Shown here: positions 1 through 64,000 of the stretch, piece by piece | How positions within the stretch are numbered: the first letter of the stretch is position 1 | How the letters are laid out: each line of letters opens with the position of its first letter | From: Rhizophagus irregularis | Lineage: Eukaryota | Length of the DNA stretch: 64,000 bases | Reading direction: 5' to 3' | Assembly (NCBI RefSeq): GCF_026210795.1 | Contig: NC_089436.1 | Location: 1,488,001 to 1,552,000, forward strand | Made by a program: the position numbers and the translations under genes | Notes under the pieces: model-generated | Told to the model about the DNA's origin: nothing | Databases searched by the model: none | Seen by the model: the letters and a program-made list of their open reading frames with translations, nothing else

Positions 1-1854
1 GGTTTATACTTATATGTCGTTAGTCAGGCCGTTGGAAGTACAGTAGCATTAAGTAAGTTTTTTTTTTTACGATATTTTTTTTATGTCGACGAATTTGCTC
101 CTTATATTTATCATACATTAACTTCAAAATAATAGATTATTTAAAGACTCAATGGGTAGCGCCACTTGGGTCTATATCATTGATATTTAATTTCATTTTC
201 GCTAAATTACTTGTTGGAACAGAAATTACAAATAAGGATGTTATAGGAACATTTATTGTATTAATATCAGTATGCTGGATTGTTTTCTCTGGAGGTCAGA
301 GTAACAGCCATGAGGGTAAGTCACAGTAAAGACCTAGCCAATTTAATTTTATGTTTAACAAATCCATCCCTTTCATATAGATACCAAAATAAATTTTTAT
401 ATAAATAAGGTCTCCCATCCTTTTTTTTTGTTAAACATAATTTTTTAATTGGTACGGCCTAATATACAATTCTCACTTTTTTTTCATTTTTTTCTCACTA
501 TTTTCTTTCTGTCTTAATAATGTATTAGAATCATCATTAACAATGAATTCTTTAAAGTCACTAATAATACGACCAGTATTCATTATATTTTTCTCAATAT
601 TAAATTTTATAACATTGATATTGCTTTTTGGAGGAATATATTGTAAATGGATCCTATTAAATGAAAAACGTAAGGAACGCAGTGGATGTTTTAAAAACAT
701 TGGAACACCAAACTTAAAGAAATTGACTGGTATCGATATAGCAATAGTTGCTGGATTATTTGCCAGTCAAACTCTTCTCTTGGCTAAATCTGGGTAATTA
801 TCCAAAATATGAAAAAAAATTTCGTTATTACGAAAAACAATTTTTTTTTCTCAAATTAATATATATATATATATATATAAATACAGGGTGAAATTGGCTT
901 ATGTTTCAATAAAAACTCAAGTCAATCAATTTACTGACCTGATTGGATGGTTTGTTCTTATATTTCTTATAATAACTGCGATTCTTCAGGTAAATTCTTT
1001 TGTGTTTCACGCGTAAAAAAAAGTATTTCGATTAAAAAATAATTATAATACTTCTTTAGATTGTCTGTTTAAATGAAGCGGTTAAACTTTGTGATTCAGT
1101 ACTAGTAATGCCAATATTCCTTGGCTTATATACTACAATGGGCTTGATAAATACCATGATTTACCTTGATGAATTTTCATCATATCCAGTATGGGCATTA
1201 GTATCAGTATTCGTTGGTATAATAGGTCTCACTTATGGAGTGGTATTATTATCTCATATAAAAGATGATGTATCGACTTCAGATATTGAAGATGAAGATT
1301 TAAATTCGATTCATAAAGATGATGATGATAAATCATTTAGTGGTCTTAGTTCAACATGGAGTAGTGATACCTTGTTTGATAAAAAGAAGAATGCGAAAAA
1401 TAAAAGATGGAGTGGTGGTATTAAAGATTTCTTTAAAAAAGATAATAATAATAATATATCAAAAATGAAAAATCATAAAGGAAGAAGAGGAAAATTTGAA
1501 AAACTAGAGTTAAATGATGATTATGAAGAAAAGAATTCTAGTAGTATATTTGTAGGATTTAAAGGGTTTAAAGGGTTTAAAGGATTTTATCATAATGGAT
1601 CCGTTAAAAGTGATGGTTATAATAGTGAATATAATAGTTATTATAGTAGTGAAAATAATAGTAACTTTAGTATTGGTGATAATAGTGATAATAATAGTGA
1701 TATAGATCTTAATATCAATAATCCAATTATGGTGAAAGAATGGAGTGGAGATTTAGGTAGTATAATTAATCTAGATAAACTTATTACTGAAAGTGCAATT
1801 GGAAAGAGAATTATCGCGGAAAATATGGAGAAAGAAGGTGGATTGGCTGTATAA
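1..1854 (+). CDS. Multi-exon NIPA/DUF803-like magnesium-transporter-family membrane protein (5' end outside window)
   Basis: Spliced exons read YLKTQWVAPLGSISLIFNFIFAKLLVGTEITNKDVIGTFIVLISV, GLFASQTLLLAKSG and CLNEAVKLCDSVLVMPIFLGLYTTMGLINTMIYLDEF, the hydrophobic pattern of NIPA family proteins. GT-AG introns present; long low-complexity C-terminal tail. Confidence 0.65.
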
Positions 1855-2150
1855 AAACTCATAAAAATCATGTAAAAAAAGAACAGTTTAACTATATACT
1901 AAATTATCACATGCATATTATAAATAATACAATTTTTAAAACACAATCGTGAATCATAAATGCAATAAAATGTTCAATAATAGGTATAATAGTAATATTT
2001 TATTAAAATAATATCTTTCTAAATTAATATAGTATATAATTATTTATTAGCATGATTCTAATGTATTTTAATTATTAAGAATGTTTTAACAAGTATTAAA
2101 ATAAAGATACAGTATATATTTATGTATGTATATATGTTTCAAATTTAGTT

Positions 2151-3652
2151 TCACTTTTTAATAATTCTAAATACTTCATATTCATCAATTTTAAAGCTTC
2201 CTGCATCAGTAACTTTGTCGATATAATCATCTTTTTGACAACTACAACTTCCCTCTTGATCAAACTTTCCTTTCATAGATAAATCTTTATCACCAAAACA
2301 AGGACCATATTCTTTTCCACTAAATCTAATGGCATAACAACTTCTATGTCTGCTCACCCTACATAGTTTATTATCTTCAATCATTCCCCTGTTTCCGAGT
2401 GTAAATAAGAAACTATCTTCGGTATTCCAGTAACCTTCTTTAGATGACCATACTACAGGCGAATATCCTCCTATAATTTCATTTGTACAATGAATTTTCA
2501 TTACCACGATTGTACGACCTTTCTCATCACATTTTTCATGAAATGTACTGGAATCAAATCCATCACGTGTTCCCCTAAGTAATAACTGGAACCTGTATGG
2601 GTTTTCTTCGTACAAATAACGTTTTTGTCCCAAACTATCAATTCTATCAATCCAACTCGATAATAATGCCACGTGATACGGTCTCAATAAACATGAGTCA
2701 AATTGCAATCTCTTTGCTAATTTTTCAACGGGTTTTGGTGGAGTTGTTGGCTTCAAATGATATTTCATCACTTCTTCCAATGTACTTTTTGGTAAAATAT
2801 CTCTAAACGGCCAAACTTTATCATAAAAATCTGATGAACTTATTTGCAAAAATCCGATCAACGGAATACATTCTTTTAATGTCGTACCCAGCTGTTCAAA
2901 ATTTTCTTTATTCCATTGTGAAATATTTTCGATATTTAAATTCTCATTTTGTGCCACTCCCCACTTAATCAAATAATCCCAAATTTGAACTTCTTCAATT
3001 TGTAAATTATCCAACTTTAAAAATGAAACTAATAATGAAGAATCGAGTAAGAGGAAGTCGGGAGATTTAAATAAATATGTCGGGTCTTTACAAATTATTG
3101 ATAAACAATATTCTTGTAATTTTCTACATGAATCATAATTATTTATCCTTTTCCAAAGCGTTATTAAATTATCTTCCAACCACCCAACTTCATAATGTAA
3201 TAAATATTCTTGAACATATTCCGAAAGTTCTGTTAATAAGAGTTCATCAGTTGCAATTAATAATTCTAATGCTTCCATCATCGACTTATTCATCATATCC
3301 ACGTTACCACTGTACATAAACCTAGTAATTATTAAAAAAAAAAAAGTTAGGTAAAAAAAATGTAATCCATTTCCAAAAGGGACGAACTAACTTACTTTAA
3401 GATTACTTCAAAAACTTTTGGACTTATATTAGGTTTGGAGAACTTTATAATATCTCCTTCTTTTTTAGCCCAGTTTTTTGAAAGTGCTTGACGAAAATAT
3501 GGTGACCTTGCTCTTAATATTATAGAGTGTGCCTGAAAAATTTTAGTATTTGGAGCTTCGCCTACTTCTATTACTACATTGTATTCTTCTAGTCCATCTG
3601 TTAAAATATGTAGGATATCACTAGATAACGAAGCCCAGAATTTTGTCGACAT
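2151..3652 (-). CDS. BTB/POZ-BACK-TLDc domain protein (2 exons)
   Basis: Exon 1 has BTB motif YNVVIEVGE..KIFQAHSIILRARSPYF. Intron 3395-3322 (GT..AG) joins in frame to KFMYSG. C-terminal TLDc motifs LLLRGTRDGF, IIGGYSP, GPCFG, IDEYEVF. Confidence 0.9.
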
Positions 3653-4105
3653 ACTTTTCTTTTTTTTTTAAAAAAAAAATTGAATTATTTTCTAATAAGA
3701 ATATGTTAGGCAAAAGAGTTAAAGAATAAAAAGAAGAGTATTATATATAAAAAAAATTTTTAGATGCATTAGTTTCACAACATGCAGTCAAATGATTCCA
3801 GTCTCCCATTTATTTATATACGCCATGATATATGATAATCAAAAGCAAATCATAATTTAATGATTTAAACCCCTTTTATTTTATTAATGATTTTCAGCGT
3901 TACATCATGATATTATAACATGTAAACGTGGAGTGACTGAGGAGTGCACAATGTGATCAATGAACTAATTTGTTTTGTAATACAATTTCGTAATTTTACA
4001 CAGGATTTTCAAATTTTTAAATTTATGACATCGATTTACTATTTGTTCTGTTAAACAATTAAACAATAAATAAATAAATAAAAATTTCTTGATTTAGTTT
4101 AAAAA

Positions 4106-6065
4106 TCATGGTTCCTTAATAATTTCTGAACGTTGACTTTCATCAATAATTCCCGCAATCTAAAAAAAAGAAAAAAAAAATCGGAATTTTTAATATAAAT
4201 ATAATTAGCAATTTACAATTTTTCCTAGTTGAACCTCACCTTGAGAATTTCTTTATCAACTTTATCTTTTCGGTTATTTAATCGCTTTGAAGATTCATTA
4301 TCTTCCCATTTCCAGTCTCTCATTTGTTTCTCTCTAGCACCTTCACCGCCCATTCCCACCACTTCAATTTCTAACACTTCAAACCTCGTATCAAAAAATG
4401 ATCTTGTTGCACTTAGTTTAAAAGTATTTGCCAAATTTCGAAGAGCATCATTTCTATATCTTCCATGTTGCAAAGTATTATCCAATTGAATAACAAATGA
4501 ATTTGCATCCGTTGATACAATTTTACTTGAAGTTGGACCTGATGTAGCGATTCCTCCAAATCCTATTCCAAATGTAGGATTATAATAGATGTAATTCTTG
4601 TTGTGATTGGATGCAGGGAATACTTCAAAATTAGGATATAATTCAAATAAAAAACATTCTGCAGAACCAAAACATGTTCGTGGAGAGGATGTGGAACGCC
4701 ATTGTTCTGGTATATAAGCACCAATTAAGATTTCTTTCTTTGAAGATGAAGCTTGCTCGCTATGTCTATCTGATGTCAACTCAGCCCGAATTATCATAAG
4801 CGTGGGTCCAGTATACTTAAAGACGTGAGTATTAAATCGATTCATACTAAATCCATGTTTACTTCCCGAATATAGATAATTCCATTCTTTCTTTCTTAAA
4901 ACTTTTTCTGGTAACATCAAACTCAATAAAGCCAGATTAATTGGATTCAAGTATTCTGACGTCTCATCTAATTTTGGCAAAAGTTGTACATGAGGACCGA
5001 TCATAACAGATTTTTTACGATGTTGTGACAATGTCTGTCCAATCAAAAATTGTCCATAAAAGAAGGGTTTAAATATATCAAACTCATTTGGAATATTACG
5101 CTGCATGAAATCTTTGAAAATTGGCCATTTTATATAAGTTTGAGGAGAAATAATCTGTGAATAAGGAAGATTGCGAAGATCTGTATCATATCTTGCCATA
5201 TGTTCAACAATTGGAGTTATAACTTTAAGAATTTGTTCAGCGTTCGTTGAATGTTCGAATACATCTTTTGTGAAAGTAATTTCATTGGTCATTAGCCAAA
5301 TTATGCCTGTTAATATTTTTATCATTTCAGTACAAGATACTTTGGAAACAATATAAGTTTCTTCATTTTCTTGTTTTCCAAGTCCAAGAGCTTTTAAAAA
5401 TGCGGCATCATCGTCGAGGTCAATGGAATCAATTTTCAATGTTCCAACTTCTGATGTTTCATCTTCCTGCACACCAGAAACCTTGCTTTCAGGATATTCA
5501 GTATAAGGAGGCTGTTTTTCGTAAGACACTCCCATTTTAGGTGTTATCCCAAGAGTTGAGTGTTCTTCATGTATAGCAAAAGATTCAAATATAAGCTTAA
5601 TACGATCCTCTAATATAACATCATGAACTTTATCACAGTATATCGCAATGGCCTTTATAAGGCCATCATATGTCAATAGATTCTCTTTGTGAGCTGGTGA
5701 TGGGTAACTGGCTAGATATGTGAATGAACGATAAATAATTGGCCCAATTCCTATTTCATCAGGGAATCCCAAATATTGCTAAAATTAAAAAGAAAATGGC
5801 ATAATTGATATAGTATTTTATACTTAATAAATATAATATTATATATATTTTATGTACTCACAATTAAAACTTCTTCTTCGATGACTTCTCTACCATTTTT
5901 TATACTTGCCAAATTTTCAAAAGTACTCTGTAAGGAATAACTTTCCAAATTCGAAAAATTTTTCCTTAATAAATTATTTGAAATATTATAATTATGTAAT
6001 GATGATTGATTTAAATTATTTTCAGTTTGTGGAGGAGAACTTTCGACACTCCAAGTTTGACCCAT
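4106..6065 (-). CDS. TLDc-domain protein, Rtc5/MEAK7-like (3 exons)
   Basis: N-terminal MGQTWS (myristoylation-like). TLDc motifs YLYSGSKHGFSMNRF, GPTLMII, CFGSAECFLFEL, FEVLEIEVVGMGG. Last exon IAGIIDES...EP* ends at 4106. Confidence 0.75.
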
Positions 6066-6518
6066 TATTACTAGAAAAAATTACTAGAAAAAAATAACGA
6101 AAGAGTAAAAGTAAAAATTCTGTAGATAATTGCCCTATTTATTGCTGTATTTAAATTTGAATGGTGTTTATTTATCACAAGACCTGGAAAAACTTTAGTG
6201 TGGGAACTACAATAACAAAGTGCGCCAAAAGTAATTTCAAACCATTGTTAATCGGTCGGTTGTACGGTAGTTAGTTAAGTATTACGACTGGGGACGTAAT
6301 CTTCCCCATCAAAAAAATTTCACTATCACGTTACTACTTACGAAACCCAAAAATTTTCCTATTGGTTTACCCTTAGTATAATTATTAATTACTAATTACT
6401 ATAAAATTATGACATCCCAAACGTCGTCTTGAGTAACAACGTAAAAATGTTACGTTAGCCTCATTTGATGATAATCTTAAAAAAATACCTTTGATATTTA
6501 AATTTTTTTTTTGTAAAT
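6066..6518. promoter_or_regulatory. Probable bidirectional promoter between divergent TLDc and GluRS genes
   Basis: About 450 bp separate two head-to-head start codons. Position only; no specific site verified. Confidence 0.4.
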
Positions 6519-9500
6519 ATGACGATAGCTATTAATGTTTGTAAACAGGGAACAAATGTTCCTTATGGTATATGATATTTTCCTTAACGCTTTTTCTTTT
6601 CTTTTTCATATTTGTTGTAAAACTTAACCCTTTTTCTTTTAATTTAATAGGTATAATAGCATTAGCTCAATATATTAATGGTTTATCAAAAGCTTCAGAG
6701 CAAAAACTTGACATTCATTGGTATGAAACGATTGAAGGCATCAACAATACTTTTGTAGTTTTAAAAGTTGATAAGTAAGTTTTTGCTTTTAAATGTTCTG
6801 TTTATGTAATTCCTTTTTTTTAATAAATAATTGTATATATACAGTAATGACATTACCGGATCAAATAATGTTTCAAGATATTTAGCTAATAACTATAAGG
6901 ATTTGGATTTGTATGGAAATAATTCTGCATCTAAAACTATGGTATATTTTATTCTTAATGTCACTTATTTTATAAAGATCATTAATAAGTAAAATTATAT
7001 ATCTTTTTCTTAAGATTGATCATTGGATAGATTTTGCTACAGATAAATTGGAAACCAGTGATTTCAAAATTCTTGAAGCAGCATTTGATGAGATTAATCA
7101 TCATCTTACCCTTAGAACTTTTCTTGTTGGCTATAAATTATCTTTGGCCGATATTATTGTATGGGGAGCTCTTAAAAGTATGTGCCTTTTTTTCTTTTTT
7201 GGGGGGTTTTTTTTTTAAAAAAAAAAATTAAAATGCAATTTATAACATAAATTCTTAAAGATTCGGCAGCTTTCAATCGCCAGATTAAAACTGGAAAGGA
7301 AGCAGGAGGTCCTCATTTAATAAGATGGTTTAATTATATTAATTCGTTGGATTTTATTCAACAAGGAACAAATTGGATCGCCCAAAATGCAAAATCATCA
7401 GTATGTATAAAATAATTTATTAAATATAATATAGCAACTTTGAGCTAACAATACTCATATTGCAAGTCCAAAGTGGGGAAAGATCAACCAAATATGAATA
7501 TTGGATTGGTGGATGCCGAAGTTGGAAAAGTAGTTACTAGGTTTCCACCGGAACCTTCTGGATATTTACATATTGGACATGCTAAAGCTGTCATGTTAAA
7601 TCAATATTTTGCCCAAAAATATAAAGGAAAATTGATTGTTAGATTTGATGATACTAATCCCACAAAGGAAAAGGTGAGTTGTTGAAGAATGATTTATTTT
7701 TTTATTATATTTTATTTTTTAAAAGAAAAAAAAATTTAATAATTTTGCATTATTCATAGGAAGAGTTCGAGGAGAGTATTAAGGAGGATTTGACATTACT
7801 CGAAATTATTCCAGATAAAATAACATATACATCTGATTATTTTGATCAATTGTATCAGTATGCGATTAAGATTATTGAAAAAGGATTAGCTTATGTTGAT
7901 GATACTGATGTCTCTACTGTAAGTAATGTTAACATTATATGCAAAAAATTAAAAATAATAAAACATGATATTTGATAGATGAGAGAACAACGTATGGACG
8001 GTATTCCTTCAAAAAGTCGGGATTTGTCTGTTGAAAAAAATCTTGAAAGATTTAAAGAGATGACCGAAGGAACTGTGTTTGTATGTTATAATTAGCAGTT
8101 TGGCAATATTAATTTTTGATGGGCATTTTTTTTGATTATTAAAAAATTTAAATTTCAAGGGATTAAGTTGCTGTCTTCGAGCAAAAATAGATATGTCAAA
8201 TCCAAATAAAGCTTTACGTGATCCAGTAATTTACAGATGTGACCTAAATCCCCATCACCATACAGGGTATATAGTTAATTTTCAATTATATGTATGTATT
8301 TTGACATATATATATGATAACCTATTTTAAACATTCTCTGACAGAAATAAGTGGAAGCTTTATCCAACATATGATTTTGCATGTCCAATTGTTGATTCAA
8401 TTGAAGGAGTAACACATGCTTTAAGAACAAATGAATATCGAGATAGAAATGCTCAATATGATTGGTTTCTTCAATCTCTAGATTTAAGAAAAGTTCATGT
8501 TTGGGATTTTAGTAGACTGAATTTTGTTTATACATTGCTATCAAAACGTAAATTACAATGGTTTGTTAATCAAGGTCTTGTTAGTGGATGGGATGATCCA
8601 AGATTTCCAACTATTCGTGGTAAGTGCTGTAAAAAATAAATTATTTTTTTTTTCTAATCATAATATTGATTCATTTACTTTTATTTTAGGCATTCGGCGT
8701 CGTGGAATGACAGTTGAGGCCTTGAAACAGTATATATATACTCAAGGGGCATCGCAAAATGATGTAACATTAGAATGGGATAAATTATGGGCATTAAATA
8801 AAAAAGTTATTGATCCTGTTGCTCCTAGACACATATCAATTACCAAGCAAAATATGTATGTAATTATTTAAATACTATAATTTATGCTATTCACTCAATC
8901 TTACTTTGTTTTCATCCTTATAATTTAGAGTTAAAACAAGCATATTGGAGGGACCTGAAATTCCTTATTCTAAAGAGATAGCCAAGCACAAGAAGAATCC
9001 TAATGTTGGAAAAAAACAAACTTGGTTTGCTTCCAGCATTTGGATTGAACAGGAGGATGCAAAAACATTTGAGAATGAAGAAGAGGTATGGTAAAAAGAA
9101 TTATAATAAGTCATATATATGAATTTAATAGATCAAATTTTTTTACTTAGATCACACTTATGGATTGGGGTAATGCAATTGTTAAAACCATCCATAAATC
9201 TGAAACAAATTCAGATATTGTAACGGAACTTGAGTTACAACTTCATTTAGAGGGAGACTTCAAAAAAACAAAAAAGAAAATTTCTTGGTTAGCTAATACT
9301 GCGAATGTTTCTGAAGTAGTATTAATTGACTATGATTATTTAATAACCAAAAAAAAATTAGAAGAAGATGATAATGTTGAAGAGTTCGTTACTAAAAAAA
9401 GTGAGTTCTTAACGAATGCTTTAGCTGATAGTAATGTTAAGGAGTTAAAAAAAGGTAAGCGAGTAAAAATGTTATTTTGATTATTAGTTATTCCTAAAAA

Positions 9501-9959
9501 TAGGTTTAATGGTAAAAATTCTTATTTTTTAAAAGGAGATATAATTCAATTTGAGCGTCGTGGATATTACATTTTGGATAATGATGCTTTTGAATCAGCT
9601 CTTCGTTTTATTTATATTCCTGATGGTAAAGCTAGCAGTTTGGCATCTAAAGCTGATGAAGCAGAAAATGCTGGAAAACAAGGAAAAAAGAAAGAAAAGA
9701 ATAAAGAAATTAAAGAAATGATTACTACCAATACAGTTTCTGGTACTGCTTTTCCTGTTATTGATAAGGATGTTACAAAAAATATAAAGATGTATGGAGT
9801 TCCAGATATTTATGGTATGTATATATGATTTTTTTAAATTAATAATATTATATTTTTGTTAATATGTATTTTTTTTAATAAAAAATTTTAGGTGAAGTGC
9901 CAATGCCAACACCAGAGCAAATTTCAAAAATGTATAAAGTACCAAATATTTATTCTTAA
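6519..9959 (+). CDS. GUS1: Cytosolic glutamyl-tRNA synthetase with N-terminal GST-like domain (multi-exon)
   Basis: [20 protein letters not shown] (HIGH), [40 protein letters not shown] (KMSKS equivalent), [22 protein letters not shown] at 6519, TAA at 9957-9959. Confidence 0.95.
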
Positions 9960-10101
9960 TAGATTAATGTTTGAAGTAAAATCAAAGTTTATAAAAATTA
10001 TCTAATTTAAAGTATATTAATAAAATATATTTTAATATATATAAAGAATTATATTTTTTTATACTAAATAATATAAATATTTATGTTTAATTTTAAGAAA
10101 T

Positions 10102-10246
10102 AATTTATTTATCGCACGTGCGATGCAAATTTTTATGTTTATCATTGCCATTTTAAGGGGGGTGGCGATGTATAAGCAGGTTGATCAACATAAATAATTT
10201 ACAAAAAAGGAAAGTGGCGATGCATCGCACGTGCGATGAATAAATT
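10102..10246. mobile_element. ~145-bp MITE-like element with 26-bp terminal inverted repeats
   Basis: aatttatttatcgcacgtgcgatgca (10102-10127) matches the reverse complement of 10221-10246 with one mismatch. Each arm contains the palindrome atcgcacgtgcgat. No TSD confirmed. Confidence 0.55.
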
Positions 10247-11825
10247 TACTCTAATTTTAAATAATATTTTAAACTTTATATATAATGGTTTCTGTTTTTT
10301 AGTTTTAAAATTAGAGTAAAAACTGAAATATATATTGTCCTAATATTAATATAATAATAACTATTATTAGCAAATTTTTTTTCAAATTTGCAAAATATGC
10401 AGGTACTTGCCCATATTTTATTAGACTTAGTAAATATAAAATATCTTTATATTTACCAATTCATTTATTAAAAAGTCCTGTACTATCCATTATTAGTTAT
10501 TGACTATTTGTGGTAAACTGGAATTCTTAGTTATGGCCAATACTATTTATATATGTTTTATTAATGAATTATTTATTTATATAGTTAGATCACTTTACCT
10601 ATATAAAGAATTTTTCTTATAGCTATATAATTATAAATAAGTAATTCAGATCATACTATTTTGCAAAAAGTAAATAATTAAACAAATAAACTAATCTTAT
10701 ATGATACAAAATCAAGCATTTTTATTGGTTAAAATTAGTATTATAATTGAATGTTGGGGGTCTTCACAAAAAACGTAATTGAGATTGAGATTGATAGAAT
10801 TTTCAATCTTAATATGTTAGTAAGATTAAAATTGTATATTAAATTTCAATCTTACCTAAAAATACTAGGAGAATAAACTTCCTTATAAAACTAATATTAG
10901 ATATAGTAATACTAGGCAAAACTATTTGATAAATTTATTTCTAAACTTAAATTTATTCTGAAACCTAAATGTATATCTGAAATGACAAAATATATTTATA
11001 GTATAATATATTTAGTAAATGTAAATTGATTATCGTTTAATGTATTATCAAATAAATATTAATAAATTTCTACATCTTTATTATTGTCTAATTCATCTTT
11101 ACTACCAGTTCATTATCTTATCTCAGTTCAGTTTAGCTGTGACATCTTGTCACAGCGGCGCAGTAGAATTTGCATGCAGCAGTGTAGTGTTTACGTAAAA
11201 CTGAATCCTATCCACACTAAAAATAATAGATAAATTTTTTCAAGAAAAAAATAGACAATGATATATATACTCGTAGAGCAATATTATATTATTATATTTT
11301 TATTTTCCCGAGATCATACTACACATTTTACTTTAAAATATTTGAATGTTTTTATTACTCAACGAAATCCTTTTGTATAAAGAGGAAATTCATCAGTTTC
11401 AGTGATTGACTAATATTTAATTAAATAAAAAAAAAAAGGACCCAACGAACTTTGTTTTTAGCAATTCTTTTGACGTATAATACATATTTATCGATAGCAT
11501 TTTACATAACATACACAAGTTAAAAATAAGGCTTGGCGAAACTTTATTAATTTGATTGAACAGTAGATAAAAAAACGAGTAATGAGTTTTTCTGATCCAT
11601 AGCCCCTCAATCATAAATTTCAGAAAAAATAAAAATAATTAGGTTATATCAGTTGATCATTCCCGGTTTTTGTACCGTGAAATTTCAAAACTGATCACAA
11701 AATAGCAAAAATAAAAATAAAATTTATTCCAACACACCCACCTCTAGATTTTATTTTTAGTTACTAAACTAAATTTTTCTTTTATTTGAAGTACTGATAA
11801 GAAAAAATGAAAGTAATCAATGAAT

Positions 11826-11969
11826 GCTAGGGGACCGCGTTATGAGACCGGCACATAGGCTCTCGGTCTTTTCCAAACACTGATCCTTATCTAACAACCA
11901 GGCTAGGGGACCGCATTATGAGACCGGCACATAGGCTCTCAGTCTATTCCAAACACTGATCCTTGTCTA
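11826..11969. repeat. Two-copy direct repeat, 76-bp period
   Basis: gctaggggaccgcrttatgagaccggcacataggctctcrgtctwttccaaacactgatccttrtcta at 11826 and 11902. Confidence 0.85.
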
Positions 11970-13687
11970 GCAAGTTTGATTACAATGGTAAAGAAAAAAA
12001 AATAAAAGTCGCAATAGCAAACTACATTCCCATGCAATATATCTCATTTCCTCTGAAATTTTTTTTGCTACACGTACGATATTCTTTTTTTTTGGCAGAT
12101 TTCGTGTAATCATGATAGACATCATCATTATGTCTGAAAATTCTCTGAAATAATGTAATTAGAAAAGCCTCATTAAATCTGTGTAACAATAAGTAATAAT
12201 ACATACTTCTATCAATAGCATCATCTTGTAAATATCCGCTAACTTTACCCAGTCGTCCTCAAATTTCTGAGGCACCTCTAGCTCGAAAATTTTTTCGGCA
12301 AGACATTTATCTTTATCGGCCAAGCATACTCGCCAGGATTCACTTTGATTTTCTAGTTTATTGTTTGAAAGTCAGCACCAAATGTTTATTTTTGAAGGCA
12401 ATACAATTCTAAAAACTAAACTATGTACTATATATGTTAATACGATATATTTCCTAGATATTTCTGCATCCCCTTGTCTGTTAGTCCAGAATCTCTTACA
12501 AAGAGTATCAACCGCGTTACGAAATGATCTCTGAAATTTTTCAAGATACGACTTGTTAGAAAGTAATTTAGCTTTTTTAAAGAATCTAATCTCTTAACAT
12601 ACCTGTGATATTTTGGAGGTTTTGTTTTTCCTGGCGAGCACACATTCTCAAACACCAATCTTTCGATCTTGCTATTATTATCAAAAAGTATCCCATCGCA
12701 TTTTCGACCGGTCTTCTTATTAGATTTGTATACGTTTCGTCTTCATTTTGACGATGGGTATATCATTTCGCACCACGAACTTATGAATAGGCTAGGTTCT
12801 TTGTTTTTCAATACTTCAAAATCCGGAGCAATCCACGTAGCAATTTCACCGTATAAATACATGATTTATTATAAACAACGGGTAGAACCTCTCGTCAAAT
12901 TCATCGTCAGTTTTGTCATAGTCGTTTTCGTCTCCTACATCATCTTCTATTAAGCTAGACATAAGATGGATAGTTAATAAATAAATAATCGTATTGATTT
13001 ATACTACCACTGACCTTTCGACATTATCACAATTTGAATATTTTTCCAGTGGACTAGTTTCACGGCGTCTTCTCTTGCTTTCACGGGCAAGATCATCTAC
13101 CCATTTTTGTCCGATGATAGTGTCAAACTCCATAACTCTTTTTTCTGCATTTGCCCTATGCTGAGAGTTAAAAAATATATCATAAATAAACACGGAACCA
13201 CTCCAAAATTTCTCAAAGTTATGCAATATTTAAATATATTTATACCTCTGCAGAATGTTCAGTAAGCTTACTCCAGTATTGATGACAATCTTCAGATGTT
13301 TTGCATACTGCCTCATTTCCTTTTCTAATTTAATAGGCCTTCGACCACATCTTTAAGAGCTTGTTCTGCTTGGATTCGTTGGTCGTGCTTGAATTTAAGC
13401 TCTTCAAAAAATAACATTGCGACTTCCGGACTTTTCATTGATGGAAATCAAACCTTCTGTATTTAATTTTTTTCTTTTATAATTTCCACGAGTAGACGAT
13501 TGCGTAAAGTCTTCGGATCTGGGTTTCCCCTCTTTCTAAGAATTGGGTTTCGCCCCATTCTTTAGGATTAAAAACTAAAACACGAAAAAATAAGATCACG
13601 CGTAAATCTATAAACACGTGCAAATTACCCAATTCTGATCGTTTCCTCAGAAAAAAAAATTGATATGTCTGTATTACAGTCGGTACC

Positions 13688-16600
13688 GCAAATATATCGT
13701 TTTTGATTAAGGAGGTGATGCTTTTTGATTATAGAAGTTAGTTGTACAAACTGTTGTATCGTTTTTGATTATTGAAAAAATAAATGTATCATTTTTGATT
13801 ATTGAAAAAAAAATTCTATCGTTTTTGATTATTGAAAAAAAATGTATCATTTTTGATTATTCGATAGTATCACATGGTCACATGCATAGATTCGACATAC
13901 TGTACATATCGGAGACTTTATTCACTAAATAATTTCAAATTACTAAACTTATTAATCGTTATTTTTGTTTCCTTACTATTTACTGTTTCTTGTATATTTT
14001 TATTAAGCCATTTAAAACAAAGAATTGCCAACATTCATATGTCATAAATTTAATCCTTATTTTCTCAAAATTTGTCTTTATTACAACTAAAAGACAATAG
14101 TATTAATCAATCATCTATTTCATTGCTATGCATATAAACTCCAAATTCAATACTATCATTTAAAATTTCTTTCGCATCTTCAAGTGTTATACTATTATTA
14201 CGGTCCTCTTGAATCAGACGTAATGTTACTTCTGGTACTAGAACTTCGTAAATAAAATCCATAGGGTCTAATGGGTACGTTTTGTCTTTTGTGAGATTAT
14301 TAGAGTTAACAAACAATTCTATTAAAGTATTAACAATAGTATATAACCCATTAAACCCATAATAACCTGGCTGTAAATTAGTAAAGCTAATTAATAAAAT
14401 ATAAACAAAATTTATATTCAAACAGATAATTACCAACCTGAAAAACTTCAAATCGATTCATGAGCATCATTGGCGCCTTGGCTTTATTATATCCGACTTC
14501 TTTATATATTGAAGATGCAATATCCCAATAGTAACTTGAAATATTTCCGTTAATAATTTCAATGAGATCTTTTTCAAATTTGATTATGCGTGATGGAAGT
14601 ACATTAAAATCGATATATTCAGGATATCCTTTTGATAATCCATGTGGAACAATATTCAATTCACCATGATGCATTATACAAAAAGACCAACGTTCTTCTT
14701 CTGTGATTGGCTTGTTTTGTAGATTTTGTAACTGGTCTTTTATCTTTTCTGGTAAAATATCTGGTAGGATATTATCACAATAGGGGCATAAATTGTGAGA
14801 ATTAGGTACTAAATCAAATTCTAAATCCAAGTTTAAATCATCATTAGATGGCAGTTCTGGAAGATATTGAAATACATTGCGGGGTGGGCTTGGCATTATA
14901 AACGATGATGATGATGCAAATGAAGATGTACTTCTTCTATCTATTAAATAAATATAGGTAAAGAAATTAATAATACAGATATTAATGTTATTACGTTAAA
15001 TATATATCTTTACCAGTACTAATTGAAGATAAATTATCTTCTCGTTTTCGTTTAAGATTTCGAATTTGTTTTGTTTTCCTTTGTTGTATAGAAAACGTAT
15101 TACCAGATTGTGATTGGTTTGGTAAATTTATTCTATGGGACGATCGAGGTTTAGCAGATAATTTAGGAGGTGCGCCTAAATTTGATTTTGTTCTTTCACT
15201 TAATTCTGCTGGCCGAAATGGATCTTTAATCTCCTGAGATGACCGTTTAAGTGGATAAAATATTTTATTACCTAATGAGCAAAAGTAAGATTAATATAAT
15301 AAATAACAATAATAATTTTTAAAAAATTATTTCAAACATCTTACCTTGCATATTATATAATCTAATAATTTCTTGATAAGAATCTTCCATGTCACCTTGA
15401 TATATTACATTATTTTTTATAGACGCGGGAACTACTCGTTCCTTATTACGAAAATAGAGAACAAGATTTTTCTTTGCTTCGTTTACAACTTCTAGATGTC
15501 CTTTTTGTTGTGTTTCTATAAGCAAAGTGGCTGCATGACAGTGCCTACATTTATCACGTAATGAACTATTCCATATGTATTCCCAGCATGTACATTCACC
15601 AGTAATAACATTACATATATGAAATCCTTGTTCTAATATTACATTTTCGGATAATAAAGATTTCATAAGAAAATTGATCATATCATTTAATTTTCGTACA
15701 ATTTCCTCATCTAGACGCAAAGGCTTATCATCATAAGAAGATACGAATAAATCATCAGATTTTTTTTTAACAAGAAAAGTATTTTGGTCTGATGATATCT
15801 TAACCATATTAAGAAGAAAATCTAATCTTCCTTGATTTAATCTTCGAAGTTTATCACAACATATCATATCATCTTTAGTTTGCTATAAATAATTTAAAAT
15901 AAATTAATTTAATAATATTATTTAAAAATGATAACGAAAAAATTCTTACCTGTTCAATCGTTTGAGTATTGAATAAAGTAACTAAACCAGATTCAAACTT
16001 ATTTAAATCTTCATGACTTACAATAGTTTCACTTTGAAATTTTATTCCATACATTCGTTCAACAAATGTCAATGGTGTTTGTTTACCACTATATACTGCT
16101 TCAATTGTCCTATTGATCCGTTCTGTAAAATTGTTCGTAGTCCATGGAAATCTGTTTGTAATGTTTTTGGAAATACGACCAGCATCAATAAAACTTAATT
16201 TCCACTCCGTGCACATCCAATTTTTAGATAAATCATCTATTAATTTATCTTTTTTAGTTTTTTCCAATGGAAGAGTGTTAATAAATTCGATATATTTCTT
16301 AGCCATTTCAATGGCAGTTTCTTCAGTTCGACTACGACCTACAATTTTAAACGCTAATGCTATTGGATATCTAAACAATAAATAATTAATTAGTTATCAA
16401 TTTTAATAAAAAAAAATTAATATAATATATAACTTACCTGAATTTTGCAGGTATCTGCCATTTATTTAAATTTTCACTAAAAGTTTTCATAATATGAAAC
16501 CAACATAAAATTGGTTTATGTGAAGCATTTTGGATAGCAAGTTTAGATGGTCTATGCTTATCAATTAAGATATATGGCTTCCAATTATTGTTTTCGACAT

Positions 16601-18363
16601 TCACGAACTCGTTGAAATCCGTTTCCAGATAAAAGATTTTCATAGTACCACTTGTGTTCACAGAACTCGTTATCACATGGGATATTTTTTTTAATAGCGT
16701 CAATAGCCAATTTTATAGTATGATGATTTTCCTTATTAAATAGCGCTAATATATATATTTTATTTACAATTTAATAAATTACAATAAATTATATACTAAA
16801 TAATTTAATATATGTCAAATTTTACTTACCAAATGCAACAGGCAATCCGCAACCAGCACTATTCTCAGTAACAATTGATAATACCGGTGCACGGTCCAAA
16901 TTTAAATCATATTTACCATCTATTCCGATACAGATTTTACCGTAATCACGAGCATTTTTTAACCAAAACTCATCAGAAATTGTAAGTTGATAATATCGGT
17001 CAGGTGAATCAGCTGGTTGATTAATGTCTGCTATTTGATAATATAATATAAAACCTTGAGATTTTAATATATTATTTACTAAACTATCAAGCTGAGTCCG
17101 AGGACCAGTATCATCCTTTAATTTCTTATCATCTCTGGCAACAAATTGCCGGAGTTTGTCATTATTACATATTATACGTTGGCTTGCTAATGCATTGTTA
17201 ATTACTTCTTCTGATGCACCATTAAGTGATGTTAATAATTTCGCTTTTATCCCTTTGGCTGTCCTGTGGTCTGCTCTTCTGCTTAATGCTATCGAATCTC
17301 TGACAGAATAAGTTAAATTTATTCTTGAAATTTTAGGAATATTATTATTGTAAAATGTACGATGAGTTCCTTGAATGGTAATTCGCAATGGATTTTCTAA
17401 TGATAGCCAAGATAACCGACATTCAGAAATAACTCGACACTACAATGGTGCATATCATTTCCATTTTTCAAATTATTTCGTAAATTATAATTTTCACAAT
17501 TTTCATTACATTTTCCAACACTACCGCATAATCTTTGACAGTTGCCTCCATCACCTGAACAATACATAACCCAATACCAACATTGTTGGTTTTTGGCTAA
17601 TCCTAATTCAATTTGAGAAACCAGATCTCTTCCTAAACTGGTTAAAACTAAAACATCATCAATACGATTTGTTGATTTTACCGTTCCAGTTTTAGTTTTC
17701 CATGCTAAGTAATCTATTGCCCCTTGTACACGTTCTACCGTTAAGATTCCAGCTTTAACAAGTTTAGGAGTAACTTGTCTACTTTGATTTTTTAAGCGAT
17801 AATTTTTTAAAAGATTTGCATTTGATATATACCATTCTGCAGCACGACCAAATGGTACATTTACTGAGCCATCATCGTTGTATTTGATTTGATTTTCGTA
17901 AGTTTCCATATTATAATATATAGTAACGTTACACAAATTTATAGAAAGAAAATTATTACAAATAATTATCACGTAAAAAATATAAACAAGGTTATAAAAC
18001 GCAAAATATATTATAAAAACTATTATATAATAAAGAAAAAAATATCAAAAGAGAAATCAAAATTTTTGGAAAAGAAAAAGAATTGAACCATTTGTCGTGT
18101 GAAAAGTATTATGTGAACGCGTTAAATGTTATACAATGATACATTAACTTGTTAAGTATAAATTAAATAAATAAAACGTGATACTATCGAATAATCAAAA
18201 ATGATACATTTTTTTTCAATAATCAAAAATGATAGAATTTTTTTTTCAATAATCAAAAATGATACATTTATTTTTTCAATAATCAAAAACGATACAACAG
18301 TTTGTACAACTAACTTCTATAATCAAAAAGCATCACCTCCTTAATCAAAAACGATATATTTGC
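13688..18363 (-). mobile_element. Full-length Mutator-like (MULE) DNA transposon, 4676 bp
   Basis: Near-perfect ~186-bp TIRs (13688-13873 / 18178-18363) with internal tttttgatta repeats. Exact 9-bp TSD gtcggtacc at 13679-13687 and 18364-18372. Internal MULE transposase. Confidence 0.93.
14107..17909 (-). CDS. Multi-exon MULE transposase with SWIM finger, spliced to a C-terminal RTC4-like domain; one apparent frameshift near 17436
   Basis: DDE-type motifs IGIDGKYDL, ILIDKH, LCWFHIM, TTNNFTERIN. SWIM CTCWEY...CRHCH. Downstream exons join in frame to CPYCD...FCIMHHGELNIVPHGLSKGYPEYIDF...QPGYYG. Confidence 0.8.
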
Positions 18364-18989
18364 GTCGGTACCGATATTCTATGTACCGATATAAATTGCC
18401 TGTACCGATAAATTTTTGTTGTCCCATTTCACAATTAATAAAAAAACCTCGTTGTACCGATATTATATATAATTTCGCGATGTATAGTAAGGTATACCGA
18501 TATTTTAGGTTACACTGATTTAATTCAGGTCGGCACTATAAACTTGGCCTGAATTAACAAGAGGATTTCCATCATTCCATCCAAGTAATTAGATTTTTTA
18601 GATCTTGTTTCAACACAAAATGTGAACAACTTTTGTTTCATGAAATGTATGTTAATGAGAAGCTATAATTTAATCTTTAAATAAACTCGAGAGTTTGCAT
18701 AATGCCTTCAAGAATTAGACTTTGGCCTACATTATGATTCACTATGTAATGATAATTTGATGTAACGATATATTTTACCCAAACCAACAGCATCGGTATA
18801 TTGAGGTCTGACTGTATACATGTTATTTTTGATGCAAGGTTCATTGATAATCGAACACAAAATTTATATTGAGAATGTATATACATATAAAACAAGTACA
18901 CATGTTTAAAAATTGGAAGTAAAATCTTTATTATATTTTTTTGTAATGTAATATATGAGAAAGGGCTGGCTGGAGGAATGTAACAATAG

Positions 18990-19575
18990 AAATATATGAT
19001 GCTATCAAAAAGGGAAGGAGTTCTCAGATCCTAAGTCATAAATGAGAATCCCAGCATCAAGTTATTTTGTAATATTACCTCTACTAATACTTCCTCTAAT
19101 GCTACTGCTACTGCTACTGTTATTACTACTGCTACTATCAGAAAAATTAACTGATTTCTTATTTCACTTCTTTTCAACCCATTTGATGATTTTATCTATA
19201 GAAGTTCTTTTTGGCGATTTTTAATGAACTAGCTAATTTACTAGCATTAAGACCAATTTCAATTGATAAAATGTTGTACATTTGTGTTGGAGAACAACTT
19301 TCCTTTTCCTTCTATTATTAAAAAGGGCTGTAAATTTGACCTAATATGTTTCATATTCATCTGTATATATGGAAATCGGAATATTGACTTATGTAAATGT
19401 GACTTATGGAAGAGAATTAATTAGATTCTACTAGAAAAAAATAAGGCGTAGTAAAGCACAGATAAGTATATTTGCATGATGTGATAATTTTTTCTTCCTC
19501 TGTATGACCTACTTTGAGATATCATATCATTTTTCCATTTAGCTTCTGTACACATTCTTAGACTGTTCTTTTAAG
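18990..19575 (-). pseudogene. Decayed copy of the gene region at ~45795-46400
   Basis: Collinear with 45795-46400 (tgatgctatcaaa..., cccagcatcaagttattt...), with most CpGs converted to TpG/CpA and small deletions. Confidence 0.85.
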
Positions 19576-20094
19576 ATTATTATCTTGTATTCACATTAAA
19601 TTGACTATAGTAAATTTCTTAGATGAAAAGACATAGTTATTGAAATTGTATTAAAAGGCTTTTCTAGTAAAAGTGTCAGCCTTTGATAAATTCTTTGCAC
19701 TATATATTATGCTAGCAAATACTAATCCTATTCTACACAAATCACTAGAAAATAGTGGTTTATCAGGTTTAGAAAGAAATTCCTCCTTTTTTTTAGAAAT
19801 CTACTTGGAGTTCCAGTAATTACTAAACTGAACTGATCAGTTTTCAGTTTTCAGTATTAGTTTTATCATTTTTCAAACAGTCTGACTTTTTATTTTATGA
19901 TTGGCCAACTGATAATCTTTTTTAGTCTATATATATATACAGTTTTATTTTTTAATATAGTTTTGTAATAAACATTGAAGTGTAGTAAATTTCAGTAAAT
20001 TAGTATTAGTAATTGGTAATTACCAGCCGGTTTAATTATACAGTTTACTAATATCAAAAATTTGGTAAATTACCAATCACTAGTGTTTTGCATA

Positions 20095-20705
20095 AATCAA
20101 ATCAAATTGAATTTAGTTAAATTCAGATTTGATTTGATTTGATTTGATTTAATTTAAATTTGATTTGAATATTCAGTGATTTGATTTGATCTGATTTAAA
20201 TTTGATTCAAATTTGATTTGAATAATTCAAATTAATTTGATTTGATTTGTGATTTGATTTGATTTAATTTGATTCAATCCAAATTTGATTTAAATATAAA
20301 TTGGATAATTCAAATTAATTTGATTTGATTTAGTAATTTGATTCAAATTTGATTCAAATTTGATTAAAGCTCTATATAAGCCAGTTTACGAGCCAAAAGT
20401 ACTTCAAGGCTCACAAGCTAACTCACAAGCTAATATACTTTTAAAGTACTTTTGGTTTACAAGCTAGCTTATATAGAGCTTTAGATTTGATTTAGATTCA
20501 ATTTGATTTAATTTGATTTAATTCAATTTGAATTTAATTTGATTTGATTTGATTTGATTTGATTTGATCAAATCAAATTACTTTGAAATTTGATTCAAAT
20601 TTGATTCAAATTTGAATTTAAAATTCAGATTTAATTTATGAATCAAAAATATCAAATCAAATTGAATTAAATCCAAATCGAATTTGAATCAACTTGATTT
20701 GTCCA
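20095..20705. repeat. Degenerate (GATTT/AAATC)n low-complexity array, probably the interior of a non-autonomous element
   Basis: Dozens of gattt / ttgattcaaa units in both orientations around a short unique core (20370-20480). Confidence 0.75.
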
Positions 20706-21855
20706 AATCTTTTGTAAAACATTACCAATTACTAATACTGAAATTTAGTTTCAATTTTAGTATGACTCAAACTGAAACTAGTAAACTATGCTAATCAAAC
20801 CCTTAAATCTACTTAAATATACAGTCAGACTTCTATGTACTGATATTTTATGTACCGATAATTACCTGTATCGATAAATTTTCTATGTTCCATTTCATAA
20901 TTAATAAAAAAATCTTGTTGTACTGATACTAGCCATTAACCTGTTGCTTTGCAATGGTATACATACATATAAAAAAAGCGTGACCTGTATGTAACAATTA
21001 ATTCTGGCCAGAATTATGTAATCAGTGCAGAAATTTCCTTTTATGAAGTATTTGTGAAACCAAAATTCCCTATTTTTGTGGGAAGCAAAATTTCCTTTTT
21101 TGGAAGTTAGTATAACGTCACGTGATAAAGTGCCCAATAGGAGCGATGTTACACAATTCAAATTTATTTATACAGGGTAGTCTAAACATTACGGTTACAC
21201 ACAAAAACAATTATTATATAGTATAGATTATATATAATTTTACAATGTAACATATACCAATACTTTTCTATGCTTTTTTTTAATTAATACATAGTGAATG
21301 ATATATATGGGATTCATTTATACTACTGTATTATATATATTGTATCACTTATATTACTTATTATATAATAAAATATAATAAAATATATATAAAAGTTAAG
21401 GTTGCTTGCCGAAACCTGTTTGGCCTAATGCCGAAAGGTGAAACCTCTTATATAGTGCCAAAACATGCCGAAACCTCTATAATAGGTTTCTCCGTAGTTT
21501 TGGCATAGTTGATCATAAGATTTGCATATAATTACGCCAAGTTACACCAATTAATAATATAATTTAGATGATCAAATAATCTACAGATAAAAGATTAAAC
21601 TTCAATATTTTACCGTCGTCTTAGGGCTTCTTTTAAGCTTTATCTAGTGTTAGAATTTTCATTTCTAACTCCCATATTAATATTATGATATTACACGTTT
21701 TTACAGTTTTTTTTTAAGGGGCTTATATTCATTAAAAAAAAATGCGTAACATGCATTTAATAAACCCAATTCCGTCATCTCCTTAACACTGAACTAAAGT
21801 TTCTTTTACTTTCTTCCGTTTTCTTAATAATAATATTAATAATAAACTGTTTCAA

Positions 21856-23028
21856 ATGACTGATCACATAGAAGATTCACCCATTAAAATGAAAAATAGA
21901 GGAGGTCGGCCACCTAATAGCATTTGGGAAGATATTAATAAAGGAGAAGCTGTTGGTTCTGGCAAATTTGCCGCCTCCTGCAAGTACTGTAAGAATACAT
22001 GGTCACGCGGTGAAGTTTCAAAGCTCAAAGAGCATCTTTCAAACCATTGTCCAGATGCGCCAGCAGCAGTTGTTAGAAGGTATATGACTAAAGTAATGGA
22101 ACGGCAAGATAAGTCCAAGTCATCCAAAAAAAGAAAATACTCTGAAGGTCAAAGTAACATGGATGATTACCATGATTCAACAGAGCTTAACGAACAAAGA
22201 TGTACACGAATTAATCGTGCATTAGTTAAATTTTTTATTGCGTGCGGAATTGCGTTTAGAGTAGTGGAACATCTCTTTTTCATCAATTTTATAAAAGAGC
22301 TTAATGCCGGGTACAATACACCAACAACGGAAGTATTAGTAAATCAACTACTTGAACGTGAATTAGCTCAAGTGAACTTCAAAGTTAATTCTGAGCTTGA
22401 AAAGGAAACGAATTTAACGTTAGGTTTGTTAAATTAAATAGGCTATCATACGTCATTTTTATTTAATTGTCCGGAGCGAAGCGAAGGACTATATATGTTT
22501 ACGCACTATGATGATCTATGGAAATAACGTGTAAATTTTCAATCACGTGAGTTTCTCTGTCCAGGAATTCCAAGGCGTTATGCTGCTAATCAGCAGAAAA
22601 TTACCAGAATTCCAAGGCGTTATGCTGCTAATTAATAGAATATCGCTACATCTTTATTATTATACCTCGCTCCAGACTTACAACGGTTCCCATTTCCTAG
22701 TCTTACTTACTATATAATATTAATTTATAATTTAGCCTTTGATGGTTGGACGTCTGGTACACATCGTTCAATTTGGAACTTCATTGTAATGACTCCGTCG
22801 CGTAAAGAATATCTTTATCAACTTTCTGATTTGTCTGAAAATTCGCACACTGCAGAATATCTAGTTACGGTAATTGAAAAGGTTATAGAAGGTATTGGAG
22901 AAGATCGAATATGTGCTGTAGTTTCCGATAATGCGGCCAATGTTCGTAATGCACGAAAAATTATACATGAGAATCATCCAAAGATTGAGAATGTGCGATG
23001 CGTTGCACATTCTATCAATTTAATTGCA
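21856..23028 (+). pseudogene. hAT transposase with BED zinc finger, 3'-truncated
   Basis: BED finger IWEDI...CKYC...LKEHLSNHC. ACGIAFRVVE; spliced LTLAFDGWTS (first catalytic D); VVSDNAAN (second D); CVAHSINLIA (CxxH). The sequence then switches abruptly to a palindrome. Confidence 0.88.
22469..22700 (+). mobile_element. Small non-autonomous Helitron/Helentron-like insert inside the hAT intron
   Basis: Subterminal inverted repeat gtccggagcgaag (22469) / cctcgctccagac (~22665). Internal 26-bp direct repeat gaattccaaggcgttatgctgctaat. Ends in ctag|t. Confidence 0.45.
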
Positions 23029-23030
23029 TG

Positions 23031-23080
23031 AGCCATTTATGACTAAATAATATAATTATATTATTTAGTCATAAACGGCT
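23031..23080. repeat. 50-bp spacerless palindrome
   Basis: agccatttatgactaaataatataa|ttatattatttagtcataaacggct is self-complementary with one mismatched pair; centre at 23055/23056. Confidence 0.95.
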
Positions 23081-23087
23081 TAGACTA

Positions 23088-23260
23088 GATTATTTAGTAA
23101 TAAAATAATCTAAGTATGACTATAAATAATCTAAATATAACTAAATAATCTAAATATAACTAATTAATCTAAATACAGTATATCTAAATAAATTAAATAT
23201 ATCTAAATAATCTAAAGTTAATAACCTAAATATGATTAAATAATCTAACTAAATAACCTG
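23088..23260. repeat. Degenerate tandem array of (c)taaataatc units next to the palindrome
   Basis: Repeated taaataatctaaatat(a/g)ac variants; the same ctaaataat core forms the palindrome arms. Confidence 0.8.
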
Positions 23261-24385
23261 TTTGTGACAATTTTCTGTACCTAGTTATTTTTCTTACTAT
23301 ATTCCTTCCCTTTGAATTCGCTTTTCTTTAGCTTTTTTCATTTATTATTTGTGATCATGTGATTAAATAACCTAAATATTACTATTACTAAATAATCGAA
23401 ATGTACCTATTTTTATTTAATCCTATACACGAATAATCAGCTTCCAATATAATTTATGATATTGGGATTCTACGGTTGATTGGTTGTTAAACTTTATGTT
23501 GAAGGTCTGGCTTGTCTGCAATTGTTTGGATCCCAAGTTTTATGATGAAGTTTCTGCCATTCTGTACCTCTTTGGTTACCTGTTAAGGATTCGAGGGTGC
23601 TTTCCTTCTTCACCTATTTTGTTATCCATCAAAATGCCAAAATATGGTAAAAAATATCGTGTCAGGTGGCGCAGTAGATCTGCGATTAATTTCGGCCAGC
23701 ACTATACCATAATTTCAGCCGATCTTTTGGGCATGTGATTCGAGGATCCAGCTTGGCACCATGATGGTGACTTGATAGTGTCCTGGAACTTCTGTGGAGC
23801 TGTCATGGAACTGGCAGGGAGCTAGAAAGGTTCTATTATTTTGCCAGTTTTAGGCCAGCTTGGGTGCTGAGTTATTATGTTCAAAGATCTGGCCGAAATT
23901 GTGGAATAGTACTGGCTGAAATTATGGAGCGAATTTTGACTGCGCCTACTGCGCCATGGTCACGTGATCCTGTTACGGCACCGAACACCCTTTCATAGTT
24001 GCGGGCTAGTAACGGGAATGTTCTGGGAATGTTTCCGGAACCCAATGTATATGCATTTGTGCAAAAAAAAAAATGTCTAAACAAGTACAAATCATAAATC
24101 CTGAAACTGGACAACAAATCACACTAGATGGCTTACACAATATTGCCGGCTAAGTTTAATTCTACTTTCGTCTACCTATTTGTCTCCAAGAGTGAGGCCG
24201 GAGGTATTATGCTTCTGAGGTTTTCGAGGTATATCGGCGGGATGTTGTAAGCACTTCCGAGGCCCAATCATAGTTTATTCTGGGTCGAAGCAGTGTGTAT
24301 GCCGATTTTTGAGCGTCCCTAGTGTCCCTAGTAAAAGTAAAGTTATAGGAAAAAAAAAATATCGAATCCATCCTGTATGTATGCC

Positions 24386-24830
24386 GTCACCAAGAAAATT
24401 TGTTAGTGACTCTCTTAGTGACGCTCTTAGTGACACCCTTGTATGCCTTTTTCGGTGTTTGGGGACGCTCGGTTCTCTTCTTTTATATTTGTCACTAAGT
24501 CACTAAGAGTCACTAAGAAAAAGTAAAGTTCTAGGAAAAAAAATCGAATTTTTTCTATGCTACTCCTATGGCTTATATGCGATATAGTATGATACATATA
24601 TGACATATGCGTGATACATATATGCTAAAAAAAAAATGAAAAAAAGTTATGGAACTCGGATTTTTCTTAGTGACTCTTAGTGTCATAGTGACACCTATCT
24701 AGAAACCTTCTGATGGCTCTAAAAATGTGAAATAGCTATAAATTTTGTCACCGAGAGCGTTACCAAGAGTGTCACCAAGAAATTCTACAATTTATTGTAG
24801 GTTCGTCCAAAAGGCCATAGGGATAGTGAC
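24386..24830. repeat. Non-coding cluster of TTAGTGAC/GTCACYAA motifs in alternating orientation (candidate origin or binding-site array)
   Basis: About 14 copies, e.g. 24386, 24403, 24415, 24427, 24491, 24499, 24509, 24667, 24686, 24746, 24771, 24824. Also a duplicated aaaagtaaagttmtaggaaaaaaa block and an AT-rich centre. Confidence 0.75.
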
Positions 24831-24846
24831 AACTTCTTATTCTTGT

Positions 24847-25170
24847 TTAAGTTCTCTCGATTAGCCTAAAATTACTTGAGCGGAATCTCTTTGGGACCAT
24901 CAGCTTGCTTAGCCAGCTTTTTTCGATGGTAATGTTCCTTCGATCTATGTTTTTTGCATGCGTATCGCAATAGTCATATTTGGATCTTGTCGGGTCACCA
25001 CATTCTTTGCAAAGAACTTGCCTAGAATTCCGATGGACTTTACATCCCTTTGGATCAAAGCATCTCCGATTACATACTTCTCCAGTTCTAAGAATATATG
25101 GACAATAATAAAAATTCCAGGATGGTGGTTCTCTTTTGAGAACTCGTGTCTCCTTTTTTTCGCCTTCCAT
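24847..25170 (-). CDS. Small Cys/His-rich putative zinc-binding protein
   Basis: CPYILRTGEVCNRRCFDPKGCKVH and CKECGDPTRSKYDYCDTH. Intronless, divergent from PolB. Confidence 0.6.
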   Translation of the reverse strand: MEGEKKETRVLKREPPSWNFYYCPYILRTGEVCNRRCFDPKGCKVHRNSRQVLCKECGDPTRSKYDYCDTHAKNIDRRNITIEKSWLSKLMVPKRFRSSNFRLIERT

Positions 25171-25367
25171 TTATATATATCAATTAATAATCTTGGGGAA
25201 TTATTTTCATTTTGAACTTTTTTCTTGCGAATAATATACCCTGAGTTTTGGTATAGCTATAAATTATCTTAATTTGCTTGAGAAAAAAAAATGACCCAAT
25301 CCGACTTCTTCGAAGACGCCCCCGCCCTTTTTCACCCAGAGGCTGAAAAAGAAAAAACATCATCAAA

Positions 25368-28300
25368 ATGGAGTGGTCGGGTAATCAGATATGGGGTGAA
25401 AGTTACTTGGCGGGTATCTCAGCCCGTGATAAATTAGCTATGAGAAATGACGAGAGTTCGACTTTAACTCTCAAAGTTGAGATAGCGAATCATCGAGATA
25501 TTCCATTCGTGTCATACGACATAGAAGAAGCTAAAGAGTATATTAATAAAATCCCCCATTATGTTCTTCGAATCTATGGACATCTCATTAATGGTCAGAA
25601 GGCAGTCGTAACTATCACTGGTATTAAGGTTTTCTTCGATATTCGCGTTCCCGAAAATTCGAGTATTCCTAAATTCTGGTCCAAAATTAAGGGTATACTT
25701 ACTACTGGAAAAGACAACCAGGGGAATAGAGTAGACATGAATCTGATCCGAAGGGAGTGCATAAAGGCATACCCTATTCGTGGCTACCATGCGGAAAAAA
25801 AGTCATATCTTCGCATCATTGCACCTAATAAAGATATAAGGTTCACTGCTCTCGATATCATTTCAAACTATAATTCGGAGGCTGATCCCGAATGTAAAAT
25901 AGAGACAGCTTCTGATGATACAGGTACATATTATCGTAAAGTTGCGAGAGAGTATAGGATACCACTTTCCGGATGGGGGTTAATAAGAGACTACAAATAT
26001 AATTTCGGAGCACCATATTATGCTCGTTCCCACCTTTGTCCACATGCGTTTTATGTCCATATCAAAAACTTCCGCCCCATAGACGATTTCGGACTACTTT
26101 ACGGAATCTATCTATCTTTTCTATTTACTCGTGACCGAGCATTAGTTCTAACATGGGACATAGAAACATACGATTCACGTGGATTAGGCAACTTCCCAGA
26201 AGCGAAAAATGACACGTCCCAGGTTTTTACGATCTGTATGACCCTACACTGGAAGGACGACTCAAAGCCACTAGAACAGATATGCCTTGTTGATGTTGAG
26301 ACGGCACCAAATCCGCGCTGGACAACCATCATATGTGGGAACTAAGTCAATTTATTAAAAGCTTTCGCTTTATGCTGGAAATCTTTTGCTCCAGACATCC
26401 AGCTCGGTTTTAATGACTCTGGTTATGATTGGCCATTTATAGTGGAGAAGGCCACTAAGTTAGAAGTCCTCGGATGGATGATTCAGCAAATCTCTGCGAA
26501 CCCACATAAGAAAGCTAATGCTCAATCTATTCTCACTTGGAATTATTTCAGTGGAACTGGAAAGCCACTAACTAATGGTTTCTTCCAAAAGAGCCAGTGG
26601 GTAAAGAAAACGGACAGGAGTCCCAAAAAAATATTAGGCCGAGATTCCATTAATATCAAAATCCATCCAACTTTAGACTTCGAATCCTCCTTTCTTAAAC
26701 TTCCCGGGTGTGTGCCGATTGATGTTCGTGCAAGTTTTATGCAACTCCACCCTCACTCTGAAAAAACATCACTTAAATTCTTCTTAGAAAAATGTGGTCT
26801 CGATGGCAAAGCTGATATGCCCATGAGCAAATTATGGGAGTATTATTCGGAAGCAAGGAATGGGACTTCCGACTCTTCCGTCAAAAATATGCATGAAATC
26901 GTAAATTATTGTGTTATAGATGCTTTACGTTGTCAGGAGCTCATGGTTAAAAATAATGTCATAAATGATTATAGAGAAGTTGCCTCGATCGCCCACATAT
27001 CATTATTTGACACACATTATTATGCCATAGGAATGAAAGTAGGTAATCTCTTGGGCGCTGAAGCGTGGGCGGAGGACATTCTATTCAGCATGAAAACTTC
27101 TGATCAGAAAGCATCTGGGAAGTTTCCGGGAGCATATGTATTCCCACCTGAGAAAGGTCTTGAAAATAAGCGACCGGTCACGGGTTTGGACTTCGCTTCC
27201 TTGTACCCTAGCATAATTATGACTTATAACCTCTCATCCGAGAAGATGGTCTCAACACTTTTGGAGGCCGATGAGTTAGGGAGAGAGAATAAAGTGCTCC
27301 ACAATATCAAGTTCAAGTATAATGGTAATCCTATACGAGCCTGGACTATACGGCATGGGAATAAGCCTGATCAGAAAGGTCTTTTCCCAAAGATATTGGA
27401 GAGATTGGGGAGAATGCGAAATGAAATAAAAGCCCAGCTAAAGCCCATTGGAAAGAAAAAGGAATATATGGGAAAGGTCAAAAGTAGAATGGATGCCAGC
27501 GGATCTATCTCAATAGCGGACGCATTCAAAGATGTTTTGTCCTCGACGAAGAATATGAAGAAGCGTGCTGAGATGGTTAAAATCTTAGATCCTTTTATTG
27601 ATTTATCGTATGATAATTTTATAAAAGAATACAGTTCTGTCTGCTTTGCCTATGAATCTTTAAATTCTAAGCAGAAAGCCATTAAATTGTATATGAATTC
27701 ATTCTATGGTGTGACGGGTAGAAGTGGCTCCCCATTCTACATACTCGAACTTGCTGGAGGTGTTACTTCGGCTGGGCAAGAAATTATCAAACGTGTCACA
27801 GAGTACGTTAGAAAGAAAGGCTTTGGGATAAAATACGGTGATACCGATTCCTTATATCTCACTTGTCCAGATTCCTATTTTGAGAAATACGATCTGGCTT
27901 ATAATGATGGGAAGGGAGAAATCTCTAAACTAGAGTATTGGACCGAGATGGTCAAGACTACTATGGGTGTAATAGAAAAATTGCGCAATGATGTGAACAC
28001 TTTCCTCAGGCTCAAGACTAGATCGGATTATCTTAAAATGGCCTACGAGGAAGTACTATTTCCAGTAGCGTTTACCAGAAAGAAAAAATATTTTGGCATT
28101 GACCATGAAGAGACCCCCAACTTCGAACCAAGAGAGCCTTTTATAAGGGGAATAGATACTGTGAAGCAGGGTAAATCCCAAGTTTTCAAAACTATAGGGG
28201 ATCGTATTATGCGAAGGGCTATGGATATTAATAACGTCCAATCACTCCATGAGATTGTTGAAGACATTCTCAGGGATGCTATAATTAATCATGAGCAGTG

Positions 28301-29285
28301 GAATTTTGAACAATTTATAGAGACTGACGCTTGGAAACCCGATAAAGATAACAAAGCTGTTCAGCGTTTTATAGGAAGAATGAGAGGAAAGTATGATAGT
28401 AAAATTCCGATACCAGGTGAGCGCTTTAGTTATGTAGTAACCCATCCCGATACTACCTTCGATTTACATGGTAGAAAGTTAAAACCAACTAAAGGCGAAA
28501 AAATGGAATTCGCCGATGTAGCTAAGGAATTGGGGAAGGAATTAGATTTATACCATTATTTCGAAAAAACTATTATTGGCCTCTGTGCCCGATTTATCAT
28601 GTATGATAAGAAGTATGAGCCAGAACCCTCAAGTCGAATCATGCGAATCGAAGACCCGGATGAGAAATATAAGCAAATTGATGACTATGCTCAAAACAAG
28701 GCCAAGTCATGGCTTGAGGGATTCGTAAAAGAAAATATCATAGTCAATGGTGTTACTTCCAAGATGATGGAATCTCGTGGGATTGCTTATAAGCGTGCTT
28801 ACAGAACTGCGGTCAAAAAGGCACAAGAAATGTTGTATCAAAAGATAGGGTACTTATACGAAATATTTCATGGCGAATGGCTTAGCTACGAGATTTTCAT
28901 GATAAGTAACCCTATCGAGGTATTATGGGAGAAATTTATGAAATGCGCTAGGAAAATTTCAAAAGATAAAAACCTCTCGGTAGATGACGAAATGAAGGAA
29001 AAAATATGCTCTGATTTTGCTCGATATCCTAGCGAGCTTGCAAAGTGTATTGAAGAGTATAATTTATTCTTTCACAAATTGGTCTATCATATGCGTTACA
29101 AAGAGCATGTGTCAATTCCAGAAGAAATCAGACCAGTTGCATCCATGCGAAAAAATGAGATAATTGCTGACCTACCTTCCTTACCTCACATATCAGAAAT
29201 TGGGGTACTAGATGAGATTAGTAATTTATGGTATTTCCATCTTGAGGATGTGACCGAGCCGGAGGCAGTAAAGCAAAGCACTTAA
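25368..29285 (+). pseudogene. polB: Family B DNA polymerase with 3'-5' exonuclease, large-DNA-virus (asfarvirus-like) type; one internal stop
   Basis: ExoI LTWDIETY, Exo[13 protein letters not shown], ExoIII YCVIDA, motif A DFASLYPS, motif [15 protein letters not shown], motif C YGDTDS, KKKY. The two ORFs are in one frame, separated only by TAA at 26343-26345 (32 open codons then join 26442). About 1305 codons, no introns. Confidence 0.93.
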
Positions 29286-29396
29286 ATAAATTATATTATT
29301 AAGTATTCTAGCGGAGGTATGGCAATTTCAGCTAAGAAAACTTATAATATTATTTATATATTTTTTCTCGTGCAATAATACCGGCTAACTTCAATT

Positions 29397-31061
29397 TCAA
29401 TCTTCGATCTTCCGGCCTCCGATCATACATCCCGACCTCGGATATGCCCAGAGAGGATAAAAATAGTTCCGGTTAGGAGAATAGTCAGTATTACTTTTTT
29501 TCGATGAATTCCAGTATTTCCTGACCACAAACCATATAACCGCAATCAGTAGAAAAGCAAGTATGGAATATAATACCATCGGCGACATTAGAGAGTTAAT
29601 AACGACAGGAACAGTCACTGATGCTAGAGGCATTTCTTGGGACAATGGTACTACTTCTGCGCCACCTGAATGCTTCGCAATCCCTTTTCTCGAAATGAAA
29701 TTTTCGGAATGTGCTGGTAGACTATGAACGGATTGATTAGATAGGGTAACTGCCTGGTTTCGAGAAACCATCTCATCCCGGGGTAATAGCTCTTGCAAAG
29801 CCTCTAATATATTTTCTCTGGCAAAACTTTTATCGAGTTCCATAACTTTATTTTCAAGACCATGATTATAGACGAGGGGTCTTAGATCATCACTGACCCA
29901 ACCTGGAATCTTTTGCGATGAATCATTCATAGGCGGAGGTGGAGTATTAGAGAGATCTGCTTAAGGTTGCTTGTCTAAACCTCTTCAAAATCCTACGATT
30001 AGTTTCGTCAAAATTTTACTATAGATTTATTATAGTTTCGGCAGAGTTTCAGCAGTTTCGGCATTTATAATAAGTTTCGGCAGTTTCGCCTTTCTCCAAA
30101 GTTTCACCAGTTTTTTAATATAACTTTAATATAGTTTCGGCAGAATTTCGCTTTTCGGCGAAACGCCATCTTGCCTAAACCTCTAGGTTTCGGCAAGCAA
30201 CCTTAGATCTGCTATTTCATTATCTTTCTTTGAGATTATCTCTTGGAGACGAGAATTTTCCTCCATCATTTTTAATCGTTCTGAAGACCGAATATCTAGC
30301 TCCCGTTTGTATATGTTATTCGACGCCTCTATCCCCTTTTCCATACATTCTATTTCATATTTTTTTGAATTTCGATCTTCCTTTACTTGTTCTAATTCAA
30401 GTCTGAGAGAATCGATCTCTTTGGGGTCAGGGTCAGATGGGTTGGTCCCAAAGGGACCGTTTATTTGGGCCAGATTCTCTATCATCCCTCCTATTACATC
30501 CAAACCATGATATGTACGCTCTAGATCTATGTCCTCCAACTTACCTTCCAATTCACGTATTTTAACTTCAAGAGAGAGAATCTTGATCTTGTCAGCGGAC
30601 GAAGCTTTCTGGGTCAAAGTTGCCTCTCTTTTTAGTGTTTTAATAGAAGATTTGAGCGATTGGATTTCAGCAGTATATTTGGCTTCAAGCTCACGTTGGC
30701 TCTCAGAATGAGACTTTCGTTCAGAAATAAGTTGGGATCTAACTTTAACGCTAGACGCATTTAACTGGCCAATCTTATTCCCAATATCACTATAGCTTCG
30801 CTGATACTCCTTTTCTCGCTCATTGTACTTATCTACCAGTTTTTCACTGAGATCATTAATCTCAGAGTTAAATTCAGTAACGGATCTTAATTTTTTTTCG
30901 AGCTCTTGCTCATATGCACTACCCAGCCGATGACCAGGTTTTTTATAAGAACCACCTTCTCTATCTTTTATATCATTCAATGTATGCACTTTGGACATAA
31001 TATTAGCATGGTTATATATTAGAAAAAAAATGCACGAATAAATTTCTGAGATAATAGACAT
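29397..31061 (-). pseudogene. Coiled-coil protein with a C-terminal transmembrane helix, interrupted by a hAT MITE
   Basis: Removing 29962-30205 plus one TSD joins ...DNEIADL to SNTPPPPMNDSSQK in frame. TM segment MVLYSILAFLLIAVIWFVV followed by RK. Confidence 0.8.
29962..30205. mobile_element. hAT MITE, 244 bp, same TIR family as the hAT at 21397
   Basis: TIRs taaggttgcttgtctaaacct / aggtttcggcaagcaacctta. Exact 8-bp TSD gatctgct at 29954-29961 and 30206-30213. Confidence 0.95.
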
Positions 31062-31251
31062 AATCTGTTTATTCAGAATAATACATTCTTTCTAAATATC
31101 CTATTTATCCCGTATATCTTATACGTCCAGAATATTATCTTCCTATATATCCTGTATATCCCATATTTTCGGAATAATACATACTTTCTATATATCCTAT
31201 TTAATAAATTATTTTGGAGTATTATATTAGATATAAAAAAATATTGCTACC

Positions 31252-31794
31252 ATGCTCAGACAACGCATGAGATGTGAGTCCCCTCCTTTTTCACCAGCCG
31301 ATTATGATCATATTATGCAATGTGCTGAAAAAAAGCCTAGAGATAAAGTTTTAAAGGATTTAACAAATAAATATCGCACATCACAAAAACGTATTTATCA
31401 GATCTGGAGAGGTGAAGAAAAAAATAGGGTTGCGTGGAATCAACCAATTCATATGTCAACAGCTGGTCCTGGAGGGACTGCTTCGCTTTCTAATATAAAT
31501 GTTGTGGACGGGCAGATCGAGCCAAAGATCCAAGGCCAAGACGTTTCTCCATTTACAGAACTGGAAAAACAAATACGTGATGCTAAGATAGAGCCTAGCA
31601 AATCTATTGATTCAGTTTTGGAAGAAGGTGGGAAGGCAAAAAAGGCCGGAGGGAAGAAATTGAAGTCCAAGGATGGGATACCACCGCTAATACCATCTCC
31701 TATCCAGTCTCAACCAATTCCCACGTCGCATGAGAAGATAGTTGAAAGAAACGTAAAAAATATAGCAAATATGAAGAATATATTAGAAAAATAA
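31252..31794 (+). CDS. Hypothetical protein, possible N-terminal HTH
   Basis: Intronless 180-aa ORF; LKDLTNKYRTSQKRIYQIWRG has a helix-turn-helix-like pattern. Confidence 0.5.
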   Translation: MLRQRMRCESPPFSPADYDHIMQCAEKKPRDKVLKDLTNKYRTSQKRIYQIWRGEEKNRVAWNQPIHMSTAGPGGTASLSNINVVDGQIEPKIQGQDVSPFTELEKQIRDAKIEPSKSIDSVLEEGGKAKKAGGKKLKSKDGIPPLIPSPIQSQPIPTSHEKIVERNVKNIANMKNILEK

Positions 31795-31927
31795 CTCGCC
31801 TATTCTCTGCCTTAAGCGCCTTCGGCAAGAAGTTCATCATAGCGCGCCTGTAATCTTTCACAATACTCATTGATTTCTGCATTATATTTAAGAGTGCTAT
31901 ATAGCATTTTTTCAAGTTCCTTATAAC

Positions 31928-32809
31928 TCACTTTTTTTTTAATACATCATCATCCTCACTTAAATCCTGCAAAATACAGTCCGGAGTCGAGGATTCATCA
32001 CATTTGGAAGTAGTGGTCGCACAATTCACCTCGAGCTTATTCTTGACCTTATGCATATTAATTGGGATAAAAAATTCCTTACCATTACACTCTAGTCTCA
32101 ATTCCCGCTTTGATGCAAGTAAATCATAATTATATTTATCAAGAAGCGTGTTGGGTAAGATTAGCATCGGCTTAGGGTATTTGACTACAGCAAAATCAGC
32201 ATATATAGTACATCCGGGAGCGAAATTTACTGGGACATTTCTGACAATTCCAAGGGATTCTGTGGGAGTAGTAGCAATGCCTCTGAGATCATGTTTTTCT
32301 TTTGTATCAATTTCTAGCTTTGATCGTTTAGAGATATCATCTGTCATAATCAGAAAATTAGCACCAGGATCAACTATGGCACCCGGAATGACTAGATGCT
32401 TGATTTTGCACTTAGTAGTAACAACATCTGTGGCGGGATCTTTTTTCTGAACGAAATCGATTTCCATAGGCTCATTTAGAATTTCGTCTTCCCCACCTGA
32501 GTCTGGAGTTTCAGGAGTATCCGAAGTGGAGTCATCTTTACCATCAATCAGTATTCTGGAAGCAGAATTCTGCGATTGAAAAAAGGCTATGATGTCGCCA
32601 AACTTTTCATTAAGCACCTTCTCAATAATTTTCTCAATAATATTTTCCAAGCGGGATTGATTATCCTGTGACAGGGATTCTGAACTTCGCTTTTTCTTTT
32701 TAGAGAAAAAAGCTGTCTCTATATCTGTTACCTCTTGAGACTTAGCCGTAAGGCGACTCTTTGATTTCTTTTTTAGTGAAGAGGAAGGATTACTCGATTC
32801 TTTCTTCAC
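31928..32809 (-). CDS. Retropepsin-like aspartic protease, in the -1 frame relative to Gag
   Basis: AIVDPGANFLIMT (D-x-G active-site motif with P at x), LRGIAT flap-like segment, DFAVV...MLIL pattern. Overlaps the Gag stop at AAAAAAAAAGTGA. Confidence 0.8.
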   Translation of the reverse strand: MKKESSNPSSSLKKKSKSRLTAKSQEVTDIETAFFSKKKKRSSESLSQDNQSRLENIIEKIIEKVLNEKFGDIIAFFQSQNSASRILIDGKDDSTSDTPETPDSGGEDEILNEPMEIDFVQKKDPATDVVTTKCKIKHLVIPGAIVDPGANFLIMTDDISKRSKLEIDTKEKHDLRGIATTPTESLGIVRNVPVNFAPGCTIYADFAVVKYPKPMLILPNTLLDKYNYDLLASKRELRLECNGKEFFIPINMHKVKNKLEVNCATTTSKCDESSTPDCILQDLSEDDDVLKKK

Positions 32810-34991
32810 TTTTTTTTTGCCTTAGTAATATTAATATTAATATCAGCTTCGGACTCAGATTCGGATGAAGAACTCGAACCAGAATCAGAAGAGTCATCAG
32901 ACAACATATCAGAGTTAGTGTCCGAACCCGAATCTGAATCTAAAGTGGCAAGATTTACTTTACCTTTTTTAGACTTACTCTTCTTTTTTCTGGGACACTT
33001 ACGAGAATTGTGACCAGTTTTACCACAATTAGAGCATTTATGCTTGGCTAACTTTTTGACCACATTAACCATTTGAGAGTATTTTTTGGAAAGCTTGGTG
33101 TAATTGGTATTATTAACACCCAATCTCCTTATTAATTCGTCATTAATATAATTATCTAAGGATGTAAGATCTTTTGGTGCATCAACTGGCATTCCCAACC
33201 GCACTGCGCGTATATACATCTTTTCTAAGGCATCATTATTTTGGGGTTGTGCCTGAATCGGTTGAACTAACTGTGCTTCAAGGGAGGCTATTTTGGAATT
33301 TAACTTATCAATCTCAGCTGAAGAATTACTCTGATAATTTTGACCCCATTTAAATTGGGAGCACGCTCCAGCCACATGTCTTTTAGATTTGTAAAAAATG
33401 CATTAATACCGGCAGGAGTGACAGCTCGCATCCATGTATAAAGATCACCCGACAAGTGATTCTTAAGAAATCCTACAGTTTGGGCATCACCATCTGCTAC
33501 ACCTAATAATAAAGGTCGGATTCTTTTCTTTTATCAAGTATCTGGTGAGTCTGTGGGTAGAAATTTTTCTTGAGTTAATCTTTGAAGTGCCGACTGCCGA
33601 CTACCTACTGTTTCTCGTTGATAATGTGATCTCATCCAAGCGCGTAAAGTAGCTGGAGTATTAATATTAGCATTTCCGTTATATGGGTCTTGGGCAGGAA
33701 CTGGTAAATATTTTCCTCCCATCTGAGCTTTATAAATATCACACTTGACAGCATCATCAAAATCTCCGGCATTTGCATTTTCAAGAACAGTCATATGTCC
33801 TTGCGCGAATGATATTGATTGAATAAGCCTATCCAAATAATCGTCAGGAGGTTCTTGGCCTGTATACGGCTTATTTTTAGCAAGAATAGGTGCAATCAAA
33901 TTTAATACTGGTAAACGTCTAGCGTCAGCCATATTTCCTAATGGATTATTCTGAAGCGCCAAAATTTGTCCCTGCAAATTTAAAATATTCTGGTCTCTTT
34001 GCCTAATCACTAGTTGGAAAACAAACTTTTCACGTAGCAATTTACCAATGCGGGTTTGTTTTCTTGCTATAATAACTAACATCCTATTTACCTGGTTTTG
34101 GGCATTGGTCTGCAACTGTCGGGTATTTTGCTGAAGACGGTTAGTATTTCGCTGATACAATAGCTGTTTAGCAAATTTTTCTCGTAATAGTTCCTGAATA
34201 CGTCTATCTTTATCCTGATATGAAAACATCCAGCGACAGGATTCTTGCCTCTCATTATTATAGGCCAACATAGCCAAGTCCCGCTCTCCTTGAGCATTGT
34301 CCCTTTCTCTCACAGTTCTTTCAACTCGAACTCGGGATTCATCTAATAAACGTTGAAATCGTAAATTCTAGTTTCTAATATCTCTTAACTGATTCCCAAG
34401 ATCCCGTTCCCGGTTATTTGTATCATTTAATATGTTCTGATACTGATCACGCTCGGCTGTAATATTTTGCAAAGTAACCCGAATAGTATTTAATGAGCCT
34501 CTGATACCATCTATAACATTAGCAGGATTCTGCATAGGAGTACCAACTCCCCTAATGTGATTTTCAATTCGATCTAACCCTCTATTAACATTTGCGATAA
34601 GATTGGTCGTTGCCATATCTAAAGCATTTATTGAGATTTTTTTATCTATGAGAATCCAGATTCTTGCTTTAAGACTCCCAACCTTATTTTCAAGCTCTAT
34701 GATTCGTCCATCTTGAATAGACCTAACCTCATCTTTGAATTTCTTATCCTGTTGTAAAACCCTAAGCTGTTTTCGCAAATCGGATATTTCTGATTTAAGT
34801 TTCTCTATCTCTTTCTCATGTGCTATGATAGTATTATCCTGTATTGAGATAGTTCGATAACATTGCTCAAGCTCTTTTACCAGAGATCGAATTTTTTTCT
34901 CATTGCTCTTATTAATGAAAATCTCATCTTGAAGCTCACCACGAAGCTCTTGATTCGTATCTAAAAGCTGTGAATATGTCAGATCAAACAT
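32806..34991 (-). pseudogene. gag: Gag-like protein: N-terminal coiled coil, capsid-like domain, CCHC zinc knuckle
   Basis: ORFs 34991-34368 and 34313-33534 are one frame split by TAG. Capsid-like YTGQEPPDDYLDRL and LQRLTQEKFLPTDSPDT..KRIRPLL. Further stops at 33531-33536 and a frameshift near 33345, then CSNCGKTGHNSRKC. Confidence 0.78.
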
Positions 34992-35037
34992 GGTATTATT
35001 CAGCCCTGATTTATAGTACTATCATAATAATCCTACT

Positions 35038-36714
35038 TTGAGAATGAGTCAACCGCAAATTGTGATAGATCCCGATGAAGAGCTCCGTATAGTCTGTAGA
35101 CTTCTATTTTATAATATACCCGGTTTTCATCCCAATGCAAAAAAATTACATAAAGCATGTCAGGAGGAAGGATATTCTTTTCGATTACAGGATATCGCAA
35201 AATGGGTAAAATACCAATATAGCTACCAAATCTATCAACAGCCATTGCCATGCAAAGCTGAGGCGAGTTTCTCAAAAATCAAAATTCCAAATAAGGTGCA
35301 CCAGTGTGATATTTTGCTCCATACTCATGATGACCAGGATGGAAGAAGGGTATTCGTTTGTAGTTTTCTAGTCATAGATGTGGCAACACGTTTTAAGGCT
35401 GGACGTTCATTAACATCAAGAAATAGTTTGAAAATCTGGAATGCGGTCGAAGAAATATATGAGGACCCCTCTAATCCTCTTACATGGCCAGGATTATTGA
35501 TGACTGATGGTGATGCTTCGTTCCGAGGTGCATTTTTACGAGGGATGGAACAGCATAATGTTCCAATACGTGTTGTCGACCTTTATAGTTTCGAGAGCCT
35601 GGCTTTGATCAAAGCATTCAAGAAAAATCTAGCAAAATTAATATATAAGGTCCAATATGCTATAGAGGGGCGATTGGCCGAAGGAGAACGATCAAGACTA
35701 TGGAATAAAATTCTTGAGAAATACATTGATTTTATGAACAATAGCAAGACTCGCCTTATCGGAATGTCACCAGCTCATGCTATGACTTTGGAAGAGGTCG
35801 AATCGAAACCTTCTAGTAAAGCTAAACGGGCAATTAGGAGACACGAAGAGATAAAGTTAAAAAAGGGTACAGCGGTTAGATATCTATTGAAACCGGGTGA
35901 GCTGGAAGGTGATCACAGGCATCGAGCAACTGATCCGTACTGGTCATTACGTGTATACAAGATCAAAAGAGTTGTTGTCGGAAGGAATCCACCACAACCA
36001 GTCTTATATTATCTCGAGAATGAGCCCATTGAATCCACTGCTCACTTGATAGGACGGAACCCCAAGTGACCCTTCAAATATGAGGAACTTCAAGTGATTG
36101 AAGAATCTGATAAAATCGAGTATCCACCAGATGAATTTATGCAAAAATACCACCTTACTGGATTCATCCATTATGTTAATGCTTCCAGTAGTAAGTCAGT
36201 TCAGGCCGTGGATTATGCCATGAAGCGTGATGGGCAATGCCTTAGAAAGACCGGGCAAATAAATGGTCATGATGTGTATCTTTGGTCTTGCAAGAATGGT
36301 GCACACCAGTGGGAGTATCCACTAAAATATATTATGAAAAAATTCGAATGGTGTCCTCTTTGCCATCATAGAAGCGGTGAACGCCAATGCCGATATATTT
36401 TTGAGGATCTACTAGGCAAGAAATTTCCATCATGTAGGCCGAATTTTTTGCATGGAATGCAACTTGATGGATATAACGAAGAGTTGCAACTAGGATTCGA
36501 ATTTCATGGCAAGCAACACTATAGTCTTAATTCAATGTTTCATAGAAGAGGCCAGATAGATTTGGATGAACAGAGAATACGCGATCAGAAGAAGCAGGAT
36601 ACTTGCAAGGAGCAAGGTATATGTCTTATCGAAGTGCCTTATACTGCGGATCTTTTTCCATACATTAAGCATACACTAATCGAGAAAGGATTCTTGAGTA
36701 ATTCTTCAAGTTAG
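35038..36714 (+). pseudogene. Polinton/Maverick-type DDE (rve) integrase fused to a Zn-ribbon and PD-(D/E)XK-like nuclease; one internal stop
   Basis: [68 protein letters not shown] at 36067-36069 is the only break before ORF 36094. C-terminal [15 protein letters not shown] and [21 protein letters not shown]. Confidence 0.85.
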
Positions 36715-36782
36715 GTCGGAGAGAATTATCTTCTTGGTAATTTGCAAGATTATTTTTAGAATAATATTAGTAATAGTTCGAC

Positions 36783-37544
36783 ATGAAAATAAAGAAACTT
36801 GAGCCAGTTGAAAGGTTTGTATACCATATCGATGAGATTAAAGATGCCAAAAAATATAATGGACACTCAAGTGTTCCCCAATGGCCTTTCACCCTTGGAA
36901 TCTTTGGCCGTACTAATACGGGAAAAACTAATGAGGTTATTAATCTCACGCTCAGAACTAAGCCTTATCGAATGTCTAAAGGAAAGAAAGGAGGGACACG
37001 TTATATCAAGTGTGATGATTTGCTACTCATCGGTCACAATCTTAATGAGAAAAAATATATGATCCTTAAAACAGTGTATCAGACAATTGCTAATAATCCA
37101 AAGCCATATCGTGAAAATATTTCATTCCGAGCTTTGAAGCCTGATAAAATTCCCAAGATAGATTCATTTTCTCCGGACAGGGCTACGTTAGCTATATTCG
37201 AAGATCTATGCGCTGATCCAAAGGAAGTGCAGAAGAAAATTATTCCTTATTTCATTGAAGGGCGCCATTACAATGTCAGTTCGATATATGTATCCCAGAG
37301 TTACTTTGATTGCCCGAAGATAATACGAAAAAATCTCTCACACATCTGCCTATTTAACGGCTCCTGCACTACGGACGAGCTTAGCAGAATCGTGTGTCAA
37401 TATGCTAATGACTGGCGCAGTGTAATTAAGATTATTGATAAGGCATTATGTGAGAAAGAATTCATTGTTTTCGATCTAACTGTACCTCGAGAGCATCCAC
37501 ATAGGATACGTATTGGCTGGGATGTACCTCTCACTAATGAGTAG
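36783..37544 (+). CDS. A32-like (FtsK/HerA superfamily) genome-packaging ATPase
   Basis: Walker A GRTNTGKT, Walker [24 protein letters not shown] (arginine finger plus conserved Q), PKIIRKN. 253 aa, intact. Confidence 0.88.
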
Positions 37545-37558
37545 AATTTTCTTAGGTA

Positions 37559-38251
37559 CTAAGGACGAAATGTATATTTTTTCCTGGTTTCTAGATCATA
37601 TTCAGATTCATCACGCCTCTTCGCCCATAATTTCCTTTCATGAGTACTAGAATATATTTCCGGTTCTATAGTCACATCACTATGCTTCGTATTGGAAAGG
37701 ATCTGATCAACAAGAGCGACAATTTTCCCGTCCTTAGCGGAAATAATATCCTCCAGATTCCGGCATCTATTCTCTAACAGGTCAATGGATTTTTCGGCAG
37801 ACGCAATAGCTTTTTTCGTATCAGGAATTATACTTTTGAAGATAGCTACCGAATCTGATAATTGGGTGACTTTCCCACCACTCTCCTCCAAAGACCTGGT
37901 CATGGCTACCTCACGAGACTTATATTGCTCTTGCAAGTCGAGAAGCTCTTCAATCTTTTTTTCCAATGCCCGTTTTGATATACACAACTCCTCATTTTCT
38001 TGCCTTAACGAAGTTTCACAGTCGCTGGTAATAGGCTTCATCTTCTGACGCTCTTTTTGCTTAATATAATTTCCAACCGCCTTATTTAACAAATCTTCCA
38101 CTTCGGGATGGATACTACTTGCCTGTTCTAACGATAATGGGTGTTTTCGGGATATAAGACGGCGCCATATATCTATCTTGATGGAACGAGGAAGCTGGTT
38201 AAGTTGCTTTGAGTAATATACATGAAAAGATGGGTTTAGCATATTAGTCAT
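37559..38251 (-). CDS. Hypothetical coiled-coil protein
   Basis: Intact intronless 230-aa ORF with a heptad-rich centre. Confidence 0.6.
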   Translation of the reverse strand: MTNMLNPSFHVYYSKQLNQLPRSIKIDIWRRLISRKHPLSLEQASSIHPEVEDLLNKAVGNYIKQKERQKMKPITSDCETSLRQENEELCISKRALEKKIEELLDLQEQYKSREVAMTRSLEESGGKVTQLSDSVAIFKSIIPDTKKAIASAEKSIDLLENRCRNLEDIISAKDGKIVALVDQILSNTKHSDVTIEPEIYSSTHERKLWAKRRDESEYDLETRKKYTFRP

Positions 38252-38399
38252 TTCTTATAGATAATAAAAAAATTTTGAAAATTCAAGAATTTTACGTATT
38301 TAGAAATTCTAAGAATTCTGAGCATTCGGTGAATTTAGAGCATTCTGCACCCACATAGACGAAGTCTACCAGGATATAGTCATACGCGTCAATGTCGCG

Positions 38400-38792
38400 A
38401 GAGATCTGCTTGAAAACCGTGACACGATCAAAAATCCACATGACATCCGATCATTGGTCAACAAGAAAAAAATCATTTTGGGCGACAGGCCGTCGCTGAA
38501 ATTAATACATGATCATGTCTTTCGAGATACAGATAGCAAATTTTTTATTAATTCGTTCACCCCTCAAATCATAGATTTTTGGGTGATAGATCTCATGATA
38601 GGATATGCTTTGTGAAGTGCCTGACTAACATTTTTTCGAATTTATGAGAAAAAAGCGCTTATCTTCCAATTTCGCAACTCTAGCCTTAAGCTCAGCATTT
38701 TCGGCCTTAATTTTATTGTACTCGGCCTCAAGCTCGCCAATGTATTGTTTTAATGAATCGATCTCACTGGGATAATTTATTTCAGATTACAT
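38400..38792 (-). pseudogene. Decayed paralog of the coiled-coil gene at 48161-49618
   Basis: Reads M*SEINYPSEIDSLKQYIGELEAEYNKIKAENAELKARVAKLEDK and retains the ISATA motif DNA; upstream sequence is shared with 49650-49720. Confidence 0.65.
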
Positions 38793-39025
38793 GCTTGCGT
38801 AATGTAGTATTAGTATGTTAATATTCAAAAATAAAAAATCATGTGATTTTCCCTCACGGCCCGTAAGTGAAATTTGCCAAGAAATTTTTTATTATCTGGT
38901 GCATATCCCACACGAAAAAATACAGAGAATATGTAAAAATAATCGGCCACCAGGGCACTTTATTGATATAGGAAAAATAAAATACAAATATGTTATGTTA
39001 GCATAGCTAATCTAAAGAAATGTTT

Positions 39026-40908
39026 TTAGAAATTCGCACTATTTTTCTTGCTTAATCTTCCAGCTTCACGTGGAGGAGGACTTATATCACTCGTCTTCCT
39101 TGATCTTTTTTGAAAACTATTTACAATACTCTGTAAATTTACGATAACCCCATTCTGGAATTAGAGATTTTTGTATAAGTATCATTATATAACTAAGTAT
39201 TTATTTAGAAATAAGGAAAACACTTACTCGCAAAACTAATAGAGCATGAACGAACTCTTCGATTTCCTCAACTGACTCTTTATCAAGGGGTATTTTTGCT
39301 TTAATGACTGGAAGGTGGTATTTTACCTCTTTTTCCATTATTAAACCATGGATCTCCAGATACTTACCTGCAATATTAATCCCGAATCCTATATAATTTC
39401 GATAGAATGTTTCTTTCGTGCATTTCTTTACAAGTTCTTTAGTGCCATCCAAACAGAGTTGAACTAATTTATTATGGTCATGGCAGATTTTATCCTCATC
39501 GGTATCCCATTTTCCACTTTCAAAGAAAACGATTTCCTCCCACTTTTGACGAAGATAAGCACGGAACATGAGATCAGGTTTATCTCCTCTTGATCCAGTT
39601 TTTTGCTGAACTTTGCGGTTTTTGCTGGCTTTACTTTGACGCTCAGCCCTAGTAACTTCAACCTCGTAGTCTACAGGTAAATGATACATAGCCATGTCTA
39701 TTAAGCGAGCAATGATTTCTACTAACGTATTTTCAGATCCTCCAGAAACTCTTTGAAGTGCGTTCAACTTAATCTCCTGTAAAAGAATATCAGTAATCCC
39801 ACCAGCTATACGTTCCTTGATATGATCATCTTCAATCCATTGATCATGCGTTACAATGTCTCTCGAAGGCAACACAAATTTTCGTAATTTATGAACTTCA
39901 TTTCTCTTTGATATAAATTCGTTACATATTTTCTTTACTCCCGCATCTTTGCTTAAGTTTCTTATATTAGCCTTCTCTCCCTATAAATATAAGAAGTAAT
40001 TAATACATGAAATGTAATTTAGTAGCTAATTCATCAAGGAAAAAAATAAAGGTATACATACAACAAGGGATTCGTAATTACTTTCTGGTATATTATATTT
40101 TTCTGAACTAAGGTCTATTACTCCAATACACAACGGATCATCGTTTGATATTTTATTAATATCAATATTACTTATTGTCGTAAGAATATGTTTGTGCGCT
40201 GGTGTATCTTTTTTCTAATCCAATCGAAAATATTTATTTTATGAGAAAAGTTCAAAAAATAACATGGGATCGAAATTTCTGAGACAAGAAATACATAGAT
40301 TGATTACCTTAATTTTATCTTTCAAAAGCGTTATATTATTTAAGGCTAAAGTTTTCCAATTTACTTCTTCTTCGAATTTTCCTCGTAAGAACCCCATATC
40401 TTTTAATGAAATTAGCTCGTTTCTAACGAATCGCATCTAAAAATAAATAGATGGGTTAATAAATTCAGGAAGACATCATTATTTTATTTTTGCGCAAAAT
40501 CCCATCCTAATCAGAATTAGCCGGCATTATTGTCCTTAAAAATCATCGTAAGTATAATGAAAGAGATTCTCGCTGACAATATGTCGCTTTTTCAATCGCA
40601 CTACACTTATTTTTGTCTAGACAACATATTCATCATGTTATTCCTATTGTGTGAAGAACAAAAATAATGTAAATTACTTGGTTAATATTCTGCAACGATT
40701 TAAGATGCTGTTTACGCTTATCATCATTGATCTCATTTTCCATATCCTTTAATATTTTCATAAGACAATCGAAATCTTCGTTTTCCGATTGGATTTTGAA
40801 ACAATTCCATTGTTGGGTAATTACGCTAGAAGTGGTTATTTTATCCAAGGAAGAGGTTTTTAAAAAGTTGTATAATGGAGCGAAAATTTCGGCTGATGAG
40901 CTAGACAT
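39026..40908 (-). CDS. Multi-exon gene with C-terminal PD-(D/E)XK restriction-endonuclease-fold domain (Crinkler-associated type)
   Basis: RAERQSKASKNRK...GDKPDLMF...IVFFESGK...HDHNKL; several GT-AG introns. Exact exon structure not fully resolved. Confidence 0.65.
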
Positions 40909-41523
40909 AATTTACTAATTTAAGATATAAGAGTTTTTGTTAGTATATGCCTGGTAAAAAATAAGCAACTATAATTTCAAATTTCATATACTCTCCTTTT
41001 AAATGGTTTGCAATTTCCCCATTCACGTCTTCTCTGAGCCCGAGTTTATGTTGGGGTCGAAGCGGGAGAATATGCAACAAACCTTTACGCCAAAATTTTG
41101 TGTTCGAGAATAAGGGCATGTGGAATGTGCATTGAAGATCTTGACATTTTCAAAGGCGTTGGGGATAATGCATATACGAACTTTTTTTTCGCTCGCCCGA
41201 CCGCTCAGTAATAAAGCCCCTAGTAACATTATATAAATATACTCCGATCGAAATCTAGTAGAAATAGCCTCTAGCATCGAAGAAAATAAACTCATAAATA
41301 AATGCTATTCAGATAGATAGGGAAAAATTCGAAATATTCTTGGGGTCGATTTCTTATGTGTGAAAATTAATTTGTCGCACAAGCAGTCACACAGAGTTAC
41401 AGATGATTTGCGGTGTATCACCCATTACATCATATACACTTTAACAAAACGTGCTAAATTATGTCGCACATGCCAACATGCATTGGCCTTGAGGCGCTTC
41501 GCATGGCTGGACAATATATTATT

Positions 41524-42162
41524 TTATTGATAATATTCGGAATCTGGGTCAAGGACTGATCTGGAAAATTCGGCGCACAAACTCACAATTATATCTAAAT
41601 CCGAGAAATTTACAGTAAAATACTTTCCTAGAAGATAATATGTTCTTAACGTTGATGAATCACATATGTTTTGTATTTCTACCGATTTACTCCTATATTT
41701 CTCACAATCCGAAATTCTGATGAAGTATTCATAATTATATTTTTTATGAATACTATAATATTTGGGATTCCGTGGCCATTTTAACATGTCAGGCCAATAT
41801 GTACCTCTAACAACTATATAGCCTTGCTGATATAATAATTTATTAACAAGTATTAATGTTACAAAACCTAATCGATACCATAATTGGACTCTCTTCTCGT
41901 ATATCCAATCATTTTTCACTGAAAAGCAATAATCATCATACCAAATTTGTCCTGAAGGATGATATCCCCATTCATTTTTCATACCTAAAAACTTCTTATC
42001 GTTAGGAGTAGCATCATTCCTTACTATCTCCCAAACTTTTTTTGCCAAAGATTCAGGTCTCTTCTTGTAATTCCTGTAAGCTTGCTGGATAACTGTTGCA
42101 TAGAAATTCTCAAACTGATAGTTATATTGTCTCGCAATCAAGAATCCCCAAGAGCGTTTCAT
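41524..42162 (-). CDS. Hypothetical protein with IQ-like motif
   Basis: 212-aa intronless ORF; ATVIQQAYRNYKKR. Confidence 0.5.
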   Translation of the reverse strand: MKRSWGFLIARQYNYQFENFYATVIQQAYRNYKKRPESLAKKVWEIVRNDATPNDKKFLGMKNEWGYHPSGQIWYDDYCFSVKNDWIYEKRVQLWYRLGFVTLILVNKLLYQQGYIVVRGTYWPDMLKWPRNPKYYSIHKKYNYEYFIRISDCEKYRSKSVEIQNICDSSTLRTYYLLGKYFTVNFSDLDIIVSLCAEFSRSVLDPDSEYYQ

Positions 42163-42475
42163 GATAAATAGTTATATATTAGAAGATCTAACCTAGAATA
42201 GGCAGATCATGCATAGCATATTTTTATCCCGCATAAATTTATGCAGGTGATACATTTCACTATTATACTAGGCGATCATGTATGCAGAATTCATTTCGCA
42301 AAAAAATAAAGTATAATAAATGTTTGGCCTCAACATAGTCGAGAGATACATAATGTTAATATTCGGTTGAAAGATATTGCAAAGCGCCTTAATGGCTAAG
42401 TCTATTTTCTTCCTGCATTTTTTCGCACAGAATCGAAATATGCTTCACTAAGATTGCCCAAATCAGTCAAGCCAG

Positions 42476-43288
42476 TTAGACAACCGTGAGTACTCTCCCA
42501 TCCCTCAATCTCAACATAGTGCCTTTTGGCTGTTTTACATACTGAGATGAGATAAATAATTCGCCTGTATCACTTTTATAATTTGATGATTGATAAGAAT
42601 TAGGTGAAACTATTTCTTGCCTGGCAGGCGAAATACAAGCTGGCTCAGCACTTGGCATAGTATTTTCTGCCATAGTCATTTTAATCTGCTTGTATGTTTC
42701 ATAGGTAATTGAATCACTATCATAATCATATGATACCAATGCCAACTTATCCTTTTCTGAATGTGAAGTAGATTGGGAGAAAAGCTCTAGGCGAAGACGA
42801 TTAATTTTAGCCTCTTCTTGTAATATATATTGTTTATATTGCCAGATCTGAAATTCCCTTGCATCAATAGATTTGAGAATTTCATTTCTTCTTGCATGTT
42901 CATTCGAAATAGTATTTCCAGAAATACATCTCTTCAAGTGGTTATCTTGATTGCGACGATTAAATACATACCCTCTAGGTATGAAAACTAAGGAGTCACA
43001 TACACTACAATATATATAATCGGTTGGATGTTGTCTGTAAACTTTATCATTTTCATACATCTTTCCATACATTATAATATATCCATTCTTAGAAAGGATT
43101 CTTGGATTCTCTTCAAGTATTTTCTTAAATGGATCACGGATACGAGAACACCACATTTCTGGTGTTTCGTAATCATGTCTTTTTGTTAAAGGCAATAACG
43201 CATCAAGTATTCTTATATATTCTGCAGAGCCTCCATAAGTATTGTTTGCATCAATTAGCTTAGAATATGTTTTACTATCTAAATCCAT
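42476..43288 (-). CDS. Hypothetical protein, possible zinc finger plus coiled coil
   Basis: 270-aa intact ORF; YCSVCD...HLKRC. Confidence 0.55.
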   Translation of the reverse strand: MDLDSKTYSKLIDANNTYGGSAEYIRILDALLPLTKRHDYETPEMWCSRIRDPFKKILEENPRILSKNGYIIMYGKMYENDKVYRQHPTDYIYCSVCDSLVFIPRGYVFNRRNQDNHLKRCISGNTISNEHARRNEILKSIDAREFQIWQYKQYILQEEAKINRLRLELFSQSTSHSEKDKLALVSYDYDSDSITYETYKQIKMTMAENTMPSAEPACISPARQEIVSPNSYQSSNYKSDTGELFISSQYVKQPKGTMLRLRDGRVLTVV

Positions 43289-43521
43289 AATAGTGTTTTA
43301 GTAGATTACTGTATATTGATTTTTAGTGATTTATAGCGTTTTTAGCAAATTCTAGCAATTATTTAGCAACTTATAACTAGATAATATCATCATTCAAATT
43401 TATACAGATTTACTGATTAGCGATTAGATGATTTGTAGCCGATTTGAGAGACTACACACTGTTAAACCCAAATACATTTTTTCTGTGCTATAGAAAAAAA
43501 AAACTCAATACATAAATAGAC

Positions 43522-44317
43522 CTAATTATTTCTCAAACATCGCCTAATTAATGCTGAAGGGGATTCGTATTCATTGTAATACCATTCCCGTATTATTTTA
43601 TGTAAATCCTCATGGAGATTGATAGGTATATCTGTTCCATCACTAGACATGATTATAGAGATGGTCAGTCGGTCCTGCGGTCTTTGATCGGTCCTGATCG
43701 GTCTTTAGGAAATTTTTGGAAAAGTAATAAGGCTGTGCTTCCAATTTTTTGTAGCACAACAGAACTGATTAAAGACCAAAAAGTGGTAAATTTTGGTCTC
43801 GATCTAATCACCCAATTTAGAGCTAGGCAGGTTTTTATTTTGCCAAAACCAGTATTTTTTGCTTTTTTCGGTCTTTTTCCAATTTCGCCTCTGCTGGTCT
43901 TAAAAAAAGAAGTATAAAGGCCAAATTTTGACATTTATTGGTCTTTAGCCATACTTGCTGCGCCTTAAAAATTCAAGGGTGCATTCCTTATAACTTTCCC
44001 AAAGACCGGGCAGGACCGTCCAGGACCGAAAGACCGACTGACCATCCTTACATGATTACCATATCCGATGTCCGCAAAGTTTGGTATGTTGCTTGATCAA
44101 TCAAACTTATCCAGTTTCTATCAGTTTCATTGCAAAGATGGCATATGGCAACATATTTATCTGAAACTCGTATATAACGCGATTGTGGGAGCTTATCTAT
44201 GAAATGTCCTAGTGCCAATTCTGTATAACGGTAATAACAGCCTGATTGATCCTCCGGAGCTAAATATACAGTAAAATCTGCCTCTGGAAGACCACGTAAT
44301 ATTAATTTTCGTACCAT
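43522..44317 (-). pseudogene. Small hypothetical gene interrupted by a hAT MITE
   Basis: Removing 43656-44050 plus one TSD extends MVRKL...SDMVIM in frame with SSDGTDIPINLHEDLHKIIREWYYNEYESPSALIRRCLRNN*. Confidence 0.7.
43656..44050. mobile_element. hAT-type MITE, 395 bp (second family)
   Basis: TIRs tagagatggtcagtcggtc / gaccgactgaccatcctta. Exact 8-bp TSD catgatta at 43648-43655 and 44051-44058. Confidence 0.92.
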
Positions 44318-44771
44318 TTCATTTATTAGGTATGAGCTATAATTCAATTTTTTACATGGAAGCCGTAGTTTATATAGATTTCTGGTGGATGCGTGACAGG
44401 CTATTTGCATATGGACATGAAACGTTTTATGCATGGAGAATATGTGATCGCTCCTTTATTATGTACTTTGTAGTATGACGTATATTGTATCCAGCGTATC
44501 ACCTGGCTCCCAGACAGTTCCCGGCACTTCCTCGCAACCTTCCCGCAACTCAAATCACGGGATGATCGGCTAATCAGATCTTCGAATTCATGTAACTAAG
44601 CCACCCTTATTTTTTTAATAAATCATTATATTAATCATTACGAAAATTAAAGCGCTGACTGTACACGAAAGGGACCAGCTCATAGATCATGATACATAAA
44701 AGCAGGAAGCTGGTTTACCCTATTACCTCACTTCTTCTTTGCTTTCCATAAAGCTTTTCTTGAACGTAATA

Positions 44772-45589
44772 ATGTCTGCACAGTGGAGCGAAGAACAAAC
44801 CCGAATGCTTATTGATGAACGTAAAAATGGGAATGAAGAATACCACCGAACCTCTATTCGTAATAAGAGAAACTTTTGGGAAGATATTGCGAATGAAATC
44901 AACCGAGTAAATAATACTAACTACTTCACCGGGGAAGATTGTAATAAGAAATTCTTAGCTCTAACTCGGGCATACTATGTAAGTAACATTATAATCGAGC
45001 AGTTGGAGACACTATGCTTATACTTATCCCGACTCTAATCTGATATTTTTGGTAAATATAGACGACCGTGGCCTATAAGAAAGCTAAGGCGGAAGCTGAG
45101 AGTCTCTTACTATCAACTAATGAGGGATCTGGGGTGGAGGGTCCACCAACTACTGTAGTAACTAAAAAGAAGAAGAGAAGTCTTATAGGAGAACATTATT
45201 ACGAAGAGTTCTCCACGGAATTTTGGAAAGAACCTGGTATTTGTTTTTCTGATATTCGTATTTACTTTGGTAAATCCAGGATATTCCCCCTAAAATATTT
45301 ACTGTTTCTAGGATCACAACGTAACTTAAGAAATCCATCATCATCATCTAATACACCGAATAGATTACAACCGTCAAGAATCCCCAGATCAATGTCATCA
45401 TCTGCCTTGGGATCCAGTATTGCTTCAAGAACCGGAACTGCTTCAAAAATTCCTCGAGCAATTCCTTCTAATACATCGCGTCCAACAACACCTTCTTCTG
45501 GTTCGAGACCCGTGACGCCCTCATTCTCTCAAAGCGCTGAAACTATTAATGTTTTTATTAATTACATTGAGCCGGACTACCAAGAGTGA
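44772..45589 (+). CDS. Myb/SANT-like (trihelix) DNA-binding protein, spliced
   Basis: WSEEQTRMLIDERK...RNFWEDIANEIN...TGEDCNKKFLALTRAY; GT-AG introns; Ser/Pro-rich tail. Confidence 0.75.
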
Positions 45590-45862
45590 TTTCTTAATAA
45601 CAAAGAAGATCATTTATTTTACTTTGCTATTCTATATTAAAGCGGGATTTTCATATCTGTAAATAGCTATGTTAGTTTAGTAAATTTTGTATTTTTTCGT
45701 TAGTATGTAATATGGCCGATCCGTTAAGTAAAAAATGAATAAAAAAAAAGTAGAATAATAGATCGAAAGACCAGAAGAAAGTAATGATTGAAATAAATGA
45801 TGCTATCAAAGAGGGAGGGAGTTCTCGGATCCTAAGCCATAAATGAGAGTCCCAGCATCAAG

Positions 45863-46586
45863 TTATTTCGCAATATTACCTCCACCGATACTTCCTCTAA
45901 CACTACCGCTACTGCTACTGTTGTTACTACTGCTACTATCAGAAAAACTAACTGATTTCTTATTTCCCTCCTTTTCAACCCATTCGATGATTTTATCTAT
46001 AGAAGTTCTTCTTGGTGATTTTTGATGTCGATAAAAACTAGCTAATGTGCTAGCGCTAAGACCGATTTCGATTGATAAAATATTGTACAATTGCGTTGGA
46101 GAACGACCTTCTCTTTTCCTCCTATTATTAAAAAGGGCCGTAAATTCGACCCAGTATGTTTCATATTCATCCGTATATTCGGAATATTGTCCCATGGAAA
46201 CGTGACTTGTGGAAGAGAATCGATTTGATCCTGCTAGAAGAAAGCGCAGTAGGGCGCAGATAAGTATATATGCATGACGTTATATTTTTTCTAATTGACG
46301 ACCTACCTTGAGATGCTGTATCATTTCTCCATTCAGCTTCTGTACGCATTCTTTGAAGCTCATTACTTAATGTTAAGACGGTTCTTTCAAGATTATTATC
46401 TCGCGATCCCATTAGATATTTGCGAAAAAAGAAGATAGTAATGGCAAAGATTAAATAAATGCTTATATTTCCCGAAAAAATATCCTGGATCATTTCCATA
46501 GTTAGGACACCACGGCTCAACATCTCGTAAAATACAATTGTGATGCCGAAGACTGCGATCAAGAAAATATCTGAGTTTGAGAACAT
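45863..46586 (-). CDS. Hypothetical protein(s): N-terminal hydrophobic helices, C-terminal HTH-like segment; two overlapping frames
   Basis: Two hydrophobic stretches in 46586-46167. LYNILSIEIGLSASTLASFYRHQKSPRRTSIDKI in 46195-45863 resembles an XRE-type HTH. A decayed paralog at ~19 kb supports it being a real gene. Confidence 0.5.
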
Positions 46587-48160
46587 TTTTTAGATAGATA
46601 GATAGATAGATAGATTTTGCTTTATTAGTTTTATGTGAAATTGATATTTTTTACTTGTTGGAGGAAAAGAAATACCAAAGCGCTTCTCTAGAAATATCCT
46701 TTTATAATGTTTTACAATCGCCTGGCAAAATTAAATGCCCATATATACTAGCATAGAGAACCCGCATCGAAATATGGATCTGGAATAATCGTGAAATGTT
46801 GTCATAATTTTTACCCCTATTTCTGAAAAAGAAAATTATCAAGATCCTGTCCGGCGCCTGTACTTAAAGACGAAAAAAGTTAGTGCATTCCCGTATCCCC
46901 ATACCCCCCCTAATCCCCACAACATATTCAAGCAATGAAATAATAATAATATTTTTTCGTAAATGCTTGGCCGTGAGGCCTTACGCAAGAGTAAAGTTTT
47001 TTATTAATAAAAATATAACAAATATTCATTAGGTAGCTTTGCTATTATGTATATACAGAATGTGAATAAGCTATATTGTAAAGTCCTATTCTCTTATTTC
47101 ATTTTTGACTAAAGAAAGATCAAAGGAAGAACTAAATATCCAACTAGATTTTTTCTCGCTTCGATTATATAGGAAGATTGGAGTTCTTCTTTCGTTCGTG
47201 GCGCAGTTTAGTATAAAAAACCTTCATTATCGTAGGTAAATGCAGATCAAAAACATAAAGTCTGTTGGGAGGAAATAGGCAGGGTATTTATGAAAATTTT
47301 CAGTTGACTATTTTGCCAATAAAATCGTCGGAAGCATTGGCGTAAATTTTACACTCCTTGTACCCCACGATTTGCAAATATGCACAGCTTATCTAATAAA
47401 ATATACTGCTTATTTAATATGACCCCTTCTTTTCAGGTGAAAAAATTGCGCTAAAAGTAAAATCCGATGAACATGCTAAACTGATATGTTGTAAACGGAG
47501 TAATGGTATATCTACCGTTTATTATCTAGATTGGCTGATATACCCCCTATTGCAAAAAAAATCGGAATAAAGAACCTATCATGGATCGAGATCTGTAAAA
47601 ACAGTAGATGATAAATCACACATGCTGGATTACGTACTGCTAATTCCTATTCAAAAACGGATTAATATACGATTAGACTATACACGTAATTTAAATGCGC
47701 TAACACAAATAGGATAATAAAATTTACCGTTTATCTGAGAATCTGTAAATCATAGATTCTAATCGGCTCGATTTCCATTTTTGATTTTCTTCTTAACAAC
47801 GCCCTGTCTTACGATCCGCATGAAAATCAGGGATGTGTTTTTTTTATTAGTAATTCAGAACTGCGTAATGAGCGAGATAGAACATACCAGAACTTTGGGG
47901 AAAGTTCATCACTATAACAACAAAAATATTGGGTTTATTAATAGATCCTCGCCTTCGGCAAAAATGACGCCGGGACCTACTACTGCGCCTATTATATTCT
48001 GCGGATTTACATGGACCAGTGACGTCTTACTGCGGGGCGCCAAAAGAAATATAGATGACGTTTGCATGCTATCTAAGCCACCCACGTGATCAAAAAAAAA
48101 GAAATATACGATTTCGCTTAATTCAGTCTAAGTGAGTAATTGATTCGCCCAATAATTCTT

Positions 48161-49618
48161 CTAGGCGGTTACCGGTGAGATAATAGGACTCATCATTGGT
48201 GAGGTTTTCCTTTCATAACCTCCATCACGATAATAATAACCTCTATCACGTTCACCATATTCATTATATCCACCATATCCACTATATCCATCATCATCCG
48301 AATCGTCCGGCATCTCTTCTTCAGAATCATTAGAATCGGAGTCATTGTCTGACCTACTTTCGTCTGTTTCTTCCCTTGATTGTGAAGCAACCTCTTCATT
48401 CATTTCTTCCGCTACCCTAGCTTCATTCTCGTATGGTGTACCCCAATAAGCGGTCTCATCGACAAAAGCCCCCGTGAGCGTTTTTATATAATCCTTCAAA
48501 TCGGCTGATAAGGATGTATTTTCTTCAGGCAAGATTTTTTCGCTAGTCTCAAGATTTCCGGCTGAAATTTCAGGAGTTGGAAAATCATCCTGCTCTGCAG
48601 AATTATCCCGCCTCTCTGAGGCCTCTATGATCTCTTGAATTTGATCGTTAGTCAACTCTGAAATGGAATTGGGACTATATTCACTAAGATACTTAACTTT
48701 ATCTATACCTATTTTCTCGATTATTCTAACAAGCTTCATAGACCTTTGAGTCCTTCTAGTTAGAGAACTACGGGAGATTTTTGGAAGCTGTATACCCATT
48801 TCTTTTGATCTCTTCTCACGAATGGTGACAAGGTGTTCTAACATCTCATCATAAATTATACCTTTTGCTTTTTTCTCTCCAATTTTGCCATTGCTATTTT
48901 CCACGAGTTCACTAAAGTGAACCATGAATTCTTTCCCAAAGTTAACCCAGCATAAGATTTCTTCCTCGTTGGCTTTTTTAGTGCGATATTCGGCATCTGT
49001 TGCTTTATCAAATAGCTTCGCTAAATCGAGCAGAGATGAAGAACAATTTGGGCGACGGGCCGTCGCTGAAATTTCAGTCATATTATCCTGAATGGATGGC
49101 TCTGCCATCATACCATCAGTTATCACCTGAACAATTTTCTCAGTACCCTTTTTCTTATGACTATTTTGGCCTGATTGCTTCGCAACCTCTTGTTCCGAAG
49201 ATGTCATGCTTTCAGTAAGAAGCTTCTTTTCCTTATTGCGTTGCTTTATTTCACTACTAACGATTTTCTTATGAGCCTCAAGCAAGAAATTATCCATCTC
49301 TTTCTCCTCTAACGGTTTTTCATGATGGACCACACCCGAATTGAAGTTAGATAAGATTTTATTAGGAGTATTATCATTTTGCAACTGTTTTTCTTCCAAT
49401 TTGTCAATTCTGGCATCACGTCGGTTATTCTCTTCTATCATCTGCTTCATAAGCTCCGCATTTCTGGCCTCAATCTCGACATTCCTGGCTTCAACCTCAG
49501 CAAGCTTCTTTCTAAGTTCAGGAATCTCGGCAAGTTTCTTTCTAAGTTCAGGAATCTCGGCATTCTCTGCCTCAAGTTCAATGATACGCTGTTTCAATAC
49601 TTCAAGCTCGGACGACAT
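48161..49618 (-). CDS. Coiled-coil/acidic protein (MSSELEVLKQR family)
   Basis: Intact 485-aa intronless ORF with a 30-bp internal tandem duplication (AEIPELRKKL x2) and an acidic Gly/Tyr tail. Confidence 0.75.
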   Translation of the reverse strand: MSSELEVLKQRIIELEAENAEIPELRKKLAEIPELRKKLAEVEARNVEIEARNAELMKQMIEENNRRDARIDKLEEKQLQNDNTPNKILSNFNSGVVHHEKPLEEKEMDNFLLEAHKKIVSSEIKQRNKEKKLLTESMTSSEQEVAKQSGQNSHKKKGTEKIVQVITDGMMAEPSIQDNMTEISATARRPNCSSSLLDLAKLFDKATDAEYRTKKANEEEILCWVNFGKEFMVHFSELVENSNGKIGEKKAKGIIYDEMLEHLVTIREKRSKEMGIQLPKISRSSLTRRTQRSMKLVRIIEKIGIDKVKYLSEYSPNSISELTNDQIQEIIEASERRDNSAEQDDFPTPEISAGNLETSEKILPEENTSLSADLKDYIKTLTGAFVDETAYWGTPYENEARVAEEMNEEVASQSREETDESRSDNDSDSNDSEEEMPDDSDDDGYSGYGGYNEYGERDRGYYYRDGGYERKTSPMMSPIISPVTA

Positions 49619-49792
49619 GATCTATATAAAACTAATACACTGTATATAAGCATTCAAAATAAAAAATATATCACATGTTTTTGGGCGACGGGCCGTCGCT
49701 GAAATTTGCCAAGAAAATTTTTTTATTATTACATGCTAAAAAATAAATACAAATGTTCGGGACTGCGCCCACGATACATAACATTTATGGTA

Positions 49793-50130
49793 TTATTTTT
49801 TGATAATTTTTTTGATTCTGGCCCTCTTGCTAGTTGGGGAACTATCAACACTAACCCTATCTTTTAATAACCCAACAATAATACCTATTACCCTTTTCAC
49901 ATTGCTTCGAAGTAGCTCAGGATTTTCTTTAATGGCGGACTTCGTAAGATTAATTTGGTATTCACTACCGCTTGTACAGAAAATACCGTCTGGAGTATAT
50001 ATGATAAAGTACCACTCCGTGCCCGTGGTCACGATACCATAAATATAGTCAAAATAGTCGTTCCCAAACGTTTGACCGCAGTTCGTTTCTTTTTATTCGT
50101 CTGAAACGCGCTTTCAAGCTGTGCTAGATT
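49793..50130 (-). pseudogene. 3' fragment of a Crinkler-like nuclease gene
   Basis: QLESAFQTNKKKR...DYIYGIVTTGTEWYFIIY...VIGIIVGLLKDR parallels the C-terminus of 57207-58343. Confidence 0.7.
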
Positions 50131-50784
50131 CTAATAAATAAAATACATCCCTCTTTAGCCTTCTTATCTCGAAGCCAATAGACTAAGAAGACGAACAGAT
50201 TTACCTGAACATAATATTGCGTGGCTTCCCTTCGGTGATACAAAGTAGGTTATATATGTGCTTTTTATAGTGTAAATTGGTATACCTTAATAAAATGGGC
50301 ACAAAATCCCGAATATTATTATTATGAAATTGTAGATCTCAATAATAGTCAGTTAGTCAGAAAAGAAGTAACATTATGTTGGGGCGCCCTGGCTTGATCT
50401 CTTCCCTACCTGATAGCAGTGACTACTGGTATAGAGATAGACCGTGCCGGGAGTGTCCTCGAAAAGTTAGTATTATTAGGGATGTTTTAGTATAGAAAAT
50501 CTTCTGCAGGATGATTTTCATGATGACATATTGTGCATTGGAAAATAAAAAGATGTTTGAATTATTAAAACCGTTACGATCAAAATTTTCCAGATCCACC
50601 TGAGTCTTTTTCTATATATCATACGCAGTAAGTCATTGGTTCACGTGAATTATATCCGCAGAAAAAATATGCTGACATACGATGATCAATCAACATGTCA
50701 TATGACTATTAAATGAAACGCGTAAACGCGTAAAATAAATGTTTAACCGGTTTCCGTTTTTTAGTCTTTTCTGAAGTTCGCACC

Positions 50785-53379
50785 ATGGATCTTCCATCAC
50801 TCTTATCCTTCAAAGAAAAGTTCCTTGGTCATTCCGGTAGTCAAACTATTCTTATTTTAAGGATTGTCAGTTTTATATTAATCAATTTTTACTTGACAGC
50901 TCTTCGGAGTTATGTTGCTGATGTCTCTCCAGAGGAATTATCATATGTACAGTTTTTAAACGTCAGCCGGCCCCTTATTGTCATCTCCCACCCTTTTCAA
51001 AGACCTGGGATAATTTGCAAAGCGTATGGTGCAAACGCTTCCTAGAAGAGATTGCACATTTGGAAACTAACGTGAAAGAGAAGGTAAAAAAAACTCAGTT
51101 TAAGTAGCATTAGATATTTGTATGTGGACAGCTCTCGACGGGTAAATCCTGAAAAGAGTACGGGTAATAAACCTCGGTCCAAGTTGTGGTATACTGTATA
51201 TATGTGTGGACAGCTCTCGACGGGTAAATCCTGAAAAGAGTACGGGTAATAAACCTCAGTCCGAGTTGTGGTATACTATATATATGTGTGGACAGCTCTC
51301 GACGGGTAAATCCTGAACAGAGTACGGGTAATAAACCTCAGTCCAAGTTGCGGTATACTGTATATATGTGTGGACAGCTCTCGACGGGTAAATCCTGAAC
51401 AGAGTACGGGTAATAAACCTCAGTTTAAGTTACGGTATATTGTGTATATGTGTGGACAGCTCTTGACGGGTAAATCCTGAATAGAGTATGGGTAATCAAC
51501 CTCAGTCCCACACTTTCCTTAGCCTAAAAATTATTGCCTAGAAATTATTTATCACTAACAGTATTTTTCTCGACAGATTAAACGTGAATTTAAAGATATT
51601 GAGTACTTTCGGATGTTTTGGACATCAATAATCCTTCATCGGAAGAATGAAATAAGAGAAATGGAAAATGAAATAACTAAGGAACAGAGGTTGCTATAGT
51701 GCTAAACTATTTCTATTTCCTTTATAATAAACATCGCGTTACTTATTACAGTCCTCTATCCTATTAGTAATGAGAACACTAGAAGTTTCATTGAGCAGTT
51801 TGAATCTTCATACAAAGGACTTGATGACGAAAAAAAGTGGATACTGGGATCTGGAAACAAGGTTGAAGACATCATCTACAAATATGGATCAAAGCTCAAA
51901 TACGAAAAGTAAGTTTGGCATTATCAATCCAAATTCACACTTCATCATATGCAATTACTAATTGATTTTACGCATGTGCTTCAGTTTGGTTCATTCATTT
52001 GTTCTAGACACTGATGATAAAAAGATTCGTGACCTCTTCTCTGCAAATGAATGGAACGAGATTCTCGAGAAAAATTCTAAAAAATCGCCAAAAATCGAGC
52101 CTGATCTTCTATGTTACATAACGCAGTACAGAAAAGCACGTATTTCGAAAAAGTTATTTGTTTGCTCAATGCTAATATTTTTCTATTTTATAGACGAATG
52201 TAAAAGATCTTCGAAAAACGGTCAGCAAACTGTGTGAAAAAACTGTTTATGATGTGGAAGAACAGTTCGACTATATATGGATTAGGAACTGCATAAGTAA
52301 TTTGTAAGTTTAATTCATCACAATATCACATTAATGCTTTTATGGAGTCTTTAACTAGAACTTGTTCGAATTGGATATGATAGGTTGACTCTGTATGAAA
52401 TAAAACCGCGTGTTTTTGAGAAATCGCATCTTGAGCGGTGGTATGACACAAACATCTGGTCATCAATTATCGATCAATGTATGTGGAACTTGAAGGACGT
52501 GGAGCTCATCAGGTAATCTGAAGAATAGCTTAAATAGCTTAATAATTATTCCTGTTTAAATTCATAACGTTTGAACATTTAGGGGAGAATCTTGTTCTAT
52601 TGCTAGTAGTGAGCGCAAAGCAAAGAATAGAATTATGCAAGAACGTAAACCGTTCGGTCGCCGTGGTGATGGAGTGTTCCGCATGGAAAAAGGTCTTTGT
52701 GAATATGGTGCTGCGGAGCATGGACATCTTTTTAAGGGTGAAAAGGATAAGAAATTTATGTCAGATGGTTTCAAGTTGACTAGAATGCTACGAGACATGT
52801 TGGGAAGATTTTCAGCGGAGTTAAGTACAGAAGTATTTAAGCAAATCGAGATGGTTGGATATTTGCATTCGGGTAGGTTTAACTGTCTACAAGCATGACT
52901 TTTATATTTATAACACAAACGACTTTTTATTATCAGAGAGAATGTTGCAGATATTCGCCCTTGACTATGCAGAAGGGTATATGATACGCCTACGAAAAGG
53001 AGCCCTATTAGAAGTTCCCAAGGAACCGGTGGAAATTGACAATCTGTTGAAGCTGATGACGGCTGTGTTATCAAGCAAGGTATAATTTGGTTTGCTTATT
53101 TATGATCATGTACGAATCTTTACTGATCTAGTGTTGTTTTTATTCCAAATAAAGCTACGAATAGCTCGCACAATTTCCCTGTTGAAAACTCCTGAACAAT
53201 CAAATGATCTCGAATTTGCTGGAGAGTTGTCAACTGCTGGCAAAATTGAACGCTTTTGCTCCAATAATAGAATCCTAGATTTACCAGATCCGCCTTCATC
53301 CCCACCCTCGTCCTCATCTTCAAAGAAACACAGTTCTGATACCAAGATGACAAAGAAATCTAAGAAACGCAAACCATAA
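50785..53379 (+). CDS. Multi-exon gene with C-terminal restriction-endonuclease-fold domain; possibly degenerate
   Basis: HLERWYDTNIWSSIID, RGESCSIASSERK, GRRGDGVFR...EYGAAEHG...KFMSDGFKL; many short GT-AG introns. Confidence 0.65.
51121..51512. repeat. Intronic tandem repeat, ~4.8 copies of 82 bp
   Basis: tgtggacagctctcgacgggtaaatcctgaanagagtacgggtaataaacctcagtcc units start at 51123, 51205, 51287, 51369 and 51451, inside intron ~51084-51576. Confidence 0.95.
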
Positions 53380-54245
53380 CAAATGTAAAAGCAGAAATAG
53401 AACGAAATTTATTGTTTAGCATAGGCTCAGTTGTAGCTGTGATAACGAATTTAGTTTTAACTATTGCTCGGATATCATACATGTATATTATATTTTTACT
53501 AATAAAAGTTTTAAAATCAGGCGAAACAAATCTTTAATATGAAGTTGGAGTAGTGGGTCTAAAGGGGATTAGCTGAGCATAATCCATACAATGGCAGTTT
53601 CTTCCCACTACTTTGTATTGCTATCTAAGTTTTTGTTAATTTTACTATCCTTAAACTAATCTTATTTGAGGTACTAACGAATACCATCATTTCTATTTCA
53701 TAAAAATCACAAAGAATGCAGATCTACCTTTCTAAAACAGATTCTAATAGACAAGTTTTTAATGTACTAGCAAAACAATGCAAATTATAACAGAATATCA
53801 TATTTTAAATTTCTTTTTATTATATTTTTTAAGAATACGTTTGATGAAAATTACTGTACGCGAAACAGGTTCTGACACTTCTTCCCTTTCCTATAAACAA
53901 ACAGAATATTCAAGACCCATAACGCCTTCCATTGAGACTCCCGTAGTCTCTAGGCAGTTCAGAAGAACAATAACAAATAGAGATTTTTTTTTTATTAGCT
54001 CCTATGGAGCGCCCCGAAGGAGCTAGCTGTAGAATAATTTTTAACGATCTAGTTGTCAAAAGCAAATGTAATTATTGATACTAGCAAAATAAACACATTT
54101 TTTTGCCCCGATGGGGCGCTCTAGAGGAGCTAAAAAATCAAACGAATTCTTTATTATAACTCTGTAAAGTATTACATGAGAAAGGGCTGACAGGCTAAGA
54201 AAAGGATAAAACTAATAAAAGGTTTGGGGATGATCACTTCTACAT

Positions 54246-54950
54246 TTAAATTTTCCAATGCAGTAGCAGGGTACCAAAGGTACCGCGGTTGAGGTGCTGA
54301 AGTCTCGCCATTTCGTCTTTCATACGTTTGCTTAAGCAAACAATGTCCATATTATCGTTGTTTGAAGGTCGAGATGCTGTTCGTCTTTGACTAACGGATG
54401 GTAATTGTCTTCGTGGACTTCGGCTTATCCGTCTTTCAGAGGATTTCAATTCGCGTTCGACTTCCCTGGTAGATGGTGCGAGTGTAATATTTCCATTACC
54501 CCTACTTCGCCTTCGGTTTAAAGTATTAATACTGCGGATTCTATCGAATTCATCTTCAGGTCTCTCCCAAAAATGCGAACGAAATTCATCAAAATATTGT
54601 GCACCCGTTCGACTTCTTCTAGCTCTACGACTACCGGCTATAAAATCACACATACCCTAGTTACCAAAGGCAACAGTTAGAACCTCCCCCCTTCAAAATG
54701 ATAATGTGAGAAAAAAACATGATTCGATACCAGAGGTATCTTCTCAAATAACAGTGGTAACTTACTTACATTATAATCCCGAACAAGATTCGAAAATTTT
54801 TCTTTACATTGGTAACCGTTCCATACTCTCGATTGATTCTATCCGCAATACTATTCCAGAATCTTTGCCGATTCCTTGTTAGCAAAGCTAACTACCTCCA
54901 CGTTTCTATTTCTACGTTCATCAATAAGAGTACGAATTTGTTCAATAACA
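54246..54950 (-). pseudogene. Second Myb/SANT-like gene, paralog of 44772-45589, probably degenerate
   Basis: EQIRTLIDERRNRN...RQRFWNSIADRINREY...CKEKFSNLVRDYN, then RSRTGAQYFDEFRSHFWERP matching RSLIGEHYYEEFSTEFWKEP. Confidence 0.6.
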
Positions 54951-56416
54951 GAGTTTTATGAGACAGGGTGTTGGAGCGCTAGAACTTTGGGTAAGTTTTT
55001 CGTTGATATGTTGTTTATATGCCCTAGAGCATTGTTACGTAATAAGGGGGTTTTATTTCCTTTTTGTACAACTGGACATCAGCTGTACATCAACCATAGT
55101 TCAACCAGACTTCAACCAGACATTACATTTTTCGTTATTTTTTTCATTTTTACGACTATCAGTCTGCGGAAGATAACCTATCCAACTTATTTACCCTGAT
55201 AGCTTTTCTTTTTCGGATGAATATGAGAAAAAAAGTGCGGTTATTGAGAGTTTTTTGCTGAAGCGCAGTTTCAACCCGACTTCAACCAGACTTCAACAAT
55301 AATATCTTTTCATCAGTAATTACGCACCTTATTTCGTCATTGCACTAGTCAAAATAAGCTAAATGTATCGTTTATCCAGAGATCTGTGAAGCCCTTTATC
55401 TTCATAATTACGTCGGTTACCAGAGCCTGATTGTTAAGGACAAAGAAAATCCGTTTTATGCTTCGCAATTGATGCACTCCTTATTTCGATTGTTATAAAA
55501 ATCGGAATATTTGAGGCCCCTTGTGGGCGGGTTCGAGATATGAATTGTATATAAACGGATTAATGTGTGATTAGCCTATACACGTTGGTATTACTAACGC
55601 TAATTCTTATTCAAAAACGGATTAATGTGTGATTAATCTGTACACGTTGGTATTACTAATTCTTATTGAAGTTCGTTATGTAGAATAGTTATTATTACCC
55701 TACCCCCTATTTCAATTGTAATCACAAAAAAAGAATAAAAATCGGTTCATCATGGATCGAGATCTGTAGATGACGAATCACACATGCATTACTAATTCCT
55801 ATTCAAAAACGGATCAATGTATGATTAGCCTATATACGTAATCTGAATGCACTAACGTCAGTAAGATAATAAAAATATACCGTTTATCCGAAGATCTGAA
55901 AATCATATATTCTAATCGGCTCTATTTATTTCTTTTTATCAACGCGGATGTGGTTTTTTTATTAGTAATTCAGAACTGCGTATGAGTGAGATAGAACATA
56001 CCAGAACTTTGAGGAAAGTAGCAACACAAAAATATTGCTCTTGCTGAATTTATTAATAGATCCTCTAAAAATGATGACTACAGATGCCGGCAGTGTTGGG
56101 ATTTTTTAACTCGGACACTGCAAGGAAGTTATGTTCGGCCCAACACTGGATGTCAGTGGCGTACATGCGAGTAATTGATTCGCCCAATAATTCTTCTAGG
56201 CGGTTACCGGAGAGATAATAGGACTCATAATTGACTGAGGTGCGGGATCATCAATATATATATATATATATCATGGTTCTCGTGAGTATTTTATCAAATC
56301 GTCATGTGTTTAGTGACGTAACATATTTTCGCCCGATGCTGGTATGCGGAGCGACCATAGACGAGGAAAGGTAAATAACCTAAATTGAAGATAAGATATT
56401 TTGGTATATTATCGTC

Positions 56417-56848
56417 ATGGAACAAACCTATTCTGACACTAGTGCTGGTGATAAAATTGAGGTATACGAATTCTTGGAGGCTTTGGGATTATTAGATAAT
56501 GAAGTCTCGCCCGTCAACATGGATGATGATGACAATAACGAATCTGACATCGACGAAGAAGATAGTGATGATGATCAGGATAATTATTGGGACCCTAGGA
56601 AAAGATATACTGGATAAAGACGTTTTGGTGAAGATGCTTTGAAAAAACTTTATCAAACCCGGGAAGCTCGTCATCGGAACATTGTACTCATGGAATTTAC
56701 CAGACGTCTTCCAGATATATCTGATCAAGAAAAAAATAGATTATTCGACGCATTCTCTAGGTCTAATGCATTTGGAGTGAAAGAACATAATGTACTCTTG
56801 GATGCGTTAGCCGATCCCGTGAAAGGTTGGGATCTTAATAATTATTGA
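56417..56848 (+). pseudogene. Small acidic hypothetical gene with one internal stop
   Basis: ORFs 56417-56617 and 56639-56848 are in the same frame, separated only by TAA. Confidence 0.5.
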
Positions 56849-57206
56849 ATGGATAATTCCCCGGAAGATTATGCATGCCTGTGACGCAATTACTTATACC
56901 TGTGGATATAGGAGATCGAACTCCTTAATTTTTTGTATCCTATTAGGAATAACGATTTCCGGTTTAAGTTCAGCTATTCTTTCATTATTCAATGATACGC
57001 TGTTTCAATGATTCAAGCTCGGATGACATGATCTATATATAACTAAAATGTATATAAGCATTCAAAATAAAAAATATATCACATGTTTTGGGCGACGGGC
57101 CGTCGCTGAAATTTGCCAAGAAAATTTTTTATTAATACATGCTAAAATAAATACAAATGTTCGGGACTTTGCCCATGATACATAACATCTAGGCTAATAT
57201 GTATGA

Positions 57207-58343
57207 TTATTTTTTCAAGCGATACCCCTCTATCCTAGCTCTCTTTCTATCCGATTTATCCTCCACACATGCCCTATCTTCCAACAAGCCAATGATTATG
57301 CCCAAAACCTTCTTAACACCCTTACGCAATGTTTTATATTCTTCGGAGTTCTCAACCAGAGCCTCTTCGACAAATTCGATGCTAAAGGGGGCCTTACTCG
57401 CCTGTAATATTTCACCTGGAGAATAGAGGAGAAAATGCCAATCCCTAGCAGACGTCACAACCCCGTACAGATAGTCAAAATAGTCCTCATCACGCTTTCG
57501 TTTTCTCTTGTTCGTTTGAAACGAACTTTCGAGTTGCTTGATATTCTGAGCAAAGCCTTCTGTTAATTTTTGCTGGACCTTATCCTCTGTGATGCAAATA
57601 AGCTCTTCGGATTCCTATAAGTTTATATTTTGCGATAAGTTAATAGGTCTCTCTAGGACCACATAGGATTTAGGAGGAACGGTAAGAATCCAAGGAAGGC
57701 TTACCTTGATTGCATAATCGACCCGCCCGCTACTTTCATCTCCAATTATTTCGTACTCAGGCCTCATACTAAATTTCTTTTTCGTGATATCTTCTGCGAT
57801 ACGAAGGGCGGTATGTAGTATAGTTGAAACGTACTCATTGCGCATGGACTCCAAACTTGTTATTACCAATGTCCCATAGCTTTTAAGTCGTAACTTGATA
57901 TCTGCCATACACAGTTCGAGATGCTTATTTTCGTCTGGGATTTCATGGATTCGTGGTGTGAAAAGAGGTATAATCTCTGTGCCCTCAGAAGCGAGGTCAT
58001 ATTTTTCTAATACTTCCTTTAAGCTACGGTATGTCGAAAAAGCCCTCAACTTCTTATCCTTACACTCCTTGGCGAACTTCACGAGTCTTGATGCAGGACC
58101 CAAGCCTAAACCAACACTGCGAAATTTCTCTTCGGTCAAGTCAAAGAAGTCCTGGCCCGTAATCTTCTCCTTGCGAATAATATTTTCATCGTCCAAGTCT
58201 AGCCCTAAGCCACGTTCCTGCAAAAAAGAAATAAGTTTCTCTGTGTCATATTTCTTAATTTCGTCCGCCAACGAGACCGTCTCATTTCCAGCAACAGTAG
58301 TGGAGGTGGAAGCTGGAGTATAAGGTGTACTAGTTTCAGACAT
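57207..58343 (-). CDS. Crinkler-like protein: N-terminal SAM-like domain plus PD-(D/E)XK nuclease (2 exons)
   Basis: IIRKEKITGQDFFDLTEEKFRSVGLGLGPASRL (SAM-like). GRVDYAIK, intron, then ELICITEDK...GFAQNIKQLESS...YLYGVVTSARDWHF. Confidence 0.75.
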
Positions 58344-58686
58344 AGCGTTAAGTTTTTATAGGGATATTGGGCTCGGACAAAAAATAGTGTTACTTTCCGG
58401 AGTAAGATAAAAAAATATTTCTATTCGGGAAAGAGAATACTGGCCATTAATATAGGTTTTTATGTAGTACAGGCATTGCATCATTACACGTGACCCGCTT
58501 TCTCGATGTACTGGTAAAATGATACTTTATTATTTATGAATAAATCGTTGCCGGAGCAACTATTACATAAAAAATGCGAATATATCGCTATTACATGACA
58601 TAGAAATTATTATTCGGGGGAAAGGGGAGGGTAGACAAAAATATGAATCATATCTTCATCCGGATTCTCAGGAAAATAAGCCGAAA

Positions 58687-58917
58687 TCATATTCTCTGGT
58701 TGCATACGTCTTCTTTGTTGGTTGGATAAATTTGTTGAAGATGAAAGTTATGCGGACGGACTGGAAGATGAGGTGCTAATATAGCCCTAACTCTATCCGC
58801 AATAACAGAGACAAGGTCGTTCTTGGAAACCTCGATCACGAAAATTACATTTCTATTTTGACTATTACGGAAACGGAGGTTAAGGCTTATAATGTCGCTA
58901 TTATCGGTGGTAGACAT
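58687..58917 (-). CDS. Small protein, possible ubiquitin-like fold (may be frameshifted)
   Basis: ISLNLRFR...VIFVIEVSKNDLVSVIADRVRAIL has a beta-grasp-like pattern. Confidence 0.35.
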   Translation of the reverse strand: MSTTDNSDIISLNLRFRNSQNRNVIFVIEVSKNDLVSVIADRVRAILAPHLPVRPHNFHLQQIYPTNKEDVCNQRI

Positions 58918-59471
58918 CTTGCTTCTTGTTATCTATCGGTAATAAGGCTATAGTGAGAAATTTCTTTCGGCTTGACGCTCGTTCCCATAGATACATAACT
59001 TCTGACATATACATACCTTAAAATTTTTGCGGAAAGTTGGCTGAACTTCCACATATCTCTACATGCTTTATATCTTGCTGGGAAAAAGTTAAGGAGATAT
59101 GAGTCATGATTAACAATGTCGTATGATGCCAAGAGTTCTATGAAAGCGCATGCTAACGGAATTTTCAAACCTTTTCACATGTAGATCTACCGGAAGACAC
59201 ATATTGGTTTTACGCCTGGCGATCTCAAAATTGCGAGTCCCTCAGCCCTTCATAACATATACTTTTGACGTTAATATTTACTTTTAGAGCTGGTCCTGTG
59301 TTGCTTGTAGACATTCTTTCACATTTTCTCATGATTGTTTGGGGAAAAAAATAAAGAATAAAGATTAATGTTTTTATATGCAAAATTAATATGTCGCACA
59401 AGACCTGACTGATGATCCACTTATTTTTTGTCGCACAATCTGTGGCCCAGCAAATTCTTCCGAGCTAATGA

Positions 59472-60482
59472 TCATCTCTCCGGACTAGCTAGATCGTCGA
59501 ATAATACTATCGAATAATTCCTTGGTGCTTGTCTGATATCTATAGTGGAGTGATCGGCACCAGAGTCAACTGTCATGAATATATTGGAATTAGGTTGTCG
59601 TAATATCTGGTGAAGCCGACTTCTAATATTAACAACTCTAGGCTGTCTTGATATTAGCTCTATCACTCGCTCCATCTCAGCTCGAATATCAATCGGATCC
59701 CGGTAATTCTCAACATGGGTATTTGGATTTAGCTGATCTATAGCTTTTTTGCTAATATTAACACACCCCCTCAGATTAAGATATTTTAATTTGAGACATG
59801 ATCTAGCAATTTCTTCGATAGTCACATCGGTAATTTTACAATAGCTAAGGTCAAGATGCTGGAGCTTTGGATTGGAGCGAATAATACCACAAATTGAATG
59901 TTCGGTAATCTCTGTGAGATAGTCAATATTTAAATATTCTAATTTATGGCATGACTTCACGATTTTCCATAGACCCTCGTCATCTACTTCTCGAGTACGA
60001 AAACTCCTATCATCACACAGATTGAGATACTTCAAATTCGGGTATGAACCTGCTATCAGTTCTAATGCTCTATTACTAAATCCTACGCTATTTTTGAAAC
60101 TCAAATGGATTATATTTGGGCATGAATGTACAATGCTTATGATTTTTTTATCTGAAAGTGAATGGTAGTATGATATTTCGAGATGAATTACATTTAAGCA
60201 ATAAACTGGCTTTTGCTTCCTACGTACTAGTTTTATGAATTTTTTCAATCGAGAGTGGCATTTATTCTTCCACTTTAGCTCGATGCGTTTCCATAGAATA
60301 GGGGCACCGCATCTGTACCATAATCGGGAAACAAATAGAGCGGGATAAAGTGTCTTATCTACCACTAGGAAATATAGAATCCGCTCCAATAGTTCCGGTA
60401 AATTTATAACACCTAAATGCGCCATAAATAATATATGCTGTATCTTTAATCGAAAAAAATGTGATTCTACACCAATGATCAC
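59472..60482 (-). CDS. F-box-like / leucine-rich-repeat (cysteine-containing) protein
   Basis: [13 protein letters not shown]...ALFVSRLWY (F-box-like). Repeats [53 protein letters not shown]. Intronless. Confidence 0.85.
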
Positions 60483-60491
60483 TGCTCCGGA

Positions 60492-61004
60492 CTATTGGTA
60501 GGACCGGATTTGACTTCGATATGGGAGGATCACAAAATTATCATCTATTGTTAGTGTCGAATTACACATATTTAAGCGTACACTATTTTCTCGCATCCAT
60601 GGTGAGCCCAAAAGTATTTCAGGAAATTGATCAGGCCAATCTGGTCCAGTAACTATAAATTCAGTGGGTATGATTTTATGCTTCTCACCATCATTTAAGA
60701 TAATACGTAGATTAACCTTTCCTAGTGTGGAATAAGACTCATCTAGAAACCCGTATACTCTAGGAATACTATTGTCTTTTGCGTATGCTATTTTCACAAT
60801 TTTTTTCACTAATGAAATTTGCATTAGCGCCTATGTCAATCCTAAATCGAAAATCTGTGAGAATTACCCTTTTGGGCCGTTCAAGATTCACCTCTCTTTC
60901 CCATATGTCATTTATACCGCTAGCATGTTTTAGATCTGGAAGATACTTTAAAATAATGATATCAACTCTGGCGGAAGAAGCTCAAGTAAATTCGATTCAT
61001 GCAT
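60492..61004 (-). pseudogene. F-box-like leader plus retropepsin-like domain, two frameshifts
   Basis: Reconstructed LLELLPPEL/IIILKYLPDL...FRIDIGANANFISEK/IVKI...TLGKVNLRI...EFIVT...EILLGSPWMREN. Confidence 0.6.
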
Positions 61005-61079
61005 TTTTATATGATAGAAGAATTTTCAATCGGAAAATATGGTTAGTTATAGCACGAAGTGATAACTAGTTAAATCAGA

Positions 61080-61541
61080 CTATTCAGATCGGATACCTTC
61101 TTGGCTTCGCCTTATTGTCAGATTTTCTCTTTCTGGTGGCGCATGATCGGAATCGAATTCCTCAGATGAACTGGACTCGGACGAAGTATTTATGGATTCT
61201 TTACTACAATTGCAATATTCTATAGTAAATAGTTCGTCTACATTATCATCCAGCCACTTTACACGTTCTTCTAGTGGTTTAACCCTCTTTTTAAGCTTTT
61301 TATGCTGAGAACAATAATGATCCAGCCTATTTGTTAGCGCTTTTATTTCTCCAGAAAGCGTACTATATACTTCTGCATTCTGCTTGTCTAGTCCAAATAT
61401 TCGGGCTGTTTTCTCTGTACGTCTGATAACCTGGTCCCTTTGGAACTGTGCACTATCAGATGAATGCTTTTGATCGGTTACCATTTTCGTGATATTTATA
61501 TATGCTAGATCTTGCCTCGAGCGAAAAATAAAATTACGCAC
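61080..61541 (-). CDS. Hypothetical coiled-coil protein with acidic Ser-rich tail
   Basis: Open 153-codon frame (ATG likely at MVTDQK). Confidence 0.5.
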   Translation of the reverse strand: MRNFIFRSRQDLAYINITKMVTDQKHSSDSAQFQRDQVIRRTEKTARIFGLDKQNAEVYSTLSGEIKALTNRLDHYCSQHKKLKKRVKPLEERVKWLDDNVDELFTIEYCNCSKESINTSSESSSSEEFDSDHAPPERENLTIRRSQEGIRSE

Positions 61542-61575
61542 ATTGATATCCCGACCCTCTAACCTTTATATGTGA

Positions 61576-62720
61576 TTAGTTTTCATCAAAGATCTTGATT
61601 GCCTTCGCCTGATCATAAGGTTGTCCTCTTTTTCGATAATTCACTATTGTATAGTTTTTTGCTGGGGAGGCATGGTTATCTGGCGAATGTCTTAATCCTT
61701 CACTGGCAATAGTCATAGCTTCTGATAAATTCTTTGCACCATGAGATACAACTGCAAATACTGCCTCTAATTTACGCAAAGAACTAGGAAGTAGTGGTTT
61801 GCCGGTTTCAGGAAGGAACTCATCTTTTTTCAGAAATGTATTGAACTACAACACTCCGGGCTTTCCAGGGTCTCATAACTGTCCAGAAGAAATCGCATCC
61901 TGAATCCATACAAGCAATTCTCTAGCTCGCTCCTCGTTCTTCTCTAGTGATCTAAATACTCGAGGAATGTCTTGTTGTCCTCGATTTTTTGCATATCCAG
62001 TTACACCTCCATTAGATATACGCAAGGTTTTTATTTCAGCAGGACGGATGCAGAGCATTATCGTTACATCGGCAAGGGCTTGTAAGCCAGGGGCTCTGGA
62101 TACATCATATATATCCAATCTCTCCTTAACTGATTCTAACGAGAAGTGGTCCGGAAAATCGATCCCTTCATCTTCACATTGTTTACTACGCTCCTTTTGG
62201 ATTTTATTAGCTGAGCGGGTTATGTCTGGAATCAATGTAGCTGAGATAATTTTTTCTGAGGCTTTGAGGTTTCGCAACTCTCTTCGAAGCCTAGAGATTC
62301 GTGATAAGCCAGCGCTAGCATTAGAAGCAGATTCAGCTAAGGCTTTTGCTATACTTTAACTTCTACTTCACTAAGATTATCCCGAATGATACGCTGGGCC
62401 AAATCTCTAATAGTCTCTTTCGGTGAAATTTGACATGTATTCACTGTGTCCGGTTCTACTTCTTGGGTGATATCGGGAGTATCAGGAGCATTGGGTAAGG
62501 CTCCTCCTTTTTTCCGACCAGCTGTTAGCTTAGGAATTAATGTAAATACCTGTTCTTCGCTAAAGTTGTATCCTTTTTTGAGACGTCGTCGTGCCTGATC
62601 CCTCTTAACTTTGTCCGTTAAAAGAATATCCAACGCCGGTGCGTGCTTACTTAGCTCTTCGATACTCATCTCGGTATTGAGCTCGTTTTCTGTTATATAT
62701 CTAGTAGCGATGCCAGCCAT
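61576..62720 (-). pseudogene. Tyrosine recombinase, protelomerase/telomere-resolvase-like; one frameshift and two stops
   Basis: Reconstructed order LCIRPAEI (R), VTGYAKNR (K), SSLRKL.AVFA (R), LRH (H), SPAKNY (Y). Frameshift near 62355, TGA at 61873-61875, TAG at 61846-61848. Confidence 0.65.
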
Positions 62721-63134
62721 GTTATTATTTGGTAATATGTAAGATATTTGGTTATACCTAGGTTGTTTGGTATATACTATGCGGAGAAAGTTCAATTCGA
62801 AAAAAAATAAATAATTCTCCCTATCTAAGGACTGCGGGAGAGGGTCGGAGGGGTTTCGGATGAACAAAAAAAGAATATTATAACTTCTGCGGGCTCTCTA
62901 TGAGGCCACGAACTCCAGCCGGAATAGCTTTTATATATATTTGAAAATTGCGGGTAGATAGGATATGCGAAAAAATAATAATAATTTGGGATTTTATATC
63001 GCCTAATTGTAAAGAACGAAAGTCCCATCCCTACTAATATTTCATAACCCACTCTTATTCGCTCTTTACCAAAGCATACCATTCTCTGCGCTTGCGCTGA
63101 ATATGCTTATATTTTTTGCCACTATTGGTCAAAC

Positions 63135-64000
63135 CTACCATAAGTAACCGTTCTCTTGGAGTATGCTAATACCTTTTTGCCACTCCTCATCATCATAAAC
63201 ATATGTCCGGGGCTTTCCCACATTCTCGAAGTTGCGGAGATATATTTCTTCACTTATTAATCTTTCCCTTCTAGACATCCAAAATATATCGTTTACGTCC
63301 ATACCGTCTGCTTTCGCAAAATCGACGGCATCTGCGTCCGACATCATCCTGTCTCGATATTCATGGAATAGTCTGATATCTTTTTCTGTGATGGTCACGA
63401 ATACGTCTGGGTCTTCACCATGATCGATAGCCCATTTCCTGAGGCGCTCTTCTCGCTCTTGTCTAGCCGGGGATGTGGAAGAAGCTTTTTTATTGCTAGG
63501 TTCGGGTTTATCTATTAGTGACTCAGGTGATTCGGAAGTCTTAGTACTCTCGGATGTCCCAGATGTTGAGGCGATTGGGGGTTCAGCTTTCTTATCTCTT
63601 GGAAGGAGATTCTCTTCTGGCTGGGGCGGGATTATTTTTGGAGGAATTATTTCTGGCATATTGAATATGGGTATGTCTGTGGCCTCGTTTGTGGGTAAGT
63701 CAGGTTGAGGTATGTCAGAAAATTCTTCGATATCACCTAAGCCAGATTCACGGAGCTTAGCTATGATCTTGGAGCGGTCAAGAATGTATTGCCATTCTCT
63801 TTTCCCACCACCTGTTTGCACTTGTTTGCTTTCAATACCAATTTCAGAAAACTTTTTTCCAGCAACTTTACTAGTCAATAGTTTTTCACCATTCTCTCCA
63901 CACCATTCAAGATACTTTTGATATAATGATGTACGACTTTGCGTGGATGTTCCACCCTCAGCCCTAGATGTAATATAGTCAATTATAAATCGAATGGGAC
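63135..64000 (-). CDS. C-terminal part of a D5-like primase/SF3 helicase (5' part outside window)
   Basis: Frame is open to the window edge: PIRFIIDY...RTSLYQKYLEWCGENGEK..TSKVAGKKFSEIGI...GGKREWQY, the pattern of the D5 C-terminal winged helix. Walker motifs are not visible in the window. Confidence 0.65.
   Translation of the reverse strand, partial: PIRFIIDYITSRAEGGTSTQSRTSLYQKYLEWCGENGEKLLTSKVAGKKFSEIGIESKQVQTGGGKREWQYILDRSKIIAKLRESGLGDIEEFSDIPQPDLPTNEATDIPIFNMPEIIPPKIIPPQPEENLLPRDKKAEPPIASTSGTSESTKTSESPESLIDKPEPSNKKASSTSPARQEREERLRKWAIDHGEDPDVFVTITEKDIRLFHEYRDRMMSDADAVDFAKADGMDVNDIFWMSRRERLISEEIYLRNFENVGKPRTYVYDDEEWQKGISILQENGYLW

What the first reader, a model, noticed from the sequence alone, without database searches (positions are those of the whole stretch)
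23029..23260. 50-bp spacerless palindrome plus tandem repeats exactly at the element's apparent left junction
Seen: the hAT transposase stops at ...HSINLIA and within a few bases a 50-bp palindrome begins (one mismatch, at a CpG-decay position), followed by taaataatc repeats. Known: protelomerase targets are spacerless palindromes of this size range, and pox/asfarvirus ends are AT-rich hairpins next to tandem repeats. Inference: an opened hairpin telomere or resolvase site belonging to the element.
Basis: partly seen in the sequence, partly recalled or inferred. Interest (0 to 1): 0.8.

Follow-up and report, generated by a model that had tools for sequence, protein, structure and literature searches.

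The report
Palindromic end of giant fungal element
A 50-base palindrome and its short repeats form the exact outer end of a mobile, virus-like DNA element of over 40 kb in a mycorrhizal fungus, and the palindrome is likely the site that the element's own telomere-resolvase-like enzyme would cut and seal into a hairpin end.

Summary
A spacerless 50-bp palindrome (23031-23080, axis 23055/56, one CpG-type mismatch) starts at the base where a multi-copy hAT gene is cut off. Two metagenome loci carry the same palindrome, perfect, starting at the same base behind unrelated flanks. It is therefore an element end. One of those loci stays collinear up to the start codon that opens PolB here, but there it opens a primase-helicase. 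This suggests ~2-kb terminal inverted repeats, with PolB at one end and primase-helicase plus a tyrosine recombinase at the other, in a ~45-kb Glomeromycota element. The recombinase lies near PolB in 4 of 6 loci of another assembly. It resembles telomere resolvases by language-model features, one motif and one weak fold match. Profile tests were not significant and a second model gave no support. Best reading (0.5): a hairpin-telomere site of a linear replicon that integrates through an rve integrase. The far end, a target-site duplication and hairpin molecules were not seen. An independent MITE is unlikely.

The parts
21856..23030 (+). Host hAT transposase gene, 5' part (zf-BED exon, intron, DUF659 exon), cut off at 23030; the insertion target
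   Evidence: Pfam; intact copies continue in frame in 4 of 4 runs
23031..23080 (.). 50-bp spacerless palindrome, the outer end of the element; axis 23055/23056; begins AG, ends CT; one mismatch at 23035
   Evidence: perfect and starting at the same base in L001 and L002
23039..23402 (.). Array of a ~19-bp unit in both orientations, including the two palindrome arms; likely protein-binding sites
23031..25335 (+). Inferred terminal inverted repeat (~2.3 kb) reaching into the first codons of PolB; the inner boundary is approximate
   Evidence: L001 collinear in blocks up to the ATG at 25291; PolB and primase-helicase relatives share their first ~15 residues
24847..25170 (-). Small Cys-rich ORF inside the inferred repeat, partly conserved in L001
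25291..29285 (+). Family B DNA polymerase (PF00136, PF03104), frameshifted near the start and split into two ORFs (25368-26345, 26442-29285)
   Evidence: 97% identical to a protein named Rhizophagus irregularis
35038..36069 (+). rve-type (DDE) integrase, the candidate integrating enzyme; linkage in other copies not tested
   Evidence: ESM Atlas 0.97, 22 of 30 hits rve; Pfam rve E 0.21 only
36783..37544 (+). A32-like packaging ATPase
   Evidence: PF04665, E 6.5e-7
61576..62759 (-). Tyrosine-recombinase-family gene resembling telomere resolvases; broken here by one frameshift and two stops
63135..64000 (-). 3' part of a D5-like primase-helicase gene (relatives carry DUF5906); runs off the window

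Best explanation
The palindrome is the outer end of a large PolB-bearing mobile element, and it is likely the telomere site of a linear, hairpin-capped replicon that the element's resolvase-like enzyme would cut and seal. Shown: the end position, its conservation, and the link to the element's replication genes. Inferred from two loci and from protein starts: both ends carry a ~2-kb inverted repeat, one opening into PolB and the other into primase-helicase followed by the recombinase (element ~45 kb; right end predicted near 67.9-68.3 kb, outside the window). Inferred and untested: (1) the recombinase binds the converging 19-bp units, cuts at the axis and closes hairpins, freeing a linear episome and resolving its replication dimers; (2) PolB with the primase-helicase copies it, and hairpins solve the end problem of a polymerase that lacks protein priming; (3) a nick 25 nt from the hairpin tip opens the end to the 25+25-bp palindrome with AG/CT termini, and the rve integrase joins that end to host DNA. 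This copy is decayed: PolB and the recombinase are broken.
For: End: the same first base lies behind three unrelated flanks. L001 and L002 are 455/458 identical inside the element and differ outside it. The palindrome is 49/50 identical to theirs against 287/334 for the DNA behind it (P about 0.005). Both-ends reading: the L001 ORF at the position of the PolB start matches the N-terminus of primase-helicase P0272 (79% over 38 aa). PolB and primase starts share ~15 residues in two species (P0126/P0272, P0155/P0161). One element: 4 of 6 recombinase loci in one R. clarus assembly lie 9-17 accession numbers from a PolB (random placement: 5 of 300,000). Enzyme: R, K, R, H and Y are conserved (101/116, 110/111, 108/121, 111/117, 114/115). 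ESM Atlas: 19 of 30 hits are PF16684 ResT/TelK at 0.95; phage integrase is 0.93 at rank 19. A G-x-A/L-K-x-R/K/H motif after R-x-x-E occurs in 26/29 protelomerases, 0/10 integrases, 63/120 family members and 4/120 PolBs. Model 1 ranks TelA above Cre-type proteins (Foldseek probability 0.57 against 0.35; VIA rank 1, Z 6.2, rmsd 4.5, 154 aligned). The annotated telRL sites of N15 and phiKO2 are spacerless palindromes of 56 and 50 bp. The junction lies 25 bp outside the axis, so integration did not cross over at the axis.
Against: No significant profile match to protelomerases: hhalign probability 0.5% (E 0.11) and 1.1% (E 0.049), against 0.5% for the integrase control. No PF16684 hit in 5 of 5 family members scanned. 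A four-block score does not separate the family from ordinary integrases (median 21.9 against 20.3). Both models are poor (pLDDT 60 and 56). Model 2 ranks Tre 14th and TelA 34th. The model-1 Z of 6.2 is tied with unrelated helical rows. Atlas shared-feature counts (161, 157) lie under the 170 typical of family members. The motif was chosen after looking. L001 and L002 are one lineage, so there are only two independent sequence types. P0161 joins a primase-type start to PolB, so L001 could be a variant left end. Five of the 20 PolB accessions were picked for matching contig length, and accession order stands in for gene order. In phages the site lies next to the resolvase gene; here it does not. 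The far end, target duplication and hairpin molecules were not seen.
Confidence: 0.5

Rival explanations
1. The palindrome and repeats are an attachment/binding end for an ordinary integrating tyrosine recombinase or for the rve integrase, as in Polinton-like virus end modules. No hairpin is ever made.
For: Two converging 13-bp half units around an 8-bp core, with further units beside them, resemble loxP/FRT-type sites (recalled). The order inverted repeat, primase-helicase, recombinase is the PLV end module, where the repeats are proposed as recombinase substrate and origin (PMC11296320, section 8). The protelomerase assignment is not significant.
Against: The whole palindrome is kept and the junction is 25 bp outside its core in 3 of 3 loci, whereas recombinase integration would split the site at the core (established mechanism, recalled). 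The core is symmetric. The position three residues before the second arginine is S, R or K, and never the histidine of integrases (0 of 119).
Confidence: 0.28
2. The end is a self-priming hairpin for PolB that is opened by a nicking step (parvovirus- or poxvirus-like terminal resolution); the recombinase has another target.
For: The PolB is not of the protein-primed family. The palindrome folds strongly. A fixed 25-bp outer arm is what a site-specific nick would leave.
Against: A primase-helicase is present, so self-priming is not needed. No Rep/HUH or Holliday-junction resolvase was among the Pfam hits of 41 ORFs. The other copies have no flip/flop mismatches.
Confidence: 0.14
3. The palindrome and repeats are an independent MITE or foldback element, or a product of hairpin repair at the hAT break, and sit beside PolB by chance.
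For: The region is present as many diverged contigs in 4 of 4 runs. The window holds other AT-rich foldback repeats (20082-20700). hAT enzymes make hairpins on flanking DNA (recalled).
Against: The same palindrome occurs with no hAT beside it in L001 and L002. L001 stays collinear for 1.9 kb into a replication gene. No second end or matching inverted copy lies in the window.
Confidence: 0.06

Closest known systems
Polinton-like viruses with a primase-helicase/tyrosine-recombinase end module (CBEV_PLV1, AHEV_PLV2; PMC11296320, section 8 and passages read)
   Same: Order inverted repeat, primase-helicase, recombinase; replication genes next to the repeats. The paper notes abundant primase-helicase homologs in R. 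irregularis and floats recombinase action on hairpin ends for a poxvirus.
   Different: Here the polymerase is PF00136 type, the element is over 41 kb, and no capsid gene was detected. A 50-bp terminal palindrome or a resolvase-type enzyme is not described in the parts read.
Polinton/Maverick elements (definition from PMC10748475, passages)
   Same: PolB, rve integrase, A32 ATPase, inferred long TIRs; AG/CT termini (recalled from the Polinton literature).
   Different: PolB is not protein-primed; size exceeds 13-25 kb; extra primase-helicase and recombinase; TSD not seen.
Asfarvirus-related PolB loci of R. irregularis ('fundsbetavirus', PMC7017919 section 4; PMC10640383 passages; PMC5294986 passages)
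   Same: Probably the same loci: 15-33 polB copies per genome at strain-variable positions. The window's PolB is 97% identical to an R. irregularis protein. Its asfar-like placement was not tested here.
   Different: Those papers, in the parts read, treat them as relics of repeated virus infection and give no ends, repeats or mobility mechanism.
Protelomerase/telRL systems of phages N15 and phiKO2, Borrelia ResT, Agrobacterium TelA; phaeovirus telomere resolvase (PMC13236599, passages)
   Same: Spacerless palindrome of about 50 bp; recombinase-family catalytic residues and a similar lysine motif; linear hairpin replicon as the proposed state.
   Different: In those phages and in the phaeovirus the site is internal and single. 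Here it sits at the integrated end, 25 bp from host DNA, away from the enzyme gene. Sequence similarity is below significance.

Membership tests
Protelomerase (PF16684) | Catalytic R-K-R-H-Y set of the tyrosine recombinase clan | tested here: met
   Conserved in 87-99% of aligned relatives; in register with TelN R/H in the best hhalign segment
Protelomerase (PF16684) | Profile match to the family | tested here: not met
   No PF16684 hit in 5 of 5 members; hhalign probability 0.5-1.1%. The Atlas feature match of 0.95 is a lead
Protelomerase (PF16684) | Fold | tested here: inconclusive
   Model 1: TelA best among recombinases, Z 6.2, rmsd 4.5, 154 aligned. Model 2: no support. Both models have low confidence
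Protelomerase (PF16684) | Spacerless palindromic target on the same replicon | tested here: met
   same-element linkage. That it is the target is inferred
Protelomerase (PF16684) | Converts the target to covalently closed hairpins | not testable with these tools
   Needs a biochemical assay or fold-back long reads
Polinton/Maverick | Protein-primed PolB | tested here: not met
   PF00136 and PF03104, no protein-primed family hit
Polinton/Maverick | rve integrase and A32 ATPase | tested here: met
   linkage to PolB in other copies not tested
Polinton/Maverick | TIRs of 100-1,500 bp | tested here: inconclusive
   A ~2-kb TIR is inferred from L001 and from protein starts; both ends of one copy were not seen
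Polinton/Maverick | 5-8-bp target site duplication | not testable with these tools
   The far end is outside the window and no genome is held; the hAT continuation is absent from the window
Polinton/Maverick or PLV | Major capsid protein | tested here: inconclusive
   No capsid family among the Pfam hits of 41 ORFs; no fold-level test of the unnamed ORFs
PLV end module | Inverted repeat, then primase-helicase, then tyrosine recombinase | tested here: met
   Primase-helicase then recombinase in the window; repeat then primase start in L001; pieced together from two loci
MITE | Short non-coding unit with two TIRs, independent of larger elements | tested here: not met
   No second end in the window; collinear into a coding gene in L001. 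No genome-wide count was possible
Poxvirus/asfarvirus hairpin termini | Incompletely paired flip/flop loops | tested here: not met
   Perfect 25-bp arms in L001 and L002. The feature is recalled, plus a reference title seen

The most novel reading that the evidence does not exclude
Arbuscular mycorrhizal fungi carry a family of ~45-kb, apparently capsid-less elements that alternate between an integrated form and a hairpin-capped linear nuclear replicon. A highly diverged eukaryotic protelomerase frees and resolves them at a terminal 50-bp palindrome, an NCLDV-type PolB with a primase-helicase copies them, and a DDE integrase reinserts opened hairpin ends. Excision would leave solo palindromes or transient hairpin chromosome breaks.
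Probability: 0.35. Interest if true: 0.9.

Novelty: new variant of a known kind. Interest (0 to 1): 0.72.

Why it matters
It gives an exact, searchable end to the multi-copy virus-like PolB loci of mycorrhizal fungi, which the papers read here treat as infection relics. That turns them into a definable mobile family whose copies, insertion sites and cargo can be counted. If the hairpin model holds, it is a protelomerase-driven transposon or plasmid in a eukaryotic nucleus, with a new resolvase family (462 relatives found) and a possible vector or source of chromosome breaks in fungi that cannot yet be stably transformed (recalled).

Tried and rejected
No whole genome is held. Palindrome or terminal patterns found nothing in viral contigs or prokaryote genomes. 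PolB and the recombinase found no confirmed relative in viral contigs. The hAT continuation is not in the window. A closer read-level look at left flanks and fold-back joints was not obtained, so flank evidence rests on three loci. Contigs cannot show ends or hairpins, and their depth is no copy number. The deep profile search for distant recombinase relatives never ran (queue full, 9 tries). PDB sequence searches, PHROGs and BFVD fold search gave nothing significant. I first read the L001 ORF as a PolB start and corrected it to primase-helicase type. Two cluster members (P0277, P0278) were dropped from the linkage count because they lack the recombinase domain; they also lie 12 and 17 accessions from a PolB. 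Ten Gigaspora and Diversispora proteins shared no contig, which is uninformative. GC does not mark the junction: hAT 0.363, element 0.369, upstream 0.281. A weak match between the terminal repeats and the recombinase promoter (E 8e-4) was not reproduced by the unit matrix. Five look-ups of earlier findings gave nothing relevant.

Full report
Observation. The window is AT-rich fungal DNA. Its PolB is 97% identical to a protein named Rhizophagus irregularis, so the host is likely that species or a close relative. The palindrome is at 23031-23080, with 25-bp arms, no spacer and one mismatch. It scores 21, against 12 for the next site and at most 12 in 20 shuffles. A ~19-bp unit follows. A matrix built from L001 alone puts all 9 strong window hits in 23039-23402 and shows that the palindrome arms are two converging copies of the unit around an 8-bp symmetric core.

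The junction. The gene on the left is a hAT transposase. In 4 of 4 laid runs, contigs of intact copies match to 23030 and then continue in frame with other sequence. That continuation is not in the window. The break is therefore exactly at the first base of the palindrome.

It is an element end. One exact-pattern scan of the metagenome collection gave 2 loci. Both hold the palindrome in perfect form. In both, similarity to the window starts at its first base behind unrelated DNA. L001 and L002 are 455/458 identical inside and unrelated outside, so they are near-identical copies at different sites. Against the window, the palindrome is 49/50 identical and the next ~340 bp are 287/334 identical (P about 0.005). 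The caveat is that this gives three sites but only two sequence lineages.

Which element. L001 stays collinear in blocks for 1.9 kb, up to the ATG that starts PolB in the window. I first took its ORF for PolB. The match is in fact to a primase-type N-terminus: 79% over 38 aa to the primase-helicase P0272, and 70% to the first 57 aa of P0161, whose PolB core starts only near residue 150. PolB and primase-helicase relatives share their first ~15 residues in two species. The simplest reading is a ~2-kb terminal inverted repeat that opens into PolB at one end and into primase-helicase at the other. In the window the primase-helicase points inward from the right edge, followed by the recombinase, which predicts a right end near 67.9-68.3 kb if there are no introns or insertions. 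The alternative is that L001 is a variant left end with a primase-PolB fusion like P0161. Between the ends lie an rve-type integrase, an A32 ATPase and cargo. In one R. clarus assembly, 4 of 6 loci with a confirmed recombinase domain lie 9-17 accession numbers from a PolB; random placement gave 5 of 300,000. Five of the 20 PolB entries were picked for matching contig length, and accession order is assumed to follow gene order.

The recombinase. The gene at 61576-62759 is broken here. It has 462 relatives among 1258 candidates; those with species names among the best 120 are Glomeromycota. R226, K251, R322, H351 and Y363 (P0002 numbering) are conserved. For a telomere resolvase: 19 of 30 Atlas hits are PF16684 at 0.95; TelA is the best recombinase match of model 1; a lysine motif is found in 26/29 protelomerases, 0/10 integrases and 63/120 family members (chosen after looking); no member has the integrase histidine three residues before R322 (0 of 119). 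Against: no Pfam hit; hhalign probability 0.5-1.1%, while protelomerases against integrases score 95%; a block score no higher than that of ordinary integrases; nothing from model 2; both models have low confidence. It looks like a resolvase, but membership is not established.

Mechanism. Shown: a fixed end, a conserved palindrome and linkage to replication genes. Inferred: a polymerase without protein priming, plus a primase, leaves a linear replicon with an end problem that hairpins and a resolvase solve, as in N15 and phiKO2, whose annotated sites are 56- and 50-bp spacerless palindromes. The junction lies 25 bp outside the axis in 3 of 3 loci. That excludes integration by crossover at the axis. 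It fits a hairpin nicked 25 nt from its tip and joined by the DDE integrase. I give this 0.5, a plain binding or attachment end 0.28, self-priming with another nicking step 0.14, and an independent MITE or repair scar 0.06. That the palindrome is the element's end I put near 0.9.

Comparison. The nearest described layout is the PLV end module (PMC11296320; section 8 and passages). Polintons differ in polymerase type and size (PMC10748475; passages). The multi-copy asfar-like polB loci of R. irregularis are known (PMC10640383 passages; PMC7017919 section 4 and passages; PMC5294986 passages), with no ends described in what I read. Phaeoviruses use an internal telRL-like site (PMC13236599; passages). 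Passages of PMC13465315, PMC5751038, PMC13533422 and PMC4409740 added nothing on this element. Ten full-text searches showed no listing that describes these ends or a resolvase in these fungi. The library lacks most subscription papers, and no supplements were read.

Verdict. The feature is real and is the terminus of a large virus-like mobile element. It is a new variant of Polinton-like elements, with a fair chance of a hairpin-telomere cycle that I found no description of for a fungal nuclear element. Interest 0.72.

Noticed in passing
window 22467-22700: A 234-bp insertion in the hAT intron. It is skipped by contigs in 4 of 4 runs and has high depth and varied flanks, so it is a separate small mobile element.
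   Followed up: partly
window 13680-18374: An element with 187-nt inverted repeats, 99% complementary, around broken ORFs; one has a SWIM-like Cys/His motif (label recalled), perhaps a MULE.
   Followed up: no
window 20082-20700: A foldback-like array of GATTT repeats with a central 43-nt inverted repeat.
   Followed up: no
window 18973-19803: A decayed piece of a related element: 83% like 45774-46356, plus a fragment of the recombinase C-terminus at 19600-19791.
   Followed up: partly
window 31928-34991 (-): A gag-like, zinc-knuckle and aspartyl-protease-like block with no reverse transcriptase among the Pfam hits. A relative's gene model (P0272) also ends in a Retrotrans_gag hit, so such a block may travel with the family.
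   Followed up: no
window 38464, 49034, 49667, 57074: Four copies of a GC-rich, partly palindromic ~28-bp motif inside the element, with internal duplications 47578-47950/55749-56065 and 49577-49812/56988-57215.
   Followed up: no
window 51123-51508: An 82-bp tandem repeat, 4.7 copies, 94% matches.
   Followed up: no
window 59472-60482 (-): An F-box/LRR gene inside the element, probably host-derived cargo.
   Followed up: no
L002 1-1679: The element copy interrupts a gene with a P-loop-like motif on the minus strand.
   Followed up: no

What the first reader, a model, noticed from the sequence alone, without database searches (positions are those of the whole stretch)
25368..29285. PolB looks asfarvirus-like, not Polinton protein-primed and not host Pol delta
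Seen: ~1305 intronless codons with long motif spacing and no C-terminal Cys clusters. Segments such as [24 protein letters not shown] and [15 protein letters not shown] resemble, from recollection, the African swine fever virus polymerase lineage. Inference: the replication module derives from an Asfuvirales-like virus but sits in a much smaller mobile context.
Basis: partly seen in the sequence, partly recalled or inferred. Interest (0 to 1): 0.72.

Follow-up and report, generated by a model that had tools for sequence, protein, structure and literature searches.

The report
Giant-virus polymerase in fungal jumping element
This is a broken copy of a known swine-fever-virus-like DNA polymerase gene of a root-symbiotic fungus; the new part is that such polymerases sit repeatedly beside an integrase and a DNA-packaging-type ATPase (here also a retrotransposon-type Gag and protease), so they likely belong to a roughly 15-kb self-copying mobile element rather than being scraps of giant viruses.

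Summary
The gene is an asfarvirus-type family B polymerase. Its best solved-structure hit is the African swine fever virus enzyme, 695 bits against 66 for Pol delta, and it has no protein-primed match. It is not an unbroken ORF: a real TAA interrupts codon 326. The host is an arbuscular mycorrhizal fungus (R. irregularis-like). These multicopy polymerases are already published ('fundsbetaviruses', 15-33 per genome) and were read as traces of repeated giant-virus infection.

What I did not find in print is their context. Here the polymerase precedes a retropepsin, a Gag-like gene, an rve integrase fused to a nuclease and an A32 ATPase. That cassette keeps its order in soil contigs. In public gene sets 6 of 51 cassette genes lie 5-14 accessions from such a polymerase (about 0.5 expected), and two more pairs share small contigs, across three fungal orders.

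No jelly-roll capsid, reverse transcriptase or terminal repeats were found. Best reading: a dead copy of a Maverick-like element family with a swapped-in giant-virus polymerase and a Gag in place of the capsid genes. Boundaries and activity are untested.

The parts
25368..29285 (+). Asfarvirus-type family B DNA polymerase, pseudogene (in-frame TAA at 26343-26345)
24400..24775 (.). Nested palindrome of short GTCAC-type repeats just left of the first gene; possible end or origin structure (inferred, untested)
   Evidence: inverted repeat I6; fold z -7.64, 0 of 100 shuffles as stable
24847..25170 (-). 107-aa Cys/His-rich ORF, family unknown
   Evidence: no match above cut-off
29397..29930 (-). 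177-aa ORF with a hydrophobic C-terminal stretch, family unknown
30183..31061 (-). 292-aa coiled-coil ORF, overlapping a very high-copy repeat
31252..31794 (+). 180-aa ORF, family unknown
31928..32467 (-). Retropepsin-type aspartic protease
   Evidence: ESM Atlas 0.96, 170 of 256 features, 10 of 10 best hits in the same clan; no Pfam hit
32806..33219 (-). CCHC zinc-knuckle piece of the Gag-like gene
   Evidence: zf-CCHC 18.7 bits, below the 20.8 cut-off
33303..34991 (-). Gag-like gene: N-terminal coiled coil plus capsid-like domain; broken by stops at 34368-34370 and 33531-33536
   Evidence: Atlas lead 0.84 to Gag families; intact syntenic ORF in L045 passes the Pfam Retrotrans_gag cut-off (27 vs 24.1 bits); N-part shared with L045; breaks
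35044..36714 (+). rve-type integrase fused to a giant-virus-type zinc-ribbon nuclease; TGA at 36067-36069; third catalytic position is Lys (D89, D155, K190)
   Evidence: fold of the intact copy in L040
36783..37544 (+). A32-family packaging-type ATPase, intact
   Evidence: Pox_A32 29.5 bits, cut-off 22.8
37559..38251 (-). 230-aa coiled-coil ORF that follows the ATPase in other copies
   Evidence: 25 of 42 loci with room
38890..39000 (.). Approximate right limit of similarity to other copies
   Evidence: L003, L035, L061 matches end at 38979, 38999, 38894; unbroken, identical contigs of two runs start at 38957

Best explanation
The gene is a stop-broken asfarvirus-type DNA polymerase that likely belongs to a dead copy of a roughly 15-kb Maverick-like mobile element of arbuscular mycorrhizal fungi, which would copy its own DNA with this polymerase and would reinsert by its integrase. 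Shown: the polymerase type, the break, the neighbouring Gag-like, protease, integrase-nuclease and A32 genes, the conserved order of that cassette, and repeated polymerase-cassette adjacency in three fungal orders. Inferred: an ancestral Maverick-type integrase/ATPase module lost its protein-primed polymerase and jelly-roll genes and took a polymerase from an asfar-like giant virus. Replication would be RNA-primed and lean on host clamp and primase, since the ASFV enzyme is poorly processive alone and none of these genes was detected in the element. Copies with D-D-E integrase would mobilise copies of the D-D-K type found here. Gag and protease, taken from an LTR retrotransposon, may form a particle; that step is the weakest. 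This copy cannot do any of this by itself: polymerase, integrase and Gag genes are all interrupted.
For: (1) Cassette order in 80 soil-contig loci: nuclease upstream of the ATPase in 45 of 47 loci with room, integrase in 16 of 16, Gag-like gene on the opposite strand in 6 of 6, coiled-coil gene downstream in 25 of 42. (2) 6 of 51 cassette accessions lie 5-14 accessions from a polymerase of this family on a contig of the same length; about 0.46 expected, assuming 26,000 genes per assembly, a recalled figure. These are R. irregularis x3, R. clarus x2 and D. epigaea Glove_207g8/g15. (3) Outside that count: Paraglomus 5237_t (PolB) and 5241_t (integrase), both on a 10,132-bp contig; and integrase P0459 on a 16,394-bp contig, the length of a POL-bearing contig in the Gong 2020 supplement. 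(4) The spacing of 4-7 genes in most pairs matches the window. (5) Linked polymerases come from all three Glomeromycota sub-clades. (6) 0 of 79 IMG/VR polymerase loci, 10 of them asfar-like, carry a cassette homolog in the fetched flanks of up to 10 kb; the nearest record has an NCLDV capsid gene and no rve hit (53% complete). (7) Zhao 2023 state that their small regions encode only PolB and/or a capping enzyme, and that 100 PolBs are distinct from the 1.5-Mb virus's PolB. (8) A 2026 preprint places Glomus/Rhizophagus A32 ATPases with Maverick-Polinton ATPases.
Against: 45 of 51 cassette accessions had no listed polymerase nearby. The lists were capped at 15 per cluster, 23 of 51 lie on contigs under 20 kb or of unrecorded length, and a likely ortholog of this very locus scored 62 apart, so the test undercounts, but it does not show that every cassette has a polymerase. 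No terminal inverted repeats between 23.0-25.4 kb and 37.5-41.5 kb, no target-site duplication and no empty site. Partners are mosaic: an ATPase 97% identical to the window's sits beside a polymerase only 50% identical. Raised GC (37-38%) continues to the window's end with a weak D5/primase-like ORF at 63135-63998, so the unit could be larger. Gag beside PolB is seen directly only in this window. Monophyly of the fungal polymerases is unresolved (30% of bootstrap trees). Rhizophagus also has protein-primed Maverick-type polymerases (PMC8502044 passage), which could be the cassette's usual partner.
Confidence: 0.62

Rival explanations
1. The polymerase is a remnant of an integrated asfar-like giant virus (the published reading), and the integrase/ATPase/Gag cassette is a separate Maverick-type element that tends to insert in such regions.
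For: GC of 38% over 23.5-39 kb and 37% over 41-64 kb against 28% left of 23 kb, like the 36.6% of the 1.5-Mb viral region; weak D5/primase-like ORF at the window end; mosaic partners; no ends found.
Against: No RNA polymerase, capsid, VLTF3 or capping-enzyme match among 39 ORFs and 88 stop-to-stop segments scanned. Spacing is similar in independent loci of three orders. These polymerases are distinct from the giant region's.
Confidence: 0.2
2. It is the provirus of a real mid-size DNA virus that packs its DNA with the A32 ATPase into a shell made of the protease-processed Gag protein.
For: A packaging-type ATPase is kept in all 80 loci by design of the search, and substitution counts against 5 loci are about equal for silent and replacement changes (27/25 to 52/66), which suggests past purifying selection. 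Gag and protease are the only capsid-like genes found, and no jelly-roll gene was detected here or by Zhao 2023.
Against: From general knowledge, A32 ATPases work with jelly-roll capsids and Gag shells pack RNA. No relative of the ATPase or integrase was found in IMG/VR. A divergent capsid gene could lie outside the stretch examined.
Confidence: 0.14
3. It is a fungal replicative or repair polymerase (Pol delta/zeta paralog) or a protein-primed polymerase.
For: Some UniRef names call homologs 'DNA polymerase delta catalytic subunit'.
Against: 695 vs 66 bits, no Cys clusters, no PF03175 match, many copies, pseudogene.
Confidence: 0.02
4. The stop, or the whole region, is an assembly error or contamination.
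For: None found.
Against: The stop is bridged unchanged in 3 of 3 DNA-type runs; 14 of 24 listed runs hold half or more of the words of 21-31 kb; spliced host genes flank it on the left.
Confidence: 0.02

Closest known systems
'Fundsbetaviruses' / multicopy asfar-like polB of R. irregularis (Gallot-Lavallee and Blanc 2017 PMC5294986; Gong 2020 PMC7017919; Zhao 2023 PMC10640383)
   Same: Same polymerase family, host group, multicopy state and premature stops.
   Different: Those papers read the genes as lone relics of giant-virus infections. Gong's neighbour figure lists no rve, A32 or Gag for the Rhizophagus rows, and Zhao report A32 as undetected. Here the polymerase is tied to an integrase/ATPase/Gag cassette.
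Maverick/Polinton elements, including those reported in Glomerales (PMC11952901; Pritham 2007, seen only as cited)
   Same: About 15-kb size class, rve integrase, A32 ATPase, own DNA polymerase.
   Different: The polymerase is asfarvirus-type, not protein-primed; no jelly-roll capsid, penton or cysteine protease detected; Gag plus aspartic protease instead; no TIRs found; integrase fused to a nuclease.
African swine fever virus DNA polymerase (PDB 8YWG, PMC11417396)
   Same: Collinear over three stretches, with exonuclease and polymerase motifs.
   Different: Broken gene in a fungus; no ASFV-like companion genes detected; extra residues in the fingers region and a longer C-terminal part.
1.5-Mb giant endogenous viral element of R. 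irregularis strain 4401 (PMC10640383)
   Same: Asfar-related PolB, GC near 37% in a 28% genome.
   Different: That region has RNA polymerases, capping enzyme and VLTF3, and its PolB is stated to be distinct from the 100 dispersed copies.
Ty3/gypsy LTR retrotransposons
   Same: Gag-like capsid domain, CCHC knuckle and retropepsin in the usual order.
   Different: No reverse transcriptase or RNase H, no LTRs, and the integrase lies on the opposite strand.

Membership tests
Asfarvirus-type PolB | Far closer to ASFV polymerase than to cellular family B enzymes | tested here: met
   695 bits vs 71 for the next unrelated entry and 66 for Pol delta
Asfarvirus-type PolB | Branches with named Asfuvirales in a tree | tested here: inconclusive
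   My trees had no named ASFV, Pol delta or pPolB row. They group it with unnamed giant-virus contigs. Published trees place the family with Asfarviridae.
Pol delta/zeta | C-terminal CysA/CysB clusters | tested here: not met
   4 scattered Cys in the last 250 aa
Protein-primed PolB | Match to PF03175 | tested here: not met
   no match at E<=0.01
Protein-primed PolB | TPR1/TPR2 insertions and terminal protein | not tested
   polymerase not folded
Maverick/Polinton | Protein-primed polymerase | tested here: not met
Maverick/Polinton | rve integrase | tested here: met
   Homologs P0433 and P0335 pass PF00665; the model of the L040 copy matches retroviral and mavirus integrases. The window copy is broken and has Lys at the third catalytic site.
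Maverick/Polinton | A32-type ATPase | tested here: met
   Maverick affinity taken from a preprint passage, not tested by my own tree
Maverick/Polinton | Double jelly-roll capsid, penton, cysteine protease | tested here: not met
   None in Pfam or PHROG scans. These libraries can miss divergent capsids; every ORF over 300 aa within 23.5-39 kb has another assignment.
Maverick/Polinton | Terminal inverted repeats | tested here: not met
Maverick/Polinton | Target-site duplication / empty site | tested here: inconclusive
   no joint skipping the element among the rows shown for 4 runs of short contigs
Giant endogenous viral element (Nucleocytoviricota) | Several hallmark genes (RNA polymerase, MCP, VLTF3, capping enzyme) | tested here: not met
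   only PolB, an A32 of probable Maverick type and a weak D5-like fragment in the window
Giant endogenous viral element (Nucleocytoviricota) | GC shift against the host | tested here: met
   28% to 38%
LTR retrotransposon | Gag and aspartic protease | tested here: met
   Protease. Gag rests on an Atlas lead and a Pfam pass in the syntenic L045 ORF.
LTR retrotransposon | Reverse transcriptase, RNase H, LTRs | tested here: not met

The most novel reading that the evidence does not exclude
Arbuscular mycorrhizal fungi carry a previously unrecognised class of integrating DNA virus built from three worlds: an asfarvirus polymerase, a Maverick integrase and packaging ATPase, and a retrotransposon Gag-protease shell in place of the jelly-roll capsid. 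It would account for most of the 15-33 'giant-virus' polymerases per genome and for the missing capsid gene.
Probability: 0.16. Interest if true: 0.92.

Novelty: new variant of a known kind. Interest (0 to 1): 0.66.

Why it matters
The dispersed asfar-like polymerases of mycorrhizal fungi are cited as evidence of widespread, ongoing giant-virus infection. If most belong to one resident mobile family, that inference weakens, and part of the 'Maverick' expansion in these genomes is something else. It would also be a case of a Polinton-like element trading protein priming for a giant-virus polymerase, the reverse of the step proposed for giant-virus origins (recalled, not from a call), and possibly of a DNA element using a Gag shell. 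The claim can be tested at once on existing chromosome-level assemblies.

Tried and rejected
No whole genome is held for the window, so copies could not be mapped directly. IMG/VR scans with the single polymerase, single ATPase, ATPase alignment and integrase alignment found no relative; the prokaryotic genome scan found none. Metagenome loci were 1.0-5.2 kb, too short to reach the polymerase. A single-sequence fold of the L045 Gag domain was unusable (pLDDT 37.6), and the 50%-representative search never ran, so Gag has no structural confirmation. No RNA holder was listed, and the one raw RNA run laid gave 0 reads on a 601-bp stretch, which is no test. PDB sequence hits of the ATPase to nuclear-receptor zinc fingers are spurious; the profile gave only a weak STIV B204 ATPase hit (E 0.17). 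4 of 5 giant-virus records were not held for whole-record search. A mixture-model tree did not finish. A motif search of the Zhao alignment file found nothing, probably because of gaps and cut cells. Four look-ups of earlier scan findings returned nothing. The reading that the 97%-identical database proteins are intact alleles was rejected: they skip the stop.

Full report
Observation. The + strand frame 25368-29285 holds a family B polymerase with all exonuclease and polymerase motifs and no C-terminal Cys clusters. It is interrupted by TAA at 26343-26345, codon 326. The stop is real. Contigs of 3 of 3 DNA-type runs bridge it unchanged. The 5 near-identical database gene models examined all skip it by an in-frame gap that removes sequence conserved in the ASFV enzyme, while 7 of 7 more distant copies run through. 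So this copy is a pseudogene, shared among several isolates.

Polymerase type. Read with X at the break, the best solved-structure match is 8ywg_A (E 1.5e-207, 695 bits); human Pol delta gives 65.8 bits. 8YWG is the ASFV polymerase (PMC11417396, passages). PF03175 is not matched. Of 662 homologs, the best 120 were listed; the top rows are Glomeromycota proteins, followed by environmental proteins on contigs up to 554 kb. In my trees the window falls inside well-supported Glomeromycota clades, next to unnamed giant-virus sequences. Whether the fungal copies form one clade is unresolved once distant asfar-like rows are added (subsets of 85, 41 and 35 rows chosen for length). No named ASFV, Pol delta or protein-primed row was available for these trees.

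What is already known. Asfar-like polymerases in R. irregularis were reported in 2017 (PMC5294986, passages), named fundsbetaviruses in 2020 (PMC7017919, parts 1-2 of 3 and supplement parts 2-3 of 7) and counted at 15-33 per genome in 2023 (PMC10640383, parts 1-3 of 5, supplement parts 1 and 264 and two searches). The last paper found no A32 or major capsid gene, and says the 100 dispersed polymerases are distinct from that of its 1.5-Mb viral region. Its supplementary tables were not in the held file. The gene as such is therefore already known.

Surroundings. GC rises from 28% (1-23 kb; spliced host genes and a hAT remnant) to 38% (23.5-39 kb). Downstream of the polymerase lie three small ORFs. 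Then, on the minus strand, come a Gag-like gene, a CCHC knuckle and a retropepsin. On the plus strand follow an integrase-nuclease fusion and an A32 ATPase, and on the minus strand a coiled-coil gene. Gag and integrase are also broken by stops. The Gag call rests on an Atlas lead of 0.84 and on the intact ORF at the same position in L045, whose capsid-like part passes the Pfam cut-off; that part differs from the window's, while the N-terminal part is shared. A model of the intact L040 fusion (mean pLDDT 58) matches IstA, retroviral and mavirus integrases, and giant-virus zinc-ribbon nucleases for its C-terminal part. The third catalytic residue is Lys in 132 of 134 close-homolog rows that cover it, and Glu in 26 of 32 distant ones.

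The cassette is conserved. Among the best 80 of 182 ATPase loci from metagenome contigs, the nuclease lies upstream in 45 of 47 with room, the integrase in 16 of 16, the Gag-like gene in 6 of 6, and the coiled-coil gene downstream in 25 of 42. These contigs are too short to reach the polymerase.

The polymerase travels with it. I compared the 80 polymerase and 51 cassette accessions listed in three cluster look-ups. Six cassette genes lie 5-14 accessions from a polymerase on a contig of equal length, against about 0.46 expected (the 26,000 genes per assembly is recalled). The pairs are GET03990/GET03996, GES99022/GES99016, GBC22393/GBC22388, CAB4476463/CAB4476468, PKY57259/PKY57253 and Glove_207g8/g15. 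Two more fall outside that count: Paraglomus 5237_t/5241_t on a 10,132-bp contig, and an integrase on a 16,394-bp contig matched by length to a POL contig in the 2020 supplement. A 30,681-bp contig there is probably this same locus (99%) and is not counted. The pairs span Glomerales, Diversisporales and Paraglomerales, all three polymerase sub-clades and both integrase types. Accession distance is a proxy for gene order, not a map. The other 45 had no listed polymerase nearby; capped lists and short contigs explain part of that, and a likely ortholog of this locus scored 62 apart. In contrast, 0 of 79 IMG/VR polymerase loci carry a cassette gene in the fetched flanks, and the closest record has an NCLDV capsid gene and no rve hit.

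What is missing. No jelly-roll capsid, cysteine protease, reverse transcriptase, RNA polymerase or capping enzyme was matched. No terminal repeats were found, and no empty site. Similarity to other copies ends near 38.9-39.0 kb. A strong nested palindrome lies at 24.4-24.8 kb, but nothing shows it is the left end. Partners are mosaic, both between polymerase and cassette and within the cassette, which fits recombination among copies but also an independent cassette.

Mechanism. Best reading (0.62): a dead copy of a Maverick-like element whose polymerase was replaced by an asfarvirus-type enzyme. It would copy itself in the nucleus with host priming and clamp (the ASFV enzyme alone extends under 14 nt) and insert by a D-D-E integrase, supplied in trans for D-D-K copies. 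The role of Gag, protease and ATPase is the least supported step. Rivals: giant-virus remnant with a nested separate element (0.20); true virus with a Gag shell (0.14); host polymerase or artefact (0.02 each).

Novelty. Mavericks are reported in Glomerales (PMC11952901, PMC8647823, PMC11075540, passages). Their ATPases are placed with Maverick ATPases from fragmented assemblies (bioRxiv 10.64898/2026.06.19.733378, passages), and protein-primed polymerases are noted in Rhizophagus (PMC8502044 and bioRxiv 10.1101/2022.05.25.493380, passages). Passages of PMC13533422, PMC5751038 and PMC12455990 and a term search of bioRxiv 10.64898/2026.10.13.758929 (0 hits) added nothing on context. Nine library searches gave no paper, among those I opened, that links the asfar-type polymerase to an integrase, ATPase or Gag. 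Subscription papers, Pritham 2007, repeat libraries and preprint supplements were not seen and could describe it.

Verdict. The polymerase is known and this copy is broken. The element it appears to belong to looks like an undescribed variant of Maverick-like elements. Interest 0.66.

Noticed in passing
window 13687-13873 and 18178-18364: 187-nt inverted repeats, 99% complementary, enclose 4.3 kb with several minus-strand ORF pieces, one matching RTC4 (E 7.7e-20): looks like a young terminal-repeat transposon.
   Followed up: no
window 21856-23080: hAT transposase remnant (zf-BED, DUF659) that stops at 23030, where a 50-nt palindrome begins; other copies run on differently.
   Followed up: partly
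window 63135-63998: ORF running off the window end with weak Pox_D5 and phage primase matches at its start; may be the tail of a primase-helicase of a further or larger element.
   Followed up: partly
window 35044-36714 and homologs: A large clade of these integrases has Lys in place of the third catalytic residue yet stays conserved and fused to a nuclease.
   Followed up: partly
window 33303-34991 vs L045 213-2177, L040 1-1596: The coiled-coil part of the Gag-like gene is shared but the capsid-like part is of a different type, as if swapped.
   Followed up: partly
window 38464-38503, 49034-49073, 49667-49706, 57074-57113: A 40-nt motif recurs, twice just upstream of minus-strand ORFs. By eye a similar motif and a relative of the 48161-49618 ORF occur in the first part of the published 1.5-Mb viral sequence (not aligned).
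   Followed up: no
window 47578-50059 and 55580-57485: Blocks repeated at 7.4-8.1 kb spacing, suggesting an old tandem duplication; an 82-bp tandem array at 51032-51523.
   Followed up: no
window 59472-60824: F-box/LRR ORF whose tail and the neighbouring 110-aa ORF look by eye like pieces of a second retropepsin.
   Followed up: no
public gene models P0001, P0241-P0243, P0247, P0339: Gene predictors skip the premature stops with in-frame gaps, so these pseudogenes appear as near-complete proteins in databases.
   Followed up: yes

Follow-up and report, generated by a model that had tools for sequence, protein, structure and literature searches.

A9 Runs at Two Successive −1 Frame Junctions around the Protease of a Gag-Like Gene in a Glomeromycota DNA Element

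Gene Content of the Locus

The window, that is, the whole stretch of 64,000 nucleotides analyzed here (Rhizophagus irregularis, contig NC_089436.1, positions 1,488,001 to 1,552,000), contains a gag-like gene on the minus strand, with a DNA polymerase gene on one side and integrase-like and ATPase genes on the other. The features are the following, in window coordinates.

25347..29285, plus strand: family B DNA polymerase (PolB), apparently of the RNA-primed type, interrupted at 26343-26345 by a stop codon and found as one 1217-aa ORF in the homologous locus L075
29397-29960, minus strand: ORF with a hydrophobic, membrane-anchor-like stretch, as read from the sequence
30183-31091, minus strand: coiled-coil ORF, within 29397..31091
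31237..31794, plus strand: convergent ORF without Pfam match, conserved in 25/80 loci (the best 80 of 147)
31812..31931, minus strand: tail of 39 residues with a heptad-like pattern, in the −1 frame past junction 2
31928..31940, minus strand: junction 2, A9 (31940-31932) followed by G and the TGA stop of the protease frame
31931..32821, minus strand: protease frame, with a basic linker of ~120 residues, a retropepsin/DDI1-like domain (D-P-G at 32371-32363), an acidic spacer, and a KKK* end
32806..32818, minus strand: junction 1, A9 (32818-32810) followed by G and the TGA stop of the Gag frame
32809..34991, minus strand: Gag-like gene, with an N-terminal coiled coil, a capsid domain (from 33932), a CCHC knuckle (33036-32995), and a basic and Ser/acidic tail
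35017..36714, plus strand: putative rve-like integrase followed in frame by a nuclease-like domain, with a stop at 36067-36069, and found as one 602-aa ORF in L072
36777..37544, plus strand: A32-type packaging ATPase (PF04665, 29.5 bits for a cut-off of 22.8), matched in position in L072

PolB matches PF00136 (E = 8.7e-44) and PDB entry 8ywg, which we take to be the African swine fever virus polymerase (E = 3.5e-180, the next unrelated match being at 1.7e-19). The integrase-like ORF matches Pfam rve below the cut-off (E = 0.028 on L072) and DUF4379 at E = 0.0036, and a PDB sequence search gave no match for it. In L075, a single coiled-coil ORF of 405 aa ends in a stretch matching the hydrophobic one of the window, and in the L072 lineage PolB and the integrase-nuclease are each encoded by one ORF. 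Gene order and strands are kept in the divergent loci L072, L073, L075, and L076, with 43-65% identity for PolB, the integrase-like protein, the nuclease, and A32; this synteny rests on four overlapping loci, apparently of one lineage, most other loci being too short to reach these genes. The window copy is decayed, with stops in PolB, the integrase-nuclease, and Gag, and a frame change in Gag.

Among the ORFs scanned, none has a Pfam match to reverse transcriptase or RNase H, the ends of the element being undefined. In the window, L072, and L075, other ORFs take up the sequence between PolB and A32, which leaves a reverse transcriptase no room there. No long direct repeats of the LTR kind closely flank the gene; the sole direct-repeat pair that spans it (18973/45774, 89%) is 27 kb apart. 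No terminal inverted repeats bracket the element within the window, and its far end may lie outside. The ORFs give no Pfam match to a double jelly-roll capsid, no adenain was identified among them, and a scan of viral contigs found no relative. The GC content climbs from ~27% to 35-40% near 22-24 kb in the window. The gene belongs to a DNA element of Glomeromycota carrying PolB, an integrase-like gene, an A32 ATPase, and Gag-Pro, in which no reverse transcriptase was found.

The Gag-Like Gene and the Protease

A preliminary description of this DNA had labeled two minus-strand frames Gag and protease, and both labels hold by fold. The capsid region of the homolog L027 is predicted to form two helical lobes (pLDDT 87), and all 32 Foldseek matches shown for it are retroviral, Arc, or PNMA capsids, none of them good enough to reach E 0.001. 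A second look at these matches by re-alignment placed the PEG10 CTD first (Z 10.8, rmsd 2.5, 84 residues), followed by Copia (Z 9.2, rmsd 8.8, 157 aligned), Ty3 (Z 9.0, rmsd 5.3, 142 aligned), and Ty1 (Z ~9). Z values of ~9-10.8 are middling for helical proteins. The top match of the L027 capsid in the Atlas is Retrotrans_gag (0.95), the matches in BFVD are weak (best E 0.019), and a PDB sequence search with the capsid domain found nothing. In the Gag-like gene, the Pfam zf-CCHC profile matches at E 0.0027, below the cut-off. The lines from fold, re-alignment, and the Atlas are each modest alone, and they agree in pointing to a gene that is likely to be Gag.

The protease frame has a profile match to DDI1-type proteases (E 3e-4) and a Foldseek match at E 3.6e-5 on a model of pLDDT 58. 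At its active site D-P-G replaces D-S/T-G in 64/115 near homologs, and DSG or DTG is found in 48/111 distant ones; because of this replacement, protease activity is uncertain. One R. irregularis protein is identical to the protease frame of the window, and named homologs come from Rhizophagus, Gigaspora, Diversispora, Glomus, Cetraspora, Paraglomus, Entrophospora, and Ambispora.

Upstream of junction 1, the Gag frame of the window is broken three times (a stop at 34370, stops at 33536-33531, and a frame change near 33345), and the continuous homologs P0154 and P0133 align across these breaks. The frame change is present in the public run X1, and other copies differ. Altogether, the window copy has at least five breaks besides the junctions, and run lengths among copies range from 7 to 11.

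Two A9 Junctions in the Window

Two identical A9-GTGA junctions had been reported on the minus strand, and a check of the sequence finds them at 32818-32806 and 31940-31928. As also claimed, the 0 frame closes in KKK* at both runs and the −1 frame stays open, at junction 1 over 32821-31931, which takes in the protease, and at junction 2 from 31946 to a stop at 31814, where it encodes the short tail, whose 39 residues are as previously quoted. Two successive −1 frame junctions flank the protease, as in retroviral double −1 PRF. In both runs the first A is a third codon base (NNA AAA AAA AAG TGA), and both contain the overlapping heptamers A_AAA_AAA and A_AAA_AAG, with the XXXYYYZ heptamer in register. 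The frames overlap by 13 nt at junction 1 (from the upstream stop of the −1 frame to the Gag stop) and by 16 nt at junction 2, so that a switch of frame has almost nowhere to occur except in the run. The 13-mer is found twice in the window for 0.03 occurrences expected, and none of 100 shuffles had two; since the pattern was picked post hoc, conservation is the real test.

Such junctions might also be assembly errors, or the neutral decay of one continuous ORF, a reading for which the other breaks of this copy and the spread of run lengths among copies speak. The preliminary description had named A10 in accurate reads or homologs as the mark of a homopolymer error, and the contigs of other public runs have nine A, not ten. 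Those of X1 match the window without difference or gap over 31500-32069 and 32609-33159, and those of X3, from a different study, do so over 31500-32069 and differ by 6 substitutions, with 0 gaps, over 32186-33347; the library type of these two studies is not on record, and X1 is perhaps the window's own source. Among the 11 indel rows listed for the four runs compared with the window, none falls in either A9 run. Contigs of X17, a putative RNA run and the sole bridging set, show A9, contigs being of a nature that cannot reveal a minority of A10. The RNA-run contigs X18-X20 cover only 31750-32057, and the convergent gene could be their origin. With A9 found in two studies, an open in-frame join at junction 1 in a single locus of 52 (L002), and the same state recurring across lineages of 53-100% protease identity (see following), error or decay is very improbable.

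Conservation of Junction 1

Conservation was scored on the best 80 of 147 homologous loci, which are mutually related and in many cases decayed, with junctions called by custom heuristics. At junction 1, loci without anchor (8), too short (15), without run (3), or mis-picked (2) were left out. Among the 52 scorable loci of these best 80, 39 have the −1 geometry (37 with A9, 2 with A10), 11 are +1, and 2 are in frame. At junction 2, after leaving out 7 loci without anchor and 5 without automatic call, the corresponding numbers among 68 loci of the same best 80 of 147 are 49 for −1 (42 with A9, 5 with A8, 2 with A10), 14 in frame, and 5 for +1. The conservation on which the preliminary description had made its reading depend is thus found in 39/52 and 49/68 loci, divergent copies included, and the −1 geometry persists down to ~53% protease identity. 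When loci are clustered at 90% protease identity, clusters with a −1 majority are 28/35 at junction 1 and 27/39 at junction 2, and at 80% identity they are 10/12 and 11/17.

The first A of the junction 1 run lies in an NNA codon in 39/39 loci, in 21 contexts and for 7 amino acids, the background of third-base A being 1058/3621. Between the run and the protease core lies a multiple of 3 nt in 49/52 loci (window included), with 29 different lengths ranging from 228 to 390 nt. A linker that varies in length while staying a multiple of 3 indicates that the protease frame is maintained from the run onward; this linker is without methionine in 10/23 lineages. In the databases, annotated Gag proteins of Gigaspora, Diversispora, Glomus, and Rhizophagus finish in KKK.

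Junction 2 and the Tail

Among −1 cases, exact A9 is found in 37/39 at junction 1 and 42/49 at junction 2, and none has fewer than 8 A. Locus L020 and the L072 lineage provide further −1 cases in which the stop is farther from the run, L075 has its stop 9 codons past the run, and L077 retains A9 in a different phase. The preliminary description took A9-GTGA as the unit of the junction. Of this unit the A run is conserved, but GTGA is not, as the bases 3′ of the run vary among copies, which read GTAA, CACATGA, CGCATGA, or TGCAATG. The object of selection is a run of 8-10 A, in most cases of exactly 9, rather than the sequence 3′ of it. Elsewhere in the genes such runs are rare: AAA AAA AAG encodes 0/89 KKK triplets, runs of at least 9 occur once in 25,248 nt (in a set that is not dereplicated), and the element of the window has none in 11,917 coding nt. 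In these lysine-rich genes, A9 runs are thus avoided outside the junctions.

At junction 2, 39 of 95 classifiable proteins have KKK ends, 16 have ends of the KKN/KKT type, and 8 show the +1 form; a further 17 continue into the tail, and the other 15 are of various kinds. Since junction 2 is fused in frame in 14/68 loci and in 17/95 proteins, the shift is dispensable or has been lost in some lineages, and these in-frame protease-tail fusions suggest that the tail works as an extension of the protease.

The codon overlapping the stop in the −1 frame is GTG in 28/50 and ATG in 17/50 cases at junction 2 (window included), as one would expect if an RTGA overlap let ribosomes terminate and reinitiate, with protease and tail made as separate proteins. 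At junction 1, however, the codon overlapping the Gag stop is GTG in 28 and GTA in 11 of the 39 loci, and never ATG. In L072, L073, L075, and L076 the −1 tail is open without any start codon at the run. Reinitiation further leaves A9 unexplained and does not fit the existence of in-frame protease-tail fusions, and we consider it improbable.

The tail has 30-53 aa in most loci. Among 22 dereplicated tails, 16 are stop-free over 30 codons in the −1 frame, 4 in the 0 frame, and none in the +1 frame, and synonymous/nonsynonymous changes number 105/140 in the −1 frame versus 42/219 and 74/210 in the other two. Coding constraint in the −1 frame acts on both linker and tail. A profile of 48 tails matches a segment of the coiled-coil ORF of the window (30183-31091) at E 1e-4, with eight loci at E <0.001, and in L074 and L049 the tail and the segment of the downstream coiled-coil gene carry the same variant residues. 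From the profile matches and these common variants, the tail is likely to be a duplicate of that segment. It may act as a docking or dimerizing tag; prediction of a complex between the tail and the coiled-coil protein gave a score of 0.02, which is evidence neither for nor against.

How the Frames May Be Joined

Programmed recoding at both A9 runs, as the preliminary description had proposed and whichever machine slips, is in our opinion highly probable. The two runs would join three frames of the gag-like gene, each one base back, and slippage would produce Gag, less Gag-protease, and least Gag-protease-tail. Such an arrangement may serve to supply capsid protein in abundance, of which a small fixed part would carry the protease and a still smaller part a coiled-coil tag duplicated from the membrane-anchor-like gene of the element.

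Pseudoknot-free folding of 70 nt revealed no RNA structure that is conserved, whether 3′ or 5′ of the runs: on the 3′ side the mean z is −0.4 at junction 1 (22 lineages) and 0.06 at junction 2 (21 lineages), and z is under −2 in 3/22 and 1/21 lineages, at differing places. Rfam has no match at the junctions. A short hairpin at junction 2 and a stem starting within junction 1 of the window (z −2.1) were considered as candidate signals and rejected, neither being conserved. The frame overlaps are short (medians of 22 and 16 nt for junctions 1 and 2) and hold no second heptamer, with the exception of TTTAAAA in 6 cases. Because no conserved structure follows either run, slippage would take place on the run itself, without an RNA-structure stimulator.

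Canonical −1 frameshifting needs a 3′ structure, and a single heptamer needs only 6-7 A. Yet a run of 7 is seen in 0/88 −1 junctions (39 + 49). With no run of fewer than 8 A and the A9 of L077 in another phase, the rule of run length fits polymerase slippage on 9 A, or else sliding of the ribosome. RNA polymerase, which would insert an extra A in a minority of transcripts (A10 instead of A9), is slightly favored over a −1 slip of the ribosome, since what is kept is the whole run and not one heptamer.

If the ribosome slips instead, with identical frames and products, it would do so by a tandem −1 shift on A_AAA_AAA_AAG, or by sliding along it, while held up at the adjacent stop. Within the probability given above to recoding, we hold this to be a serious contender, if somewhat short of even chances. 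The XXXYYYZ register is kept, with phase 2 in 37/39 cases at junction 1 and 47/50 at junction 2, the Gag stop lies within 1-2 codons of the run in 39/39 loci, junction 2 has variants with A_AAA_AAC, and the ribosome is the usual agent at gag-pro junctions. Ribosomes are described as sliding on A runs (PMC4363877), and A_AAA_AAC is counted among the most shift-prone eukaryotic heptamers (PMC5009743). The missing downstream hairpin and Rfam match count against the ribosome, as do the lack of 7-A runs, the different phase in L077, and the distant stop in L075.

Splicing could also join the frames, as it does in database gene models, where model P0310 implies an intron of 59 nt (32879-32821). The host is a eukaryote, GTGAGT past junction 2 fits the donor consensus in 27/49 cases, and an intron with an upstream acceptor is possible in 15/35 loci. 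In the other 20/35, however, no such intron is possible, the AG keeps its position in no more than 11/35, and 22/49 of the junction 2 sites have no GT after the run. Furthermore, gene models place the joins differently in different copies, and RNA contigs show no joints, at places where cover was low. This explanation is improbable, at least as much so as reinitiation.

Comparison with Known Systems

Serial −1 recoding around the protease is known from a few retrovirus genera. The preliminary description likened the junctions to retroviral −1 shifts; the double −1 geometry of this likeness is borne out, but the setting is not, as it is a DNA-polymerase element in which no reverse transcriptase was found. 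In MMTV and HTLV, as in the window, Gag is followed by the protease in −1 and by a third frame again in −1, with an A-rich heptamer and nested products (PMC5009743, in the part available). There, however, the third frame is Pol, whereas here it is a coiled-coil-like tail of 30-50 residues, and the window has neither reverse transcriptase nor conserved stimulator and uses the same A9 at both sites. Membership in the MMTV/HTLV type was rejected on the Pol third frame and the conserved stem-loop. Slippage on 9 A/T in dnaX of Thermus thermophilus offers a parallel of a homopolymer kept as a signal that needs no structure (PMC5009743, same part), but the window is nuclear and eukaryotic, with two sites in series at which slippage is presumed.

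A parallel is found with the fundsbetaviruses, or asfarvirus-like polB copies of R. irregularis, which share with the window the host group and stops in the polymerase and, putatively, the PolB type (accessible portions of PMC7017919 and PMC10640383). According to the latter portion, R. irregularis has 15-33 asfarvirus-like polB copies per genome, without major capsid protein or A32, and gag, integrase, and frameshift are not mentioned in it; the corresponding portion of PMC7017919 names ASFV-related polymerases in R. irregularis and lists no gag, protease, or integrase beside them. These published lists thus differ from the window in carrying no gag, protease, integrase, or recoding, the PolB likeness itself being suggested by the 8ywg match.

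Polintons/Mavericks and MELD elements combine PolB, an rve-like integrase, and an A32-type ATPase in one element (PMC8502044), as does the window, where the integrase is putative. They differ in that the window PolB resembles RNA-primed and not protein-primed polymerases, no jelly-roll capsid or adenain was identified, and terminal repeats were not found in the window. Membership in Polintons/Mavericks was rejected on polymerase type, PolB matching PF00136 and RNA-primed family B structures. With Ty3/Ty1 Gag and DDI1-type retropepsins the window shares the two-lobed capsid fold, the CCHC knuckle, and the aspartic protease fold, but it lacks RT/RNase H among the ORFs scanned, its integrase-like gene stands apart, in the opposite orientation, and its Gag has a long N-terminal coiled coil. 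Membership in LTR retrotransposons was rejected on reverse transcriptase and flanking LTRs.

In the open-access text searched, no description of the A9 junctions or of the gene set was found, and the element is apparently undescribed. The legend of figure 5 in PMC8502044 mentions Matrix/Capsid/NC/Pro genes in some element with an adintovirus-like PolB, so that a pairing of Gag with PolB has already been glimpsed.

A tentative and still doubtful proposal is that the orphan asfarvirus-like polymerases of mycorrhizal fungi belong to an undescribed integrating DNA virus or self-synthesizing transposon. It would have an NCLDV-type polymerase, a retrotransposon-type Gag shell, an A32 motor, and a membrane-anchored coiled-coil protein, with shell, protease, and tag set by two serial RNA-polymerase slips on A9. 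The gene set would then offer an answer to the published puzzle of 15-33 polB copies with no detectable major capsid (PMC10640383, portion cited above), and a Gag-type shell beside PolB and A32 would unite the structural module of one virus realm with the replication module of another. Serial −1 recoding in a DNA-polymerase element without recognizable RT, on a bare A9 and with no structure, would also make a clean test case of whether eukaryotic RNA polymerase slippage is used productively. As database models bridge junction 1 differently from copy to copy, the family is probably mis-annotated in databases.

Sequence variation around the two junctions

The same junction 1 (the A9 run between Gag and protease) and protease lie downstream of visibly different types of capsid-region sequence in three homologous loci (L016:1138-2628, L020:2-1360, and L035:3-1015), which suggests that Gag modules have been exchanged. 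The capsid region of L035 matches Retrotrans_gag (E = 0.0034).

Variation is also found after junction 2, the A9 run that closes the protease frame. In locus L077 (1062-1172), the -1 frame past the run leads into a zinc-finger-like peptide (C-x2-C-x12-H) that takes the place of the coiled-coil tail and is unrelated to it; the contig stops within this peptide. On the plus strand, junction 2 reads as a T9 run (window 31932-31940, +) about 140 nt past the stop of the convergent ORF. Asfarviruses use T-run terminators, and by analogy this run could double as a terminator.

Among far more distant Gag/protease relatives, compared as protein sequences only, six (P0144, P0146, P0147, P0254, P0283, and P0289) have a lysine run at, or just before, the protein end. 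These protein ends hint that the same signal predates the sampled family.

Extent of the element and its surroundings

Short direct and inverted repeats cluster at window 24400-24780, directly upstream of PolB, and this cluster is a candidate end or origin of the element. At the other side, the PolB element may reach far past 38 kb of the window. A motif of 40-60 nt, possibly a shared promoter, is repeated at 38464, 38829, 49034, 49661, and 57068, its copies adjoining several uncharacterised ORFs within a higher-GC region.

The window also contains the following features:

1060-5778 and 59472-60491, host-like genes encoding a NIPA transporter and two TLDc proteins, with an F-box/LRR ORF
13687-18364, 4.7-kb element bounded by 187-nt inverted repeats, 99% identical
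21793-23031, hAT-like transposase fragment (BED zinc finger and DUF659)
51032-51523, tandem array of 82-nt units

Several ORFs inside the 4.7-kb element have no Pfam matches; the element is likely a DNA transposon. The hAT-like fragment adjoins the PolB element.

Follow-up and report, generated by a model that had tools for sequence, protein, structure and literature searches.

The region analysed here is a 64-kb stretch of the Rhizophagus irregularis genome, referred to below as the window. It carries a virus-like element whose left end lies at position 23031; the element extends over more than 41 kb and its right end is located beyond the window (Table 1). The GC content climbs from ~28% to ~37% near 22-24 kb. 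Three Nucleocytoviricota core genes are present in the window: a family B DNA polymerase (PolB), an A32-like packaging ATPase and the tail of a D5-like primase-helicase. The closest solved relative of the polymerase is that of African swine fever virus (ASFV; E = 2e-180, the next match being at 2e-19); the best PDB match was taken as the ASFV polymerase from its codes, which are named in the available text of two papers on that enzyme. Neither a capsid nor an RNA polymerase was found among the ORFs scanned; the element is incomplete in the window. The ORFs at 31931-35018 occur without a reverse transcriptase and stand back to back with the integrase gene. They could derive from a retroelement whose module was captured, or else encode the structural proteins of the element itself, the latter being considered because no jelly-roll capsid was found. 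The window also contains a tandem array of 82-bp units (51032-51523), cargo blocks that occur twice (47578-49812 and 55749-57215), and a motif recurring at 38464, 49034, 49667 and 57074.

Table 1. Features of the window and the basis on which each was assigned
Feature	Coordinates	Strand	Basis or remark
Second, older resolvase-family relic	19599..19806	-	44% identical across 64 aa
Relic of a host hAT-type transposase (zf-BED, DUF659), interrupted by the insertion	21793..23030	+	Pfam, empty-site allele
50-bp loop-less palindrome, candidate telomere-resolution site, element left terminus	23031..23080	.	Palindrome scan, empty-site allele
Short subterminal repeats, AT-rich; multicopy in public runs	23081..23420	.	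Repeats, contigs
Small ORF	24850..25170	-	Cys-rich homologs upstream of resolvase in 3/80 loci (L004, L017, L038)
Family B DNA polymerase with a single internal stop codon	25347..29282	+	Pfam DNA_pol_B, PDB match
Coiled-coil, Gag-like, CCHC knuckle and aspartic-protease-like ORFs	31931..35018	-	Weak Pfam matches only; "Gag-like" by eye
rve-type integrase with C-terminal zinc-finger/nuclease-like domain, split by stop	35044..36711	+	~555 aa in homologs
A32-like packaging ATPase	36777..37541	+	Pox_A32, E 6.6e-7, above cut-off
F-box/LRR gene	59475..60491	-	Homolog in 7/80 resolvase loci
161-aa coiled-coil ORF directly downstream of resolvase gene	61083..61565	-	Homolog in 30/80 loci
Protelomerase-like (telomere resolvase-like) pseudogene	61576..62720	-	~382 aa when intact
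Catalytic residues, all five kept in window copy	61651..62046	-	Alignment
C-terminal part of D5-like primase-helicase, runs off window	63138..63998	-	Pox_D5 E 0.002, below cut-off

To the left of the insertion, the segment 13680-18374 is a young DNA transposon, 4.7 kb long, with unassigned ORFs and 187-nt terminal inverted repeats at 99% identity. An older, decayed copy of the same family as the virus-like element is found at 18973-19806, just left of the insertion. It contains the resolvase-family relic at 19599-19806, beside another relic that is 83% like 45774-46356, and is separate from and outside the element. Its position adjoining the insertion suggests clustering of insertions.

The protein-coding gene of main interest is the resolvase-like gene at 61576..62720, which starts with an ATG at 62720 and ends with a stop codon at 61578-61576. 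This copy is dead. It has one frameshift near 62352, placed there because the N-terminal and C-terminal parts match an intact homolog in different frames, and two in-frame stops (TGA at 61875-61873 and TAG at 61848-61846). The two pieces are 91% identical (112/123 and 241/264) to the intact R. irregularis protein P0002. The original prediction, made from the sequence, had seen residues in the order R...K...R...H...Y after repair of three lesions, and would have been undermined had these residues varied among homologs. Both the exact lesions and the residues can now be specified: the catalytic codons of the window copy lie at 62046-44 (R), 61989-87 (K), 61776-74 (R), 61689-87 (H) and 61653-51 (Y). 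They are conserved across the family, being present in 50/57, 54/54, 53/60, 57/60 and 60/60 non-gap rows, respectively, of a 60-row alignment (the window row and 59 of the 120 listed homologs, picked at 340-445 aa). Where either of the two arginines is replaced in the family, the change is usually R>C or R>H, which CpG decay in dead copies would be expected to produce. In one column that is Gly in 57/60 rows, the window copy has Glu.

The reading frame is not a chance one, since the protein search returned 462 homologs at E<=0.001 (1258 candidates). Among the 120 homologs listed, all that carry an organism name come from Glomeromycotina (Rhizophagus, Gigaspora, Dentiscutata, Diversispora and Entrophospora). 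A profile search against 1.84 billion representatives gave 548 matches at E<=0.001, with divergent metagenomic homologs among the best 150. Six of the metagenomic homologs (P0189, P0198, P0231, P0238, P0243 and P0253) are Ala-rich, 35-46% identical to each other, and located on contigs of at most 22 kb. Judging from such homologs, the family reaches beyond the named Glomeromycotina records. A profile built from seven divergent homologs recovered only three of its own members. No family member was found in viral contigs, phages or plasmids, nor in prokaryote genomes searched with a single-protein query, which reaches close relatives only. In a set of 80 related resolvase loci, all metagenomic and mostly 1-2 kb long, eight loci passed the filter for an intact full-length ORF. 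Among these eight ORFs, the median dN/dS is 0.19 for the whole gene (24/28 pairs usable) and 0.14 for the catalytic domain (16/28 pairs usable). Therefore, the family was selected as an enzyme, though the window copy is dead. In the published literature, covered by titles and abstract openings and thinly for subscription journals, no description of the family was found; the term "protelomerase" does not occur in the available text of PMC13465315, PMC13533422 and bioRxiv 10.64898/2026.10.13.758929. To the extent of this coverage, the large enzyme family of these mycorrhizal fungi is undescribed; it was previously unannotated.

What kind of enzyme the family represents is indicated by predicted structure, by language-model features and by the spacing of the catalytic residues. 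A confident fold model (pLDDT 87.9, 64-row alignment) was made of the metagenomic homolog P0198, not of the window protein, to which P0198 is 38% identical over 236 residues (E = 1e-48). When this model was compared by VIA-align with 48,161 solved chains, only four chains were found at Z>=8 and all of them are protelomerases: TelA at 13.0 (243 residues, rmsd 4.3), TelA at 12.7, TelK at 12.4 and ResT at 9.1. Site-specific recombinases of the integrase kind come below (P2 integrase, lambda integrase, XerA 7.5; Cre 6.1), and variola topoisomerase IB, aligned over 144 residues of the catalytic half only, is well under TelA with a Z of 6.4. Similarly, protelomerase chains occupy ranks 1-7 of the Foldseek search of the PDB (E 0.0035-0.024, TM 0.44-0.57), followed by Cre at rank 8 (TM 0.33), and among viral models the EhV-86 telomere resolvase is at rank 1 (E 0.012). 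The model of a protein closer to the window copy, P0003, has a pLDDT of 35-60 over the catalytic domain. Its confident part, the N-terminal bundle plus linker, places TelA first of the 48,161 chains with a weak Z of 6.2; a Foldseek search with the low-confidence model gave no match at E<=0.001, Cre heading the non-significant list. In the language-model search of the ESM Atlas, the protelomerase family PF16684 accounts for 18/30 matches of P0003 and 20/30 matches of P0198 (score 0.98, 195/256 features common). Another 8/30 matches of P0198 form a set without a common family, and the best cluster of this set is mostly Preplasmiviricota.

The motif spacing was counted in 50 complete rows of the 64-row family alignment, 12 protelomerases and 18 integrases. 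All five catalytic residues are present in 41/50 family rows. The distance from the second Arg to the His is 29 in 42/50 family rows and 28-40 in 12/12 protelomerases, against 20-24 in 18/18 integrases. The His of the integrase H-x-x-R motif is found in 0/50 family rows and 2/12 protelomerases, against 16/18 integrases. Searches of Pfam, PHROGs, NCBIfam and PDB sequences with the protein, its homologs and the profile gave nothing relevant or significant; family proteins have no match to Pfam PF16684, and 10 + 7 of them have none to PF00589 and DUF3504. A profile-profile comparison, suggested originally as a way of telling resolvases from integrases, placed all five residues in register with the 12 protelomerases over 216 columns in the global alignment, and was not significant in either direction (E 0.04-0.27 for protelomerases, with 0.04 global and 0.07 local; E 0.03 for the 18 integrase controls, local and over 48 columns only). 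The structure searches point the other way from the outcome that would have spoken against the original prediction, namely integrases or topoisomerase IB as best matches, and they agree with its view of the protein as resolvase-like, placing it closer to telomere resolvases than to integrases, Cre and topoisomerase IB. The prediction had drawn its comparison with Crypton and DIRS recombinases; these, together with Starships, were compared via Pfam only, where no match was found. By fold and motif, and not by profile or activity, the gene family is very probably a divergent homolog of protelomerases.

A candidate substrate for such an enzyme is found at the left end of the element. The palindrome at 23031-23080 consists of 25-bp arms without a spacer, with one mismatched pair and an axis at 23055|23056. 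Its score of 22 equals that of N15 telRL in the same script and is the highest in the 64-kb window, where the next-best palindrome scores 12. None of 200 local shuffles reached this score (maximum 17), and the palindrome has a z of -7.9. No comparable palindrome is present near the gene in the 80 resolvase loci, the best one scoring 14 (L020). This imperfect palindrome of L020 was considered as a telomere and rejected, since it is part of an insertion with inverted repeats located past the stop codon. Viral contigs contain no match to the palindrome or to the window polymerase. Not far from the left end of the element, at 24390-24800, there is a cluster of short repeats of the GTCACTAAG type, which occur in both orientations and include inverted arms at 24485-24531 and 24652-24698; the cluster is a candidate replication origin.

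The palindrome marks the insertion junction exactly. Contigs of the empty site, present in two public runs, are identical to the window over 22701-23030 and then go on in the hAT frame. Because they leave the window sequence after 23030, the junction is 23030|23031, and the palindrome starts directly behind it. Other flanks join the palindrome edge, at 23030-23037 or 23080-23081, in three public runs (these positions are among the 18 of 40 loose-end rows listed, and all the counts are lower bounds). Unrelated flanks are found before 23030 in at least two contigs (agreement 0.70) and before 23031 in at least two contigs (agreement 0.67). A flank is found before 23033 in at least one contig. At least one flank, present in two runs, is found before 23037 and itself ends in the first bases of the palindrome. 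At least three flanks behind 23080-23081 represent the same palindrome edge read on the other arm. At least two further rows have junctions elsewhere, before 23059 and behind 23096. No strand-switching joint was found at the palindrome in the DNA runs, which consist of assembled contigs and so would not display such joints; the single raw RNA run yielded 2 reads. Since different flanks meet the same edge, the palindrome is the conserved terminus of a multicopy element. The first bases of the element are AG, as at the terminus of Polintons. In run X13, a single contig carries foreign sequence of 28 letters attached at 23059, three bases off the palindrome axis; the join may mark the position of a resolvase cut, or equally a palindrome with its centre deleted. 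That a virus-like stretch begins with a palindrome, precisely where it meets the host sequence, is a new observation.

The palindrome and the resolvase gene are 38.5 kb apart, and none of the 80 related loci contains both. Because of this gap, and with the right end of the element beyond the window, their membership in one element is supported indirectly, by neighbours and composition, which suggest that the two belong together. A D5-like homolog is located upstream of the resolvase gene in 9/80 loci. Homologs of the window ORFs at 24850-25170 (3 loci) and 39204-40911 (39204-39980: 2 loci) are found within ~6 kb of a resolvase gene elsewhere. Together with the older resolvase-family relic, which adjoins a relic of 45774-46356, these neighbours tie the gene indirectly to the left part of the stretch. 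A primase/origin-binding-helicase gene stands upstream of the resolvase in place of D5 at L038 984-3647 and L004 3-848; in L038 it is an 888-aa origin-binding-helicase ORF (PF02399, E 5e-12) and D5 is absent there. Therefore, the replication module is exchangeable.

The original prediction assumed that the element already has a DDE integrase, so that the recombinase need not serve integration. This argument fails for the integrase lineage concerned. The resident gene is split by a stop, and the D+35 position is occupied by K in 94 and by E in 8 of the 104 covered homolog rows. The two aspartates are invariant (53/53 and 67/67 covered rows), and a conserved Glu is located six residues ahead of the D+35 position (86 rows). 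Thus, in place of the D,D(35)E signature of Polinton/Maverick integrases, this copy has D,D,K and an internal stop. Three relatives that were scanned, P0360, P0362 and P0366, all have a Pfam rve match, and two of the three have the Glu. The close D,D,K lineage would be either inactive or non-canonical. The resident gene is therefore an uncertain candidate for the integrating enzyme, which leaves some probability to a reading of the resolvase itself as the integrase.

The above observations are consistent with the following explanation, which we regard as probable: the window gene is the dead version of what is likely a protelomerase gene, residing on a virus-like element that arbuscular mycorrhizal fungi carry in many copies, and the enzyme from intact genes would cut the terminal palindrome and reseal it into hairpins. 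A linear element copied by an RNA-primed polymerase needs a solution for its ends, and since the polymerase here is of the RNA-primed kind, a linear form of this element would need one as well. The free element would be linear DNA with covalently closed hairpin ends, copied by its own RNA-primed asfarvirus-type polymerase together with the primase-helicase, and the resolvase would split the head-to-head junctions left by replication. In integration, a hairpin would be opened ~25 nt from its tip and that end joined to host DNA, by an rve integrase, probably an E-retaining relative acting in trans, or by the fused nuclease domain. Fill-in of the arm would then produce a complete palindrome at the host junction, which as a resolvase substrate would let the enzyme double as an excision enzyme. 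Because each integrated end would be a complete telomere site, the protelomerase alone could release the element. According to the available text of PMC3558466, known protelomerases cleave a palindromic junction with a 6-bp distance between the cuts and so convert it into two hairpins. Of the parts of this scheme, hairpin formation by the resolvase at the terminal palindrome is moderately probable, and the full integration-excision cycle, with a hairpin-ended linear replicon, opened-tip integration and excision by the protelomerase only, is put forward tentatively. The linear hairpin-ended replicon was already part of the original prediction; the telRL-like palindrome exactly at the element's end is in its favour, and the hairpin form itself is something that we infer.

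There are three other explanations. First, the enzyme may be a true protelomerase with its site elsewhere, the palindrome at 23031 being instead the end of a separate or nested element, a snap-back primer or an integrase handle, and the resolvase acting internally. The 38.5 kb between gene and palindrome, never spanned by a locus with both, would be compatible with this, as would the rearrangement suggested by the internal duplications (47578-49812 vs 55749-57215) and the internal, not terminal, resolvase site of phaeoviruses, as given in the available text of PMC13236599. However, no other palindrome in the window scores above 12 and the best one near the gene in the 80 loci scores 14, homologs of the 24850-25170 and 39204-40911 ORFs do occur within ~6 kb of resolvase genes, and the palindrome lacks a central spacer, as telRL does; we consider this explanation unlikely. 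Second, a protelomerase descendant may now act as an integrase/excisionase that joins the ends to host DNA and replaces the decayed rve integrase. This would account for the many insertions in spite of a K for the catalytic E in 94/104 integrase rows, and for the foreign sequence at 23059, where a resolvase would cut if the spacing in the available text of PMC3558466 applies. On the other hand, the window junction and most junctions among the rows listed fall on the outer edge, at a distance of 19-26 bp from the axis and not at ±3, the same fungi also have integrases that keep the E (8 rows, Pfam rve matches), and the 23059 case is one contig that may represent a deleted palindrome. This makes a role as integrase rather more doubtful still. 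Third, an ordinary tyrosine recombinase of the Cre/Xer/Crypton type, circularising the element or resolving dimers, would share the R-K-R-H-Y residues and would explain why Cre and lambda Int come next after protelomerases in the fold searches and why Cre tops the weak list of the P0003 model, but it is highly improbable in view of the gap between Z 13.0 and 7.5, the residue spacing, the loss of the H-x-x-R His, the first rank of TelA among 48,161 chains for the P0003 bundle and linker (Z 6.2, weak) and the lack of PF00589 and DUF3504 matches.

Under the preferred explanation, a terminal palindrome resealed by a protelomerase, the fungal system can be compared with several known ones. The predicted protein resembles TelA (Agrobacterium), TelK (phiKO2), TelN (N15), ResT (Borrelia) and PF16684 proteins in having a helical bundle, a long linker helix and a catalytic domain, with ~245 residues aligned, as well as in the R-K-R-H-Y residues with a long spacing from the second Arg to the His; the spacer-less palindrome of ~50 bp as candidate site is also shared. 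The fungal family differs in its low identity (10-16%) with no Pfam match, in a first-Arg-to-Lys spacing of 19 instead of 25-28, and in lacking the C-terminal stirrup. Unlike the protelomerase replicons, the fungal element is eukaryotic and nuclear, and its candidate site lies at the end of the integrated element instead of beside the gene. The nearest working analogue, as far as the available text of PMC13236599 goes, is found in the phaeovirus endogenous elements of Ectocarpus, eukaryotic DNA viruses that are likewise integrated, encode a telomere resolvase and have fold-back reads at a telRL-like palindrome. According to the same text, these elements insert at CC dinucleotides by means of a tyrosine recombinase distinct from the resolvase, and their palindrome is internal, whereas in the fungal element the palindrome is terminal, the integrase is of the rve type and the polymerase is asfarvirus-like.

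Asfarvirus-like polymerases have been reported from the same fungi. In the available text of Zhao et al. (PMC10640383), 15-33 polB copies are given per R. irregularis genome, in regions of <300 kb, with no description of the elements that carry them, and no A32 or D5 is reported in five strains. Gong et al. (PMC7017919) named the fundsbetaviruses from the polymerase alone, according to the text available. The window polymerase, with ASFV polymerase as its best PDB match, probably belongs to the same family as these polymerases, as far as the available parts of these reports allow the comparison. The available text of PMC10640383 and PMC7017919 does not mention ends, palindromes, an integrase or a resolvase of the polB regions. 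Polintons/Mavericks are similar in being large self-replicating elements with a B-family polymerase, an rve integrase and a packaging ATPase; from the available text of PMC6431247, they have a protein-primed polymerase, a cysteine protease and, in many cases, jelly-roll capsids, while the window element has an RNA-primed polymerase type, an aspartic-like protease, no capsid found and a length of >41 kb. Finally, the resolvase-like family shares its enzyme superfamily with Starships, DIRS elements and, going by the available text of PMC13465315, Glomhopper/CryptonA, which also occurs in the same hosts. It differs from all of these in having no DUF3504 or integrase Pfam match, no H-x-x-R His, and a linkage to replication genes.

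Natural intact sequences exist for both the enzyme and its candidate substrate, and a compact eukaryotic protelomerase could serve in the production of closed-end linear DNA. If the explanation given here is true, hairpin-telomere enzymes, found in bacteria, phages and algal viruses, would extend to fungi, and this would be the first fungal protelomerase system. The asfarvirus-like polymerase genes that each Rhizophagus genome carries as orphans, 15-33 in number, would then belong to a mobile element that is defined and can be recognised by its end. It would also mean a new integration-excision cycle, and self-replicating DNA elements of a new class in fungi, present in many copies in arbuscular mycorrhizal fungi. 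Moreover, a terminal resolvase site suggests that excision may leave hairpin-capped breaks in host chromosomes, from which rearrangements might arise in these plant symbionts.
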